In this document: piece after piece, positions 1 to 59,229 of the stretch
Layout: the number at the start of each line of letters is the position of its first letter
How positions within the stretch are numbered: position 1 is the first letter of the stretch
Virus record (IMG/VR): IMGVR_UViG_3300045303_000229
Coordinates: 1 to 59,229 of that record
Source: a virus
Lineage: Duplodnaviria > Caudoviricetes
Direction: 5' to 3' (one strand)
DNA length: 59,229 nucleotides
Made by a program: the position numbers and the translations under genes
The notes under the pieces: model-generated
Told to the model about the DNA's origin: nothing
Database searches by the model: none
What the model saw: only the letters and a program-made list of their open reading frames with translations

Positions 1-16
1 CTGTGCCGCCGCCGTC

Positions 17-102
17 GGGGGCATTCCTGCTGCCATCTGCAGACCGCCCATGATCATGGGGGCATTCCTGCTGCCATCTGCAGACCGCCCATGATCATGG
101 GG
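17..102. repeat. 41-bp tandem duplication
   Basis: gggggcattcctgctgccatctgcagaccgcccatgatcat at 17-57 and 58-98, followed by gggg. Confidence 0.95.
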
Positions 103-686
103 CCGTATTTCTGTAGGTCCGAAGGCGCCGGCTGCCCGGCGTTCGCCGCGCTGTAGCCCTGCAGGGCGCCAGACCGCCCACCAAGCACGCCCTGCAGATC
201 CTGCCCCCGCAGCCCCTGCAGCAGCCCGCCGTACGCCTGCTGCGCCTGGTTGCGCTCCTGCAGCCCTGCGATGGCCTGCTGGCCAGCGAGCCCGGCTCCG
301 AGCCGGCCCGACTGGATCATCGCCTGCCGTGCCGCCATCGCCGAGTTTCCCGGGCGTGCGCTCGCGGCCATCGACTGGAGCTGACCCTGTTGCTGAAGCA
401 GGCCCTGGCGCAGCTGCTCCGCGCTGACTGAGTTCTGGCCGTTCGCCGTCGCCTGAAGCGCATCGAGCGCGCCGGTCCCGCGTGCGCCGAGCGCCTGGTA
501 GCCCTTGGTCGCCTGTCCAGCAAACCGGCCAGATGCCGCCGCCTGTGCCATAAGCTTGCGCTTGCGGTCAGCTTCGAGGGCCGCGTCCGGAGATGTGGCG
601 AAATTGTCGAGCACGCCCAAGGCTCCGCCAGTCACCACGTTGAGCGCATCCGTGGCGGACCATGATGTCGGATCCCATAGTGACAT
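54..686 (-). CDS. Probable internal virion (ejection/DNA pilot) protein
   Basis: Gln/Ala/Gly-rich helical protein located between the nozzle gene and the large ejection-protein genes across the junction. Its C-terminus is affected by the 41-bp duplication. Confidence 0.6.
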   Translation of the reverse strand: MSLWDPTSWSATDALNVVTGGALGVLDNFATSPDAALEADRKRKLMAQAAASGRFAGQATKGYQALGARGTGALDALQATANGQNSVSAEQLRQGLLQQQGQLQSMAASARPGNSAMAARQAMIQSGRLGAGLAGQQAIAGLQERNQAQQAYGGLLQGLRGQDLQGVLGGRSGALQGYSAANAGQPAPSDLQKYGPMIMGGLQMAAGMPP

Positions 687-729
687 TAGTTCACGCTTTC
701 AGCAGGTTGGCTTGTAGCTTTATGTAGCA

Positions 730-758
730 TGGCGTACACAGTGAACGCGACTTAGAAT
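730..758 (+). promoter_or_regulatory. sigma70-type promoter, leaderless, for the lipoprotein gene
   Basis: TGGCGT-17 nt-TAGAAT, then 6 nt to ATG 765. Confidence 0.55.
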
Positions 759-764
759 GGTCGC

Positions 765-965
765 ATGGCGAAAATCCTTGCGGTCCTGGTCCTGGCCCTC
801 GCGGCGTGCGGAGTCGACCAGCCGTTGCCCTCGTGCGCGTCCATCGGTTGCCCCATTGCCCCGTCGGGGATCGATGTACGCTGGGAGCCATGCACCGACA
901 CGGTCTGTTGGTGCCGCGATGCGAGCGCGGGCGGCGAGCCTGTAGAGTGCGAGCTCGATCACTAG
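765..965 (+). CDS. Small Cys-rich lipoprotein (moron-like)
   Basis: Signal peptide with lipobox LAAC and 6 further Cys. Antisense to the structural operon, with its own promoter. Confidence 0.75.
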   Translation: MAKILAVLVLALAACGVDQPLPSCASIGCPIAPSGIDVRWEPCTDTVCWCRDASAGGEPVECELDH

Positions 966-3900
966 GTCTTCTGCCCCGGGGGCAGCCTCCGGTAGAGCCC
1001 CGGCTTGACCCCGACCTCGAGCCCGATGCCGGTCAGCTTCGCGCATTCTCCGGTCGGGGATCCGTAGGCACCCCCGGCGAACGAGCCGACAGAGCCCCTG
1101 CCGAGGTACGCAGCGAATGAGGTGATCCGCGCCTCGATATTGTCAGCCATACCGGCAGCGGTCGTCCCGCCATTCGCTCCTATGTACAGCGCAGAGATAT
1201 CTAGCTTTGCACCAACACCCCCAGTGATGCTCACACGCGTTGGATCCGAGTTACTGATCGACCCGAATCCGATAGTGCTACCCATCGGACTCAGCGCTAC
1301 ACCTCCTCCGGATATCGACCTGACCGCAACACGCGCCTTACCAACGCTGCGATCCATCACCGCCATTATGACCACCCAATCGTTGTTGAGCATGGCATCG
1401 GCAGGGGTTTCTGTGACGATGAAACCAGGTGATGGCCCTGCGTTAAAATTTACCGCGCCATTCGTCTGAATAAGGATCGAATATCCTGTACCACCCACGA
1501 AATTGGACTTGGATAACGGGTAGGTAGTGTCAATTAATGGCCTTCCGGTACGTGCCACCATGGCAACACACAGGTCCCCGGCTGCGACGTCGAGAAAAGT
1601 TCCGTTAGGCGCGAAGAATCCGGTACTCTGTACGAAAATCTCGACCGCCTTGTCTCCTAGCGGACCCGCCACCTGGTAAGCAGGAGACCCTCCGCCTGGG
1701 TTCTGCGCCAAGTTGGTACCGCCGAACGATGCCGACATCGCAGCGGACGCATCCTCGCACAGGTAGCCAGCGGTCCACGTTCCGCCGCCGACCGCTGCGT
1801 TCATCGCGACCGCAGTGGACGGGAACACGGATCCTGGCATCGTCGCCGCGTTAATGATCTTGCTCGGCGTGGGATCGGCCGAGGTCAGTGTAGCAAGTGT
1901 AGTTGCTGCCACGATTGCGGTCTCGAGTTGGGCCACAGTCGGGCTCGACCCGGTACGGCACACGACGCGCACTCCAATGTTGTTCACGTCTTCGCGCCAC
2001 CGCTGGAGGCAGCGATCCCATGCGAAGTGGTCGCGCACGTCGATCGCGAACGGAGTTCCGTCGTCGAACCCTACGCTCATGGTGATGGCGTTGCCCATCA
2101 CCCCGGGTAACGCAGCCGTCCACGTCGCCGTCCAGACCGTGCCGGACGTAGCGACCTGCGGGGAGAGCGCCGTGGTTGCGAGGGTGGCGCGTACGGCATC
2201 CGTGACAGCGGTCATGCGGACCTTGATCGCCTCGCACTGCCCGTTGCCTGACGACGGCGAGTGACGAACCTGGAGCGCGCTTCCGACCACCGTCGGAGTC
2301 GGCGCCCACGCAACGTCATCGTAGTAGACCGGGTTTCCGGACACGTCGTACTGGTAATCCCGTGCGACCCGAAGGCGCATGAGCCATCCGGTCGACCGCA
2401 ACTCCCCAAGGATCTCGAACAAGCGAACTCGGACTCCTCCCTGAAGGTCAGCGGTCTTGATCCATGTGGTCTCGAGATCGAACCCGTAGTTCACACCGCT
2501 CGCGTAGGTGGCCTGCTCGATCTTCGGGCCGGTAGTAGTCAAGTAGACGTACGACCCGTTCCAGATCGTGGCGTGCACCCCGTCGGAGATCGTCGCCTCG
2601 GACCACTGGCCGATCGGTTGCTCCTCGGACACGTTCCAGTAGTCCCACATGATCAAGCGCGCGTTCGTGAGGATCCGAACGTGGTGCTGGGTCTCGACGA
2701 CGTGAGCCGCGAGCACTGTGTCACCGTCGAACGACGACACCGCACGGCCGATGTACTTGATGCCCGCGCCGCGATCTAGCAGGTACCAGCCCTTGCGCGA
2801 CTTGAACACGATCCCCATCGGTGTGCTGACGACCGACTCCATCGAGACGGCGCCGACGTCCTGCGCCAGCCAGTTCGCGGGCCCGTAGTTGCTGCCACCT
2901 CCGCCATTGTCGAAGCCCTGGCCCTCGAGCCCGTAGATGGACGTCTCGCGGAACACGACGAGCATCTGACCGAGGAAAGCGAGCGCCGTGATGTCGCCGC
3001 CCGGCGGTGGGATCGGAATCACGAGCGCGTCATTGAATCCTGCGATCTCACCGTCCTCGCGAAGCAGCGAGTACCACACGCTATCCGGTTGCCCGTTCAC
3101 GCCAGCCAAAAACAGCCGTGTGTCCGTCGCGATGATGATCGACGCGCCGGGCGGACAGAGCACACTGAGTACGGCGCCATTTTCCGGGTTCGTCTCGCGA
3201 ACTCCTAAGGTCGCATCGGCCGCCTCGTCGGTCCACGTACGAAACGTATTCGTCTGTTCATTGAACAGATACTGGTTAGGAGCCGTCGTCGCGTTCGGGT
3301 CCACAGAGGACGCCAAGTAGAACGGGGTGGATGCGTCAGAGTTAACTGCGGTCCTCCACACTTCGATCGCTATGGCTCCGGCGGTCATCGTCTTGTGCGT
3401 CAGGTTGTAGGTGATGATCGACCCCATTACGAACCGAGCCGGCCCAGCCGTCATCGTCGCGGTTCCGATCGTCGCCGTCGTGGAGCGCTCGACCTCGCCG
3501 CGTGCATTCTGCCATCGGTACGTCAGCTTGTACCCGTAGGTTCCGGTCGCGACGTTTCCGGCGCCCGACTTGAGCATGTCGAAGCTCCACGGGTAGAAAT
3601 GGAACCCGGACTCGACGATGCGGACGCCGTCGTACTCAAGGATCTCACCGCTCGCGATATAGAGCGACTTTCCGAGCTCGGCAGCGCGTCGACCCGAGCC
3701 GGAGTCGAACGTGAACGTGACATCGCGGGGAGATCGAGCGGCGAACCCCGTACTGGCAGAACCAGTGGTCCCGGCCCCAAGATCGATGCGACGCCGCTCC
3801 GTAGCCGTCCACGAGTAGATCGTCGATCCCAAGGTCAGCGCCACCCCGGGAAGTAGACCGGTAGACGAGCGCAGCCCACCGCCCGAGTTGTAGACAGCCT

Positions 3901-5170
3901 TCGCGACGAGGAACTGGTCATCCCGGTACAGCAGGTACGCGTTCTGCGCCTGCTTCACGTTGTTCAGGGCGACGTCCATCTGAGTCGTCGAATCCGAGCC
4001 AAATGTCATCCAGAGATAGACCTGTCCGTTGTAGTCGAAGGCTCGTGACCCTGGACCTACAAAACTCAGAAACGGCGCTTCGGTTCCGATCGCTCCACTG
4101 CTCGCCACGAAGTTGAACTTTGTGAACCAGCCGCTTGAGAAGAACCCACTCGTTTCCTGCGCCGACCAGAACGCGTAGCAACGGAACGTGCCGCCGGTCT
4201 GCACCGACCGATAACAGGCCGCGATCTGGTTCACCGGAGTTCCAGCGGCTGTGCCGACCGCTTGATTGATCGTGACGTCGGCGAGCGTGCTCGTCGTCAA
4301 GAAATCGCCCTGGATATTGGTCCCGTTTCCCCGGATGACCTGTGTGCTGACACCGCCACCCGGCAGGCTGGCTACAGCGAGCGGTCCATCCGCGGTGCGC
4401 GCCTTGGTTGCCGTCGTGATACTGAGCCCAGCGGTGACCGTCCACACGCGATAACTCGTCGTGGGTGTCAGGCGGCACGCTCCAACGGCCGAATCCTGAG
4501 TGTCGATCCTGACGACATCATAGTACAGGTTGGCCGTCACCGAGACGCCGGTTCCACCCCCGGCGATTCCGGTTGCTGGAGAGGCCGGGTCGATCGCCTT
4601 TACCGCCAGTGTCGATGCCCCGGTATCGATGTAGAACAGCAGCAGTTTGGTGGCCAGCGCCACAACGCGCGGTCGCGCCGATGCAGCACCTGAGATCGAG
4701 GTAGGAGTGACCAAGGTCGACCCGGTAGCCTTATCGAAGGCTGCCACAAATGACACGGTTCCCTCGGACCACACGCGGACGATCGTACCGTTCAGTTCTG
4801 CTTGATCCCCGTCAATCTGGTCGCCGGTCGTGTTCACCACCGGCGTCTCGGTGACCTGACATGCGAGATTCGTCCCGCGCAACGCCCACCCCTGTTGCTG
4901 GGCATTCCAGCTGTACAGGGAGTCCTTCGTCGTGACGAGTAACTCGTTCTCGACGGTGTCAAGGCGTCGGCAGTTCGCCAGAGTGCCGCCGCCAATAATT
5001 GTGTTCGGCATGGCGACCATCGGGCGTCGCACCTGAACGCCCAATGGCTCGTCGTACCAGACGTCGCGAGCGATATCCATCGAGCCCGTGCTCGCCCGGG
5101 CGTCGTCCTTGCTATCGAGCCCAACGCCAAGCGTGAGTTGAACGGGGCGCCACTCGAGTCCGCGAGCCAT
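962..5170 (-). CDS. Tail nozzle / head-stabilisation protein (P22 gp10 / T7 gp12-like) with an inserted C-terminal lectin-like domain
   Basis: 1402 aa, beta-rich propeller-like body (RLFLAG...VWYS; LVVFRETSIY; VGAVSMESVVSTPMGIVF), positioned after the adaptor gene. Confidence 0.72.
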   Translation of the reverse strand: MARGLEWRPVQLTLGVGLDSKDDARASTGSMDIARDVWYDEPLGVQVRRPMVAMPNTIIGGGTLANCRRLDTVENELLVTTKDSLYSWNAQQQGWALRGTNLACQVTETPVVNTTGDQIDGDQAELNGTIVRVWSEGTVSFVAAFDKATGSTLVTPTSISGAASARPRVVALATKLLLFYIDTGASTLAVKAIDPASPATGIAGGGTGVSVTANLYYDVVRIDTQDSAVGACRLTPTTSYRVWTVTAGLSITTATKARTADGPLAVASLPGGGVSTQVIRGNGTNIQGDFLTTSTLADVTINQAVGTAAGTPVNQIAACYRSVQTGGTFRCYAFWSAQETSGFFSSGWFTKFNFVASSGAIGTEAPFLSFVGPGSRAFDYNGQVYLWMTFGSDSTTQMDVALNNVKQAQNAYLLYRDDQFLVAKAVYNSGGGLRSSTGLLPGVALTLGSTIYSWTATERRRIDLGAGTTGSASTGFAARSPRDVTFTFDSGSGRRAAELGKSLYIASGEILEYDGVRIVESGFHFYPWSFDMLKSGAGNVATGTYGYKLTYRWQNARGEVERSTTATIGTATMTAGPARFVMGSIITYNLTHKTMTAGAIAIEVWRTAVNSDASTPFYLASSVDPNATTAPNQYLFNEQTNTFRTWTDEAADATLGVRETNPENGAVLSVLCPPGASIIIATDTRLFLAGVNGQPDSVWYSLLREDGEIAGFNDALVIPIPPPGGDITALAFLGQMLVVFRETSIYGLEGQGFDNGGGGSNYGPANWLAQDVGAVSMESVVSTPMGIVFKSRKGWYLLDRGAGIKYIGRAVSSFDGDTVLAAHVVETQHHVRILTNARLIMWDYWNVSEEQPIGQWSEATISDGVHATIWNGSYVYLTTTGPKIEQATYASGVNYGFDLETTWIKTADLQGGVRVRLFEILGELRSTGWLMRLRVARDYQYDVSGNPVYYDDVAWAPTPTVVGSALQVRHSPSSGNGQCEAIKVRMTAVTDAVRATLATTALSPQVATSGTVWTATWTAALPGVMGNAITMSVGFDDGTPFAIDVRDHFAWDRCLQRWREDVNNIGVRVVCRTGSSPTVAQLETAIVAATTLATLTSADPTPSKIINAATMPGSVFPSTAVAMNAAVGGGTWTAGYLCEDASAAMSASFGGTNLAQNPGGGSPAYQVAGPLGDKAVEIFVQSTGFFAPNGTFLDVAAGDLCVAMVARTGRPLIDTTYPLSKSNFVGGTGYSILIQTNGAVNFNAGPSPGFIVTETPADAMLNNDWVVIMAVMDRSVGKARVAVRSISGGGVALSPMGSTIGFGSISNSDPTRVSITGGVGAKLDISALYIGANGGTTAAGMADNIEARITSFAAYLGRGSVGSFAGGAYGSPTGECAKLTGIGLEVGVKPGLYRRLPPGQKT

Positions 5171-5535
5171 CAGAATACCACGAGGTCAACGGTGATGGTA
5201 GTTCCGAAATTGTTGGCGAACAGGACGACGAATTGCGACGAGTCGATCCCCTTGCCGCCGATTGAGCCCCGCGCCTCAGAGATGAGGCCGACGAGAACTC
5301 CTACGCCGTCCGGAGTACGTGGAGCAGAAGGTAGCGCGCAGGCCACTGGACGTCCTAGGTTGTGCGGGATCCACACGACAGTAGCAGGAGGTAGAGCGAT
5401 ATCTCGGATGACGACCGGAGCGAACTGCGCGATCTCAGCGATACGCCGTTCATGGTTCTGCCTGACGATCTCGGCAGCCTCAAAGTCAGAGATCCGTCGC
5501 GTGACTGGCGGGGTGCGCCTCAATGGTTCCACCAT
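5170..5535 (-). CDS. Small virion/tail protein
   Basis: Probable start ATG 5535 (MVEPLRR), HNLGR motif, translationally coupled to its neighbours. Confidence 0.6.
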   Translation of the reverse strand: MVEPLRRTPPVTRRISDFEAAEIVRQNHERRIAEIAQFAPVVIRDIALPPATVVWIPHNLGRPVACALPSAPRTPDGVGVLVGLISEARGSIGGKGIDSSQFVVLFANNFGTTITVDLVVF

Positions 5536-6251
5536 CCGCCGTCGATGCCGGTCCAATCGACGTCGCCACCGAACCCGCCGTTTTCGCCTCCCCATCCGCC
5601 ACCGTTCCCGCCGCCGCGCATCACGATCCGGCGACGGGGATTGACCAGAGCTCGCATCTGGACATCGTCGGCGAAGCGCAGAGACGCAGCTTCACGCTCC
5701 TGCACCGCCGAGGTCGTGTCGCTCTCAGTCTTGGGTAGCGCCTTGGCAGCGACGCCCCAGATCAGAAACGCCTCGCCATCTCCGGTGACGACGTCGACGG
5801 TCGCGGTATCCGCGTATGCCGAGATGTCTGGTGACTGCGCAACGTAGACGTGCTGATAGGTCCCCGTCGTCGGTCGCGGGAAGAAAACGATCGTCTGGCC
5901 GACGAGCGAGTAGGCGACCGCATCGGCCGTCTGACCCGACCAAGCGTTGCGTTCCTGGACCATCATCTCGCCCAGTTGGACTTTCCTGCCGAGCGAGTCC
6001 ATCACGCGATCGATCCCGATAGTCTCGTCGTGGTCGCTCGGTAACGCGTACGACGTCGCGCCGGTCGCGATAATCGTCGCCGTCGTCTCGAAGTAACGCA
6101 TGCCAGACTTCACGACGATCCCGTAGAGCTGAGCGTACTGCTCGCTGATGAGCGCCTTCCACTCGGGCGTGGAGAGTACGCTGTTGCCCTCCATGTCCGA
6201 GCGCCGTTGGCACCGAAGCACGATGTCACCCATCAGGAGCAGACGCGGCAT
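5520..6251 (-). CDS. Head-tail adaptor (tail tubular A-like)
   Basis: Probable start 6251 (MPRLL). Helical N-terminus, SYALPSD and IVFFPRP motifs typical of podovirus adaptors, and a Gly/Trp-rich tail. Confidence 0.7.
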   Translation of the reverse strand: MPRLLLMGDIVLRCQRRSDMEGNSVLSTPEWKALISEQYAQLYGIVVKSGMRYFETTATIIATGATSYALPSDHDETIGIDRVMDSLGRKVQLGEMMVQERNAWSGQTADAVAYSLVGQTIVFFPRPTTGTYQHVYVAQSPDISAYADTATVDVVTGDGEAFLIWGVAAKALPKTESDTTSAVQEREAASLRFADDVQMRALVNPRRRIVMRGGGNGGGWGGENGGFGGDVDWTGIDGGWWNH

Positions 6252-6252
6252 A

Positions 6253-6624
6253 TCAGGCGTTCGCTCGCTTGAATCCGACGGTGACACTCAACTGCTGCGC
6301 CGCCGCGAGATCGACAAGAGCCTCGGCAGCACTCGTCATGTTGAGCGTGAGCGTCCGCGTGGTCGCGTTGTATGCGCCGGGGACCAACGTGTAGCCCTTG
6401 ACCGCCGATGCCGTGGTGGCTTCGTAGCAGTAGCCCATGATACCCATATACGTCCCCATGTTCTCGTCCCAGACCAAGTTGACGATGCCCACGCCGGTAC
6501 GCGTGCATGTCACCCCGCGGCCGAACACCTCGACCACCGGAGCGGCGCCCGCCCCGGTGAACTTGACGTAGGTCGCATTGATCTCGGGCTCTGAGTATTT
6601 TACTCGCCATGAATCTTGAGACAT
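6253..6624 (-). CDS. Probable capsid decoration / minor head protein
   Basis: 123-aa beta-rich ORF directly after the capsid gene, with an AGGAGG RBS. Confidence 0.6.
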   Translation of the reverse strand: MSQDSWRVKYSEPEINATYVKFTGAGAAPVVEVFGRGVTCTRTGVGIVNLVWDENMGTYMGIMGYCYEATTASAVKGYTLVPGAYNATTRTLTLNMTSAAEALVDLAAAQQLSVTVGFKRANA

Positions 6625-6636
6625 CGCAACCTCCTT

Positions 6637-7875
6637 TCAGATCTGGAACACGCCGTGGTCGCGGGTGTTGTTCTGGATGTAGTTCTTGATCGAGCGCGTG
6701 CGCGTCTCGACGCTGTCAGCGGTGGTCGACCGGAGGTTGTAGTTCCCATCATCGTTGATGATGTGGACGAAGTCCGAGTTGCCACCCGGTCCCAAGCACC
6801 GGAGGTAGTGGCTCGCCGGGTTGTAGAGTCGACCACGGTTCGTCGGGCAGTCCGGGTCGGAGTGCAGGCGGATGGGGCCAGCTGGAGTCGAGATGATTGC
6901 GCGTTCGAACCCATAGGTCATTTCGCCGCCGGCCTGCGAGTACTCAACCTTTGCGTTACCGCGCCGGACCACTGCCCAGAAGTTGATCGGATTCAAGATC
7001 CCGTCGGTCGCCTTGCCGCCGGCCGCGTTGATCGCGATGCCCAGCTGCCCGAAGTTCTCCTCGATGGTCTGGTTGAGACTGATAGCCGAGGTCAGTCGAG
7101 ATCCGGCCAGGAGCTCGACGTACGTCGAACGATCGACTCCGCGGAACGAGTCGCCACCGACTGGCGCAGTAAGCGGGGTGCTCGCTTCCATGCCCTCCAT
7201 GCAGGTGCCGACGTCCGAGAAGTTGAAGAGGAAGTCGTTGTCCGCGAACGAAGTGATCGCCGCAGCCGACGTCAGCGTCACGGTGCCCGCAGAGAGACTC
7301 ACCGCGGCGACGGTCGTGGTCCCGGTCCGGGGCGAGGAGCCATCGGCGTTCGGCGATGCGCCGACCACCATATCGATCTTGAAGTTTCGCGCGTCGTCGG
7401 GGACCACCATCGTGATGACGTTGGTCGAGGCCGATGCGCGCTGTCCGCGGATGCCGGACGTCAGGCGGAACAGGTCGAACGCCTCGCGGTCGATGTGCTC
7501 GGTCGTGACACCATCGGTCTCGAGTGTGACCAGGTCCATGAACGCGCCATCGTCGAGCGAGGCGAGCAGAGACACGCCGTCGATGATGATGTCGCCGTAC
7601 TTGACGAATCGGGTCGCGGCGAACTGCTTGCCCTTCGTGGGACCAGCAGCAGCCTGTGCAGCGACGAGCGTTCCGCCGACACCCTGCGAGTTGCCGAACT
7701 TGATGCTGTAGTTGAAGGTGAGGCCCTTGAAGCTTCCGGTATGGCCGGATGCCTTGCTGGACTTCGGCATGCCGTCGAGCGTCGGATGCGAGCGCATCGC
7801 GACGTCGCCGATCTGGCCGGCGTAGTAGATTCTGAAGATGTAGGCGGTTGCGGTGAGAGATGATGCGGTAGCCAT
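6637..7875 (-). CDS. Major capsid protein
   Basis: 412 aa directly downstream of the scaffold gene, strongly biased codon usage, C-terminal GPIRLHSDPDCP...N...HGVF pattern typical of HK97-fold coats. Confidence 0.82.
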   Translation of the reverse strand: MATASSLTATAYIFRIYYAGQIGDVAMRSHPTLDGMPKSSKASGHTGSFKGLTFNYSIKFGNSQGVGGTLVAAQAAAGPTKGKQFAATRFVKYGDIIIDGVSLLASLDDGAFMDLVTLETDGVTTEHIDREAFDLFRLTSGIRGQRASASTNVITMVVPDDARNFKIDMVVGASPNADGSSPRTGTTTVAAVSLSAGTVTLTSAAAITSFADNDFLFNFSDVGTCMEGMEASTPLTAPVGGDSFRGVDRSTYVELLAGSRLTSAISLNQTIEENFGQLGIAINAAGGKATDGILNPINFWAVVRRGNAKVEYSQAGGEMTYGFERAIISTPAGPIRLHSDPDCPTNRGRLYNPASHYLRCLGPGGNSDFVHIINDDGNYNLRSTTADSVETRTRSIKNYIQNNTRDHGVFQI

Positions 7876-7886
7876 GACAAGCCCTT

Positions 7887-7974
7887 CACCGTCGGATGAC
7901 GGTGTTTACGATCTGGTTTGGTGGCCGTCGGTCTTGTCGGCCTGTGGCAATCCCGCCGTCGGGCTTATCGGCGG
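7887..7974 (-). other. Three tandem hairpins in the capsid-gene leader
   Basis: Stems at 7953-7974, 7923-7942 and 7887-7904. On the coding strand each contains CCGACGG. Confidence 0.65.
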
Positions 7975-7990
7975 TTCTGTAGCTCGTGGG

Positions 7991-9154
7991 TCAGAGAGAC
8001 CCGACCGACCTCAGCTTGGCGAAGTTCGCGAGGAACTCCTCCCGGCTTGGGGCCTTCGGGGAGGTCGTTGATGCGGTGACCTGTGGGGCCAGAACTGGAG
8101 TAGGAGTCGCGACCGGCGCAGCGACGACGGCCGCTGCAGGAGTCGGCGCCGCAGACCCAGATGGAGCGAGCGTCGCCGCCGGTCGGATGGCAGGCTTCAC
8201 AGTCGGGGATTTCAGAATCGAGGGGTCGATCCCGAACATCTCGAGCGTCTCGTCGCGCTTCTTCTCGTAGGCTGCAAGCACCTCAGCGTGCGATGGGACG
8301 TCGCGCAGATCATTGCTCGGGCCGCTGGCGAGGTAGAGCTCGCGCGCCACGCCGAGCAGAGCGCTGCGCACCTTGGCGGGGTGCTTGGCCACAGCCTTGG
8401 CGATCGGAGACTCGGTCGGGATAGCCTTCGTGACCTCGTCGAGGTAGGAAAGCTCCTCGGCCTGCTGCTTCGCGGCGATGTCGCGCTCCTCTTGCTTCTT
8501 TTCCAGATCGGCGAGCTTTTGCTCAAGCTTTTGGACCTGGGTCATCTGCTGGGTCTTCGCGAGGTGCGCTTCCCCGGCAGCCTTGTACCGAGGGTCTTTG
8601 GCGCCTTCGGTGCTCGCCCCGTAGACCAGGCGACCAACACCAGCTAGGTCATCGTCTGAGTACCCGAGCGACTTGAGCAACGCGACCGGGTCTTCGCGGC
8701 CGGCGGCAAGTTTGCGTTCGAGCTCGGCTGCCTTCTCGAGCTTTGCTGACCACGCTGTCTTCTGGTTATCGAGGTCGGCCTGCTGCTTCGCCCGCTCCTC
8801 GGCGAGCTGGCGCCGGGTGTGCTGCTCCAGCTTACGGATCGCCGCCGCACCGGCCTGCTCCTCCGTCGGCTTGGGAGGATCGATTGGGTCTGCTGGCGGG
8901 TCGGCCGGATCGACTGCATCAGACGCGGCGGGGTCGGCCGCAGGCTCCTCAACGGGAGCGGCGTCCGCCGCTGGTGTCGCGACCGCCGGGGCGATTGGCG
9001 CTGCAGGATCCGCCGCTCCACTGCGGGCCGCCTTGAGTCCGGCGAGGGCCGATTCACGAACCCCGGCTCGTTGCTCGGCGAGCACCTCAGCGTCAGAGCG
9101 GGCCGGCATCACGACCGGGGGTGGAGCTTCCGCGGGCACCGGCAAATCAGTCAT
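7991..9154 (-). CDS. Capsid scaffolding protein
   Basis: Pro/Ala/Asp-rich N-terminus, long coiled coil and short C-terminal helix (REEFLANFAKLR), upstream of the capsid gene. Confidence 0.75.
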   Translation of the reverse strand: MTDLPVPAEAPPPVVMPARSDAEVLAEQRAGVRESALAGLKAARSGAADPAAPIAPAVATPAADAAPVEEPAADPAASDAVDPADPPADPIDPPKPTEEQAGAAAIRKLEQHTRRQLAEERAKQQADLDNQKTAWSAKLEKAAELERKLAAGREDPVALLKSLGYSDDDLAGVGRLVYGASTEGAKDPRYKAAGEAHLAKTQQMTQVQKLEQKLADLEKKQEERDIAAKQQAEELSYLDEVTKAIPTESPIAKAVAKHPAKVRSALLGVARELYLASGPSNDLRDVPSHAEVLAAYEKKRDETLEMFGIDPSILKSPTVKPAIRPAATLAPSGSAAPTPAAAVVAAPVATPTPVLAPQVTASTTSPKAPSREEFLANFAKLRSVGSL

Positions 9155-9160
9155 CTGTTT

Positions 9161-9236
9161 CTTGACTATTAGCGGAAAGTTATGGATGGGTCAAGCATTA
9201 CCTGGGTATGCTACTCGGGTGACTACGAATACCCAG
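9161..9236. promoter_or_regulatory. Divergent control region between scaffold and portal operons
   Basis: Minus strand TTGACC-17-TAATAG (9194-9166). Inverted repeats cttgac/gtcaag (9161-9166, 9190-9195) and ctgggtat/atacccag (9202-9209, 9229-9236). Confidence 0.55.
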
Positions 9237-9257
9237 AGTGATCGGATCTACCCATAG

Positions 9258-9536
9258 ATGACGCCGCACGAATGGATGACCCTGATCGAAGACCGCGCGA
9301 TCAGGTTGCGGGCCGCTGGAGTGACGTCGATCCGGATCAACGGGGACTCGGTCACCGTCGGGTTCGCCCCCTTCGAGGCCAAGCCAGCGAAGTTCCCGGC
9401 TGACTCGATCCCGGATCGCCCTGCTGCTGCAGAGGACCGAGTCGAACTTGATCCTCTCGACGATCCGATGACGTTCGGGGGGATGCTGCCGAATCTCCAC
9501 CCCGCCGCCGATGAGCGTACGGAGAACCCCGAATGA
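9258..9536 (+). CDS. Hypothetical protein preceding portal
   Basis: 92 aa, ATGA overlap with the portal start. Confidence 0.65.
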   Translation: MTPHEWMTLIEDRAIRLRAAGVTSIRINGDSVTVGFAPFEAKPAKFPADSIPDRPAAAEDRVELDPLDDPMTFGGMLPNLHPAADERTENPE

Positions 9537-11464
9537 CCAGCCCAAGCAACTGGTGGGACGCGGTCAAAGGATCGGTCTACAACACCGCGCTGACCTACGT
9601 CCGTACCGTCGATGCCTCACAGTCGCAGATCTACAACCGGTTCGCGCGCCTCGAGTACCTGTACGACATGAACCCACGAGGCGGTTACATGGACGTGAGC
9701 GGTGGAGGCAAGGGCGACGGGCGCATGAACGAGAACGTGATCGCGTCGAACGTCGACACGGTTAGCGCGCAGATCGCGACGACAGATATCCGCGCGGTCT
9801 TCGATACCGACGGGGCAGACTGGGGAGAACAGCGTCGCGCGAAGTGGCGCGAGTGGTACGCGGAAGCGCTCGCGAAGCGGCTCGACGTCCTGCCGAAATG
9901 CCAACGGGGCTTCAAGGCCGGGGCTGCCCTCAAGGGGACCGCGTTGAACAAGGTGTACGTCGACGCGTTCGACCAGATCCGCGTAGATAGCGTGCTCGTG
10001 GACGACATCATCGTGGACGAGCTCGAGTGCCGCAACGGACCGCCTCGACAGATGCACTTTCGCACGCCCATCGAGCGCGAGGAGTTACGCGCCCAGTTCC
10101 CCGGCAACGACGCTGCGATTGCGCGCGCGGCGACCGGTAGCGCCCAGAACCCGCGCGAGTGGCAGGGCTACCGCCCGCTGCAGCGCAACGAGATCATGGT
10201 GCTCGAGTCCTGGCGCCTGCCGATCGGCACCAAGGATCACCCCCGCTACAAGCCCGGGCGTCACACGATCTGCATCGAAGGATGCGACCTGCTCGACGAG
10301 GAATGGCACAAGCCGTTTTTTCCGTTCGCCGTGATGTTCTGGACGACGCCGCCGCGTGGCTGGTACGGGATCGGCCTCGCGGAGCGGATCGCCGGACTGC
10401 AACGCGCGCTCAACCGGCGCAACCTGCAGATCGAGCGGCAACTCGACCAGGGCGCGTTTCCGACGACGTTCGTGCCGATCATCGACGCCAGGCTATCCAG
10501 CCAGACGCAAAACACGGTCGGATCGATCGCGGTGTACAAGGGCAGCAGCCCACCGCAGACCGTTATCCCTCCGGTGGTCAGCCCAGAGACCTACCGTGAC
10601 GCGGATCGCCTCTCGAGCAAGGCTGGCGAGATTTCCGGCGTCTCGCGGATGGCCTCGCAGGCCGTGAAGCCCGCCGGCATCGAGACCGGCGTGGCGCTGC
10701 GTGAGTACCGCGACCAGACCACCCAGCGCTTCGCGATCCAGGAAAAGGGCTATGAGACCTTCGTGCTCGACACGATCGTCCTGATCCTCGACTGCTGCAA
10801 AGACCTGGGCAAGGATGCGCCCAAGATGCTGCGCAAGACCCGGTTCGGATCGAAGACCTTGTCGTGGGCCAAGGTCGACATGCAGGACGTTCGCGTTCAG
10901 ATCGGCGCTGCATCAACGCTCAGCCGCACGCGCGCCGGTCGTGAGCAAACCGTCGTCGAGTGGGCGCAAGCCGGCATCATCTCGCAGGACGACGCTCGTC
11001 GCCTGATGGATCACCCTGACCTCGAGCGGGCGATGTCGCTATACACCGCCGCGATCGAGAACGTGGAGCACTGCCTCGAAGAGATCGCCGATGGCGAGGT
11101 CGTCATGCCCGAGCCCTTCATGAACTTGAAGCTGCTCATCTGGCGCGCGCAACAGCAGTACCTGAACTGGTCCGCCGACGGAGCGCCCGAGGAAGTTCTC
11201 GAGAACCTGCGCCAGCTGATCGTGCAAGCCGCGTGGATGGAATCCGGCGGGAACTCTCCTGGCATGCAGCCCGGGGAGGTCGGCGGACCGACGGCGCCGG
11301 GACCTGACACATCGATGCCCGGGGGCGGCGCGCCCCCATCGGGAGCTCCCGCTGGGATGCCACCCCCGGGATGGGTGCCGCAGATGCCGGCCGGTGTCCC
11401 CATCGGCGGTCCGGCGCAAGCCGCGTTCTCACCGCAGGCAATGCAGTTGCAAGCTGGCGTGTAA
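9533..11464 (+). CDS. Portal protein
   Basis: 643 aa. NVIASNVDT, WYGIGLAERI, EISGVS and SG/TG.A motifs of P22-like portals, with a Pro/Gly-rich C-terminal tail. Confidence 0.85.
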   Translation: MTSPSNWWDAVKGSVYNTALTYVRTVDASQSQIYNRFARLEYLYDMNPRGGYMDVSGGGKGDGRMNENVIASNVDTVSAQIATTDIRAVFDTDGADWGEQRRAKWREWYAEALAKRLDVLPKCQRGFKAGAALKGTALNKVYVDAFDQIRVDSVLVDDIIVDELECRNGPPRQMHFRTPIEREELRAQFPGNDAAIARAATGSAQNPREWQGYRPLQRNEIMVLESWRLPIGTKDHPRYKPGRHTICIEGCDLLDEEWHKPFFPFAVMFWTTPPRGWYGIGLAERIAGLQRALNRRNLQIERQLDQGAFPTTFVPIIDARLSSQTQNTVGSIAVYKGSSPPQTVIPPVVSPETYRDADRLSSKAGEISGVSRMASQAVKPAGIETGVALREYRDQTTQRFAIQEKGYETFVLDTIVLILDCCKDLGKDAPKMLRKTRFGSKTLSWAKVDMQDVRVQIGAASTLSRTRAGREQTVVEWAQAGIISQDDARRLMDHPDLERAMSLYTAAIENVEHCLEEIADGEVVMPEPFMNLKLLIWRAQQQYLNWSADGAPEEVLENLRQLIVQAAWMESGGNSPGMQPGEVGGPTAPGPDTSMPGGGAPPSGAPAGMPPPGWVPQMPAGVPIGGPAQAAFSPQAMQLQAGV

Positions 11465-13117
11465 TTGTTGTCCGCCGACCGCCTAGACCTCGGCCTCGAA
11501 GAGACCGAGCGCCAGCTCGGCGCGAAGGACACCACGCACTGGTCATCGCTCATCGAGCGAATCACCGACGAGTGCCACCCCGAGCAACGTGACTTCGCGA
11601 TCGACCAGGGGCGTCGCATCGTCGGCCTCGTGGGGCGTGGCGGGGGCAAGACCACCGGAGGCATGACCCGGTTTATACGTCGGCTGCTGTCCATGCCCAA
11701 TGCTCGGTGCGTGTACATCGCGGTGACGCGAGACCATGCCGAGCGCCTCATGTGGCAGCCGCTCAAACAGGCGTTCAACGAGCTCGGGTTCCGCACCGAC
11801 GGACCGTCGCCTGACATCGTCTACAACGAGACCAAGCTACGGCTCACGCTGCCCAAGTCGAAGGGCTTCCTCTGGCTGTTCGGCGCGGACAAGCCCAAGG
11901 AGATCGACAAGCTCCGCGGTCTGACCTTCAACGAAGTGGGGATCGACGAGGCGGCTAGTCATTCCGATTCCCTGATCGACAACCTGATCAACCAGGTGCT
12001 GGGACCTCGAATGCAGGGGACGATCTGGCTGATCGGAACGCCGGGTCACCAGCTGCGCGGCATGTTCTGGGACATCACGCGGCCCGGGTCGAAACGCTCG
12101 GTGCCATGGGCGGAGCGCAACGACGATCCGGAATGGATCGGATGGTCGCTGCACAAGTGGAGTCTCAAGAGCGCGATCGAGAACACGAAGGATCGTCCGA
12201 TTCCGGCTCTACTCGCCATCCTCGCCGAGCAGAAGATGCAGGCGCGGATCGAGGGTTGGTCCGACGACAACCCCATCAAGCGCCGCGAACACGACGGCGA
12301 ATGGGCCGAGGACGGCGCGACCACCGTCTACCGGTACCGCGCCACCCTCGACGACGGAACGCCGTGGAACCAGTGGGACCCCAAGCGGGTCGGTCCGCTG
12401 CAGATCGCCGAGCTCCCCATGGGGTCTGACGGCAAGCCTCGAGACGATTGGGCGCACGTCATCGGGATGGACATCGGGTACACGGACCAGACCGCGATCA
12501 ACGTCTTCGCGTTCTCGCCGAGCGATCGGACCAGGACCATCTACCACCGGCTGTGCTTCGGTCAGGCCAAAATGTACGCGCAGATCATCGCCCACAAGAT
12601 GATCGGTGTCGATCTCGACCACAGCGAGCCAGCCGGCATCATCGGAGCGATCGGTGAGTGGCCCAACGCGATGGTGGCGGACAGCATCCACGCGATGGCC
12701 AAGATGGTGCTCGCCGAGTTGGGCAACGTGTACGGGATCAAGATTGAACCGGCGGTGAAGGGGTACCACTACAAATACGGCGCGATCGAGGTCGTGAACG
12801 GAGACCTCGTCGATGGCCGCATCAAGATCCTCAAAGGGTCCGCCCTCGAGAAGCAGCTACAGGATCTCCAGTGGGGGTTGTCCAAATCGGAGGAGCAGAT
12901 CGAGCGCAAGGATCAGCCTAACGATCACCCGGATTCCCTGGTCTACGCTCGATGCGTGATCGCCACCTTAATCACCGCGATCGGCGATGGTGACGAAGAG
13001 GTTGACGAGACCAAGGATCCGCGATCACCGAAGTACGTTCCGCCGATGCCTGACGAGGGCCGCAGCGATGACGACTACTCGAGCATATTCCAGGACGATT
13101 ACTCGAGCATGCTGTAG
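11465..13117 (+). CDS. terL: Terminase large subunit
   Basis: HPEQ adenine-binding motif, Walker A GRGGGKT, Walker B VGIDEA, coupling motif IGTP, RNase H-like GMDIG and C-terminal DHPDSLVY. Confidence 0.92.
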   Translation: MLSADRLDLGLEETERQLGAKDTTHWSSLIERITDECHPEQRDFAIDQGRRIVGLVGRGGGKTTGGMTRFIRRLLSMPNARCVYIAVTRDHAERLMWQPLKQAFNELGFRTDGPSPDIVYNETKLRLTLPKSKGFLWLFGADKPKEIDKLRGLTFNEVGIDEAASHSDSLIDNLINQVLGPRMQGTIWLIGTPGHQLRGMFWDITRPGSKRSVPWAERNDDPEWIGWSLHKWSLKSAIENTKDRPIPALLAILAEQKMQARIEGWSDDNPIKRREHDGEWAEDGATTVYRYRATLDDGTPWNQWDPKRVGPLQIAELPMGSDGKPRDDWAHVIGMDIGYTDQTAINVFAFSPSDRTRTIYHRLCFGQAKMYAQIIAHKMIGVDLDHSEPAGIIGAIGEWPNAMVADSIHAMAKMVLAELGNVYGIKIEPAVKGYHYKYGAIEVVNGDLVDGRIKILKGSALEKQLQDLQWGLSKSEEQIERKDQPNDHPDSLVYARCVIATLITAIGDGDEEVDETKDPRSPKYVPPMPDEGRSDDDYSSIFQDDYSSML

Positions 13118-13118
13118 A

Positions 13119-14657
13119 TCACGGCTTCCACGGGCGCTTCGCTACCTGGATCGAGCCGGATGACATCAGATCGTCCCATTCGACAAAGAACGGCGAAACC
13201 GATGCCTCGTCGAGCATGCGATCAATGCGCTCCTGGATTTCCTTGAACCCCGGGATGGACTGGATCCGCTCGCGCAGCGCAATGGCCGCCGCGCACGAGC
13301 AGTACCGGTCATCTATCGCACCAGTTCCGTGGCACTCCGGGCAGAGTTGCATCAGTCTCACAGCTTGAACTCCCATCCGCGCGCAAGGCAGATCGCTTCG
13401 CGTACCTCGTCAGCTTCGCGATACCTGGACTCGGTCTTGCGCCGGTTCATCGCCACGCGCTCCGCGTCGGATGACTCCAGCGCCAAGGCTCATCTTTGAG
13501 CGGACGTTCGCCGTTACGCACGAGGAACCGGTTCGCTCGCCACAGCGCCCGATTCAGGCTGTGAATCGCAGCGCGATGCTCTTGCAGAAACTCGAGGTCG
13601 ATCACCTGGACTTCTCCGCATTGATCATCTTCTGGACATCGCACAGATCGGCCAACTGGCGGTCGATCACCTCGTACGCCGCGCGCTTCTCGTCCTCGCT
13701 CGCATGCTTCGGGCAACGCCCTAGCCCGGCCTGGGTGAAGTAGTCGCAGTCCCAGCACGCCAGATGCTTGACCGTCATCCCGGCCACCGTGGCACATCAC
13801 GAGAGTTCCGGATCGCGTCGCTTGCTGATTCACACCACATGTTCCATGCGATGTCTTCGCGCTCCCTGCGCTCACGGATCCGCTTGATATGCGCCTTGTG
13901 CTCGATCCTATCCTGCACGATCAGCCATGCCGGCCACAGCGCTCCGATGATGAGCCCGATGATGACCTGCCACATGATGCTCATCGCTCGATCCCCGTCC
14001 AATCGATCTCCGGGTCATCCTCCCACGACTTGGGCGCAGACCCCAGCGCGGCATCGGTCGCCATCGCCTGCAGGCGTGCAGCGATCGCGGGCAGGTGGTG
14101 CGCGATCTCCGCGTCACGACGCGCACGCCGCATCAGCTCGATGTGCTGGGCATGAAGCTTGCGGCGCAGTTCGTCGCGCTCACGAATGAATTGGAGCGCA
14201 ACCTCGGGGCTAACCGCTACTTCTAGCGCTAGCGCCTCATAATCGGATTTCCATTCGTCACGCTCGAGCGTGATTGCGATGAGTGCTAGCTCTCGTTGGT
14301 GCTCGTTTCCACTCGCCATAGAATCGGCGGCGCTCATCACCACACCGTGACCAGGTCCACGCGGCTCACGTGGATCAGTTGCACCACGTTTGGCGCCCCG
14401 CGCTGGATCTTCGTCAGCGTGTAGAACCCCGTGGCCATGTTGAGCGTGATGTCGATGCCGTCCTGGTTGTTCTCGACCTTCTCGGCGGTCCGGCCAACGA
14501 TTCGATCATTGCTCGAGTTGATCCCGGTGATCGGAAGGTTGGCCGTGACGAACCTGATGTCCGCGATCCGGATCTCACCGCCCGCGGGTGACGCGCTCGT
14601 TGGCGCGGATGGCTTGGGCGGTAACGGCTGCGGCTGGGACTTGGGATCGTTGCTCAT
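13119..14657 (-). other. Cluster of small hypothetical ORFs (e.g. 13119-13376, 13602-13787, 13775-13984, 13981-14343, 14337-14657)
   Basis: Closely packed or overlapping short minus-strand ORFs, some with CxxC motifs. Confidence 0.55.
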
Positions 14658-15144
14658 GGGTTGGGGGCTCCAGGTATCTTGCGGGTAAGGGGTCGAAGGT
14701 TGCCAGCGGAATCTTGCTGGCCAGGGTGTCGCAGTAGCTCGTACGGCAGGCGTACTCGAATGGGCGCGCCACGTCAACGCCGCACGCCTCGAGTAGAATG
14801 GCGCCATATCCCTTGGCCATGTGGTGGCGCTTGCGCCCCTGCCGGTACGGAGTCTTCACGTACACATAGTAGACGTACTTGGCGTTGATGAGCGCCTCGT
14901 CGGAGTACGCCGCGAACCCGTACACGAACGGCCGGCCGACGTGGTCAACCTCGCCGGGCTCCTCGGCCACGAGAACGCGCGTCGTTGCGTGGTCGATGAT
15001 GGTCACGATCTCGAGGTGCATCGCGATCGCATAGCGCTCCATCGAGAGCAGCCCTGCGTACGGTGACATGCGGTAACTCGACGACCAGGACGAGATTACG
15101 AACTGGCGATCGGACGGAGCCATGGGGCGGATGATCGCGGTCAC
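14575..15144 (-). CDS. GNAT-fold acetyltransferase-like protein
   Basis: GTG start. IRPMAPSDRQFV...VYGF...YYVYVKTPYRQG..G.GA.LL resembles the GNAT acetyl-CoA motif A. Confidence 0.65.
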   Translation of the reverse strand: MTAIIRPMAPSDRQFVISSWSSSYRMSPYAGLLSMERYAIAMHLEIVTIIDHATTRVLVAEEPGEVDHVGRPFVYGFAAYSDEALINAKYVYYVYVKTPYRQGRKRHHMAKGYGAILLEACGVDVARPFEYACRTSYCDTLASKIPLATFDPLPARYLEPPTHEQRSQVPAAAVTAQAIRANERVTRGR

Positions 15145-16016
15145 GCTGCCACCATGCAGTAGCACGATCGCTGGGTGGCGACTGCGGTGTCGATGATATC
15201 GAGAAGTTCCTTCGGTCGGAGTGCGATCACTGCCAGATCGGATATTACGACCTTCTGAGCATGGCCGCATTCAGCGACCCCGCTCAACTCGGTTGCGTCA
15301 TAATGAGCGGAACGCAAAGCAACCACATCCTGCCATCCGTGGATCTGACGCATGAAGGCCCCGACCGCGGTCACGGTAGTATCCCATCGACGGCCCCCCA
15401 TCCCTCGGGGGGCTGCCTGATGAATCACCTCGGCCGATCGGACTGTGGCCGCATTGGCTTCTGCGATGGCCGCAATCAGGAGTTGCTCACTGACCTCGAC
15501 GAACAACTCACGGAACGGCATCAGGCGTCGCCTCCACTAGCAGTATGCGCGAGCAGAAATATCCCAGCGAGCTGACGGGATGCCGCGTTTCCAAGCTTGT
15601 TGATGGCCTCGAGACACCGAGGACAGTCCGCCTTAGCAATTCCGACAAGATTGTCGATGTGGCACCCGAACGCGTCCACAGCGGGATGCCAGTCGTGCAT
15701 GGGAACCGCATCCCCAGGGGCACCACAGAACGTCAGGTGATCGTAGAGCTCGATGTGCTTCACGTGATTCACGGTGCGATCCTCGTGATCCGCGCGGTTC
15801 CGCCCGTGACGGCCAACGTTCCGGTCACCGACAGCCACGCGCTCGGCTTCCCGTCCTCGTCGTCCGGTGTCACCTTGGGTTCGTAGCTAGACCTCAAGAT
15901 TGCTTCCTCCACCACGACGCTACCGAGAGCTAATTCCCAGCCCTCCGCGGCAACACACCACGGGAAGTCCTTGGAGCCGTGCTTGTTGAAGTAGATCCGC
16001 ATCGACCCGATGTATT

Positions 16017-16406
16017 TCATCGCGACCTCAGGGCGCGAACGCGCTTGAGCGATTCATCCCGGTGCACCTTGGCGCGGTTCGCCTTGAACTCCTCGATGGG
16101 CATTCCGTCAGCGAGCGGACGCGTATCCATGCAGACTCGATCCGGCGGTAGGTCGCCCGTCTTTCCGCGCACCATCTCGCCAGCGCGAACGCGGCCCGGC
16201 GGGGTGGGAAAACGCCAGGGAGATTCCTGCGAGCAAGCGCTCTCATCCTCGCTCTCTCCCCAGGGGCCCGGCACGAGCAATGGACACGGCATAGAATCAG
16301 GCGCAGGACGCGCCACTGTCACCATGAACCGTCCGTGCACCGGACACTCGTACTCGGCAGAAATCGGCGCGGTAGAGTCGCCGCGTAGGGTCAGTTTCCA
16401 GGTCAT
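16017..16406 (-). CDS. FmdB-like zinc-ribbon protein
   Basis: P...YECPVHGRF...PCP...C pattern. Confidence 0.55.
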   Translation of the reverse strand: MTWKLTLRGDSTAPISAEYECPVHGRFMVTVARPAPDSMPCPLLVPGPWGESEDESACSQESPWRFPTPPGRVRAGEMVRGKTGDLPPDRVCMDTRPLADGMPIEEFKANRAKVHRDESLKRVRALRSR

Positions 16407-16680
16407 GTTGCCCTCGGTGACTTCCGGCTTCCCTCTTCGAGCTCGCCGCGCAGGATGTCAACCGTGCCATCGAGCAGGATGAGATCCGCCTCAATGGAGA
16501 ATTCGTACATCGAGCTACCGCGACCGATCCGGACCGCCGCAAGCCATCGACCCGGGTACGTCTCGCCGTCCCTGTCGGTCCAGTCGGATTCGCGATAGAC
16601 CCGGCACGACGCATCTGGTCGTCCGAGTTTGGCGACCTCCGTTTCGAGCACGGCTAGGACTGTGGCCTGATCTTCTGGGG

Positions 16681-17427
16681 TCATCGGTCTCCTTGATGCA
16701 TGCCGCGCCTGGGCACGTCGGACCAGCGAGCCATCATGCAGGTGGAGCATTCGCGTTGGGGGTTGTGCTCGCAGAAGGCCACCGGTGCTGCCGCGGGGAC
16801 AACCACATCCGGCGAGACCGAAGGAGGGGGAGTCCCTGCGTCGGATGCACCCGCGGCAGTTGGTGACGAACTGAACTTGGCGCCATCGACCGCGCTGAAC
16901 ACGCCGCGCCAGACCTCATCACGGGTCGGCGTAGCAACGATCTGGTCCTCGAGCACCCACACGAGTAGGTCGCGAACCGCCTCCTGGATGCCCGCTTCCT
17001 TGCTTTCGCGCGGCCCGGCGACGTTGAGCACGTTGATGTTGGCCTTGTCGAGCCACTCGCGGATGCCATCAGCGACCGCGTTCGGCATCTGCGTGCGCCC
17101 GCCGCGCGGCAACACGACGTGAATGTGAGCCTTGTCCTGCTTCTCGCATTGCTCGATCGTGTAAGCCGTGCCGCCACCCGGCGACTCAGCGAACGAGACG
17201 ATGAGCGTGCCGTCGCTATCCTGGATGTTCAGCCGGGTCCGAATCCCGTAGTTGCTGGACGACGTGCAGCGCATGCGCTCACGGTAGATGTCCGGTATCT
17301 GGCCGTCCTCGGATCGCCAGCCGGCCGGTGCCCATCCGCCAAACGCGAGGTCAAGCGCGATGGCTGCGTCGAGTCCGCCCCGATCGGCTCCAGTTTGTCC
17401 GCCTGACACGATGGTCGTGAGCCTCAT
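16681..17427 (-). CDS. SLOG-superfamily protein (putative Mo-carrier / circularly permuted YpsA family)
   Basis: IVSGGQTGADRGGLDAA, GGWAPAG, RTRLNIQDSDGTL, GGT..T and LNVAGPRES are the signature motifs of this family. Confidence 0.88.
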   Translation of the reverse strand: MRLTTIVSGGQTGADRGGLDAAIALDLAFGGWAPAGWRSEDGQIPDIYRERMRCTSSSNYGIRTRLNIQDSDGTLIVSFAESPGGGTAYTIEQCEKQDKAHIHVVLPRGGRTQMPNAVADGIREWLDKANINVLNVAGPRESKEAGIQEAVRDLLVWVLEDQIVATPTRDEVWRGVFSAVDGAKFSSSPTAAGASDAGTPPPSVSPDVVVPAAAPVAFCEHNPQRECSTCMMARWSDVPRRGMHQGDR

Positions 17428-18009
17428 ACCCCAGGCCACCTAACTCCGGCCGGTCGACCGTCCTGGAACTTGCGCAACTCATCAAGCACGACACGTCGGC
17501 ACACTGGCTCCGGGATCCGGCGCACCCCGTGCTCGTCGCTCGGGTAGTACCGATCCAGGATGATCTCGAGCAACTCGCGCGACTTGTTCACCACTCGCAA
17601 TCCTCCGCATCGAGCGGCATCATGACCTGGTTCCGCTCCTTGACCTTGCTCGCCTCGATCTTGGCGCGGAGTTGCGCGGACCAGTGGGCGGAGACCGCGG
17701 CGCGCTGGGCCGGCGTCCAGCTCGGCCTTGGATGCGTCGTGTATTCGAGCCGCTGGATCTCGTCGCATGTCAGCAGTTCGCGCAGCGTCAGGCCGTCGAT
17801 CACGACGTCCAGCGGGTCGATAGGTTGCGAACCCTCCGGGATCTCCGGTTGGTTCAGCAACTCGCGCGCACGCTCCGCCGTGATCATCCCGATCTGCGCA
17901 GCCTCGAGGCTTGCAATCTTTGCGTTCCGGACCTCGTAGTAGACCGGGTCAAGTCTCCAGTTCAGGACGCCACCGCAGGCGGGGCATGGTGGCATATGGC
18001 ACACGCTGC

Positions 18010-18378
18010 TCATCCGAGCACACTCCTTTGATTCTCGAGAGTTGAGAGGAACTTCTGAACCTCTGCCCGGCGCTCAGGATCGAGCTGGCGCAGGTACTCC
18101 AGCACGAGGGTATGACGCTGCTCGGGGGTCTTGCTGATCTTGCGGTCATGGAGCTCGATCTTGCGGAGCTCGGCGGACGCCGTGTTCCGGCTTCGGGTCA
18201 GCGCGGCCCCAGCCTGCGATAGGTCCGGGTCGAACGAGCCCTCAGCCAGTTGGGCAAGCCTCGCCGCGATTACCTTCTGATGTGCGTCAAGGTGGTCTAG
18301 CGTGGATGCCGTAAAACTGTGAAGTCTGTTCGCCATCGCGGCGGGCGACAGTTCGAAGTCATTTCGGTCCTTTGTCAT
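18010..18378 (-). CDS. Hypothetical helical protein, candidate terminase small subunit
   Basis: 122-aa helical ORF downstream of an HNH gene and an intergenic CCCCGGGG region. Functional call by context only. Confidence 0.35.
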   Translation of the reverse strand: MTKDRNDFELSPAAMANRLHSFTASTLDHLDAHQKVIAARLAQLAEGSFDPDLSQAGAALTRSRNTASAELRKIELHDRKISKTPEQRHTLVLEYLRQLDPERRAEVQKFLSTLENQRSVLG

Positions 18379-19091
18379 CGATTATCTCTCAATTGTACTC
18401 GAACACTTATGATTCCCGTACGTTTTGGTTGTATTTGCTCAGCCTTGCCTGTCGCGCACGGCGAGACCCCCGGGGTGGGGGAAACCTACCCCCATCCAGC
18501 CGGGCGGAGAACTATTGCCGCACGTTGACGAGATCGCAGTACGCGCGCAGTGCCGTCGATGCTGCGGCGACACCGTCAAGGTACGGCTGTACCTGCAGAT
18601 CTTTCAACGCGTGCTCAAGCAACGCCATCCTGACCTCCTCGAGTTTCAGCCCTTCCGCCGAGCGCATGCTTTCCAGGCGCGCTCTTGCCTGCGAGAGATC
18701 GCCCGCAATGATCTCGGCGAGCACGACCGGGTCATCCGTCACCGCGCCGGCCCGGTCCGGGTTTCGCTCGAGCTCGTCCTTGAGCAGCCTCGAGACTGCG
18801 CCAAGCACTTCCTTCACGTTCCGAGAATGCCGAGCGTTCGCGGCGATGTTGTTGTTGTCGGTCATTGTCCTGATCGGATTATCTGAGCACGTCTGGCATC
18901 AGTCGCAGCGAACAGCGCTGTGCGCGCGATCGCCACCGGGCACCGCTCATCGTGTGCCCATTCGCAGCCACGCCGGGCAAACCGTCCATCGCAGAGCGCG
19001 ACGCGCCACGCATCGATCGCGTCAAGCTCTGCAGCGATCGCTAGCGTGTCGTTGCGAGGCAGCGAGACGCAGTTTCGCAGGTCATCTCCGG

Positions 19092-19448
19092 TCATGGCTC
19101 TCCTAACGCGAGTTGATTGCAGCGCCTGCACACGATCCCACGCTCAGGCGTGACGACGCGATGCAGGCTGAGATCGTGGCCCTTGGGGCAGAGCTTGCGT
19201 CGTTGCAGGTAGCGGAACGAGCGGCGCAGTTGGTTCTCGGCCGCGGTGACTGGCTCGAGGTGGCTAGGCTCACGGCAGGCCCTGCGCCGACACAGGTGAT
19301 CGAGCACGTGATCCTTGGGCACCGGGCCGTTGACCGCGCACCACGCGACGATATGGGATCGCGTGTGGCCATGGTAGGCGTACCCGTTTGCGTCGAGCCG
19401 ACCCTGCGAGAGCAGGCAGGCGAAGATGGGATCGCGGATGGCGCTCAT
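19092..19448 (-). CDS. HNH endonuclease
   Basis: LDHLCRRRAC..PSHLEPVT..EN motif plus a CPKGH...CRRC tail. Confidence 0.9.
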   Translation of the reverse strand: MSAIRDPIFACLLSQGRLDANGYAYHGHTRSHIVAWCAVNGPVPKDHVLDHLCRRRACREPSHLEPVTAAENQLRRSFRYLQRRKLCPKGHDLSLHRVVTPERGIVCRRCNQLALGEP

Positions 19449-21436
19449 GACGGCTCCGAAGCAAGGCGCTTCTTGATCTTCGCGATCGCATCTTCGATCT
19501 TCGCCGCGATCCGTTCGCGTCTGGCGACCCCAACATCGTGGTGCTCGGCGAGTTCACGTAGCTCCATGTGCAGCGTGTTCGCCTCGGACAGCGCGGCCTC
19601 AACGTCAAGCACAAGCTGTGCGCTCACCACCATCTGTCCAGGCGCAAGGGCGACGTGCTCTACCACTTTACGCCCGAACCCAGGCGACATCGCAGCCATC
19701 TCTTGCCACGTGGGTCGACTTGCATCGGCGATCTCTATCGCCCGATCCACCGTCTTGCTCCAGTCCTCGTCTCGGAGATGTCCGCCACCTGCCAGCCGGG
19801 CGCGATGGTAGCGCTCGCGGCTCACGGCGTTCCTTCCGCGCACCGGAGCGCAAGCTGCTCCCACGGATCATCAGAGAAGAACTGGCAGTCGCATTCAGTG
19901 CAGTCTCCGTTACCCCACCAATCATGGCTCAGACGTGAGTGGTTGCAGGTACAAAAGCGCTCGGTGCGCTTTAGCGAGTCGCGATCGACGACGAACACGC
20001 GATTGCTTCGTCCAGCGTTGAGATCGCGCTCTACGTCCCGAGCGAACCGCTCCCACGGATCAGGCGGAGCTGCGCGCTCGAGAAGCGAGTCACGCGGCTC
20101 GATGATCGCGATGCCAGTCATGCGCATCCTGCGCTCAAGCATCCAGTCGCGCATGATCCGGTCCATCGCGTGAACGGTGAGCGTGCGCGGTCGAGGCTTG
20201 ACCCAGCGGGTCGCATCGTCGCGCCACCACCGGACCGGTGTCGTCTTGCTCACAGCACTTCAACCCGCGCGGCCGGAGCCACGTCACCAAGCGCGTATCT
20301 GGCACCGGTCCAGAACCCGACCTCGAAGATCCGATCCAGCACCACGAGCGGCTCGGTAGGCCAACGCCCGTACGGAGCAGGCGGGTAGACCCGGAAGATC
20401 TGACCGGGCTCGAGATCCGAGCGCGTGATTTCGCTCATCCCGACACCTCGAACTCGGCCAAGTCCCGATAGGAATCCGGGTCTGGCAGCGTCGCCCTCCC
20501 GCCGAACCGCATCGGCGAGACACGACATGCCGGGCATGGACCGGGGCTCGGAAGCCCAACTCTCGAAGTTCGCATCTCGACACGGGCTCGCGATGCAAGT
20601 TCGCAGGCGTCATCGTCGCAACGGAACCAGACGTGATCTTTCGCATCCCCCATGTGTCAACGACTAGCACGAGGTTCTGACATGCGTCAACGGATCCACT
20701 GACCGCGTCGGCCTGCCGTGACTCCGAGGGCTGCAGCGCGAGCGCGGATCTCAGCGTCAGGACGTGGAGCAGGCTCTGGAGCAGGCGGCACCCAGTCGGG
20801 TTGGCGCTGCGTTCGTTGCTGGGCTCGGACCACAGCGGCCATCGCTGGGCCCATCAACTGCTCGAGCCCGATCCCGTAGCGCAGCTTGAGCACGAGCTCG
20901 GATTGCTCCTCGGGCAGGAGGTCACCGACCTCGTCCAGCTCGTTGGCGACCTTCGATCTCTGCACAGTGAACAGAGTACCCGACACCGACCCCATCCTGA
21001 GCTTCTGCTCTCGTGCCCCGCTGGTTCTCGCCCCACCCCGCTGCCTGTGCGATCTGAGATCCGGGCAAGGCCGGCCGCTGGCCTCCATTCGGAGTGGACC
21101 TTGAGCGAGGGGGGTGAAGTAGAGCCAGCACATCCTAAGAGGGGTGCGACACCGGTGGCTTGTCAAACTGACGCCGAAACAATAGCGGGCCTGCTAATCC
21201 GTTGGCGGAAACCACGACATCCATGTCACCTCAACATTCCAGGACGCCGGTCGATCCATCAAGCATGACCCCACGAGAGATCGCCGAGATCGTCTCCGCT
21301 GCTGCCCTCGCGACCCTGCGCCAGTTGCCCGGCGTGGATCCAGGAGACTGCCCTGCTCGCGTCCATCGCGATTGGGAATAACGCCGCGCAAGTGCTCGTT
21401 CTATCTCAGGAACCAGAGTAGGATGAAGAATGTCTG

Positions 21437-21465
21437 TTGACAAGCAGGCCAGCAGACTGCATATT
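21437..21465 (+). promoter_or_regulatory. sigma70 promoter, leaderless
   Basis: TTGACA-17-CATATT, then 6 nt to ATG 21472. Confidence 0.7.
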
Positions 21466-21471
21466 AGGTTC

Positions 21472-21591
21472 ATGAACAGCACGAACCTCCCCGCCTCGAC
21501 CCTCCGCAACCTGAACCGCTACCTCGCCCGCCTCGCAGAGTGCGACGCCGCAGTCGCCCGGGCGATGGCCACCGTAGCCGCCCGGAAATAG
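21472..21591 (+). CDS. 39-aa helical microprotein (not in ORF track)
   Basis: MNSTNLPASTLRNLNRYLARLAECDAAVARAMATVAARK, with a dedicated promoter and a downstream GC palindrome gggcgccggcgccc. Confidence 0.6.
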   Translation: MNSTNLPASTLRNLNRYLARLAECDAAVARAMATVAARK

Positions 21592-21611
21592 CCGGACGGG
21601 GCGCCGGCGCC

Positions 21612-21842
21612 CTACTGCGCCGGCAGCACGTCGGCCGGCGGTAGAAGCCAAGCCGGCTCCGACCACTGCATCACGCCGGTGCCGCGCGGCACGTTGATCA
21701 CGTCCAGCACGTCGATCTCCTGTGATGGGGGCTGCCAGATTAGCGCCTTGACGTCCAGGACGTCGCCTCCGCGATCGGTAGCGACGGCCGCGAGGATGTA
21801 CTGGTCGGCGAGACGGAGGAGCACGGGCGAGCCTACGAGCAT
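21612..21842 (-). CDS. Small hypothetical protein, paralogue of 21857-22171
   Basis: Shares VLLRLADQY.LAA...RG....QW.EP with the upstream ORF. Confidence 0.8.
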   Translation of the reverse strand: MLVGSPVLLRLADQYILAAVATDRGGDVLDVKALIWQPPSQEIDVLDVINVPRGTGVMQWSEPAWLLPPADVLPAQ

Positions 21843-21856
21843 GCTCCGAGATTACC

Positions 21857-22171
21857 TCAGTACCTGATGATCACCATCATCGGCTGAGGCGGAAGCGGTG
21901 GCATCGAGCTCGCGTGCATCAGGTTCGGCTTGACCTCGGCCAGCTTCGGGATCGCAGCGGCGACCGGCTCTGGTGTCGGATACGGTGGGGGCTCCGCCCA
22001 CTGGTCGACCTTGACGCCGCGCATCGCGTGCGGGATGTCGACGAGGCCGATCGTACCGTCGCCGAACAGTGCGAACGCGCGCAGATCGACATCGTCCGAC
22101 GTGTACTCGGCGGTGATCGCCGCGAGCGTGTATTGATCAGCCAAGCGCAGCAGCACGACCTGACCAATCAC
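21857..22171 (-). CDS. Small hypothetical protein, paralogue of 21612-21842
   Basis: Same motif, plus a Pro-rich tail. Confidence 0.8.
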   Translation of the reverse strand: MIGQVVLLRLADQYTLAAITAEYTSDDVDLRAFALFGDGTIGLVDIPHAMRGVKVDQWAEPPPYPTPEPVAAAIPKLAEVKPNLMHASSMPPLPPQPMMVIIRY

Positions 22172-22254
22172 GAGTCGCTCCGGTCAACCGCGAGGACGAT
22201 GCACCCGCCCAAGAAGATGAACGCCAGTGCGATCGCCACCTGGAGCTCGGCCAC
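22168..22254 (-). CDS. 28-aa single-TM micropeptide (not in ORF track)
   Basis: GTG start, MAELQVAIALAFIFLGGCIVLAVDRSDS. Fills the gap exactly and overlaps the next start by GTGA. Confidence 0.55.
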   Translation of the reverse strand: MAELQVAIALAFIFLGGCIVLAVDRSDS

Positions 22255-22257
22255 GGA

Positions 22258-23073
22258 TCACGCCCCGACGCCGATGGTCACCGGGATCAGGCGCTGAGTG
22301 GCTACGAGCTGAGCGCGGAGACCCTCGATCGTGTTGGTGTTGATCAGGGCACGGGTCTGCGACGACTCGGCGGTGATCAGCGCCTTGAGCTCGCAGCAGC
22401 ACTCCGCCTGTGCCGCGAGGATCGCTGCGCGGTCCGTGGCTGCGGTGAGCGCCGCAGCGGCAGCATTCTTGGTGGCCTCGACGGTGATCGCGTAGAAGTT
22501 CTTCGTGGCTTCGACGCTGAGCAGGTTTGCGTTCGTGGTCGCCTGCAAGCCGAGCGTCGCGACGTTCTTGGCTGCGTCGAGGGCGGTGCGGCCCTCGATC
22601 TGGTACGCGGTGGCCTGCGCATCTTTGAATCCGACCACCGTCGATGTGGCCGCATCCGAGACCTGCTTCTGGAGCGCCGCATAGACCGCCGCGACCTCGT
22701 CCGCGGTCTTGCACGCCGCGAGCGCGGCAGCCGTGAACCCGGTTGAGAGCGCGCCGGTTACGTCCTTGGTCGAGGCGCAGATCCGGTCAGCAGTCGAGCT
22801 GGTGCCTGCCTGAACGAGTTGGTCGGTGTGACAGGCCGTGCCCTGGACCAGGCGGTCCGTGACGCCAGCGGCGAGCGCGCCGGCCGCTCCAACGGTGTTG
22901 ATCCGATCGCCGTTGGCAACGCCATAGCGCTGGACCTCTGCGCTGAGTGCGCGAAAGTTGGCGTCGGTGCGGAGCTCGTCTTGGTGCCATCGATGGCCAC
23001 CATCATGGAGCTCACGGTGACCGGTTGAGTAGATGGATGGGGTGCTTCCGGGCTGAACGATGGTGGTTTCCAT
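22258..23073 (-). CDS. Ala/Thr-rich coiled-coil protein with AECCCELK motif
   Basis: 271 aa with quasi-repeats (EATKN.A). The C-terminal CCCE...TRALI....I..LR motif resembles uncharacterised viral proteins. Confidence 0.75.
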   Translation of the reverse strand: METTIVQPGSTPSIYSTGHRELHDGGHRWHQDELRTDANFRALSAEVQRYGVANGDRINTVGAAGALAAGVTDRLVQGTACHTDQLVQAGTSSTADRICASTKDVTGALSTGFTAAALAACKTADEVAAVYAALQKQVSDAATSTVVGFKDAQATAYQIEGRTALDAAKNVATLGLQATTNANLLSVEATKNFYAITVEATKNAAAAALTAATDRAAILAAQAECCCELKALITAESSQTRALINTNTIEGLRAQLVATQRLIPVTIGVGA

Positions 23074-23104
23074 GTCCGGCCACTGTGCTCGCGCACTTTG
23101 TGAC

Positions 23105-23136
23105 CGGGCCCACTACGGTTTCAGTCGGGCCCACTA
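23105..23136. repeat. 11-bp direct repeat with 21-bp period
   Basis: cgggcccacta at 23105-23115 and 23126-23136, upstream of the CCCE gene. Confidence 0.8.
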
Positions 23137-23225
23137 TCTGCGAGAGATGACGAGCGCGTGGTGGACCTGCCTCACGGTCGGAGTACAGGTAGGCGTTGTC
23201 GTGGCTGTGGAAGGAGAACCTAGCG

Positions 23226-23455
23226 CTTGGCCTCTGCCACAGCTGTAGTCGCGCGCTTGAACCGGAGCGTGAGACCAAGACCCGATGTCGCCGATGCGCA
23301 CGTGCCGCTGCAAAGGCAGAGGCCTTACGCCGGGCCAAGGCGAGGAAAGGAACGGCGCTCTCCTCTACATGATCGGCTAGCAGGTCCCCGTCATGCTTGA
23401 GCTATCCAGTGCTAGACCTGCCACCGGAATCGGATTTTCACCGAAATCTCCGTTC
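23226..23455 (-). ncRNA. Putative structured non-coding RNA(s)
   Basis: 10-bp perfect stem 23229-23238/23315-23324 extended by GCAGC/GCUGU, a gcaggtc/gacctgc stem at ~23380-23421 and a T-arm-like hairpin at ~23425-23452. No convincing ORF. Confidence 0.45.
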
Positions 23456-23459
23456 TTAG

Positions 23460-23531
23460 TTGCGGCACTTGGAGTTGCACCAAGACATTCCAGGTTATGA
23501 GCCTGGCCGGCTACTCGAGCCACATACCGCG
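23460..23531 (-). tRNA. tRNA-Met(CAT), initiator-like, degenerate
   Basis: CGCGGTA/TGCCGCA acceptor with C1:A72 mismatch, CCAGG-CTCATAA-CCTGG anticodon arm, CTTGG-TGCAACT-CCAAG T arm. CCA is not encoded. Confidence 0.8.
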
Positions 23532-24075
23532 AGTTAAGTCCGTACCGATGTCTGACGCGGATGTCAAGCATCTCGGTACCCCGGCAGGGCGGTGAGCGCG
23601 GCGGTCAGGTTGCGGCGCGGTATCGAGCGGCGTGGTGGCGGGTAGGTCGACCACATGGCCACGGTGCCGCGCTGCAATAGGTTCCCCTCAATCTCCTGGT
23701 GGATCTCGTCGAGTCTACGACTTGATGCCTCGAACTGCGCCCTGGTGATGGACCAGGCCTCGTCCGCCACCGGTCGGTCAACGCCAGCTAATATCCGGTA
23801 ACCCTCGTAGAGTTGACTCCGTGTGATGTGGAAATTCAAGGATTTATTAGTCTTCACCCACGGGGCCCATTGCCCGATCGCGCGATCATGCGCGACAAGC
23901 GCCACAGCTAACCCACTGGGACAGTTCCATAACCTCGACCACGACGTTCTCCGTCTCGAGGTCATCCGCACCCACTTCGCCTCGACCTCTGGCATCTCGA
24001 GATTGGCCTCACATTCCCGCCCGCACGCGCGAAAATCAGCGGCCATGCGCAACTGGTCCCAGGTCGCTGACTGGC

Positions 24076-24705
24076 TCACGGGATCAGCATGCAGGTGTAC
24101 CCGCCTGCGTCGTGGCGCTCGCACCAGTACGCCGAGCACCAGGTGCTGTTTGCGAGGTCGATCACGCACAATCCACGAACGAACCTCGGGGTTCCATCCG
24201 CCAGATCCCAATCGACCGTGCACATGTATGTGCCATCTGGCTGGGTCCCGCAGTCCACGGACGACGCCGCCGGCCGTTGCCCTAGCACGAGACCGGCCCG
24301 TCGAGCCGCGTTGCTCGCCGCGTTGAGCGTGGCCTGACTACGCGTCCCATCACCTGGGTGACAGAGCGCATCGGGGTCCGCCAGCGGCTCGCCGCCCGGC
24401 GCGATCGGGTCGGAGATGCATGGGTCGTCTCCACCGCCAGCGACGGCCTCGCCCGGCTGGACTGGGATCAGGATCGAGCAGGTGCACCCCGTTCGTGGGT
24501 TGCAGCAGCAGACCCCGCCGTTGACGATCGCGCAGCACAGGCCGTCTTCGCAGGCAACTAGGTTGGGATCAACTCCTCCGAGGAAATCATCAAGCATCGA
24601 CGCGGCGATCGCAAAGTCCTCCCTCTTGTTCGGGTCATTCTCTCCCTGGGTTGATGGCTGCACACACGAACACACCATCACGAGCAATGTTGCGAATTTT
24701 CTCAT
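24076..24705 (-). CDS. Cys-rich secreted protein / lipoprotein
   Basis: MRKFATLLVMVCSC lipobox-like signal and a CCAIVNGGVCCCNPRTGCTC cluster. Own promoter-like TTGCAC...TATGGT 7 nt before the ATG. Confidence 0.7.
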   Translation of the reverse strand: MRKFATLLVMVCSCVQPSTQGENDPNKREDFAIAASMLDDFLGGVDPNLVACEDGLCCAIVNGGVCCCNPRTGCTCSILIPVQPGEAVAGGGDDPCISDPIAPGGEPLADPDALCHPGDGTRSQATLNAASNAARRAGLVLGQRPAASSVDCGTQPDGTYMCTVDWDLADGTPRFVRGLCVIDLANSTWCSAYWCERHDAGGYTCMLIP

Positions 24706-25818
24706 CGTTGACACCATACGCTTGTCCCATTCTGGTGCAAGACCGCACCGCCAGTACAGTGTAGCAATCCGGATACAGGTTCTGGTCCGACCAGATTGCG
24801 CCTGAGCTTCGCATCCTCGAGGTCATCCTGCGGTCGACCGAGAACCGGGGCGATCAGGTACGAGCCGTCTGGTCTAGCCCTGGTCATGTACCAGCCCGTG
24901 GGTGCGCGCAGATGCTGGCAGTGCACCACGCAGCACCACACCACGAGCATGACGACGAGTAGACGCGGAGTCACTTCCATACCTCACGCCAAGCCTGCTC
25001 GCTCTGCAGCCTAGCGTTGATCACGTCGATGACCCGAGCTAGAGCACTGTTGATCCGGGATGGAGATTCGGGCGCTCTCTCCGAGACCTCCGGAAGCAAC
25101 CGAGCCCGAGCCGCGATCTGAACGCGCTCCCTACGATTCGCCGCGTGGCGTTGACGCTTGATGCGCTTGGCACGATCAGGGTTCTTTGGCTGGCTCGCAG
25201 CGGAATCTTGACCGAAGCGCCAGCACCACTCCTCGTGAGCGCCTGCTCCTTGGCAGCATTTCCTCGTCTCGACATCTACCGGCATCACCGCTTCCTCCCC
25301 AACTCGAGCGCGACGTCGAAGTAGGCGTCGCTCTCGGCGGTCCTGCGAGACATCCCACCATCGAGCTCGCGAATCGCAACGCGCTCCTCCCAGAACTCGA
25401 GCACCTCCTCGTACGGGCGACCGACGTTCCGGGCGATCGCGCGCAGCTTGCCCTCGTTCATCTCCATCCTTCGCGTAGCAGCCCTTCCGCCGCCGCATAA
25501 CAAAGCTGGCGCTCCTCGTCGTCGACGCACCATCCTCTGGGCTCCGGTTGCACGAGCGCGCGCGTCGCGAGCAATCTAGCGGCTATCGTGAAACCAGGGA
25601 CCGACCACACGCCGAACTCCCACGTCGGTTGGCACGCCAGGATCGACAGCAGCTCCATCGCTTGTGCAGCGATCGTCTCGTTCATGGCCAGCTCTCATCG
25701 TCGCAGTCGCATCCGCAACCATCATCGTCTCGGTCCTCTTCTCGGCGAAGCGCGCCATGCCAGACCGCGATAGCAACCATGATCGCGAACGCCCAGCAGA
25801 GGAAGAACTCACTGAGCG

Positions 25819-25992
25819 TCATGTCGTCACCAACGCCAACTGAAACCAGGCGCTCATGCTCAGGTTCCCGTGCTCTGCCAGGGCCTGGACCTTCCGGTAC
25901 TCACCCTCGGTGAGCCAGACCGTGACTCCTCGGGAGCGCTTGGTCTCCGGGTCACTCAGCGGGCGACCGATCCGTGGCTTGCGCTTGACCAT
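25819..25992 (-). CDS. Ribbon-helix-helix (CopG/Arc-like) regulator, 57 aa (not in ORF track)
   Basis: MVKRKPRIGRP...RGVTVWLTEGEYRKVQALAEHGNLSMSAWFQLAL. Confidence 0.7.
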   Translation of the reverse strand: MVKRKPRIGRPLSDPETKRSRGVTVWLTEGEYRKVQALAEHGNLSMSAWFQLALVTT

Positions 25993-25993
25993 C

Positions 25994-26275
25994 TTAGAAA
26001 TCCCGGTTCATCGCGTCGTCCATCGACAGTTTACCCGCCGACACCGCTCGCGCGATCTCATCCTCACCGAGCACCGAAGCAACAGCGCCCGCCGCTGCCG
26101 CCGTACGCTGCGCATCGGTGACGTCGACGCGGCGCGCTGCCAGAGCCCGCGAGCATCCAGCCACGTGCTTGATCCTGGCAGCCTCGACCGTCTTACCTCG
26201 GCCAGTCTGGATGCACTCGAGGCACCGGAACTTGAATCCGTAGAGCGCGTCCGTGGTGACCGAGTAGTTGTCCAT
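25994..26275 (-). CDS. Hypothetical protein with CxxC...HxxxC motif
   Basis: ORF starts 6 nt after a strong -10 element. Confidence 0.7.
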   Translation of the reverse strand: MDNYSVTTDALYGFKFRCLECIQTGRGKTVEAARIKHVAGCSRALAARRVDVTDAQRTAAAAGAVASVLGEDEIARAVSAGKLSMDDAMNRDF

Positions 26276-26281
26276 GTCGTT

Positions 26282-26310
26282 ACCCTAATCTCAAACCTAC
26301 CTGATGTCAA
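26282..26310 (-). promoter_or_regulatory. sigma70 promoter, leaderless
   Basis: TTGACA-17-TAGGGT-6 nt-ATG. Confidence 0.75.
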
Positions 26311-26666
26311 CACCTCGATGCGCGAAAGTCAGTTCACGCCGTCCGCCAGCGGCTCACGCCCTGGGGGTAGGCATCGGCAAGCGTGGCCGGTGGCTAGGCA
26401 GGTAGCCTCGGGTGCGACCTGGCGTGCTGCTGTAGCTCGCGCCAAGCACGGTTTGCCGCGTCCACGGCAAGGTGGAAGGCAACGTCTAGCTCCTCATTGC
26501 ACTTGGCGACACGGTCGCGAGCATCTCTTGAGTTAGGGTCTCCGCGTCTCCCGGGCAGCACTTCGTGCTTCGAACTGCGCTCGGCGGACGCCGTTTCGAC
26601 TGCTGCAATAGCCGCACGGTACGCAGCCACCAAGCGCAGTGTAGTTTTCTCGTCTTCGGTCATGGC

Positions 26667-26948
26667 CTACTCCGCGTCGTGCTTGCAGGTCCAGCAGTCG
26701 GTTGGCTTGGTGTAGCCCTCGACGCTCCCACAACTGCAGCCGGTGCGCTTGTTCTCGTACCGTCGAGCTGACGACCGGTTTGACGCCGCCGAGCTCGCCT
26801 GACCTGGAGCAGACTTGGGAGCGCACCACGTGTGGGTCGCGCATCCCGATCCCCAGAATTCGATCTGCGATCCGACGCTCAGGTTATGCCCGCAGCCAGC
26901 GCACCGACCGGGGTACTTCGCGACCATCCTGCGGGGAGCGGCAGACAT
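26667..26948 (-). CDS. Small double zinc-ribbon protein
   Basis: AKYPGRCAGCG...I...H..C and CSCG...CWTC. Confidence 0.7.
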   Translation of the reverse strand: MSAAPRRMVAKYPGRCAGCGHNLSVGSQIEFWGSGCATHTWCAPKSAPGQASSAASNRSSARRYENKRTGCSCGSVEGYTKPTDCWTCKHDAE

Positions 26949-27130
26949 CAGACCAGCTCCACGGTCGCGAGGCCGTTGGCGTCCACCGTGACGTAGCAGG
27001 CTGCGGTGCCGCGGACACCGCCGTCGAGCTCGTAGTCCTTGCCGCAGACCCGGATGAGCCAGCCGGACATCGTCCCATGGTACTTGCCGGCGGGGAGTTC
27101 GTGGGCGCTGACGATCTTGAAGTTGTTCAT
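26948..27130 (-). CDS. 60-aa hypothetical protein, first gene after a sigma54-type promoter
   Basis: MNNFKIVSAHEL..., coupled to the next ORF. Confidence 0.65.
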   Translation of the reverse strand: MNNFKIVSAHELPAGKYHGTMSGWLIRVCGKDYELDGGVRGTAACYVTVDANGLATVELV

Positions 27131-27143
27131 GGTCCTATGTACT

Positions 27144-27158
27144 GCTTCCCGCGTGCCA
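27144..27158 (-). promoter_or_regulatory. sigma54-type (-24/-12) promoter
   Basis: TGGCACG-CGGG-AA-GC (GG-N10-GC), 13 nt before ATG 27130. Confidence 0.65.
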
Positions 27159-27204
27159 GGTCGTAGACACGCCAACCTGTTACGTGGCTGGTTCCGGATT
27201 GCCT

Positions 27205-27261
27205 GGTCCGGAGTGTGGTGCTGTCGGCACACCCTGGATATGGGGCGCCACACTCCGGACC
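27205..27261. repeat. 17-bp inverted repeat (candidate enhancer / hairpin)
   Basis: ggtccggagtgtggtgc (27205-27221) and gcgccacactccggacc (27245-27261), one mismatch. Confidence 0.85.
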
Positions 27262-27264
27262 GGA

Positions 27265-27369
27265 TGGTGCCTCGGGCTGGGATCGAACCAGCGTCTCGCT
27301 CGACGTCGAGATGAAGCAGCGACGTCATGAACCAAGTGAGCGCGTCCTTCCGGGCTGGACGACCGAGGC
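27265..27369 (-). ncRNA. tRNA-like RNA with a 36-nt expanded anticodon loop
   Basis: GCCTCGG/CCGAGGC acceptor plus ACCA, GTCC/GGAC D stem, CGCTC/GAGCG anticodon stem, GCTGG-TTCGATC-CCAGC T arm. 105 nt in total. Confidence 0.85.
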
Positions 27370-28160
27370 AGAGGCGGCGGCATAGCGCCGCCAGACTTCA
27401 CAGCGAGCGTCCATCCCCCGGCACATAGCCGGCCGTCGTCTCCGGCATCGAGAACCGCATCATCACGCCCGGCTCCGGCTGAAACTCGACCCGCCATCCT
27501 GCGAGGATGTACCTGTCAGCGACCGCAGCCATGCTCTGGACTTGCCAACCGGCCCGCGTGCTCTTCATCTCGAGTATCCCAGCCCGAAGGTTCCGATCGA
27601 TGTGCTCCTCGATGTCCTTCTGTTCGCTCTTGGTCACGACCGTGTCTTGGTACTGTTTCGGTGTAAACATTTGAATTCCCTTGATTACCGGAAGTTGATC
27701 CCGCCGGAGCCCGAGGACCGGATCGGCGGACAAAGAAGCCAGCGCTCAGGCTGGAAGGCGCCCCAGGAGAACCCAGAGCGCAGAGAGGACGACGGCAGCC
27801 CAGATCCCAACGCTGCCCCAGGACGCTCCTCTTGCCCTCCAGCGCATCGGGAGCGCCACATGGCGGTGCTTGGGCGGGGTGGGCGCCTGACGCGCCACAG
27901 GGCGAGATAGGTGCCGAATCGCAGGCCTGTCGGTGAGCGTGAGGCGATGCCGTCGAACGCCGACGGATGGCAGGATGATCATGACTCGACTCCCTCTGCG
28001 TCAACGAGCAACCTGCCCCACCGTGTCTCGTCGAGCACCATGAACCCGTCGGCCGTCTTCACGGCGGACTGGCCTAGGTTCCTGATCAGCCACCTGAATC
28101 CTGAAGAAGTTGCACAGGTGACATGTGTAACGCGCTGAGTCCTGATGCGGGATGCCATGA

Positions 28161-28487
28161 CTACACCTCCACCGAGCGGGCGATCGCGCCGTCGGGGCGC
28201 GTGGTGTCGGTGGCGCGGATACTCTCGAGCGCGTACTCGGTGAATCGAGACTCGGGGATCTCGCAGCGCACCGCGTTGAAGTAGGTCCACTCCTCGACAA
28301 CCGACCCGATGCGCTCCATCGCCCACTCCTCGCCCTCGAGAGCTGCGGTGCATAGGTGGACGAAAGCGAAACTACTGTTGCAGCCGGGGTACCACGACTC
28401 GTCTCTGCCGACGTCGGCGTTGTTGGTCGTGACGTGCTCCATGGCGAAGCTGCGGAGCGACTCGATGGCGGCGTTCGTGTTGGTCAT
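28161..28487 (-). CDS. Hypothetical protein
   Basis: 108 aa behind a leaderless promoter. Confidence 0.7.
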   Translation of the reverse strand: MTNTNAAIESLRSFAMEHVTTNNADVGRDESWYPGCNSSFAFVHLCTAALEGEEWAMERIGSVVEEWTYFNAVRCEIPESRFTEYALESIRATDTTRPDGAIARSVEV

Positions 28488-28493
28488 GCGATA

Positions 28494-28522
28494 ACTCTAC
28501 TCACGAAAGTCGGAGTTGTCAA
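28494..28522 (-). promoter_or_regulatory. sigma70 promoter, leaderless
   Basis: TTGACA-17-TAGAGT-6 nt-ATG. Spacer nearly identical to the 34315-34343 promoter. Confidence 0.78.
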
Positions 28523-28718
28523 CAGGATAATTTAGTGAGCGCATCCTATCCCTCACCGAGGTGCGGATGAATCCCGAGCGCGTCTCACCGGCGCGTGCAG
28601 CTGCACGATCCAGGGCGATCAGTTCGCTCGGGCTCAGGTTCGTCGCTGCGCACAGCGTGCGCGGCTCGCGACCATTCTTTAGCCTGCCTGCTACCGGCAG
28701 GCGAGGTCGCCCGGCCAT
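28497..28718 (-). CDS. Ribbon-helix-helix (CopG-like) regulator
   Basis: GRP N-terminus and TNLSPSELIALDRAAARAGETRSGFIR. Confidence 0.75.
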   Translation of the reverse strand: MAGRPRLPVAGRLKNGREPRTLCAATNLSPSELIALDRAAARAGETRSGFIRTSVRDRMRSLNYPVDNSDFRE

Positions 28719-28865
28719 CTACCGGATCTCGGATGGCAGCAAGATCGCGCCGCTACTCAGCACGAGCATCCATTCGCGGTACTTGCGGACTCCGACGATT
28801 TCTAGGTCGTCACCGCGGTACATCACCTTGCTGCCAACCATCTGGGTAATTTCTCGTTTGGTCAT
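28719..28865 (-). CDS. 48-aa hypothetical protein (not in ORF track)
   Basis: MTKREITQMVGSKVMYRGDDLEIVGV..., abuts the RHH gene and is preceded by TCCGGAGTGT boxes. Confidence 0.55.
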   Translation of the reverse strand: MTKREITQMVGSKVMYRGDDLEIVGVRKYREWMLVLSSGAILLPSEIR

Positions 28866-29232
28866 GCTCTTACCCTGATCCTACTCGTGCGAATCCGGAG
28901 TGTCCGTCCGGAGTGTGGCGGTCGGTATCCGGGGAGTGTATCCAGGTACCTGCGCATCGTCCGGCGCGTGCGTAGCCCATCAGGATCCGGTGGCCTGGCG
29001 GGCTCGCAGGGCTCGATCAGGCGATGGCGCTCGTCCACGAGCCAGCGAACCATGATCGGCTGCATGCTCACCGCGAGCTCATTCGGAGCGCGCCTGGCGA
29101 TTAGCCTCATGGCTGCCAGCCGCACCGGCGTGACGCGAAAGGTCGGATCCTCTCCGCACCCCGGGCAGGGAGACCTGGACCCGAGTCGACCGGTCCATGC
29201 GCAGGCGCAGACCACCGGCTGTAGCTTGGCCT

Positions 29233-29538
29233 TCACTCGTCACCCGGATCGAAGATCTGCGCACGATCGAAGCTGACGATCTCCTTCTGCACGCTCGGCG
29301 GCAGCCGGTAGCGCAAGATCTTGTCCTCGTACTCGAGGAACGCGGTCGACCTAAGGAAGTAGGCAGCGACGACTCCGGGCAGACGCAGTGCTCCATGCGA
29401 GAGCGCGCAGTGCTTGCTGTTCGCCTTCTTCGCGTTGACAACATCGCTTGACGTGACGGCGACGAACGCGCGCGCCTTGGCGTCGACGATCGGAATTCCA
29501 AGGTCTTCGGCGCGATGGTACACGTACGGTTTGCTCAC
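29233..29538 (-). CDS. Hypothetical phage protein
   Basis: GTG start MSKPYVY after a GAAGGAG RBS. Confidence 0.6.
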   Translation of the reverse strand: MSKPYVYHRAEDLGIPIVDAKARAFVAVTSSDVVNAKKANSKHCALSHGALRLPGVVAAYFLRSTAFLEYEDKILRYRLPPSVQKEIVSFDRAQIFDPGDE

Positions 29539-29707
29539 GGTATCTCCTTCAGTTTGTGTAGCGCCCACTCGAGCGCCTTGCGTTCGGCCCACAGGAACGA
29601 GATCCTCTCGGCGGGCCACTGTTTGGCCGGGAGGATCCTGGCACCTTCGGTAACCTCGACGCGCCATGCCAGCATGGCTTCGAGTCGTCGGACCCGCTTC
29701 GCATCGC

Positions 29708-30037
29708 TCACAATCCGAGCTCCTTTCGTGACTCGAGACATGCCATGCCGCCAGGGCGGAACCTGGCGCATACCCCCGGCCTGCTCGCGTAGATCTCGCA
29801 GGAGACCTTGACCCCTGGATCCCCACGAAGAAACCCACAGATCTTGCCGAACTCCTCGGTGAACACGCCCGGAGTCGACATCCTAGCGTCGTCTAAGATC
29901 GTGATCACCTTTAGATGCCTACGATGCCATGGCTTGATGCGCTCGATCTCTCCCGGAGAGACGTCGGCGAATCCGAGATCGTCGTCCATGCCACCGATGC
30001 AGCAGGCGCCGCACGTCTTGCAGTCGAGCGCCGGCAT
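29708..30037 (-). CDS. YkgJ-family CxxCxxCC cysteine-cluster protein
   Basis: DCKTCGACC...C.FL...CEIYASRPGVCARF. Confidence 0.85.
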   Translation of the reverse strand: MPALDCKTCGACCIGGMDDDLGFADVSPGEIERIKPWHRRHLKVITILDDARMSTPGVFTEEFGKICGFLRGDPGVKVSCEIYASRPGVCARFRPGGMACLESRKELGL

Positions 30038-31165
30038 CAGTCATCCTCCGATTCTTGGCCCCACAGCCCGACGTTAAGGCACGCCTCCAACTGATCCACG
30101 TAGAGCCGCGCGCTGAATCCAGCAGCCAGACTCAGCGAGGACATGAACGCCATGACGCGCCACCTTGGCCAGGGCTCGCGGTGCTGGGATTCGATGGCGA
30201 TCATGGATCGCCTCGGAGTCGTTCGACCACCGCTTGAGCGAAGTCCGCCAGCGAGTCTTCCGCTTGCCGCTCGGTCTCGCGCACGTTGCGCACGGCGAGC
30301 TCGCGCTGGATCGCGCTGATCCGCAACTCGAGTGCCCGGAGCGCGAATGGATCATCTTCCGCGTGGTGCCTAGCCTTGACCGCCCACAGATGGTGTAGCA
30401 ACGCCTTGACGGTCAACGTGAACAGGTCGATCTCGTCCCATCTATCACGCGGATCCATCTGGCACCTCCTGCAGGATCTCGCCGAGTCTCGCATGCAGCC
30501 AACGGGCCTCGTCGGTGGTCAGGTTGATGTAGCTGTGCGGGGTGATCCTGTTCGCGTCCAGACGGTCGACGCGCTCGGGCAGGACGGTCTCGTCGTGGAT
30601 CGCGATGCTGTCGTCGAACTGATACCTGGAGATCCGAAGTCGGCGACCGGGCCATGCGACCTGGTCGTCGTCTGGGCGGACGGCGGCATAGCGGGTCACT
30701 TGCGCACCGCCCGCTTGAGCGCGCGCTCGTCGTGGTCTAGCTGGACCAGCAGGGCGTACGGCACGGTCCATTCCCCGCTGGATTCAGCATCGCGCACGGC
30801 CTCGACCGCGTCCAGCCAGTTCTCCACGAGCTCGGCCGGGACCATGGCGGTACCTGGAACGTCGACCACCACGGTGTCCTCGTCATCCTCTGACAGGATG
30901 GAGCGGGCGCCTCTGATCACCGCGAGCGCACGCATCGCTACGCCCTGGGCGATCGCCAGCCTGCGTTCCGCGTCGGCTGCCCGGTGCTCGGCGTCCTCAA
31001 GCGCGGTCAGCAGATCGTCCACGGAGCAACGTCCGACGCTCGCATCCGGTGCCGCGGGTGGAGCGTGTGACAGGCCCAGCATCTTGCCGTCGGCGTAGTA
31101 GAGCGCGGTCTCGGTGCGCGGTGAGTCGGGCACGTCATGGAACAGGTGCGGGATGAGAGATTGCG

Positions 31166-31894
31166 TCATGACTCCTCCATGAAGAACTGGATCTCGTCTC
31201 CGATTAGATGCGGATGCAGGTCCACAACGACCGGATCGTCTACCATGGCGAGTACTTTCGCTGCCTCCATCTCCCAGCAAGGCACCCCTTCCTCCCAGCC
31301 ATCGGAATCCGGACCGAGCGCTACGATCGCGCGGTCGATCGCCTTGCGCAGAGCGGCGTCCCAGGCGGCGTCCCAGGCGGCGTCCCTGGCGGCGTCCCAG
31401 GCGGCGTCCCAGGCGGCGTCCCAGGCGGCGTCCCTGGCGGCGTCCCTGGCGGCGTCCCTGGCGGCGTCCCTGGCGGCGTCCCAGGCGGCGTCCCTGGCGG
31501 CGTCCCAGGCGGCGTCCCTGGCGGCGTCCCAGGCGGCGTCCCTGGCGGCGGCCCTGGCGGCGTCCCAGGTCGCCAACTCTGCCGATCGCTCGCTCAAAGG
31601 CAGGGCATAGATCCTGCGCAAGTCCTCGATAAGGCGCGAGTGCTCGGCGCAGTCCTCGGGTCGTCCTGCGAGATGCGAGACCAATGCGGCCGAGTCGATC
31701 GCGAAGGTCCGAGCCGCGGACTCCGAGCGATACCACAGCGCCCGGCACAGCACCCACAGCCGGTCATCCAGCGAGACTGAGTCGTCAGCCGCGACCTCGC
31801 GCGGAGTCAGCCCGGACCGTCCTCTAAAATGCGATGCGATGCTCTGATCATCCCAGCACGCGTTCCATTCCTTGAGCAACTTTGGCGTTATCAC
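31166..31894 (-). CDS. Phage protein with (AA[W/R]D)n repeat tract
   Basis: GTG start, N-terminal LKEWNAC...DDRLWV...ARTFA.D.A domain followed by ~18 tetrapeptide repeats. Confidence 0.75.
31353..31568. repeat. 12-bp coding tandem repeat (ggcggcgtccc[a/t])
   Basis: About 18 units, differing mostly at one base (W vs R codon). Confidence 0.95.
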
Positions 31895-32264
31895 TTGGAT
31901 TCCTTCCGGTTGAACTGATCTGCGATGTGCCGACGAACCGACTCGCAGAACTTGTCGTTTCGCGCCTCCCACCGAAGGCCGATGGAGCGCAGGTTGTTGC
32001 GAAGCTCGGCGCTGGCGTCGAGCGCGAACTCAGCCGCTCCTCCCGCGTGATGCCACTCGAGGATCTGCTCCGTGGTGAGCGAGTCGGCGGTGTGAGGGCA
32101 GGCGTAGCTTCCATCGGGATCTCCGATGTGCTCGACCCTAAGGCATCCGCACACCCTGCAGGTTCCCTCGGTATTCAGCGGAGTCCACACGCGACGCGCC
32201 CTGGCTCCACTCGCAGCCGAGAACGCTGCGGCGATGATCGCGGATCCGATGGCCAGGGTTCCGA

Positions 32265-32435
32265 TCATGACGCAACCGCCATCGTCGTGATGTCAGCGAT
32301 CGACGCCTCAGTCATCGATTCTCTGGAGATGAAGTTCGCGATCGCGACCACGGCCCCCCCCATCTCCTGCTCCGGATAGCCGGAGCCGTAGCCGGAGCCG
32401 TAGCCGTAGCCGTAGCCTCTAGCGAGGGCGCTCAC
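32265..32435 (-). CDS. 56-aa Gly-Tyr repeat microprotein (not in ORF track)
   Basis: GTG start overlapping the upstream stop, MSALARGYGYGYGSGYGSGYPEQ... Confidence 0.5.
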   Translation of the reverse strand: MSALARGYGYGYGSGYGSGYPEQEMGGAVVAIANFISRESMTEASIADITTMAVAS

Positions 32436-32704
32436 TTACCGGCCCTCAGCTTGCCCCAGACATCTTGGTTGCATTCGATCTGCCCACAGCACGCCAGGAC
32501 GTGCACGCGGACCACTCCGTAGTGATCGAGCACGGTATCGGCCGTGGGTCCGCTCAGGGCGATTTCTCCAAGGCCGCGCGACGTACCCCATCGGCGCACG
32601 TTCTGACAGTCTCGGATCACGATGTGATCGCCCTCGCGGGACACGCGCCTCACATAGATCCAGCCGCGCTCCGCGATGATGATCTGATAGTCGTCGTTGT
32701 TCAT
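32432..32704 (-). CDS. DUF6948-like phage protein
   Basis: II.A.RGW.Y...I...VRRWGT..GL.EIA..GP motif, a family typically adjacent to GxG repeats. Confidence 0.7.
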   Translation of the reverse strand: MNNDDYQIIIAERGWIYVRRVSREGDHIVIRDCQNVRRWGTSRGLGEIALSGPTADTVLDHYGVVRVHVLACCGQIECNQDVWGKLRAGK

Positions 32705-33001
32705 TTGGCCCTCGAGCGCTCGATGCGCATGCCGACGTAGGTGAAGTTCAGGGCGACCAGAATCAGGGTGATCACGTGGTAGGTCATGGCTTCCTCGTCA
32801 GTGCCCGCAGCCGAGACAGTTCGATCTCGTCGATGCGCGGGGTCAGGGTTCTCGGGATGTTGATCTCTTCGATCTCCTGCGCGAACTCCGTCAGGTCGAT
32901 CAGGACGTCGTCAGGGTTGAGCGATGGGTCGACCTCGACCGAAAACCGCATTGGAGCCATGTCCGGTGTGCCCTCGTTGGCCCAGCCCTTGATTTCGGTT
33001 T

Positions 33002-33649
33002 TCACCACTTCCATCCCTTCGGCTTCGGGCAATACTGCAGCCACACGTCCGCAGCCCGATACACCCGGAGGAACGAGGTCATCACGTGCACCACCTCGAT
33101 CGCTTCCTCGGCTGGCTGCAAGACGTGGTTTCGCGTGGGCCCCTTCGTGGCAAGGTCGCCAACTGATGTCAGGTCGGAGTTTCTCCGCTCAATGCGCCGA
33201 GCTCCGATCTTGTGCCACCAATCCCCACGATACGGAACTAGCCACGCGCAGTACGGAACCCCACGGCCATACCAACCACCGCGCATTCTGACGAGATACA
33301 GGCCGGGTTCCATATCGATCTCCTGGGGGCAATGTAGATCAGCATCAGCATCAGCATCAGCATCAGCATCAGCATCAGCATCAGCATCAGCAGCAGCAGC
33401 ATCAGCAGCAGCAGCATCAGCAGCAGCATCAGCATCAGCATCAGCATCAGCAGCAGCAGCATCAGCATCAGCAGCATCAGCATCAGCATCAGCATCAGCA
33501 GCATCAGCAGCATCAGCAATCCACACAAACGTGATCGGGATCCCGCGCTCCTCGTGCCAGTCCTTGATCACGGATCGAAACTCCGGGTCGGACAGATGGT
33601 CGGACATCCCGACGGTGGGATCGACCTCGGTCATCGTCGACTCCTGCAC
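33002..33649 (-). CDS. Protein with Ala/Asp low-complexity tract fused to a DUF6948-like C-terminal domain
   Basis: About 60-aa ADAD tract. C-terminal ARRIERR...VGDLATKGP resembles the neighbouring DUF6948-like ORF. Confidence 0.6.
   Translation of the reverse strand: MQESTMTEVDPTVGMSDHLSDPEFRSVIKDWHEERGIPITFVWIADAADAADADADADAADADAAAADADADADAAADAAAADAAAADADADADADADADADADLHCPQEIDMEPGLYLVRMRGGWYGRGVPYCAWLVPYRGDWWHKIGARRIERRNSDLTSVGDLATKGPTRNHVLQPAEEAIEVVHVMTSFLRVYRAADVWLQYCPKPKGWKW
33338..33519. repeat. (AGC/ATC)n trinucleotide mosaic repeat
   Basis: About 180 bp composed only of GCT/GAT codons on the minus strand. Confidence 0.95.
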
Positions 33650-34314
33650 CCGCGCATGAACGCGTCGGCGATGTCACGTGCCGCGAACTGGGGCCAGAAC
33701 CACGCGCAGTAGGGGACGACGAGCGCGAGGAAGGCGAGGCGGCGGATCACTTGGCGCCTGCCTTCGCGCGGGACTCGTAGCCCTCAACGAGGATCATGAT
33801 CGCCCTGCACGCTGACTGCGAGATTTCGCCGCGCATGTCACGCGACGCGCGCGACAGGAACCACTTGATGTCGTCGACCTGTTGCTCGGTGAGCAACGGA
33901 CTGGTCTCTTCCTTCATGGGATCTCCTTCAGTTCCGTCCCGGTAAGCCGGAACATCTCGAGTTGGTCTGCACAGCCCTGGAGCGCGCTACTGCGCTCCTC
34001 CTCGGTTAGGGGCTCGAACCACGCGCCACGATCGAACCCGAGCGCGGCGTACGTGAGGTAGAGCAGCGCCATGTCGTCGGTGGCGACAGCATGGGCCTGC
34101 AGGCGCAGGATGTCGGCCTCGGAGATCACGTCGCCACCATCGCGTTGATCAGGTCGGCGCATTTCGCGAGCGAGTTACACCACGGCTGGTTCCAGCTCTG
34201 ATTCACGAAGTCGAGCCACACGTGGAAGATGCACCCTACCTGCTCGACTCGGATTCCGCGATGCTTGTAGATCCTGGAGGTGTACTCGCCGGTCTTGAGC
34301 TTGGTCATGCCATT

Positions 34315-34343
34315 ACCCTAATCGCGAAAGTCGGCGTTGTCAA
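34315..34343 (-). promoter_or_regulatory. sigma70 promoter, leaderless, for 34126-34308
   Basis: TTGACA-17-TAGGGT-6 nt-ATG. Confidence 0.78.
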
Positions 34344-34667
34344 CATGAGAATCACCTCCCTCTCGCAGGTCGGCGTCGGTAGCCAGCCAACCCCGCACGA
34401 ACGCGTCCCGGATCTCCGGGATCGCGTAGGCGCTCGGGCAGCGCAACTCCCAGGCCTCGCACAGTTGTCCCGAGTAGCGCGCAAACTGGCCGGCCATGAG
34501 CGCGTAGGCTGCGATGGCGCGATTGTTTGCCTCGGCAAGTTCGGCTCGCCAACTCGCCGTATAGTGCTCACTGAAAAGTGATCCGAACCGGTGGTAGTGC
34601 AGCGCCTGCACGAGGTTGCGGGTTGCGTCGCGGATGTGGCGGTCGATCACCCACTGGGGTTGCGTGG

Positions 34668-35183
34668 TCATGACTTCCTCATCGCCTCAGCGCACTCTAT
34701 ACCGACCGACGACACGCCGCCCTGGATGATCATCGACGGAACCCATCCGGAATTCACGAACGCCGTAGCCTGTGCACGCGTGTAGCCACCGCGGCCGCGC
34801 TTACGGTCCCAGTCATCGCCACCTTGAACTAGGTAGTCGATCAACTCCTCCTTGGTCGCGAACGGAGGCGACACTGGCGTTCCCTCGCTGACCGTTTCCC
34901 AGACCTGTACCCATGTCGCGTCCTCGTCACGCCACGTCTGGTATTGCTTCGGATCGATGGGCATACCTTCATCGCGAAGCCACTCGGCCAACGGGTTCAT
35001 CCCAGGCTCGGCGTAGCACTCGCGCTCGATGTCGGTCAGATCCCCAGAACGGATCCGATCGAACTCGGCCAGCCACTCGCGAAACTTGTCCGCGAAGTTT
35101 CCTCGGTACATCGCCTGGAGGTGGCCGCGATCGTCCAGCGGATGTTTCCAGTTCCGCGGCACCATTCTAATTTCTCTTCCCAT
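34668..35183 (-). CDS. Conserved phage hypothetical protein
   Basis: MGREIRMVP..W.HP and QVWETVSEGTPVSPPF.T.EEL..YL motifs. Confidence 0.75.
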   Translation of the reverse strand: MGREIRMVPRNWKHPLDDRGHLQAMYRGNFADKFREWLAEFDRIRSGDLTDIERECYAEPGMNPLAEWLRDEGMPIDPKQYQTWRDEDATWVQVWETVSEGTPVSPPFATKEELIDYLVQGGDDWDRKRGRGGYTRAQATAFVNSGWVPSMIIQGGVSSVGIECAEAMRKS

Positions 35184-35196
35184 GCCTCCCATCATT

Positions 35197-35211
35197 GCTC
35201 ACCTCGTGCCA
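35197..35211 (-). promoter_or_regulatory. sigma54-type promoter (leftward)
   Basis: TGGCACG-AGGT-GA-GC, 13 nt before ATG 35183. Confidence 0.65.
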
Positions 35212-35262
35212 TCTCGCCGACCTCGCAACCTGTTGACCGCGCTCGGGTCACCTCGCCGGATC

Positions 35263-35305
35263 CCGTCCGGAGTGTGGTGCTGTTGCGTCACCTGTCGCCG
35301 GACGG
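35263..35305. promoter_or_regulatory. Candidate upstream activator (enhancer) box
   Basis: gtccggagtgtggtgctgt (35265-35283) is identical to 27206-27224. Inverted ccgtccgg/ccggacgg. Confidence 0.55.
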
Positions 35306-35374
35306 TCACAGTTTTCTGATGGTCGGTACGGTGGCGGCAGAGTACCGGCGCATGGTTGCGAGACCTGTTGACGA

Positions 35375-35389
35375 TGGCACGGTCGTGGC
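35375..35389 (+). promoter_or_regulatory. sigma54-type promoter (rightward)
   Basis: TGGCACG-GTCG-TG-GC, 13 nt before ATG 35403. Confidence 0.65.
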
Positions 35390-35402
35390 ATGATGGGATG
35401 GC

Positions 35403-35651
35403 ATGGAAGAGACCATAATCGCGAACATCATCCTGAACAGCCTCCGCAAGGAGTGGCTGCTCAAACACGACAACGAGAGCATCCAGAACGCCGACTGGAA
35501 CAGGATCGCCATGACGATCGCCACCGACTCAGCCAAGGCGATCGTAGACGGCCTCTCCATCTCTATAGATCCGGATGCCGGACATGACCCGAACTGTCCT
35601 CTAGAGCACTGCGGTCCGTGCATGCATCGTCCGCTGGACGGTGCAACGTGA
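35403..35651 (+). CDS. Hypothetical protein with C-terminal H..C...HC..C motif
   Basis: First ORF of a short plus-strand operon. Confidence 0.65.
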   Translation: MEETIIANIILNSLRKEWLLKHDNESIQNADWNRIAMTIATDSAKAIVDGLSISIDPDAGHDPNCPLEHCGPCMHRPLDGAT

Positions 35652-35775
35652 GGCGCGGAACCGCCCTGGTCATCCGCTGCAACCCCAGCACCGCGCCGAC
35701 GCGCCGGTTCGTGTGGGACCTCGCTGTGGAGCTCGAGTTGTGGCGCAGGTTTGCGGCAGGACAGGACGTGCGCCG

Positions 35776-36015
35776 ATGATCAACATCGCAGAACTTCAGG
35801 CCTCGATCATCCTCGGCACGGATCCAGATCAGATCAAGGAGAACAGAGGGAAGCTCAAAGCGGCGCTCGCAGCGCTGAACGCTCAGCGCTCTATGGTGGA
35901 CGCGCTCAATGCGGCCAACCAGCAGATGTGCGATCACGCGAGCAAGTACTCCTCGAACTGGTGCGGTCGCGATCCGGGCGGAGGAGGCTGCAACACATGC
36001 GGGAAATCATGGTGA
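35776..36015 (+). CDS. Coiled-coil plus CxH...CxxC zinc-finger protein
   Basis: MINIAELQ...MCDH...CNTCGKSW. Confidence 0.65.
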   Translation: MINIAELQASIILGTDPDQIKENRGKLKAALAALNAQRSMVDALNAANQQMCDHASKYSSNWCGRDPGGGGCNTCGKSW

Positions 36016-36223
36016 CACCTCGCACCGACAACCGGATCGAGTACGCGCGCGCGGTCTCGGCGCGAACCCGTCTCGAGGTAGCGCTAGAGCTCATGCGCTC
36101 GGCACGTGGTGAGATCGCTGTGACTCTCCAATCCGGTCATCCGGCTGTGGAGACAGTGCGCCAACTCGAGGTGATCCTCGGGAGAGCGCTGGCCAAGCTG
36201 CAGATCGCGATCAAGAGGATCCC

Positions 36224-36747
36224 GTGATCGCCGCGCTGTTCGTTGCTGCAGGCGGGTGCTACTTCGGACTGGACGACGTCGATCCGTGGGATGAGCAGCG
36301 CGATGCACGCAAGTATGCTGGTCCGCACCCGGTGGTCGCGCACCCGCCGTGCCAGCGATGGGGCAGGTACTGGTTCGGTGGCCCATCGGCCAAGGTTCGC
36401 AAAAACAAGGGGGACGACGGTGGGTGTTTTTCCTCAGCTCTAAGGTCGGTCCGAAGTTTTGGCGGCGTACTCGAACATCCTGAGGCATCGAGCGCTTGGC
36501 GAGCGTTCGGTTTGCTAGCGCCGATGCGCGGCGGTGGATCTCGGTTCGGTGCGAGCTTCCACGGCTGACTTGGCGCGCGTCCGGAGATTTTGTGCGACTC
36601 GACGATGGATACCACAGCAAGGAGGAGCGGGCTCGTGCGACAAAGACCGGCGCATGCCAACGCCTGTCACATCGTCAGCGCTTGGCTACCACTCCAGCAT
36701 TTCGCGACGTCCTTATCGCGATGGCTCGATCGGCGCAACCCTCGTGA
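36224..36747 (+). pseudogene. C5-cytosine methyltransferase-like gene, split by a frameshift/internal deletion
   Basis: AALF (motif I-like), VVAHPPC (motif IV) and GGVLEHP (motif VI) lie in 36224-36568. The C-terminal R.ATTPAFRDVLI.MAR (motif X-like) is in another frame, and the expected middle segment appears absent. Confidence 0.6.
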
Positions 36748-36856
36748 TCACCCGCCTCATCGCCGCTCTGCTCCTGTCCTCGGCGTGGGACCTGCCTGCT
36801 CCGCTCTGCTGGCGTCACAGCCTGGCGCTCCGCGACCTCGGCCTGGCGATGCGCTC

Positions 36857-37183
36857 CTAGACCAGCTTCACGCTGATCGCCGCTAGGGCTTCGCTGACGG
36901 TCCTGACGACCACCGGCGGCTTTCCCCGCCACTCGCGCCACCACTTGACCTGTGCCGGTGTCATGTCGTCGTGCTCTCCACCAGCCCCTCGGTGCTTTCC
37001 CTGCTGGACTGCGCCGCGCGCGGTGAGCGGCAGCTTCACCTCGACCAAGTGAAGCTCGCCTCGCCAACTGACCAGCAAATCTGGGCACCCTGACTCGTTC
37101 AGACGCTGCACGGCCGCGCCGGCCTGGACGAGAGCGTCCACGATGGCCTTCTCGTTCGTATCTCTGCGTCGAGCGTAGGTCAT
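36857..37183 (-). CDS. VRR-NUC / PD-(D/E)xK endonuclease (resolvase-like)
   Basis: RRDTNEKAIVDAL...GCPDLLV...LVEVK...TPAQ.KW. Confidence 0.85.
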   Translation of the reverse strand: MTYARRRDTNEKAIVDALVQAGAAVQRLNESGCPDLLVSWRGELHLVEVKLPLTARGAVQQGKHRGAGGEHDDMTPAQVKWWREWRGKPPVVVRTVSEALAAISVKLV

Positions 37184-37830
37184 ACGGAAACTCGCACGTA
37201 AGTATACGCCTGCTTACCGCTCGCCCAGAACTTCCCAGGAATCTTCACGCGATTCCAACCGTGCGACTCCATCCAGCGAAGTGCATCTCCGGGTGGGCAA
37301 ACGCGCGCCTCCCAGCGTTGTATCCACGTGAATCCATTACGAACTAGATCGCGCTTTCCATGCGTGCCGTTGCTATACGAAGAGCAGCGCGCGCCATCCG
37401 AATTCTCGTTCACTGGCCGCTTGCTTCGGGTCGTCTTGGTCCACCCGGAGCATTCATAAACGAATCCGTTGTGCCCCTCTCCTTCGTCGGAATAGGTAAC
37501 CAACACCGGCCACCTGGTCCTATCTATCGCATGATTCATCTGTCGACGTAGAGGCTTACTGATGTGCTTCAGCCTCCGTCCTGACTTATCAACTGCGACC
37601 ATCCTAGAAAGAGAAAGCACACCCTGTGGGGCCTCTTGGCATACTGCTCTAGCCGCCCCCGGCGGCGGCGGCTGCCACGCGTAGGCCGCGATTGGCGCGC
37701 CATCCTCGAACACCGCGAAGCAATAGGTCATGCTCGCAGATAACGACTTGTACCCATGGTACTGCTCGAATAGTTCTACGACCTCATCGCGTCTTGCGAC
37801 GCGAAGATCGTATCCGGGCGGAAGCCTCAT
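37180..37830 (-). CDS. mom: Mom-family (GNAT-fold) DNA adenine-modification protein
   Basis: E.YHGY, LSLSRMV and LVTYSD.GEGHNGFVYE.SGW match the Mu Mom/XF1762 pattern. Lower GC than flanks. Confidence 0.75.
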   Translation of the reverse strand: MRLPPGYDLRVARRDEVVELFEQYHGYKSLSASMTYCFAVFEDGAPIAAYAWQPPPPGAARAVCQEAPQGVLSLSRMVAVDKSGRRLKHISKPLRRQMNHAIDRTRWPVLVTYSDEGEGHNGFVYECSGWTKTTRSKRPVNENSDGARCSSYSNGTHGKRDLVRNGFTWIQRWEARVCPPGDALRWMESHGWNRVKIPGKFWASGKQAYTYVRVSV

Positions 37831-38063
37831 CTCGCCCTCTTGGCTTCGTCTCGGTGCGCTGCGAGCATCCCATTCGTTCCTCTGTCTACCATCGCACGCA
37901 GAAACTTCTGTGCGAGGTCATCCTCGACGTAGAATGCTGCATGTGCTGGTCGGTCATACTCCAGCAGGCTCACGACGAACTGGCCCAGCCTGAGGTCCGG
38001 GTGCTGATGCCACGCATCGCGCAGCAAGTCGATGATCTCGTCGATTCGCGCCGGGTCTCTCAT
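37827..38063 (-). CDS. DUF1040/YihD-like protein
   Basis: MRDPARIDEII.LL...W...PDLRLGQ. Confidence 0.75.
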   Translation of the reverse strand: MRDPARIDEIIDLLRDAWHQHPDLRLGQFVVSLLEYDRPAHAAFYVEDDLAQKFLRAMVDRGTNGMLAAHRDEAKRAR

Positions 38064-40311
38064 GTTGCTCCATCCATCAGGATCGACCGGATCGCTTCCC
38101 GCGCAGCATCGGACAACGGCGGTAGGTTGTGGTGCTGCCAAGACAGCAGCCCGCATCGTCGGCACCGGTCCCGTTCGTGCTCGTAGATCCGAGGCCCCTT
38201 CCAGCCCTTGGGCGCGGGGGGGATCGAGACCCATGGCGTGATGTCGGCTGGTTCTCCGTCGAGGCAGAACAGCCCGCTCATGGCTGCACCGGGTACGCCT
38301 CAGCGAACATCGACCCGGTCCGCTCTCGGATCTTGACGAGGTGCGCCTCTAGCCCGGCAATGACGTCTGGAAGGTCCGTGATGCCGAGGTCAGCCATCCC
38401 AACGGAGTCCTGCATGGCAACCTGCAACTCCGCAATGGCGACCGTGATCCTCGTGTCGATCGCGATCATCCGATGGAGGGAAGCTCTGGTCACCATGGCA
38501 GGTGCCTCGCTGCGACACCGAGCAGGTCGATCACCTCGTTCTCGAGCTCCATCTCGTCCTCTGCCACCTCGGAGCCCGAACATGCCAGGTCGATGGCCGT
38601 CCGTATGGCAGACCTGACGATCATCTTGCTCATGAGCGAAGCCCTGCGCTCGCAGACCTTCGCCATGATCCTGCTCGTCATCGAGTCCTTGTCGATCATC
38701 GCTTTCCCCTCGGCTCGTACGTGTTCGCCGCCGGAGGTACCGACAAGACGCCAGCGTGATCACCGTCGTGACCATCGTCCAGGTGGCACCATCCGGTCAA
38801 TTCGCCGCGCCGAACGCGCTCGCAGCACGGGGGTGGAGGGTGGACCTCGATCGCGTCAGACGACCCATGAGCAAACTCGGTGCGCAGAAAGTCATTCACT
38901 TGCCCTCCTTGAGCCGCTTGAACGCGATCGCATCCGACCGTTTCGCGAACACCGCCATCGGGTAGTCAACGACCTTGCCCAATTGGTCAAGGTTTTCGGT
39001 GTCGTAGACCGCCCAGTCCCAGTCGAGTAGGCGGTTCAACTCGCTGTAGAAGTCCTTAGCGATGCGGTACCTGCGCTTCACTTCCATCCTCGGATCTGGA
39101 CCTTGGCAGTTGCACGAAGCCGCTCAGCTAACAACTCCTGCCCCCTGTCCTCGGCCAAGACGACCTCGCGATGCATCGCATCCTGCATCCTCCTGACCTC
39201 CGCCCTGAGCGCATCCCGCTCCCCCATCACCGTGTCGACCATCCGGCGAGACGCGATGCTTAGGTGGTCGCCATCGGTGGAGATGGCGTGCTCGAGAGCG
39301 TCTAGGGTAGCGGACCATCCATCGAGCAATGCTCCGATGTCACATTCATCGTCCCATCGATCAGTTTCCGCGATCACCTTGCGTGCCTTAGCGATGTCAT
39401 CCGGCGTCATCGGTCGAGCCCTCTCGCATGCGCCAGCCGATCCAGCGCATCCATCCGCCTGGGCGATGTCATCTGGCGTCACGGGATCACCGCGCCTTTC
39501 ATGAGGATCTTCCACCCCTCTGCTGTCTCGCTCGGCGGCAGGTCGCTGTGATGAAGCGCAATCTGAAGCTGCTGGTACCTCCAGCGCTCGGCGTCGCTTG
39601 CATGCGTGGCGTTCCATTGCGCCAACTCGAAGTTGCTTCTGCTGTCACGCACCAGAACAGCCCTGCGCTCCAGCTCGTCCAGATCGATCTTCATGCTGTC
39701 CTCCTACGGTTTCCTGGCGCTCTCGCCGGTTGTCACGAAACCCTGCGGCGCCACGTACTCTCGCGCCTCGCTCTCGGTGTACATCTCCACGAGATGCTCA
39801 AGGTCGCATCGCGGAGCCCGCCTGTCAACAAGGATCTCGCGGATCAGTTCGCGGTCTCTCACAGGTCGCGCTCCATCGCGTCCTGCTCGTACCCATCGAG
39901 CTTGTCACGCAGGCGATCGAGCTCATCGAGCAGAACGCGCAGGTTTGTCCGCATCCACGCAACCCCAGCGGCATCCTCGCGGTCCGCCGTGTTCGCGATG
40001 CGGTTCGCGGGTAGCGTTCCGCCCAAGCCGCTCGAGTCAGGTACGCGCGACACGAACCGGGTCCGCCCGAACCACGGGCCTGGCGTCATCGCCTCGTCGT
40101 GCTTGTGGCCATCGGCGATCAGGCGCGCGATCGGGTCGGAGTTGCTTATGTCGCTGCCTTCGGTTGGGGTTGCTGGTCTCGTTTGCGCTTCACCTCGTCG
40201 ACTACCTCGATAAGATTCGCGTGAAACAACTCGCGGTGCTCGGTGTGCTCGTGCTTCAGGAATGCGTAGACCGCGTCCTGGATCTTCTCGGCCTGCTTGC
40301 TCATGTTGTCC

Positions 40312-41666
40312 TCACGACACATTGGTTGTAGCGCCGTCCCAGGACGCGAAGACGGTCCCGGTGCGCCCGTTGCTGTTCTTGAGCACGCACAGCTGGATCT
40401 CTCGTGCGTGCGCTTCCTCGCTCGGCGGCGAGCTCCTGCCGGACCAACTCGGATCCCAATCTACGCCCTTCTGAGGGCCACCGTAGGCCGCGCCACGGTA
40501 TACCCCGATCACGCACTTTGCTCGCTCCTCCAGCGACCCGCTCTCGCGCAGGTCTGCGAGCTGGGGCCGCTTGTCCTGTCGCTTCTCGATCTCTCGGTTC
40601 AACTGAGACATGACCACGTAGGCGATCCCGTCGTGCTTTGCCGCGTTCATGACCGTGGTCACGATCTCGGTCAAGGCCTCATGCGTGCTGAGCCGTGGCT
40701 TCGCGGCCGGGTGCTTTACCAGCTGCACGTAGTCGACGAACGCGACCCGGGTGTTGTTCTCCTTGGCGTGGCGGCGCACGCTCCGCACGATCTCGTCCGC
40801 CGTGATGCCACTACGGCCGTCTACGAGCCACTTGCGACCCTTGAGACTCACGTGTGAGCGCAGGATGCGCCGGCAGTCATCCGTGGTCAGCGTCGAGTTC
40901 CGCATCTTCTCCGCCGAGACCGAGGACGAGCGCGCGATGGTTCGGTCCGCATAGCTCTCCACTGTGTCCTCGAGCGAGAATAGGTGAGCGCCGTGACCCG
41001 ACTCAGAACAAGCATCGGCTCCAGCGAGCGCCACCGAAGACTTCCCGTGCGCCGGCCTACCCGCGATGATGGTCACGATCCCTGGCTGGTACCCTCCAGT
41101 CTTCTCGTCGAGCGCCGCAACGCCGGTGGGGAACCCGGTCATGGTCATCACGCCGCTCTCGCGGTCGCGGGCGATCCGCTCGAGTTGATTGAATCGCTTG
41201 CGGACCAGCGCGGAGATCGCGATCGTCGCATCCGGCTGGTCTTCGTCGATCTTCGACAGCGCGGCGCTTGCCATCGAGAGAAGCTCCGCACCATTCGTGT
41301 CCTCGCTGGTCTGGAGCAAGTCGGCAAGCACGATCCTGACGCGGCGACAGAGCGAGGCGTCGCGGACCTGGCGCACGTACTCGATCGCGTTCTCGACCGT
41401 GGGCACGTGAACCGCGAGCTCGCCAAGGTCGGCGAAGTCCACCGTGCTGCATCCACGATGAGCGATCTGCGCCTGCACCGTGACCACGTCGATCGGCCGG
41501 TTCTCGTGCTCTAGTTCGCGGATCGCCGCGAAGATCACTTGGTGCTTTCCGTGAAGGAAATCCATCACCTCCAGCCTCGGGAACTGCGCTAACGTGCCGT
41601 TATCCAACAGGATCGCCCCCAAAATCGAGGCCTCTAAAGAGTATAGTGCATCGCGATTATCTGTGG

Positions 41667-41670
<4 letters not shown>
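40312..41670 (-). CDS. dnaB: Replicative DNA helicase
   Basis: E.SILGAIL N-domain, GRPAHGKS, FSLE, VDYVQL, SQLNR and RP.LADLRESGSLEE. Confidence 0.95.
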
Positions 41671-42583
<913 letters not shown>

Positions 42584-42584
<1 letters not shown>

Positions 42585-43231
42585 CAGCGCTTGCCCCGCT
42601 CCATCGCCTGGTCTGCGATCCATCGCTGCACGTCATCCGCGACCTGCAGATACGTCGAGCTCGGCGACATGTCGATCTCCTGGCCCGGCTGGTACGCGGC
42701 CCAGATTCGATCGCGCAGCACCTTCGGAAGCCGGCGCCAGTGTTCCAGGCATCCCCACATCGCGGGCGGCACCGTCTTGGTGCACCCAGTCCAGTGGCAG
42801 TGATGTGCCCGGGTCGGCGCCTTGCGGGACTCGCGCGCCACGTGCCGGCGCTTGGCCGACAGGCTCGTTACGGGCTCATGTTTGGCGGCGACCTTCGCGA
42901 GGCGCTCCTGCGCTGATGGCGGTGCAGGCTCTCCAGGGTCCCGAGTCGAGATCATCAGCATGAAATTGCGCAGTGTCTCTCTGTCACCGGTGTTCTCGCA
43001 GGTTCGTAGCAGCGCCACGTTCTCGGCGCTCAGTTCGGCGGTTTCGCCGCGTAGCCATGCCACCGAGCACCGGTAGAGCGCTGCCAGCGCACGGAGGTCG
43101 TCATCGGTAGGAGGCGCCCCTGCGCCGATTTCCATCGCATGGAGCGGACCATTCGCCCATCCGAGGAGCTTTGCGGCTTGAGCGAGCGACAGTCCTGCGC
43201 CTTCGCGCGTCGACTTGAGCCTGCTGATCAC
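42584..43231 (-). CDS. XRE HTH domain fused to a Cys/His zinc-binding domain
   Basis: RLKSTREGAGLSLAQAAKLLG...E.G and C-terminal HHCHWTGC......MWGC..HW..LP..LR. Confidence 0.75.
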
Positions 43232-43624
43232 CTGGCACGCTCCATCGCCGCTACGTGCCGGGCTCCGCCGTTGCGGGCTGACCGCTCCGGCTTAGCGGTG
43301 ACCTTGGTTAGCCACCAAGGACCGATGCGACCACACGAACACCGCCACCGGTAGCTGAGACCGTGTGCAGCGCACGAACGATCTACTTGCTTGGTGTCGA
43401 TCTCAACCGCGTGCGCCCGCATCAGCCCCTCGTCGTTGGCTTGGGTGGGATCCTTCCGCCGGCATCGCGCTCGGGTCGGACATTGACTGGACGTGATCGA
43501 GCGATCTTCGCCTTGTGCTCTCGAACCCATCCGTTTGCTGCCCGGTATCCGGTAGACCCGCACGAGCATTCGTAGCGCCCGAATAAACCTTCGATGGGCG
43601 TCCATCGATGAAAGTGGTTCGACA

Positions 43625-43789
43625 TCAGCCGGCCTTCCGTGCCGTGACGACCTCGCGACCTGCCATGCGAAGGCGGATCAACGTCGAGATCGTGATACCT
43701 CGCTCCTCCGCCTCATCGGACCACGTGCGGTACAACTGGTCAGGCAAGCGCAGCGTGATCTGCTTGCCATGCCCTGTTTTCTTCGTCAT
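43625..43789 (-). CDS. Ribbon-helix-helix regulator
   Basis: KQITLRLPDQLY....EAEERGITISTLIR, with TTGACA upstream (43820-43825). Confidence 0.8.
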   Translation of the reverse strand: MTKKTGHGKQITLRLPDQLYRTWSDEAEERGITISTLIRLRMAGREVVTARKAG

Positions 43790-45256
43790 CCACGATGTGT
43801 TGCACGGATATGGTTTGCATGTCAAGCCCTAGCGCGCCGACGTCACAGATCTCCTCATGTAACCGGACCTACGCTCACCGCTAGATTGCTCTGACACGTC
43901 ACACTTGGTGCCAACGTGGATCAGGAGGCCGTTGGCCTCGCACCACCGCAGCGCTCGCCACAGCCTGCGTTCGCCGATGCTCCCCCAGTCGGATAGGACG
44001 CGCGCAAACAACTCTCCAGCACCAGCTGGTCGACGCGTCGGTGCAGCCATGGCGAGGCTTTCGCGGATCGCGTGCGTCTCAGAATTGCGTGCCATACGTC
44101 TCCTACTCATGGAACCCATCTCGTCACCTCGAACCATGGTGAGGTGAGGCGCGGCAGCCTAGGGAGAGAGAACTCGAACGTTTGCGATCGCTCTCCGTCC
44201 TCGTCGTCCGGGCCGCGAACTGACCGACCATATCCGTGGAGTATGATCGCGTGATCGGGCAGCTTGACCGCGGGAAGGTGGTCAGCCTCGCACCTAAACC
44301 AGTGATCAAGCGCGGCGCGAAACTCCGCGTGCGTGACGTGTCCGGCAACGTAGTACGCATCGACCGTTCCATCCCATACTAGCGGCAGGACTTCGCCGTG
44401 AGTGAGCTTGCGTGGCCTCATGGCATCCGGTCCTTGCCGAGCGCAAATGACAGGGTCAGCGCCCCAGCCATCGCGATGTTGCGCAAGAGGATCTCGAGGT
44501 CGAGAACCTCCATCACCGTTCCGGTCTCGCAGCAATCTAGGCACCGCTCAGCGCCTAGGGTTGTGATGAAGCCGCCGGTACCGTCGCAGGCCTCGCACTC
44601 GCAGTCGAACCCGAGCACGTTGTCAGCAATCAACACCACCCCGCGCTCGCTCAATTGAACCCCCGGTGCGAGTCGCGAGCCTCGCTGCGGATAATCGCGA
44701 TGTCGCAGCCCGCCGCCCGCCGCCCACGCGCCATAGCGGCGTGGATCGCATTGAGCATCTGCTCCCTGGCCATGGCCTTGCCGCGCCACATGCCGATCAG
44801 GTACGCGTTCACGGCCACGATTGCACAACATCCGAGGGCTCCGAGGATGCTCATAACCCCTCAAGCATGCCGCGCCAGTAGCGGACCTCAGCGATTCGAG
44901 GAGTCTCTTTGTCCGGATCGCTGCTAGCGAGCAGACGATCGATGGCGTCGATCAACTCTAACATCACCTGCGCCCGAAACGCCTCGCGCTTGAGGTCGGC
45001 TCTGGTCATGGCTCCCACCCCGTTCGGATCAAAGCCTCGGCCTCAGCGTATATCTTAGCGCGAAGCACGGTAACATCAATACAAAACTCACTTGAAACAT
45101 CAAGAGCTGCTCTCTGCCAGGCCAGACAGGCCAGATCAAGCGAGTTACTGCTGTGGCCGAGATCCTCCCCCGCGGCAACGGTGTTCATGCAGAGGAAATT
45201 GCTCGAGCAGATCGCGCACTGCAGCGCAGCCTGCTCGCGGTCTCGCTTCGAGTACT

Positions 45257-45475
45257 TCATCGCGGCCCCCTGAGGAACACGTCCATCGACGGCGCGAACA
45301 GTTTGGCGATGCGATCTTGTGTCTTTGGCGAGGGCATTCTCGTGCCGGTCTCCCATAGCGAGACCGCCTGGCGGGTGCACCGCACCTTATCCGCTACCCA
45401 TTGCAAGGGAACATCTTTGCATTCTCGCCACTCGCGCAAGGCTGGAGCGAACTTGTTGTCCGGTGACTGTTTCAT
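45257..45475 (-). CDS. Cro/XRE-family HTH regulator
   Basis: LREWRE...LQWVADKV.CTRQAVSLWETG.RMP. Confidence 0.85.
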   Translation of the reverse strand: MKQSPDNKFAPALREWRECKDVPLQWVADKVRCTRQAVSLWETGTRMPSPKTQDRIAKLFAPSMDVFLRGPR

Positions 45476-45481
45476 CCTGAC

Positions 45482-45547
45482 ACCTTACGCGACCGGAACG
45501 AACAGTCAACAGAAAGTGTTGACGAGATGGCGAGGACGCGGTATCGA
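45482..45547. promoter_or_regulatory. Back-to-back divergent sigma70 promoters with a palindromic operator
   Basis: Left TTGACT-16-TAAGGT and right TTGACG-17-TATCGA. Palindrome gtcaaca-gaaag-tgttgac at 45505-45523. Confidence 0.7.
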
Positions 45548-45552
45548 GGAGC

Positions 45553-45720
45553 ATGGCGAAAGCAGCAACGACATCATCCAAGGGCAAGTACGTTTCGATG
45601 CAACTGGTCTCGTGCCCAAAGCGTGGGCCGACATGGGCCAACCCCAAGCGCCCGAAGAACGGCGCACAGGACTACCGGTGCACGGCATGCGGTCAGGATG
45701 GGCACGCGGTGATCCGGTGA
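45553..45720 (+). CDS. 55-aa zinc-finger-like microprotein (not in ORF track)
   Basis: MAKAATTSSKGKYVSMQLVSCPKRGPTW...YRCTACGQDGHAVIR, ending 1 nt before the exonuclease gene. Confidence 0.6.
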   Translation: MAKAATTSSKGKYVSMQLVSCPKRGPTWANPKRPKNGAQDYRCTACGQDGHAVIR

Positions 45721-45721
45721 A

Positions 45722-46672
45722 ATGGTGAGCGACCTACCACCCGCGCGTCTACTAGAGGTAACGCCTTCCGAGTACCATCGCCTTCCGGGGTTCTCTGCCT
45801 CGCTCGCGAAGATCCTGATCGGTAGGTCCGCGGCGCACGCCGTCGATGCTCATGCGCGCCGGATCGAGCAGATTGCCGCCGAGGACGAGTCGGATGGCGA
45901 GGAGGACGACAAGGTCAAGGAACAGAAGCAGACGCAACTCGATCGCGGCAACATCCTGCACGCGCTCGTGCTCGGAAAGGGAGGTGAACGCATCGAGATC
46001 ATCCCGACCGATCTCCTGTCCGGAAAGAACCTGTCGTATTCGTCGGCTGCAGCCAAGGATGCCCGGGATGCCGCCCGTAAGGCTGGCAAGATCCCGGTCA
46101 AGGAACCCAAGATGGCCGGTTACCTTGCGACGGCTGGGGCCATCAAGGAGCGGATCTCCAGCGCCGGACACGTGCTGGATGGACAATCCGAGTTCGCCGT
46201 CGAATGGCATGAGGCGACGCCACATAGACCGGTCCGGTGCAAGGGGATGATGGACCATGTTGACTTGGAGGTGTTTGGTGGACTGTACCCGGGTGCGGTG
46301 ATCTACGATCTGAAGATCGTGGCCGACGCTCACCCAGAGCGCTGCATGCGTAACGCCGAGGGGTTCGGGTACGCGCTGCAGGCCGCTGCGTACACGCGAG
46401 CTCTTGGCGCCCTGTTCCCAAAGCTGCGTGGCCGGATCGATTTCCGTCTTCTGTTCGTTGAGCCTTACCGCCCGTATGCGATGTGGGACCCCGAGCGCAT
46501 GAGCGGCGCGTTCCGCGAGTTGGGCGAGCGCCGCTGGCTTCGCGCCGTGCATACGTGGGCGGAGATCCAGGCGACCGGAAAGACGCAGACCTACCGCGAG
46601 ATGGGTCACGACGAGATCACGGCACCGATGTGGACATTGCGTAACGAAGGATTTACCCCGGAGGACATGTGA
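45722..46672 (+). CDS. RecE/exonuclease VIII-like PD-(D/E)xK nuclease (DUF3799-like)
   Basis: EYH...FSAS.AK, G...HALVL, CKGMMD, IYDLK and GYALQAAAY. Confidence 0.85.
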   Translation: MVSDLPPARLLEVTPSEYHRLPGFSASLAKILIGRSAAHAVDAHARRIEQIAAEDESDGEEDDKVKEQKQTQLDRGNILHALVLGKGGERIEIIPTDLLSGKNLSYSSAAAKDARDAARKAGKIPVKEPKMAGYLATAGAIKERISSAGHVLDGQSEFAVEWHEATPHRPVRCKGMMDHVDLEVFGGLYPGAVIYDLKIVADAHPERCMRNAEGFGYALQAAAYTRALGALFPKLRGRIDFRLLFVEPYRPYAMWDPERMSGAFRELGERRWLRAVHTWAEIQATGKTQTYREMGHDEITAPMWTLRNEGFTPEDM

Positions 46673-46950
46673 GCGAACCGAGGACGTCGAAAGAAGCGAT
46701 ATACGATTCAGAGATTCATCCGATGATGAGCAATATCATCAGACTGTGCAAAGAGCACAAGATCAACATGGTGGCTGATTTTTCGCTCGGCTACGACGTG
46801 AACGCTGAACAGGCGCTATTTTGCACGACTGCACTACCGAATGTCGACAAGGATGACGAAGAGGGAGTAGCTCGGATGATGCGTGCGTATCATGCGCTCA
46901 AACCACAACCGAGCCTGATGACTTTCACCATCACATCGAGCAAGCGATGA
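46669..46950 (+). CDS. Hypothetical protein
   Basis: KEAIYDSEIHPMM..II.LCKEH.I, overlapping both neighbours. Confidence 0.7.
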   Translation: MSEPRTSKEAIYDSEIHPMMSNIIRLCKEHKINMVADFSLGYDVNAEQALFCTTALPNVDKDDEEGVARMMRAYHALKPQPSLMTFTITSSKR

Positions 46951-47978
46951 CCCGCACTTTCGAGAGTGGACCGGCTAAACGAGAACGCACCCCGCTGATG
47001 ATCGCGATCGTTGCCCCAAGTGGCGCCGGCAAGACTAACTCTGCCCTCCGCCTAGCTGCCGGGTTCTCTCGCGTTACGCCAGGCGAGACCGTGGTGATCG
47101 ACACCGAGGCCAAGCGCGCCCTCCACTACGCTGGCGAGCACAAGTTCATCCATCTGGACTTCCCTCCACCGCATGGTCCACTCGACTACATCGAGGCCGG
47201 CAAGGCTGCGATGAAGCATAGCCCAACGACGGTCATCATCGACCAATGCTCGTCCGAATGGGAAGGTATGGGAGGTGTCATCGAGATGCACGGCTCTGAT
47301 CTGGACCGGATGGCAGGCGACGACTGGAAGAAACGCGAGCGCTGTACGATGGCGGCGTGGATCCGTCCGAAGGCCGAGCACAACAAGTTCAAGCAGTTCA
47401 TGATCCAGCAGCGGGTGAACTGGATCTTGCTGTTCCGCGCCAAGGAGAAGATCAAGCCCCAGAAAGGGGGCGAGCCGCTCGATCTCGGATGGCAACCGTT
47501 GGGCGGCGAGGATCTCTTCTACGAGTGCATCCTGCGCTGCCTTCTGCTGCCCGGTGCCGATGGCAAGCCGACGTGGCAGAGCGATAAGATGGGGGAGCGC
47601 GAAATCATGCGACTTCCTGCTTGGTTCCGCGACGTGTTCGCCAAGCCTCGCCAGCTAGACGAGGATATCGGCGAGCAGCTCGCGCGCTGGGCCGCGGGCG
47701 GTGACGCCGGCCAGCCAGCCACATCGCCATCCAACCGGTCAACGTCACAATCGACGACCAATCCGCATCCGCTGGTGGTGCGCTACGACGAATGCGCAGA
47801 CCGCGCGACGTGGGATGCACTGGAAGTGGAGCGTGGGAAGATCTGGAAGGCAGCCAAGGGAGATGACAAAATCGCGCTCAAGGCTGCGAGCGATGCGGCC
47901 CTGGCTCGAATTGACGCTGCCGATGACGAGTCCTGGAAGGCTGAGGCCCTGGCCCGTGAGGCGAAAGAGAACCGATGA
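46947..47978 (+). CDS. Sak4-like (AAA_24) recombination ATPase
   Basis: APSGAGKT, VIDTE and IIDQ.S.EW, next to a RecE-like nuclease. Confidence 0.85.
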   Translation: MTRTFESGPAKRERTPLMIAIVAPSGAGKTNSALRLAAGFSRVTPGETVVIDTEAKRALHYAGEHKFIHLDFPPPHGPLDYIEAGKAAMKHSPTTVIIDQCSSEWEGMGGVIEMHGSDLDRMAGDDWKKRERCTMAAWIRPKAEHNKFKQFMIQQRVNWILLFRAKEKIKPQKGGEPLDLGWQPLGGEDLFYECILRCLLLPGADGKPTWQSDKMGEREIMRLPAWFRDVFAKPRQLDEDIGEQLARWAAGGDAGQPATSPSNRSTSQSTTNPHPLVVRYDECADRATWDALEVERGKIWKAAKGDDKIALKAASDAALARIDAADDESWKAEALAREAKENR

Positions 47979-48355
47979 GCGACGACGAGACCAAGACGAT
48001 CCTCGCTGAGGCCCTCGACGTCTCTCGGGAGAACAATGATCACCTGAGACATGAGGTGGCCCGACTGAGAACCGTGATGCTAGCTGCCCGCGCGTACATG
48101 GACTGCTATGATCGCCAGACAATTCATGGCGATGCCTATCTGCGCGAATTAGCGGACCAGCGCGCCCACCTGCGTTACGCTCTGAACGAGGTTGGTCCAT
48201 GAGTCGTCGGGTGAAGCGCTCGAAGATCGAGGCTGCGGCAATCGCATGGTTCGATGAGTTGCGCCCGGTCGGAATGACTAGGCGAGAGCATCTCGAGGAT
48301 CCAGTGGTGAACTCCCATCGGTCAACGCAGATACGACTTGCCAAGGCAGTGGCGC

Positions 48356-49096
48356 TTATGCTGAGTCAGGAGGCCCAGCAAGCGCGCGCAAAGCGTCGAG
48401 CCCGCCAGGCAGGATCACGGCGTTGATGTCGACGCGGCCGATCCCCGGGGCCTCGCGCGGGTAGCCAGCTGGTCCGGTCGGCGCACCTTCCGCGCTGACG
48501 TATTGCCACAGCATGGCGTGCTCCAGGTCGGTGCCGGTTCGGGCAAGGAACTGTGCAGTGCTCTCGCCCTTGCCGTGGAGCTCGCTGGCGTAGAGCGCTA
48601 CGGCCGAGCGACATCCGCCCATCTCTTCGCGCTTACACCCGAGCGCTCGCAGGAGTTCCCCGCCATAGATGGTGGGGCTCCTGCCCGACAGCTTTGTGTA
48701 CCGGTCGCAGAACTTCCTAGTGATACCAGTTACCTGGTTCTTGGTTGGGTTGGCGACGCGCTGCCCGCCGCGCTCAACGTCAGCCATCGCCGGAAGCGTA
48801 CCCGAGCGCTCTCCACCAATCTTCTCGAGGTAGGTCCAGAACCGCTCGGCCTGGACCTCGCCAGGTTGATGGAAGGTCAGGTAGTGATAGAACCCGTCGA
48901 ACAGATCGACGCCGTAGCGCTCGCTGGCTAGCAGGTGATCGCGCTGCTTATTGGCCCATGCCGAGTACTCGTAGTCTAGCCCTTGAGTGAGCTTGAAAAT
49001 GGCCCCACAGAACGGATAGCCAGCACCGATGTACGCGTCCCAGTTGACCGGGTGATCCTTCGGGTAGATATCGATCAGGAGCGGGTCAAGAGACAT
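48356..49096 (-). CDS. Endolysin, glycoside hydrolase family 25 (muramidase)
   Basis: LIDI, FKLTQG, GFYHY, DVE catalytic motif, LWQY and VDIN. Confidence 0.88.
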   Translation of the reverse strand: MSLDPLLIDIYPKDHPVNWDAYIGAGYPFCGAIFKLTQGLDYEYSAWANKQRDHLLASERYGVDLFDGFYHYLTFHQPGEVQAERFWTYLEKIGGERSGTLPAMADVERGGQRVANPTKNQVTGITRKFCDRYTKLSGRSPTIYGGELLRALGCKREEMGGCRSAVALYASELHGKGESTAQFLARTGTDLEHAMLWQYVSAEGAPTGPAGYPREAPGIGRVDINAVILPGGLDALRALAGPPDSA

Positions 49097-49886
49097 GGCG
49101 ACCGTGCTCCTCGATGCCGCATTGGATCCGGTCGATCATGATCGCATTTGCCCGGTCCCGTGGCACGCCGAACGAGAGCAACTCGTCGAACTGAGCACGA
49201 AGCTGGTCGATCTCCGACATGGCGGGTCCCAGGCATGGATCGCACATGAAGACCTCGCCCTCGATCTTGCCGGTAAACTCGACCACGTGGTCGGTCTCGG
49301 CGCCGCACTTCAGGCACGGCGCGCTCACCGGCCGGTCCTCATCTCCAGGATCTCGGCTTCGAGAACGGAGATGCGAGATTCGAGACCGAGCGCAGTCCTG
49401 CGCGCTACGTTGCCCTCCGCCTCGAGCACCACAATCCGAGCAGCGTCGACGGCGCGGGTGCGTTCGAGGTCGGCGATGCGGTATTCGAAGTCTCGTAGGG
49501 TCACGCGAACGAGGTCACCATCCGGCTCAGGAGAAGCCGGCACCCAATCGTGACCCCGTCTGAGCTGACAGTACAGGCAGCCCATCTCGAGGGACCCATG
49601 CTCGCACCGGCTGGCTGGATCGACGTTCATTCGCTCACCGTTGGGATCGGGTCTCTGGTCGCCAGCTCTGCAGCCGCTGCGGCATCATCCGCCGCCTCAC
49701 CCGAGGTCAGCTTCGCGAGACGATCCATCACGTTCTCGTGGGTGTCGCCGCTCGCCAAGGTTGCCAGGCCGGCGCGCAGGACCGCGACCACCTCGGCCGC
49801 GGGGAGACTCAGCGAGCCGACGACCTGTTGCAGAATCCCGATGAACGCGTCGTACTTCTCGACCTTCTCGGCCAATTCTTGGATGT

Positions 49887-50147
49887 TCATTTCGCCACCA
49901 TCGCCCGAACAGCGGCATCCTTGGCCTCGAGCAGCTTGCGCAACGCTACGGAGCGCTCCGGGTTTCTCGGTAGCGGGAATTGAATCGATTGCCCGGTCAG
50001 CGAGATACTATCCATGCCAACGATGAGACCGGCGAGATCGCAGAACGGCTTGCTGACCGCCTGTAGGTTCGCCGGCAGATGCTCATAGGCGAAGAACTGC
50101 ATGATGTGTTCGATTGGTGTCGGTGTGGAATCCAGGTCGTTGTTCAT
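49887..50147 (-). CDS. Conserved small phage helical-hairpin protein (possible Acb2/Tad1-like sponge)
   Basis: FFAYEHLP..LQ.VSKPF...LP.NPERSVALRKLLEAKDAAVRA. Confidence 0.6.
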   Translation of the reverse strand: MNNDLDSTPTPIEHIMQFFAYEHLPANLQAVSKPFCDLAGLIVGMDSISLTGQSIQFPLPRNPERSVALRKLLEAKDAAVRAMVAK

Positions 50148-50506
50148 GGCTTCTCCGGGGTCGACTTGAGAGCTTCATATGCGGCGTAGACCTGAGCGAT
50201 CGCGCTCTGCACGCCATCAAGGCTGGGCTGGTCGTTGAGGGTCTGGGCGATGGCGATGGCCCTGTAGGCCGCCGCGAACGCCTTGTCCACGGTCGCCGCG
50301 CGGAGCAGCTGGTACGCGGTGACCGCGTTGCTGGCCGTCAGCTTGTCGGGCCCGCTGCGGGCGAGCTCGAGTTGATGGGGCCCGTCATAGGCCAGAAACC
50401 CATCGCGAGCGGCATCGACCGTGACCAGCGCCGCCTTGAGCGTGTCGGTCCGTTGCGAGGACGCACAGCCGCTGAGGATGGCGATGGCGATGATCAGGCT
50501 ACGCAT
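50144..50506 (-). CDS. Lipoprotein in lysis cluster (spanin-like)
   Basis: Lipobox LSGC, helical mature part, located between the holin-like gene and the endolysin. Confidence 0.6.
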   Translation of the reverse strand: MRSLIIAIAILSGCASSQRTDTLKAALVTVDAARDGFLAYDGPHQLELARSGPDKLTASNAVTAYQLLRAATVDKAFAAAYRAIAIAQTLNDQPSLDGVQSAIAQVYAAYEALKSTPEKP

Positions 50507-50732
50507 TGTTCTTCACCATCGTCCGGCTGACCTTGTAGCCCAGCGTGGTCAGCGCGGTTGCGGCGATCCCGGCGATCGCGAGCGCAGTGGTGTTGGTGAG
50601 CGCGCCGGATGCGTAGACAGCGGAGAGCGCCACGGCACCGAGGCTGAACCAGAACTCGGAGGTCTTCCATCCGGGCTTAACTGGTGCGGGCGGCGGCGGA
50701 ACTGGCTGGGTAGGGGACGGGTCTTCGGTCAT
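50499..50732 (-). CDS. Holin-like two-TM protein
   Basis: KPGWKTSEFW motif, two hydrophobic helices and a basic C-terminus. Confidence 0.7.
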   Translation of the reverse strand: MTEDPSPTQPVPPPPAPVKPGWKTSEFWFSLGAVALSAVYASGALTNTTALAIAGIAATALTTLGYKVSRTMVKNNA

Positions 50733-50832
50733 CGGATCTCCTGGTTAGAATCGCGCCACGGCCATGCCGAGCGCATGCAGCAACCACAGTACCCCAAACA
50801 GAACAAGCCCTAGGAAGAGAAAACGCAGCGGA

Positions 50833-51393
50833 TCAATTTTGGTCATGGTTTTGGCTCGGTGTACCACTACTGACGGCATCGGGGCCCATGTGCCTGGAGT
50901 CCGATCGTCGGTACAGTTCTCGTTGTAATTCCTGAAGCGTGCGCTCTAGCTCAGAGCGTGAGCGCTCTAGCACATCGATGCGGTTCGCATCCCTACCCTC
51001 ACCGAAACCCCGCGAAAACATGAACGCCCCCAGGACTAGGAGGGCCGACAGAGCCCCGCCCAGCACCCAGTTTCGTAACCGATGCATGTCGCGCACAACC
51101 CCGCGGAGCTCGACGATCTCCGTCGGGGTCATCATGATCTGCGAGAACTGTTCGGCCTGCTGCCTCGCTCCCGCATCGCTGTCGTCCAGCCGACTCTTCA
51201 CGTAGCGCAGGAGTTGCGCGATCTCCCCCTTGGTCGCAGGGGTGTCCGGATCGTCAAAAACTGGCGTCTTTCCGCTCTCATCGACCCTGCGGTCGCGGTT
51301 GATCGACAGCGTCATTGCGGCGCGCGAGTACCGCGGCGGTGTCGTGCCGCCATCGTCCGAATCGTCGTCGTAGTCGCTCACGGGACCAACCAT
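50833..51393 (-). CDS. Single-TM coiled-coil protein (lysis accessory?)
   Basis: WVLGGALSALLVLGAFMF transmembrane segment flanked by coiled coils. Confidence 0.55.
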   Translation of the reverse strand: MVGPVSDYDDDSDDGGTTPPRYSRAAMTLSINRDRRVDESGKTPVFDDPDTPATKGEIAQLLRYVKSRLDDSDAGARQQAEQFSQIMMTPTEIVELRGVVRDMHRLRNWVLGGALSALLVLGAFMFSRGFGEGRDANRIDVLERSRSELERTLQELQRELYRRSDSRHMGPDAVSSGTPSQNHDQN

Positions 51394-52754
51394 CTCTGAC
51401 CGATCGCTGGCACGGATACGCCAGCCGGCGCGCGAGCGATCTCAGTGACGCAGCCACCGGAGAGCACGTTCTCGCTGACTCGGACGTCCTTGGCGGTGCC
51501 GCTCCCATCATCAAGTCGGAGCGCGGCGAGTTGAGTGCCTGCCGTGTCTCCCCAGGCGTTCCCGGCGATCTCGAGCTTGGAGATCTTCGCCGAGGTTCCG
51601 GTGAGCCCGGCGATCGCGAGCCCGTACTGCCCGAAGTTGCTCACCGTGTTGCCTCGGACGATCAGGGTCTGCATGTCCTCTGTGGTTATCGTCGGGCGAG
51701 CATAGATGCCAGCCACACCGGCTGTCACCGCACCCGCTCCGGTCATGACATTGCGCGCGATCTCCGTGTTGCGCGAATTGCTCACCACGATCCCGTGGCT
51801 GTGCGATGCCCCAGTTGAGAGCAGGTTGTCGATGATCTGCACGTGATCGGGGACCTGTCCAGTGCCGGTTCCCAGCACGGAGATTATCTGGATCGAGATG
51901 CCGGTGAGCGCGATGTCGTTGTTGGCGATCAGGATGTGATCGCATGACCGGTAGACGGACACGCCTGAATGGTTGGTCGGATTTCTGACCGTATTCCCGA
52001 CGAACACGACATCAGTCGCCCATGCGATTTGAACAGCACCGGTGATAACGTTGTTCGCGATCAGCCACCCATCGCTGCGCCAGCCAGCCCCGCTCCCCGC
52101 TGCGGAGATCGCACTGCCGTTGCTCGCCCCGACGTCCATCGTGCATCCGATGATGCTGACGTCGTTCACGGTGTAACCGGACCCAGGCTCGCTGTCGAAC
52201 GCCTGGACCTTGTTGCCCGTGAACTGCGATCGCGACAGGATCGCGCCGGATGTTCCTCCACCGAACGTGATCCCGTTCCGATCGTTGCTCGTCCCGAGCA
52301 GATCATCGAGCAGGATCCCATTGCTGTTGAACGAGAAGTAGAACCCGTCGCCGGTGAAGTCGCGAGCGGTGACACCTCGTATCACCAGCCCAGCGGCGCC
52401 GATCGCGAACACCCCGGAGCGATGTTCGTCGATCGACTGGTTAGCCTTGTTGCCATCGAGCGTCAGGTCTTGGACGGTGATGCCTGCGCCTCCCAGATAT
52501 AGGAGTCGAGTGCTTGACGGCTGACCAGCCCGCTGTCGAAGGATTGAACCGGCTCGTGACTCACCTCGGAGCCATGTACCAGCCGGAACGTTCAGGTCCC
52601 ATCCAAGCGACCCTACGCTGACAGAGTAGGCGCCAATCGGAAAGTAGACCTCGCCACCGGCACCTGCGGTAAGCGCCGCCTGGATCGCAAGTCGATCGTC
52701 CGTGACACCATCTCCAGTCGCTCCGAAATCCTTGACGTTGACCATGCGATCCAC
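51378..52754 (-). CDS. Right-handed beta-helix tailspike / depolymerase (pectate-lyase-3-like)
   Basis: VNVKDFGATGDGVTDD..AIQAAL...VYFP.G.Y, followed by Asn-ladder repeats. Confidence 0.88.
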   Translation of the reverse strand: MDRMVNVKDFGATGDGVTDDRLAIQAALTAGAGGEVYFPIGAYSVSVGSLGWDLNVPAGTWLRGESRAGSILRQRAGQPSSTRLLYLGGAGITVQDLTLDGNKANQSIDEHRSGVFAIGAAGLVIRGVTARDFTGDGFYFSFNSNGILLDDLLGTSNDRNGITFGGGTSGAILSRSQFTGNKVQAFDSEPGSGYTVNDVSIIGCTMDVGASNGSAISAAGSGAGWRSDGWLIANNVITGAVQIAWATDVVFVGNTVRNPTNHSGVSVYRSCDHILIANNDIALTGISIQIISVLGTGTGQVPDHVQIIDNLLSTGASHSHGIVVSNSRNTEIARNVMTGAGAVTAGVAGIYARPTITTEDMQTLIVRGNTVSNFGQYGLAIAGLTGTSAKISKLEIAGNAWGDTAGTQLAALRLDDGSGTAKDVRVSENVLSGGCVTEIARAPAGVSVPAIGQRWLVP

Positions 52755-52760
52755 TCTCTT

Positions 52761-53567
52761 TCAAACGAACAGCGGGTTGAATCCGAGCGTTGTAAGCAAG
52801 GTTTTCCATTGCGTGGAAGTTCGCTCCGCAGCCGACCCAAAGAATAGCGCCCCGTACAACAAGGCGCCGGGTGGGTGCGCGACAGCCGACGACTGCCCCC
52901 ATGTCACCGCCGACCCGGCAGTAAGAGCGGAGAACGTCGAGGTGACCTTCTCAGCATCCAGGTACAGGACGTCCAACGAAGCAGTCTTGTTGTGTGTCGG
53001 TACCCACGGCCGAACCGGACCGATGATGTTCACGGCGCCGAGCGCGCTGTTCACCCCTGAGGTGAAACGCGCCACCCCGGTAGCCTGCTGCAGGCCTTGA
53101 CTCATGGTCACCGCACCGGCCGCGAACAGCATCCGGTTGGCGGCTGGTAGCGAAGTCGATGCCCAGTACCAGATTGACGAGAAGCTTGTAGTGGAGAGAT
53201 CTGGAAGGCCGACGTCCGTGGATCCGAATGCACCAGATCCGCCGTCGTTGAAGACCACCGCCTTTCGCGACCATCCGGCGACTGTCTGCGCATATGTGAT
53301 CCCGGTGCCACTTGCGGTAAGCGTGAACGTGCCGATGGAATCCGCCAGGTTTCCGCTCGCCTCTTGGCATAGGTAAAGCGCGCTCGGTCCGCCCGCCGAG
53401 TCACCAGCTGCCGTGAGCAGCGTGGTCCATTCCGCCGCGCTTGCCGGGGTATATACGAGCGATGACGAGTCACGCGTAACACCGACGATCCCAGTTGATG
53501 CTCCGGGAGTGACTCCGATAACCGAGTAGATTGTCGGTGTTTGTGTTCCGATCCTCAATCCGATCAT
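52761..53567 (-). CDS. Tail protein with LamG/concanavalin-like domain
   Basis: LYLCQEASGNLADSIG...LT motif typical of LamG-type domain N-termini, Thr/Ser/Gly-rich. Confidence 0.6.
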   Translation of the reverse strand: MIGLRIGTQTPTIYSVIGVTPGASTGIVGVTRDSSSLVYTPASAAEWTTLLTAAGDSAGGPSALYLCQEASGNLADSIGTFTLTASGTGITYAQTVAGWSRKAVVFNDGGSGAFGSTDVGLPDLSTTSFSSIWYWASTSLPAANRMLFAAGAVTMSQGLQQATGVARFTSGVNSALGAVNIIGPVRPWVPTHNKTASLDVLYLDAEKVTSTFSALTAGSAVTWGQSSAVAHPPGALLYGALFFGSAAERTSTQWKTLLTTLGFNPLFV

Positions 53568-54094
53568 CGGCTTGCCTTGCCATGCACCCCAACGCGCACC
53601 TTGCCGCCCGTACCGCCTACTACCACCTTGAGTCTCAGTCTACGTGACCCGAGGTTGCCGACATGGAAGATGGCACCCCCGGCCGTCCCACCGGCGACCG
53701 CGACCGTCGCGGCAGTGGCCACCCATCCGGTACCAGACGTACCGACGATCGCCGTAGATGGGTTCTCGGGGATCCAGTTGCCGGCCGTGCCGTCGAAGTC
53801 GGTCACATCAGGATTCCCTCGGCCATCTACCGGTGAACTGCCAGCCGGAAAGACCGAGTCCTCGACCGTGATCGTCGCAATGATCGCAGCATCGCCACGG
53901 ATGTGGATCGCCACGAGCGGAGCCTCAGCCGGCACCGGTGACTTCGGCGCCCCGACCGGGAAGTAATACGTGGTCCCGCTTGCGAGCGTCACCCCGTACG
54001 TGGCCGGAAGTCCGAGAAAGCTCGCTGGAAAGGCGACGCCGTCGGCGCGTACTGCGTCGATGTTGCTGGAATTCGTGCGATTTAGGTCGGTCAT
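53564..54094 (-). CDS. Virion structural protein (beta-rich)
   Basis: Position in the structural operon and a C-terminal RRLRLKVVV strand. Confidence 0.6.
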   Translation of the reverse strand: MTDLNRTNSSNIDAVRADGVAFPASFLGLPATYGVTLASGTTYYFPVGAPKSPVPAEAPLVAIHIRGDAAIIATITVEDSVFPAGSSPVDGRGNPDVTDFDGTAGNWIPENPSTAIVGTSGTGWVATAATVAVAGGTAGGAIFHVGNLGSRRLRLKVVVGGTGGKVRVGVHGKASR

Positions 54095-56775
54095 CGTCGT
54101 GCTCCTTGGCTACGTACTTGCGCCGGGGTAGGCGCGTCGAGAGATTTACGCATCGAGCCGAACTGCGGCTCCGCCTTCGGCGCCTGCGTTCCACCCGCGC
54201 TCCCTGGCTCGTCGGGGAACTGCGCTTGCAGTACACCGAGCACGCGCGGATGCATCGCTGGAGTGAGCGGTTTGCCGAGGAAGATTCCCAGCGCGAGTTG
54301 GCGCGTATACGGCAGCGGCCTCGTTTTCGAGGCCATCGCGATCATGTACGACTGCTGCAGGTGCCGGCCGCGCTCGGGGTAGACCGCCCAGTATGCAGCG
54401 GCATCCTCTGGCGTGACGGACCCGTGGGCGATGCGGTACTCGACGGACGTCGGATCCTCGACCGCCGCAGCGCTGCGCGCCCACGTTCGCATCTCCATGT
54501 CGCTGGGCTGCCACTTGTCTGGGCCACCGAGAACCATCCCGTAGTCCGGGCGCCGCGGGATCAGGCTGGACAGGTACTCGAGTCGACGCACCGCGAGCGT
54601 CTCGAGTCGATCGGCTGCAATCGGATCCGAGACGCGAATCGGTCGCAACCGGTCCGCGATCGCCTGGCGGGCTGCCGGCCGGACGCGTGGGATCCCACTC
54701 GCGTCATATGCGGTCTGCTGCTTGATCTCGTCGGTCCGCGCCTTGAACAGCTGCGGTAACGTGGTCGGAGCATCGTCGGGCGCCTTACGTGCGGTGCGTG
54801 CCCCGTATGAGACCTGGGAGAGAAATTTCGTCGCGATTGGTGTGGCCTTCTCGAGTTGCGGGGCAATGGCGCCAGCGAACGCGGACACGGCCTCCCCGGT
54901 CCGGCGCGCGATCTTGTTGGCTCCAGCGCGCAGACCTCCAACCGCCTTGCCGCCCATTCCTGAGAGCTCGTTGAGCAGTCCACCCCCGGGGAGGTGGGAG
55001 AGCAGTCTCTCACCCACCGACCTCTCGCGCGGGATCTTGAGTGCCTCTCGCGCGGACTCGATCGCTGCCAGGCGCTCCGACGTAACGGGCTTGACCAATT
55101 CGTTGAATTTCGCTTGCAGGTCGGCATGACGCTGAACCAGTGCCTGCAGTTCGTCCGCATGCTTCACGATCGTCGACGCCTTGAGCCCGTCCTTGATCGC
55201 GCCCCCCTCGCCCCACTGCAGCCCCTGCCGCTCCTTGAGCACGCGCTCCACTGCCCGATCGAGGCCAGACGGAACCCTCGTCACCGGCAGGTTAGACTTG
55301 ACCGGAATAGCGTCCATCGGAGCCCGGTCAGCGACCGACCAGCGTACCTGGATCGGAGCGTCGGCCTCGATCGCCGCAGCGAGACGCATGCGATCTGCAC
55401 CAGACACCAGCGTGTCACCGTTCGCAGCAACTCCGAGGCGAATCGGCTCATGCTGCCACTCTGGCATGGTCTTACGCACGGCCTCTGCTTGAGTCGGGGT
55501 AGTTCGGGAACCAGCGGGCTCGAAGTACCCGCGCGCCCCGACTTCGCGGGCAGCGATGCTCTGCTCGAGTTCCTTGCCAGCTTTCGCCTGATGCGCCTTG
55601 ATGGTCTCGTAGTCGGGAGCCTTCCCGCCCTCACGCCATTCGGCGGTCTTGCCGGGCACCTCGCCCTTGACCTCGCCGGCCAGAATCTGCGCACGGATTT
55701 TCTCGGGCGCCGCGTCGACGTCGGCTTGCCAAGCGATTTTTTGGTGTTCCGCCCATGGGACGATCTCGTCAAGCGCCTGACGCTGCTGCTCGAGCCAGTA
55801 CTGCGCCTTGGCGGGGTTTTCGGCGAGCGCCGCGCGGTTGTCGAGCATCCGGATCATCTTCATGTCCGCCGTGGTGAACGCCTTCCCAGCCTCGAAGACA
55901 TCACGGGATGCACCCTGGGAGGTATCGGTCCCAGCGCGAAGCCAGTAGGTGTCGCGGTTTTGGTTTCGCCACGCGTCGAGATCTCGGACTGCAGCCTCAC
56001 GGATCGGCTTCTGCTCGGCCGCGATGCGCTCCACCTCGGCCGCGTGAGCTAGCGTGAGCTCGGGATCCTTCATCGTCAGCAGATCTGGATTGGTCGCCGC
56101 GATCGCGCGATCCTCGACCGTGCCAGCGAGCCGAGAATCGATCGCGCCCTTGGCCGCCGTCAGCCCGCGCTCAGCTGCCGACATCACGAGCCCAGTCGCT
56201 CCTCCGATGGCTCCGCCGAACAGCACGTTGCTGCCGAGCGTCGATGCCGCGCGCTCCCAGGTCAGCGGATCGCGGTCAAGCGCAAGCTCGCTGACTCCGG
56301 CGCCGGCCCCAAAGATCGCGCCCTCGGTTGCCCCGCCAGCTGCACGCGCGAGTAGCCCGGCACCGAGGCCCTCGGACACGCTAGCGCCCGCTCGCGTAGC
56401 CAGTGAGGCAGGCAGGCTAGCCCCGCCCGAGAGCAGCGCTGGGGCCAGCGCGCCAGCGAGCTCGGCTCCGGTCGAAAGGTAGGGATGCTGGGAGCGCAGC
56501 CCGCTGAGCGTCGAGGCTGCATCCTCACCTCCGAGCGCGCGCGCAGCGACATCGGACAGTCCGAGGGTGGCCCCGCGGAGTCCAGCCGCACCCACCGCAC
56601 CGATGGCCCCACCAACGCCTCCGTAGTCGGCCGTATTTGCTGCCTCGGTGGCGGCGCCGATGATGTCCGTATGGGTCGGGGCCTTCCAGCCCTGAGCGAG
56701 CGCAGCATCGGCTGATTCGGCTGGGACGTCACGGGAAACGCCATACGGGTCGAGTAGGGTGATCGTCCCCGGCAT
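54091..56775 (-). CDS. Large internal virion (ejection) protein
   Basis: 894 aa with Gly/Ala-rich membrane-like N-terminal repeats (RGATLGLSD, GATEGAIFGAG). Confidence 0.72.
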   Translation of the reverse strand: MPGTITLLDPYGVSRDVPAESADAALAQGWKAPTHTDIIGAATEAANTADYGGVGGAIGAVGAAGLRGATLGLSDVAARALGGEDAASTLSGLRSQHPYLSTGAELAGALAPALLSGGASLPASLATRAGASVSEGLGAGLLARAAGGATEGAIFGAGAGVSELALDRDPLTWERAASTLGSNVLFGGAIGGATGLVMSAAERGLTAAKGAIDSRLAGTVEDRAIAATNPDLLTMKDPELTLAHAAEVERIAAEQKPIREAAVRDLDAWRNQNRDTYWLRAGTDTSQGASRDVFEAGKAFTTADMKMIRMLDNRAALAENPAKAQYWLEQQRQALDEIVPWAEHQKIAWQADVDAAPEKIRAQILAGEVKGEVPGKTAEWREGGKAPDYETIKAHQAKAGKELEQSIAAREVGARGYFEPAGSRTTPTQAEAVRKTMPEWQHEPIRLGVAANGDTLVSGADRMRLAAAIEADAPIQVRWSVADRAPMDAIPVKSNLPVTRVPSGLDRAVERVLKERQGLQWGEGGAIKDGLKASTIVKHADELQALVQRHADLQAKFNELVKPVTSERLAAIESAREALKIPRERSVGERLLSHLPGGGLLNELSGMGGKAVGGLRAGANKIARRTGEAVSAFAGAIAPQLEKATPIATKFLSQVSYGARTARKAPDDAPTTLPQLFKARTDEIKQQTAYDASGIPRVRPAARQAIADRLRPIRVSDPIAADRLETLAVRRLEYLSSLIPRRPDYGMVLGGPDKWQPSDMEMRTWARSAAAVEDPTSVEYRIAHGSVTPEDAAAYWAVYPERGRHLQQSYMIAMASKTRPLPYTRQLALGIFLGKPLTPAMHPRVLGVLQAQFPDEPGSAGGTQAPKAEPQFGSMRKSLDAPTPAQVRSQGARR

Positions 56776-59162
56776 TACTTGGGCCCCGGGAATGTCGGCT
56801 GGACCGGAAGGTCGAATCGCGGAGCCGGAATATCAGGCGATACGGCACCAGGCGGGCCACTGATCGCCTGGATGCGCGCGTGATCAGCGATCTCCGCGAG
56901 AACATCCTTCGCAATCTTCCGGACCGCGGCGGAGTGCGCAGCGTTCGCGGGGTCCTTGGAGGTCAGGCTGGTGAGCGTCTCGATAGCGCTCGCATCACCA
57001 GCGAGAGCCTTGGTGCGCAAGGCCTCCAGCCCATGGCGTTGCAGCGGGCTGATGTCCTTGGTCTCTGCGGCGGCTGCCGTGGCGGCTGCCGTGGCGGAGT
57101 AGGCAACGTCAGGCGGAGCCTGGCCCCACAGAATCGTGCCGTCCGGACCTCGGGGAACGTGATGCTCGGTAGCCTGAAAATTCAGCTCCTGCGCTCGCGC
57201 ATCCGCCACCGATACCGTCGGCTTAGCCTTCAGGACCTCGATAGATTGCTGCTCTGGGCTCGGTTCCGACTTGGGCTGCACGAGGTTCGCTGGCTCCCAT
57301 CTCGCGACAGACTCGCCCTTGGGTAGGACGGCCTTGTTCGCGACCTGCGAGTTGAATCCCTCGACGAGTTGGTGACGGAACGACTTGATTCCGGCGATCG
57401 TGTTGCGGATCTGAGTCGGATCGTTGGTTCCGACCTTCTTTGCTTCGATATCGTAGTCTGATCCGGACATCGCGCCGAGGTGATCATCCTCCTTGGCCTT
57501 GAGAATGATGCTCGCGTAGGTCTGCATGGCGCGCTGCCACTCTGGGGACTTCGCGTAGTCGCTCGAGTACCCGTGCTCCTCCATCATCGAGAGCAACTCG
57601 TCGGTCATGCGCACAACGTCTGAGACGTTGGCCTTGGCGGTGGCAATCGCCGGCTGAACATCCTCGCGGAACTTGATCAACTCTCCCTTGTTGTTCACGA
57701 TTCCAGGGACGGATTGCTTGCGCGCGATCTCGTTCGGATCGTTGGCTCGCTGCGCGGTACGCAGACCCTCGATGTGCTGCCCGGTTTCGAGCCATTTCGT
57801 GTAGTCGGCCTGTGACATCTTGATCGGAGGAACCGGTGGTGGAACTCCGCCCGGTGGCGTGTTGATAGCCGCGAGTTGCGCCGGCTCCCAGACTTGTGCA
57901 TCCGCCTTGGCCTTGCTGCGCTCGATCCCAAGGCGCTGCGCCGCGATCGAGTCCTCGTTGCGTTGGTGCTGGATCGTCGCAAGCGCCACAGCGCGCTCAC
58001 GCTCCTCTTTGATGTCGGCGAGGGTCTCGGTGTGCAGTTCCTTGCGCTGGACCTCACGAGCTTGCGCCTGACGAGCAGCCATCTGCTGCATGCTCGACCC
58101 GATCTCCGCGAACGACGTCCCGCGCGGATCGTAATCCTGTTGCATCGTCGCGAGGTGGTCGAGTGCGACCTGATAGCTCGCTAGGCGCACGGTCTCCGCT
58201 GCCTGATACAGGTTCCCGGTGCGCGCGAACTCCTGCGCCACGGCGCCCTGACGGATTCCGAGACCTGCGCGCTTGTTCTCGATGTCGGTTTTTTGATCGT
58301 CGATGTCCTTGTCAATCGACCCGGTGATCCAGTCCATGCCGGTGTTGCGGCCGCCGTTCGCGCCCTGCAGGAGCCCGCCAAGTAGCGCAACGCCGACGGT
58401 CGCGATCTGGCCCATCAACGACTTGTTGTGGAACCAGCGCCCACGATCCATTGGTGTGTTCGCGAGCTTCATCGCGTCCGCATAGATCGCGTCGGCCTTG
58501 ACCTGTGTGATCGCGTCGGCCTTCTGCCGATCCGCGACGTCCTGCTTGAGGTTGGCAAGATTATTCTCGCTCGCGGCGAGCTGAGCCGCAGCGACATCGG
58601 CGACCTTCCGCTGAGCGAGATGCTGTTTGTAGAGCTCGAAGGCGACCGGATTGTTGATGGACATCTCCATCGCGGCGCGATCGCGCTCCGCCTGGTCCGG
58701 GATGTCCTGCGGGTGAGCAGCGAACTGCTGGACGGTCTGCGCGTAGTGCTGCTCTGGCGTGAGGTTCGGACCGTACCCGGTCTGCCCGAGCGGCAACGTC
58801 GGCACCGGACCGGTGATCGCGTCTGGCGCGGGCGGCACCGGTGGGGACGTCTCGCCGCCGGATCCAACGGGTGGAACACCGAAGTCTCCTGGTCCGCCGA
58901 CCGAGGGCAGACCTTCAACCGGAGGTGCAGGGAATCCGAGCCCAGCGTCCACCGGCATCGGCGGAGGTATTCCGAGATCCGGGGGAGGAGGAACGGCGCC
59001 ATCGAGCGTGGCCGGGCCAACCTCGGCCGGAGGCGTGACTGGAGGCGGAGTGGCATCCGGCGCTGGCGGTGGAGCGAACGCATTCTCGCCCATCCACGGT
59101 GGTGGCGCGGAATCGTAGAGCGGACCGGAGGCCAGCGGATCGTTGGGGTCGAACTCAGGCAT
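56775..59162 (-). CDS. Internal virion (ejection) protein with Pro-rich N-terminus
   Basis: 795 aa with a hydrophobic IATVGVALLGGLLQG segment, I...ID.DID.QK motif and coiled coils. Confidence 0.7.
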   Translation of the reverse strand: MPEFDPNDPLASGPLYDSAPPPWMGENAFAPPPAPDATPPPVTPPAEVGPATLDGAVPPPPDLGIPPPMPVDAGLGFPAPPVEGLPSVGGPGDFGVPPVGSGGETSPPVPPAPDAITGPVPTLPLGQTGYGPNLTPEQHYAQTVQQFAAHPQDIPDQAERDRAAMEMSINNPVAFELYKQHLAQRKVADVAAAQLAASENNLANLKQDVADRQKADAITQVKADAIYADAMKLANTPMDRGRWFHNKSLMGQIATVGVALLGGLLQGANGGRNTGMDWITGSIDKDIDDQKTDIENKRAGLGIRQGAVAQEFARTGNLYQAAETVRLASYQVALDHLATMQQDYDPRGTSFAEIGSSMQQMAARQAQAREVQRKELHTETLADIKEERERAVALATIQHQRNEDSIAAQRLGIERSKAKADAQVWEPAQLAAINTPPGGVPPPVPPIKMSQADYTKWLETGQHIEGLRTAQRANDPNEIARKQSVPGIVNNKGELIKFREDVQPAIATAKANVSDVVRMTDELLSMMEEHGYSSDYAKSPEWQRAMQTYASIILKAKEDDHLGAMSGSDYDIEAKKVGTNDPTQIRNTIAGIKSFRHQLVEGFNSQVANKAVLPKGESVARWEPANLVQPKSEPSPEQQSIEVLKAKPTVSVADARAQELNFQATEHHVPRGPDGTILWGQAPPDVAYSATAAATAAAAETKDISPLQRHGLEALRTKALAGDASAIETLTSLTSKDPANAAHSAAVRKIAKDVLAEIADHARIQAISGPPGAVSPDIPAPRFDLPVQPTFPGPK

Positions 59163-59229
59163 GGGTTACTCGATCACCACTTCATCGGGCCGGATCCCGG
59201 AGGCATGGCCGGCGCGGGCAGCCCCTGTG

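Follow-up and report, generated by a model that had tools for sequence, protein, structure and literature searches.

Nine sites in six viral genomes carry a compact control cassette, and this recurrence identifies it as a real, conserved element that is functional and under selection. The window, i.e. the whole stretch of DNA analysed, is the entire genome of a soil virus (59,229 bp) and contributes three of these sites, B1, B2 and B3. They appear to be copies of a portable, conserved cassette that controls early genes and is carried by a small lineage of podovirus-like phages from soil. The cassette consists of an array of TCCGGAGTGT boxes (direct and inverted) 58-134 nt upstream of the core, followed by GGTTG(C/G)G, the bipartite core TGGCACG-N4-RAGCA, 12 bases with a final C, and the ATG. 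Since the distance is fixed and C-A at -1/+1 does not vary, transcription would start at the ATG or within 2 nt of it, giving a leaderless mRNA. We tentatively read the core as a sigma54-type promoter, an interpretation that we rate as falling just short of probable.

Core sites in the window

The motif TGGCACG-N6-GC lies at 27144-27158 (-), 35197-35211 (-) and 35375-35389 (+). The initial annotation had reported these three sites with their GG-N10-GC spacing, a distance of 13 nt to the ATG and a GGTTG just upstream, and all of these features were recovered. The GC-to-ATG gap is exactly 13 nt in each case, and the ATG shares its frame with an ORF whose third-position GC is high; at B2, it is the third in-frame ATG (35183), the first being at 35195. 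GGTTG is invariant across B1-B3, with its first G located 19, 19 and 21 nt upstream of the T of TGGCACG, respectively.

27143-27158, minus strand: B1, predicted promoter core TGGCACGCGGGAAGCA; ATG of a 60-aa gene at 27130-27128
27173-27181, minus strand: AACAGGTTG element upstream of B1
35196-35211, minus strand: B2, predicted promoter core TGGCACGAGGTGAGCA; ATG at 35183, leftward operon with a first gene of 171/175 aa
35226-35234, minus strand: AACAGGTTG element upstream of B2
35354-35362, plus strand: GGTTGCGAG element upstream of B3
35375-35390, plus strand: B3, predicted promoter core TGGCACGGTCGTGGCA; ATG at 35403, rightward 82-aa gene

Exact TGGCACG-N6-GC occurs five times in the whole window against 1.53 expected, and at least five occurrences were obtained in 2 of 100 shuffles. 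In a genome scan with the sigma54 consensus, every position was scored against TGGCACGNNNNTTGCW with GG and GC fixed. B1-B3 are within the five best matches, B3 being the best of the genome (one mismatch) and B1 and B2 having two mismatches each, like the sites at 36354- and 38496+; the number of matches with two or fewer mismatches (five) equals the Markov expectation (5.25). The non-randomness of these matches is in their placement, not their number. That count would suit a likeness of B1-B3 due to chance, and the arrangement of B2 and B3 as an inverted duplication, 194 nt apart, would suit a recent local duplication without function. Such origins are highly improbable: in our view, they are refuted by the conservation of the same invariant bases and ATG distance at nine sites in six genomes, upstream of non-homologous genes, and by the viral-collection scan described below.

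Alignment of the three window sites showed no conserved -35/-10 pair at sigma70 spacing. B1 and B2 lack a -35 at every workable spacing, B3 contains TTGACG (-35-like) and CATGAT (-10-like) hexamers, and AATGAT (B2) and CATGAT (B3) lie 7-8 nt ahead of the ATG.

Conservation of the cassette

The complete cassette (box array, GGTTG, TGGCACG-N4-RAGCA, 12 nt and ATG) was detected in five other viral contigs, distant relatives that have few genes in common with the window phage; conservation of the -24/-12 elements and the box in related phages was a check proposed in the initial annotation. TGGCACG, GCA and CATG are invariant (9/9 sites) and the GC-to-ATG distance is 13 nt at every site. The base preceding GC is A in eight sites, G in one and T in none, the -12 half being RAGCA or TGGCA, while CGG after TGGCACG and GTA after GCA are retained at six to seven of the nine sites.

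G804, G805 and G806 have the same 19-nt core as B1, TGGCACGCGGGAAGCAGTA, and L191 has a version with one changed base; in total, this core is identical in four genomes and one base off in two more sites, although the downstream genes differ. Between the window and G804, the block GACCTGGCACGCGGGAAGCAGTA is conserved at 23 of 23 positions within a region of 78% identity, and substitutions cluster just outside it. Among the matches listed in the comparison with G805, the 21-nt core ranks with the longest DNA words in common. G806 has the same layout as the window, with B sites at 1164- and 1349+ and a box hairpin (1242-1294) between them, and its leftward B site is syntenic with the second gene of the B2 operon. 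The pattern TGGCACG-N4-RAGCAGTR-N8-CATG retrieved six matches in four contigs of the viral collection, in a scan that may leave out the window's own record, and all four contigs carry the cassette.

Alternatively, TGGCACG-N4-RAGCA could be an operator instead of the element recognised by the polymerase, with two TGGCA/nnGCA direct half-sites one turn apart, over weak sigma70-type promoters or leaderless mRNA starts; the boxes would then act as another operator, or as origin iterons to which the conserved 318-aa protein encoded beside DnaB binds. The unrelated phage G807 contains a dense two-orientation array of TGGCAYG-N4-(T/A)TGCA within 200 nt, one site of which is a perfect palindrome (TGGCACGCCGCGTGCCA), resembling protein-binding sites rather than promoters. 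The hexamers of B2 and B3 also favour an operator, as do the iteron-like box arrays, with direct repeats spaced 13 and 21 nt, and the occurrence of the 318-aa protein in G805 and G806 (28% identity). We nevertheless consider an operator unlikely. No -10 hexamer keeps a fixed register over the nine sites, whereas the block does, and the candidate -10 of B1 is altered in G804 while the block is not. The lack of a -35 in B1 and B2 weighs against it as well, and box-to-core distances are stereotyped in the six genomes, which argues for a promoter-linked role of the boxes.

Box repeats

A 19-bp box identical at 27206 and 35265, about 50 bp upstream of the cores, had been described as part of an inverted repeat at each copy. 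Identity and position were confirmed (the copies start 47 and 53 nt upstream of TGGCACG), and the first copy makes up one arm of an inverted repeat able to form a strong hairpin, but the repeat at the second is weak (17 nt, 76% complementary). No further copies of the 19-mer were found in the window at three or fewer mismatches. Its 10-mer core, TCCGGAGTGT, has five exact copies (27207+, 27259-, 28894+, 28907+ and 35266+), all in regulatory gaps; those beyond the two 19-mers had been overlooked.

27204-27262, unstranded: box array 1, on the minus strand TCCGGAGTGT (27259-27250), degenerate direct repeat TCCAGGGTGT (27238-27229) and inverted copy (27216-27207)
28894-28939, plus strand: box array 2, three direct repeats (TCCGGAGTGT, TCCGGAGTGT and TCCGGGGAGTGT) overlapping the -35 position of the leftward A4 promoter
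35265-35283, plus strand: box copy 3 (19-mer), between the divergent B2 and B3

The elements of box array 1 jointly form a hairpin-capable inverted repeat, which is kept in G804 with one uncompensated stem change. Measured from the T of TGGCACG, boxes of either orientation are located at -58/-64 and between -101 and -134, and divergent promoter pairs share boxes both in the window and in G806. Enhancers are described as usually lying 80-150 bp upstream (PMC4987338). Sigma70-type promoters at 28.9 kb of the window and in G805 also have boxes, at about -40/-50, a location that suits an ordinary activator or repressor.

Leaderless promoters and host signals

A second family of promoters, of the TTGACA-N17-TAGRGT-N6-ATG type, has four members in the window and a further two in G804; G001 has two -10/leaderless starts.

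26282-26312, minus strand: A1 promoter, TGTTGACA-N17-TAGGGT-N6-ATG; sigma70-type with leaderless geometry, kept in G804 with a diverged spacer
28494-28524, minus strand: A2 promoter, TGTTGACA-N17-TAGAGT-N6-ATG
34315-34345, minus strand: A3 promoter, TGTTGACA-N17-TAGGGT-N6-ATG
28877-28872, leftward: A4 promoter, -10 CAGGGT, ATG at 28865, box array 2 over the -35

A TANNNT motif some 12 bp ahead of the start is given as a mark of leaderless genes, whose share of genes exceeds 20% in Actinobacteria and Deinococcus-Thermus (PMC3160421). Two relatives recognised by their portal protein (41-46% identity) are 42-kb contigs binned in Actinomycetota MAGs and, as a weak lead, the nearest bacterial clusters to the endolysin are mostly from Actinomycetota. 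The second promoter family and the two MAG-binned relatives point towards an actinobacterial-type host. This phylum mostly lacks sigma54: Sigma54_DBD was detected in 9 of 301 sampled Actinomycetota genomes; of 151 from the class, 1 had a match above the cut-off. Nothing was found in favour of a starvation or development signal in a myxobacterial-type host, as first envisaged, the only link being a 2.4-kb contig in a 'Deltaproteobacteria' MAG.

Candidate readers of the core

TGGCACG matches exactly the -24 half of the consensus mrNrYTGGCACG-N4-TTGCWNNw given in PMC2725144. Together with this perfect half, the GG-N10-GC spacing, the enhancer-like upstream boxes, the absence of a sigma70 pair and the lineage-specific cassette favour the sigma54 regulon proposed in the initial annotation. 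The -12 half departs from TTGCW, with no T before GC in any of the nine sites, and the conserved CGG and GTA exceed sigma54 needs; the predicted leaderless starts, the host signals leaning to Actinomycetota, the box at sigma70-type promoters and a conserved XRE protein as alternative binder also count against it. In most known sigma54 promoters, GC is preceded by T, and a start at the A of the ATG would place GC at -15/-14, 2 nt beyond the textbook position.

The likeliest reader of the core would be host RNA polymerase with a sigma54-type factor, this holoenzyme binding the GG and GC doublets, which are separated by one helical turn. The closed complex would wait until an ATPase activator, bound to the box array, opened it via DNA looping. 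As the phages encode neither protein, both the sigma factor and the activator would be of host origin. The same box-binding protein may also occlude or modulate sigma70-type promoters with a box over the -35. The lack of a phage bEBP, as initially annotated, was corroborated by a six-frame search of the window with PF00158 (no candidates; the control matched in 14/14 genomes), and the profile had no match in any of the six genomes. Sigma54_DBD, Sigma70_r2, Sigma70_r4_2 and RNA_pol had no match in the window.

The window, G805 and G806, the three complete genomes, have in common only structural proteins, a nuclease-like protein, the 318-aa protein, a small membrane protein and an XRE protein. 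The latter, the sole recognisable DNA-binding protein common to the three, is a candidate box binder; its counterparts are 39% and 33% identical over 102 aa.

42584-43231, minus strand: XRE-family HTH protein, 215 aa (HTH_31, Pfam E=2.7e-9)

There is a substantial possibility, although we would not call it probable, that B1-B3 belong to a lineage-specific phage promoter class merely resembling sigma54, whose 19-nt core and leaderless starts are read by an unrecognised phage specificity factor. This might be a sigma-like protein of a new kind or an RNA polymerase delivered with the virion, hidden among the ORFans or large conserved virion proteins. A phage regulator, in the simplest case the XRE HTH protein, would use the boxes as operators and also govern the box-overlapped sigma70-type promoters, and the host would be of actinobacterial type and lack sigma54. 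Phage-encoded polymerases typically have long invariant promoters, which the near-identity of the 19-nt core recalls, and A before GC in eight of nine sites is a specificity unlike TTGCW. Leaderless TAGRGT promoters and MAG links lead to Actinomycetota, where sigma54 is rare; the confinement of the cassette to four contigs of the viral collection (the window's own record aside), the shared XRE protein and the box at -40/-50 of sigma70-type promoters also fit, and the actinophage phiC31, with its compact repeated early promoter and annotated sigma factor gene, provides a precedent. However, searches for a sigma factor, an RNA polymerase and a homologue of phiC31 gp12 were negative (the PF00940 search is weak, its control having matched nowhere), PDB sequence searches with three large virion proteins were empty, and the absence of WhiB genes from five genomes is uninformative or slightly against an actinophage. 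The wholly different N4 spacers of B2, B3 and G805a argue for bipartite recognition at one-turn spacing, which to our knowledge is known only for sigma54, and all 7 bases of the -24 element, together with a correctly spaced GC, are very unlikely to match by chance.

Comparison with known systems

Like sigma54 (-24/-12) promoters with bEBP UAS (glnAp2/NtrC and Pu/XylR), the B sites have GG and GC 10 nt apart, a perfect TGGCACG -24 half, GCW at -12, no sigma70 -35/-10 pair and two-orientation repeats about 85-160 nt upstream of the predicted start, a single array serving two divergent promoters. They differ in their RAGCA (not TTGCW) -12 half, the extra conserved CGG and GTA, their predicted leaderless starts (GC at -15/-14 if the start is the ATG) and the box also being at the -35 of sigma70-type promoters; moreover, the carrier phages encode neither sigma54 nor an activator, and their host is possibly from a sigma54-poor phylum. 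With the leaderless promoters of high-GC Gram-positives and their phages (sigma70-type, the start codon preceded by TANNNT at about 12 bp), the B sites share a fixed promoter-ATG distance, C-A at -1/+1 and the lack of a Shine-Dalgarno at workable spacing. Unlike these promoters, of which A1-A4 are true examples in the same genome, they have no in-register TANNNT or -35, and their conserved block is at -28 to -10.

Promoters of T7-type single-subunit RNA polymerases also have a core of about 19-23 nt that is near-invariant within a lineage and a fixed start, but no polymerase gene was found here, the bases beside the B-site start are variable, and three sites tolerate a completely different central spacer. 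In the Streptomyces phage phiC31, GGGTTGCCGAC(T/G)(C/T)CCTTAC is found upstream of 9 of 22 genes examined. That sequence, GGGTTGCCGACTCCCTTAC, has no TGGCAC or GG-N10-GC, phiC31 genes have leaders with Shine-Dalgarno sites, unlike the B sites, and the phiC31 gene annotated as a sigma factor has no homologue in the phages described here. Both systems place a short conserved sequence before many early genes and have a separate repeated operator (conserved inverted repeats in phiC31), and the GGTTGC motif is present in both.

Promoter-like sites and the associated box

The initial annotation proposed a set of three sigma54-type promoters in the window sharing an upstream enhancer box. The sequence TGGCACG-N6-GC is indeed present at the three positions listed here, each with exactly 13 nt from the GC to an ATG and with GGTTG located 19-21 nt on its 5' side.

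B1, 27144-27158, minus strand: TGGCACG-N6-GC, read from 27158
B2, 35197-35211, minus strand: TGGCACG-N6-GC, read from 35211
B3, 35375-35389, plus strand: TGGCACG-N6-GC, read from 35375

In each case, the ATG is either the first codon of an ORF whose third-position G+C is of the coding type or an in-frame codon close to its start. The idea that such matches stand out from random ones in the window was borne out for their placement and not for their number. Five sigma54-like matches with two mismatches or fewer were detected against 5.25 expected, which is the chance level, whereas their intergenic placement looks non-random: B1, B2 and B3 are among the five best matches in the window, all three intergenic and in the right orientation and register. 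The two copies of the 19-mer box, at 27206 and 35265, are identical, as had been reported. The box is commoner than was then described, since its 10-mer core, TCCGGAGTGT, occurs exactly five times in three regulatory gaps, where the boxes form arrays of direct and inverted copies. The reported lack of a phage-encoded enhancer-binding protein also stands and extends to the relatives, with PF00158 detected in none of six genomes.

Relatives and conservation of the cassette

Scans of viral contigs for the geometry of the cassette (box array, GGTTG, TGGCACG-N4-RAGCA core, 12 nt and ATG) yielded G805 and G806, two complete genomes of ~58 kb with 68-70% G+C, and then the 15-kb contig behind L191. 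A scan with a 14-mer of the box returned at least 119 matches, almost all of them chance singles; one of the matches lay in the relative G804, a 33.6-kb fragment whose identity over window positions 24074-27663 is 76-85%. A control pattern with N10 instead of N12 before the ATG gave six matches, all in unrelated sequences. Few proteins are common to the window and the carriers G805, G806 and L191. The endolysin of G806 is 71% identical to that of the window and the RecE/T-like pair of G805 52-56% identical; further proteins shared with cassette relatives are a nuclease-like protein, a 318-aa protein, a 92-aa membrane protein and the XRE protein. A small PD-(D/E)xK/VRR-NUC-like protein (36857-37183, minus strand) is 52-55% identical in G805 and G806. 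The 175-aa gene behind B2 has no relative among viral contigs, and its one match among metagenome contigs was a 1.3-kb fragment in which the promoter end is missing. Relatives by terminase and portal (G001, L001, L013/G002, L014/G003, G156 and G578) share only the structural module, and the cassette and its motifs are absent from them. Among these, G001 is a 37-kb viral contig whose portal is 65% identical to that of the window.

Conservation of the -24/-12 geometry and of the box was found in related phages, with nine B-type sites from six genomes that align without gaps. Counted from the A of the ATG, three elements never vary: TGGCACG (-28 to -22), GCA (-15 to -13) and CATG (-1 to +3). The GG and GC doublets are 10 nt apart in all nine sites. 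The CGG that follows TGGCACG is nearly invariant, and so are the A and the GTA flanking GCA on its 5' and 3' sides, respectively. The base 5' of TGGCACG is a pyrimidine in 5/9 sites. A precedes the GC in eight sites and G in one, with T in none, and A follows it in all nine; two bases before the GC, T occurs once. T before the GC is the rule in sigma54 promoters. Four genomes have an identical TGGCACGCGGGAAGCAGTA, although only the window and G804 are homologous in the first downstream gene; in G804, substitutions lie just outside the conserved block. Since the central spacers of B2, B3 and one G805 site (G805a) are wholly different, recognition of the core would be bipartite. Despite the chance-level count of loose matches in the window, it is very improbable that the resemblance among these nine sites is accidental.

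All nine sites are accompanied by boxes, which lie in both orientations and, relative to TGGCACG, at -58/-64 and -101 to -134 (a statement of position only). G806 mirrors the layout of the window, with two divergent B sites and a box hairpin between them. In the G804 hairpin, one stem position has changed without compensation while the 10-mers are retained, which favours a box that acts through protein binding more than as an RNA hairpin. That these elements act as operators or iterons we find improbable. Two extra boxes lie away from B sites: a hairpin at G806 55614-55667, ~60 nt upstream of a TTGACC hexamer, and a single copy at G805 2054-2063 (minus strand), whose end precedes a TGnTATAAT extended -10 by 27 nt.

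The cassette-geometry scan also matched G807 and G808, which are unrelated to the window. G807 (L175-L177) is a 58-kb phage with terminal repeats. Its region 49884-52474 has three perfect TGGCACG-N4-TTGCA sites and a dense TGGCAYG-N4-(T/A)TGCA array, in both orientations within ~200 nt, which includes the palindrome TGGCACGCCGCGTGCCA. No PF00158 domain is encoded in G807, and its sites could be phage-borne canonical sigma54 promoters or, alternatively, protein-binding sites.

A second, putatively leaderless promoter family

The window has a second promoter family, all on the minus strand. A1-A3 were retrieved by a repeat search.

A1, 26282-26312, minus strand: TGTTGACA-N17-TAG(G/A)GT-N6-ATG
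A2, 28494-28524, minus strand: TGTTGACA-N17-TAG(G/A)GT-N6-ATG
A3, 34315-34345, minus strand: TGTTGACA-N17-TAG(G/A)GT-N6-ATG
A4, 28863-28877, minus strand: CAGGGT-N6-ATG, with two tandem boxes (28.9 kb) occupying the -35 position

We defined leaderless sigma70-type promoters by a TTGACA-like -35, a spacer of 16-18 nt, a TANNNT -10 and an ATG 5-8 nt later. Three exact TGTTGACA-N17-TAGRGT-N6-ATG matches fit this definition, and none of the nine aligned B sites does. Similar starts (TAGAAT/TAGGGT/TATGAT-N6-7-ATG) are present in G804 and G001. Judging by these motifs, the A promoters are textbook examples of the sigma70 type, positioned such that transcription would begin at the ATG itself. PMC3160421 describes TANNNT ~12 bp before the start codon as the signature of leaderless genes, a class that accounts for more than 20% of the genes in Actinobacteria and Deinococcus-Thermus. 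The coexistence of the A and B families suggests that the phage uses two promoter classes, each with a fixed distance to the ATG and with C-A at -1/+1. In the window and in G805, the box also sits at about -40/-50 of sigma70-type promoters.

Gene content

The record of 59,229 bp is linear, rated 100% complete and has ~63% G+C. A perfect 41-nt tandem duplication at its left end (17-57 and 58-98) may be an assembly or terminal-repeat feature. In a search of sequencing runs, the sole holder of the window was a soil metagenome, which may be the source sample, and no RNA run was among the holders. DNA and protein queries (a 9-kb region, the first 8 kb, portal and endolysin) had no match in a collection of 50,697 isolated-phage records; DnaB matched isolated phages at 31% identity or less, with diverse hosts.

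The structural genes encode a terminase, a portal and an SU10-type capsid protein, together with very large virion proteins (1402, 894 and 795 aa) and a pectate-lyase-like tail protein. A PDB sequence search with the three largest proteins returned nothing usable. DnaB and a RecE/RecT-like pair represent replication and recombination, the GH25 endolysin adjoins membrane proteins and a lipoprotein, and there are an XRE-family HTH protein and many ORFans. The lysis cassette (48356-51393, minus strand) comprises the endolysin, small membrane-span proteins, a 120-aa lipoprotein with the signal MRSLIIAIAILSGC and a protein of 186 aa that combines a single membrane span with a coiled coil; the cassette showed no typical spanin pair. 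Also encoded are a cpYpsA SLOG-family protein (16681-17439, minus strand, E=4.7e-45) and a Mom-family protein (37180-37830, minus strand, E=1.5e-9). Two tandem tracts are in frame with genes: ~20 units of 12 nt (31293-31628) within a 268-aa gene, and CAGCAT/CAGCAG (33302-33547) in a 96-aa ORF (33238-33528) whose second-position G+C is just 0.24.

Host of the phage

The TAGRGT family, the two 42-kb relatives binned in two Actinomycetota MAGs without rpoN and, as a weak lead, the bacterial clusters closest to the endolysin, mostly from Actinomycetota, lean towards a phylum in which sigma54 is rare. The evidence on the host is mixed: the nearest binned relative is a small 2.4-kb terminase/portal contig in a 'Deltaproteobacteria' MAG with rpoN, the capsid type is named after a coliphage and no WhiB gene was found in five genomes. 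Of the MAGs holding relatives, G002 has a Sigma54_DBD and G003 does not. The domain was detected in 9/301 sampled genomes of the phylum of G003 and exceeded the cut-off in 1/151 genomes of its class. The B-core pattern had 12 matches in 351 genomes of that phylum, none with the ATG geometry or the box, and a reversed control pattern matched more often. The box 13-mer was not enriched in five MAGs holding relatives, and palindrome avoidance in the window gave no host clue.

Recognition of the cassette

PMC2725144 gives the sigma54 consensus as YTGGCACG for the -24 half and TTGCW for the -12 half, and PMC4987338 places enhancer sites usually ~80-150 bp upstream. The case for sigma54 is strong at the sequence level, since the match to the -24 half is perfect, one helical turn separates the two elements, no sigma70-type pair lies at a workable spacing, enhancer-like repeats fall in the usual distance range (PMC2725144 and PMC4987338), the phages have neither an activator nor a recognizable sigma factor, and seven bases plus a GC at the right spacing would very rarely arise by chance. 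Several observations argue against it: T before the GC is absent from all nine sites, with A fixed in eight; the conserved bases exceed known sigma54 needs; the start would be leaderless; the host signals lean to a phylum with Sigma54_DBD in so few sampled genomes; the box also accompanies sigma70-type promoters; and the XRE protein (215 aa, HTH_31, 42584..43231, minus strand) is the only recognizable DNA-binding protein common to the three complete genomes. We suggest, with slightly less than even confidence, that the cassette is sigma54-type, read by the host and enhancer-dependent.

Alternatively, a lineage-specific phage factor might read the core, with the boxes as operators bound by the XRE protein, which we regard as a tentative yet credible explanation. 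Searched in six frames, the window yielded neither an integrase nor a sigma factor, RNA polymerase, sigma54 or domain of a sigma54 activator. The PF00940, PF04542, PF08281 and PF04552 profiles had no matches in it, although the control for PF00940 matched in no genome, which makes that search weak, and no homologue of phiC31 gp12 was retrieved at E <=10; many ORFans are left. It is also conceivable, if rather unlikely, that a -24/-12-type class with enhancer-like sites works in a host without sigma54 (e.g. soil Actinomycetota) through an unrecognized sigma54-like factor, of phage or host, giving leaderless mRNAs; this would be a second, independent way to build one-turn bipartite promoters.

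If sigma54 reads the sites, the early genes of the lineage would depend on two host proteins, sigma54 and a signal-sensing ATPase, so that host physiology would be sensed at the first step of infection. If it does not, the cassette would be the signature of an unknown specificity factor for transcription. In either case, a 19-nt core and a 10-nt box with nine natural variants in six genomes form a defined object with a clear prediction, namely that transcripts start at the ATG, and the cassette offers a sequence tag for further members of a phage lineage without a cultured relative.

Comparison with known systems

The closest known system in its working is the sigma54 promoter with an upstream activating sequence, from which the cassette departs in the TTGCW part. 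Sigma70-type leaderless promoters share its geometry, but the cassette is not of that type, nor is it of the type of the phiC31 early promoter, which reads GGGTTGCCGACTCCCTTAC. The notion that phiC31 early promoters look sigma54-like is not supported by the phiC31 sequence. A full-text literature search, judged from abstracts and covering few subscription journals, found no account of sigma54 promoters forming a regulon in a phage.

A tRNA-like gene near B1

A tRNA-like gene (27262-27366, minus strand) has a 7-bp acceptor stem, a D arm, the T arm GCTGG-TTCGATC-CCAGC and an ACCA end, and its anticodon arm is interrupted by an insert of 27 nt that contains a separate 7-bp hairpin. We rejected this stretch as an attP core: no integrase was found, a search of 185,579 species genomes gave no exact match to the 25-nt arm, and the stretch contains a complete cloverleaf plus insert. 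ARAGORN called it tRNA-Val(tac) in intron mode only, and default ARAGORN and Rfam returned nothing for it. With its flanking hairpin, the gene has a fold z-score of -3.8. It is kept in G804, where the T stem has a compensatory change, the hairpin of the insert is a different one and the acceptor stem has one mismatch.
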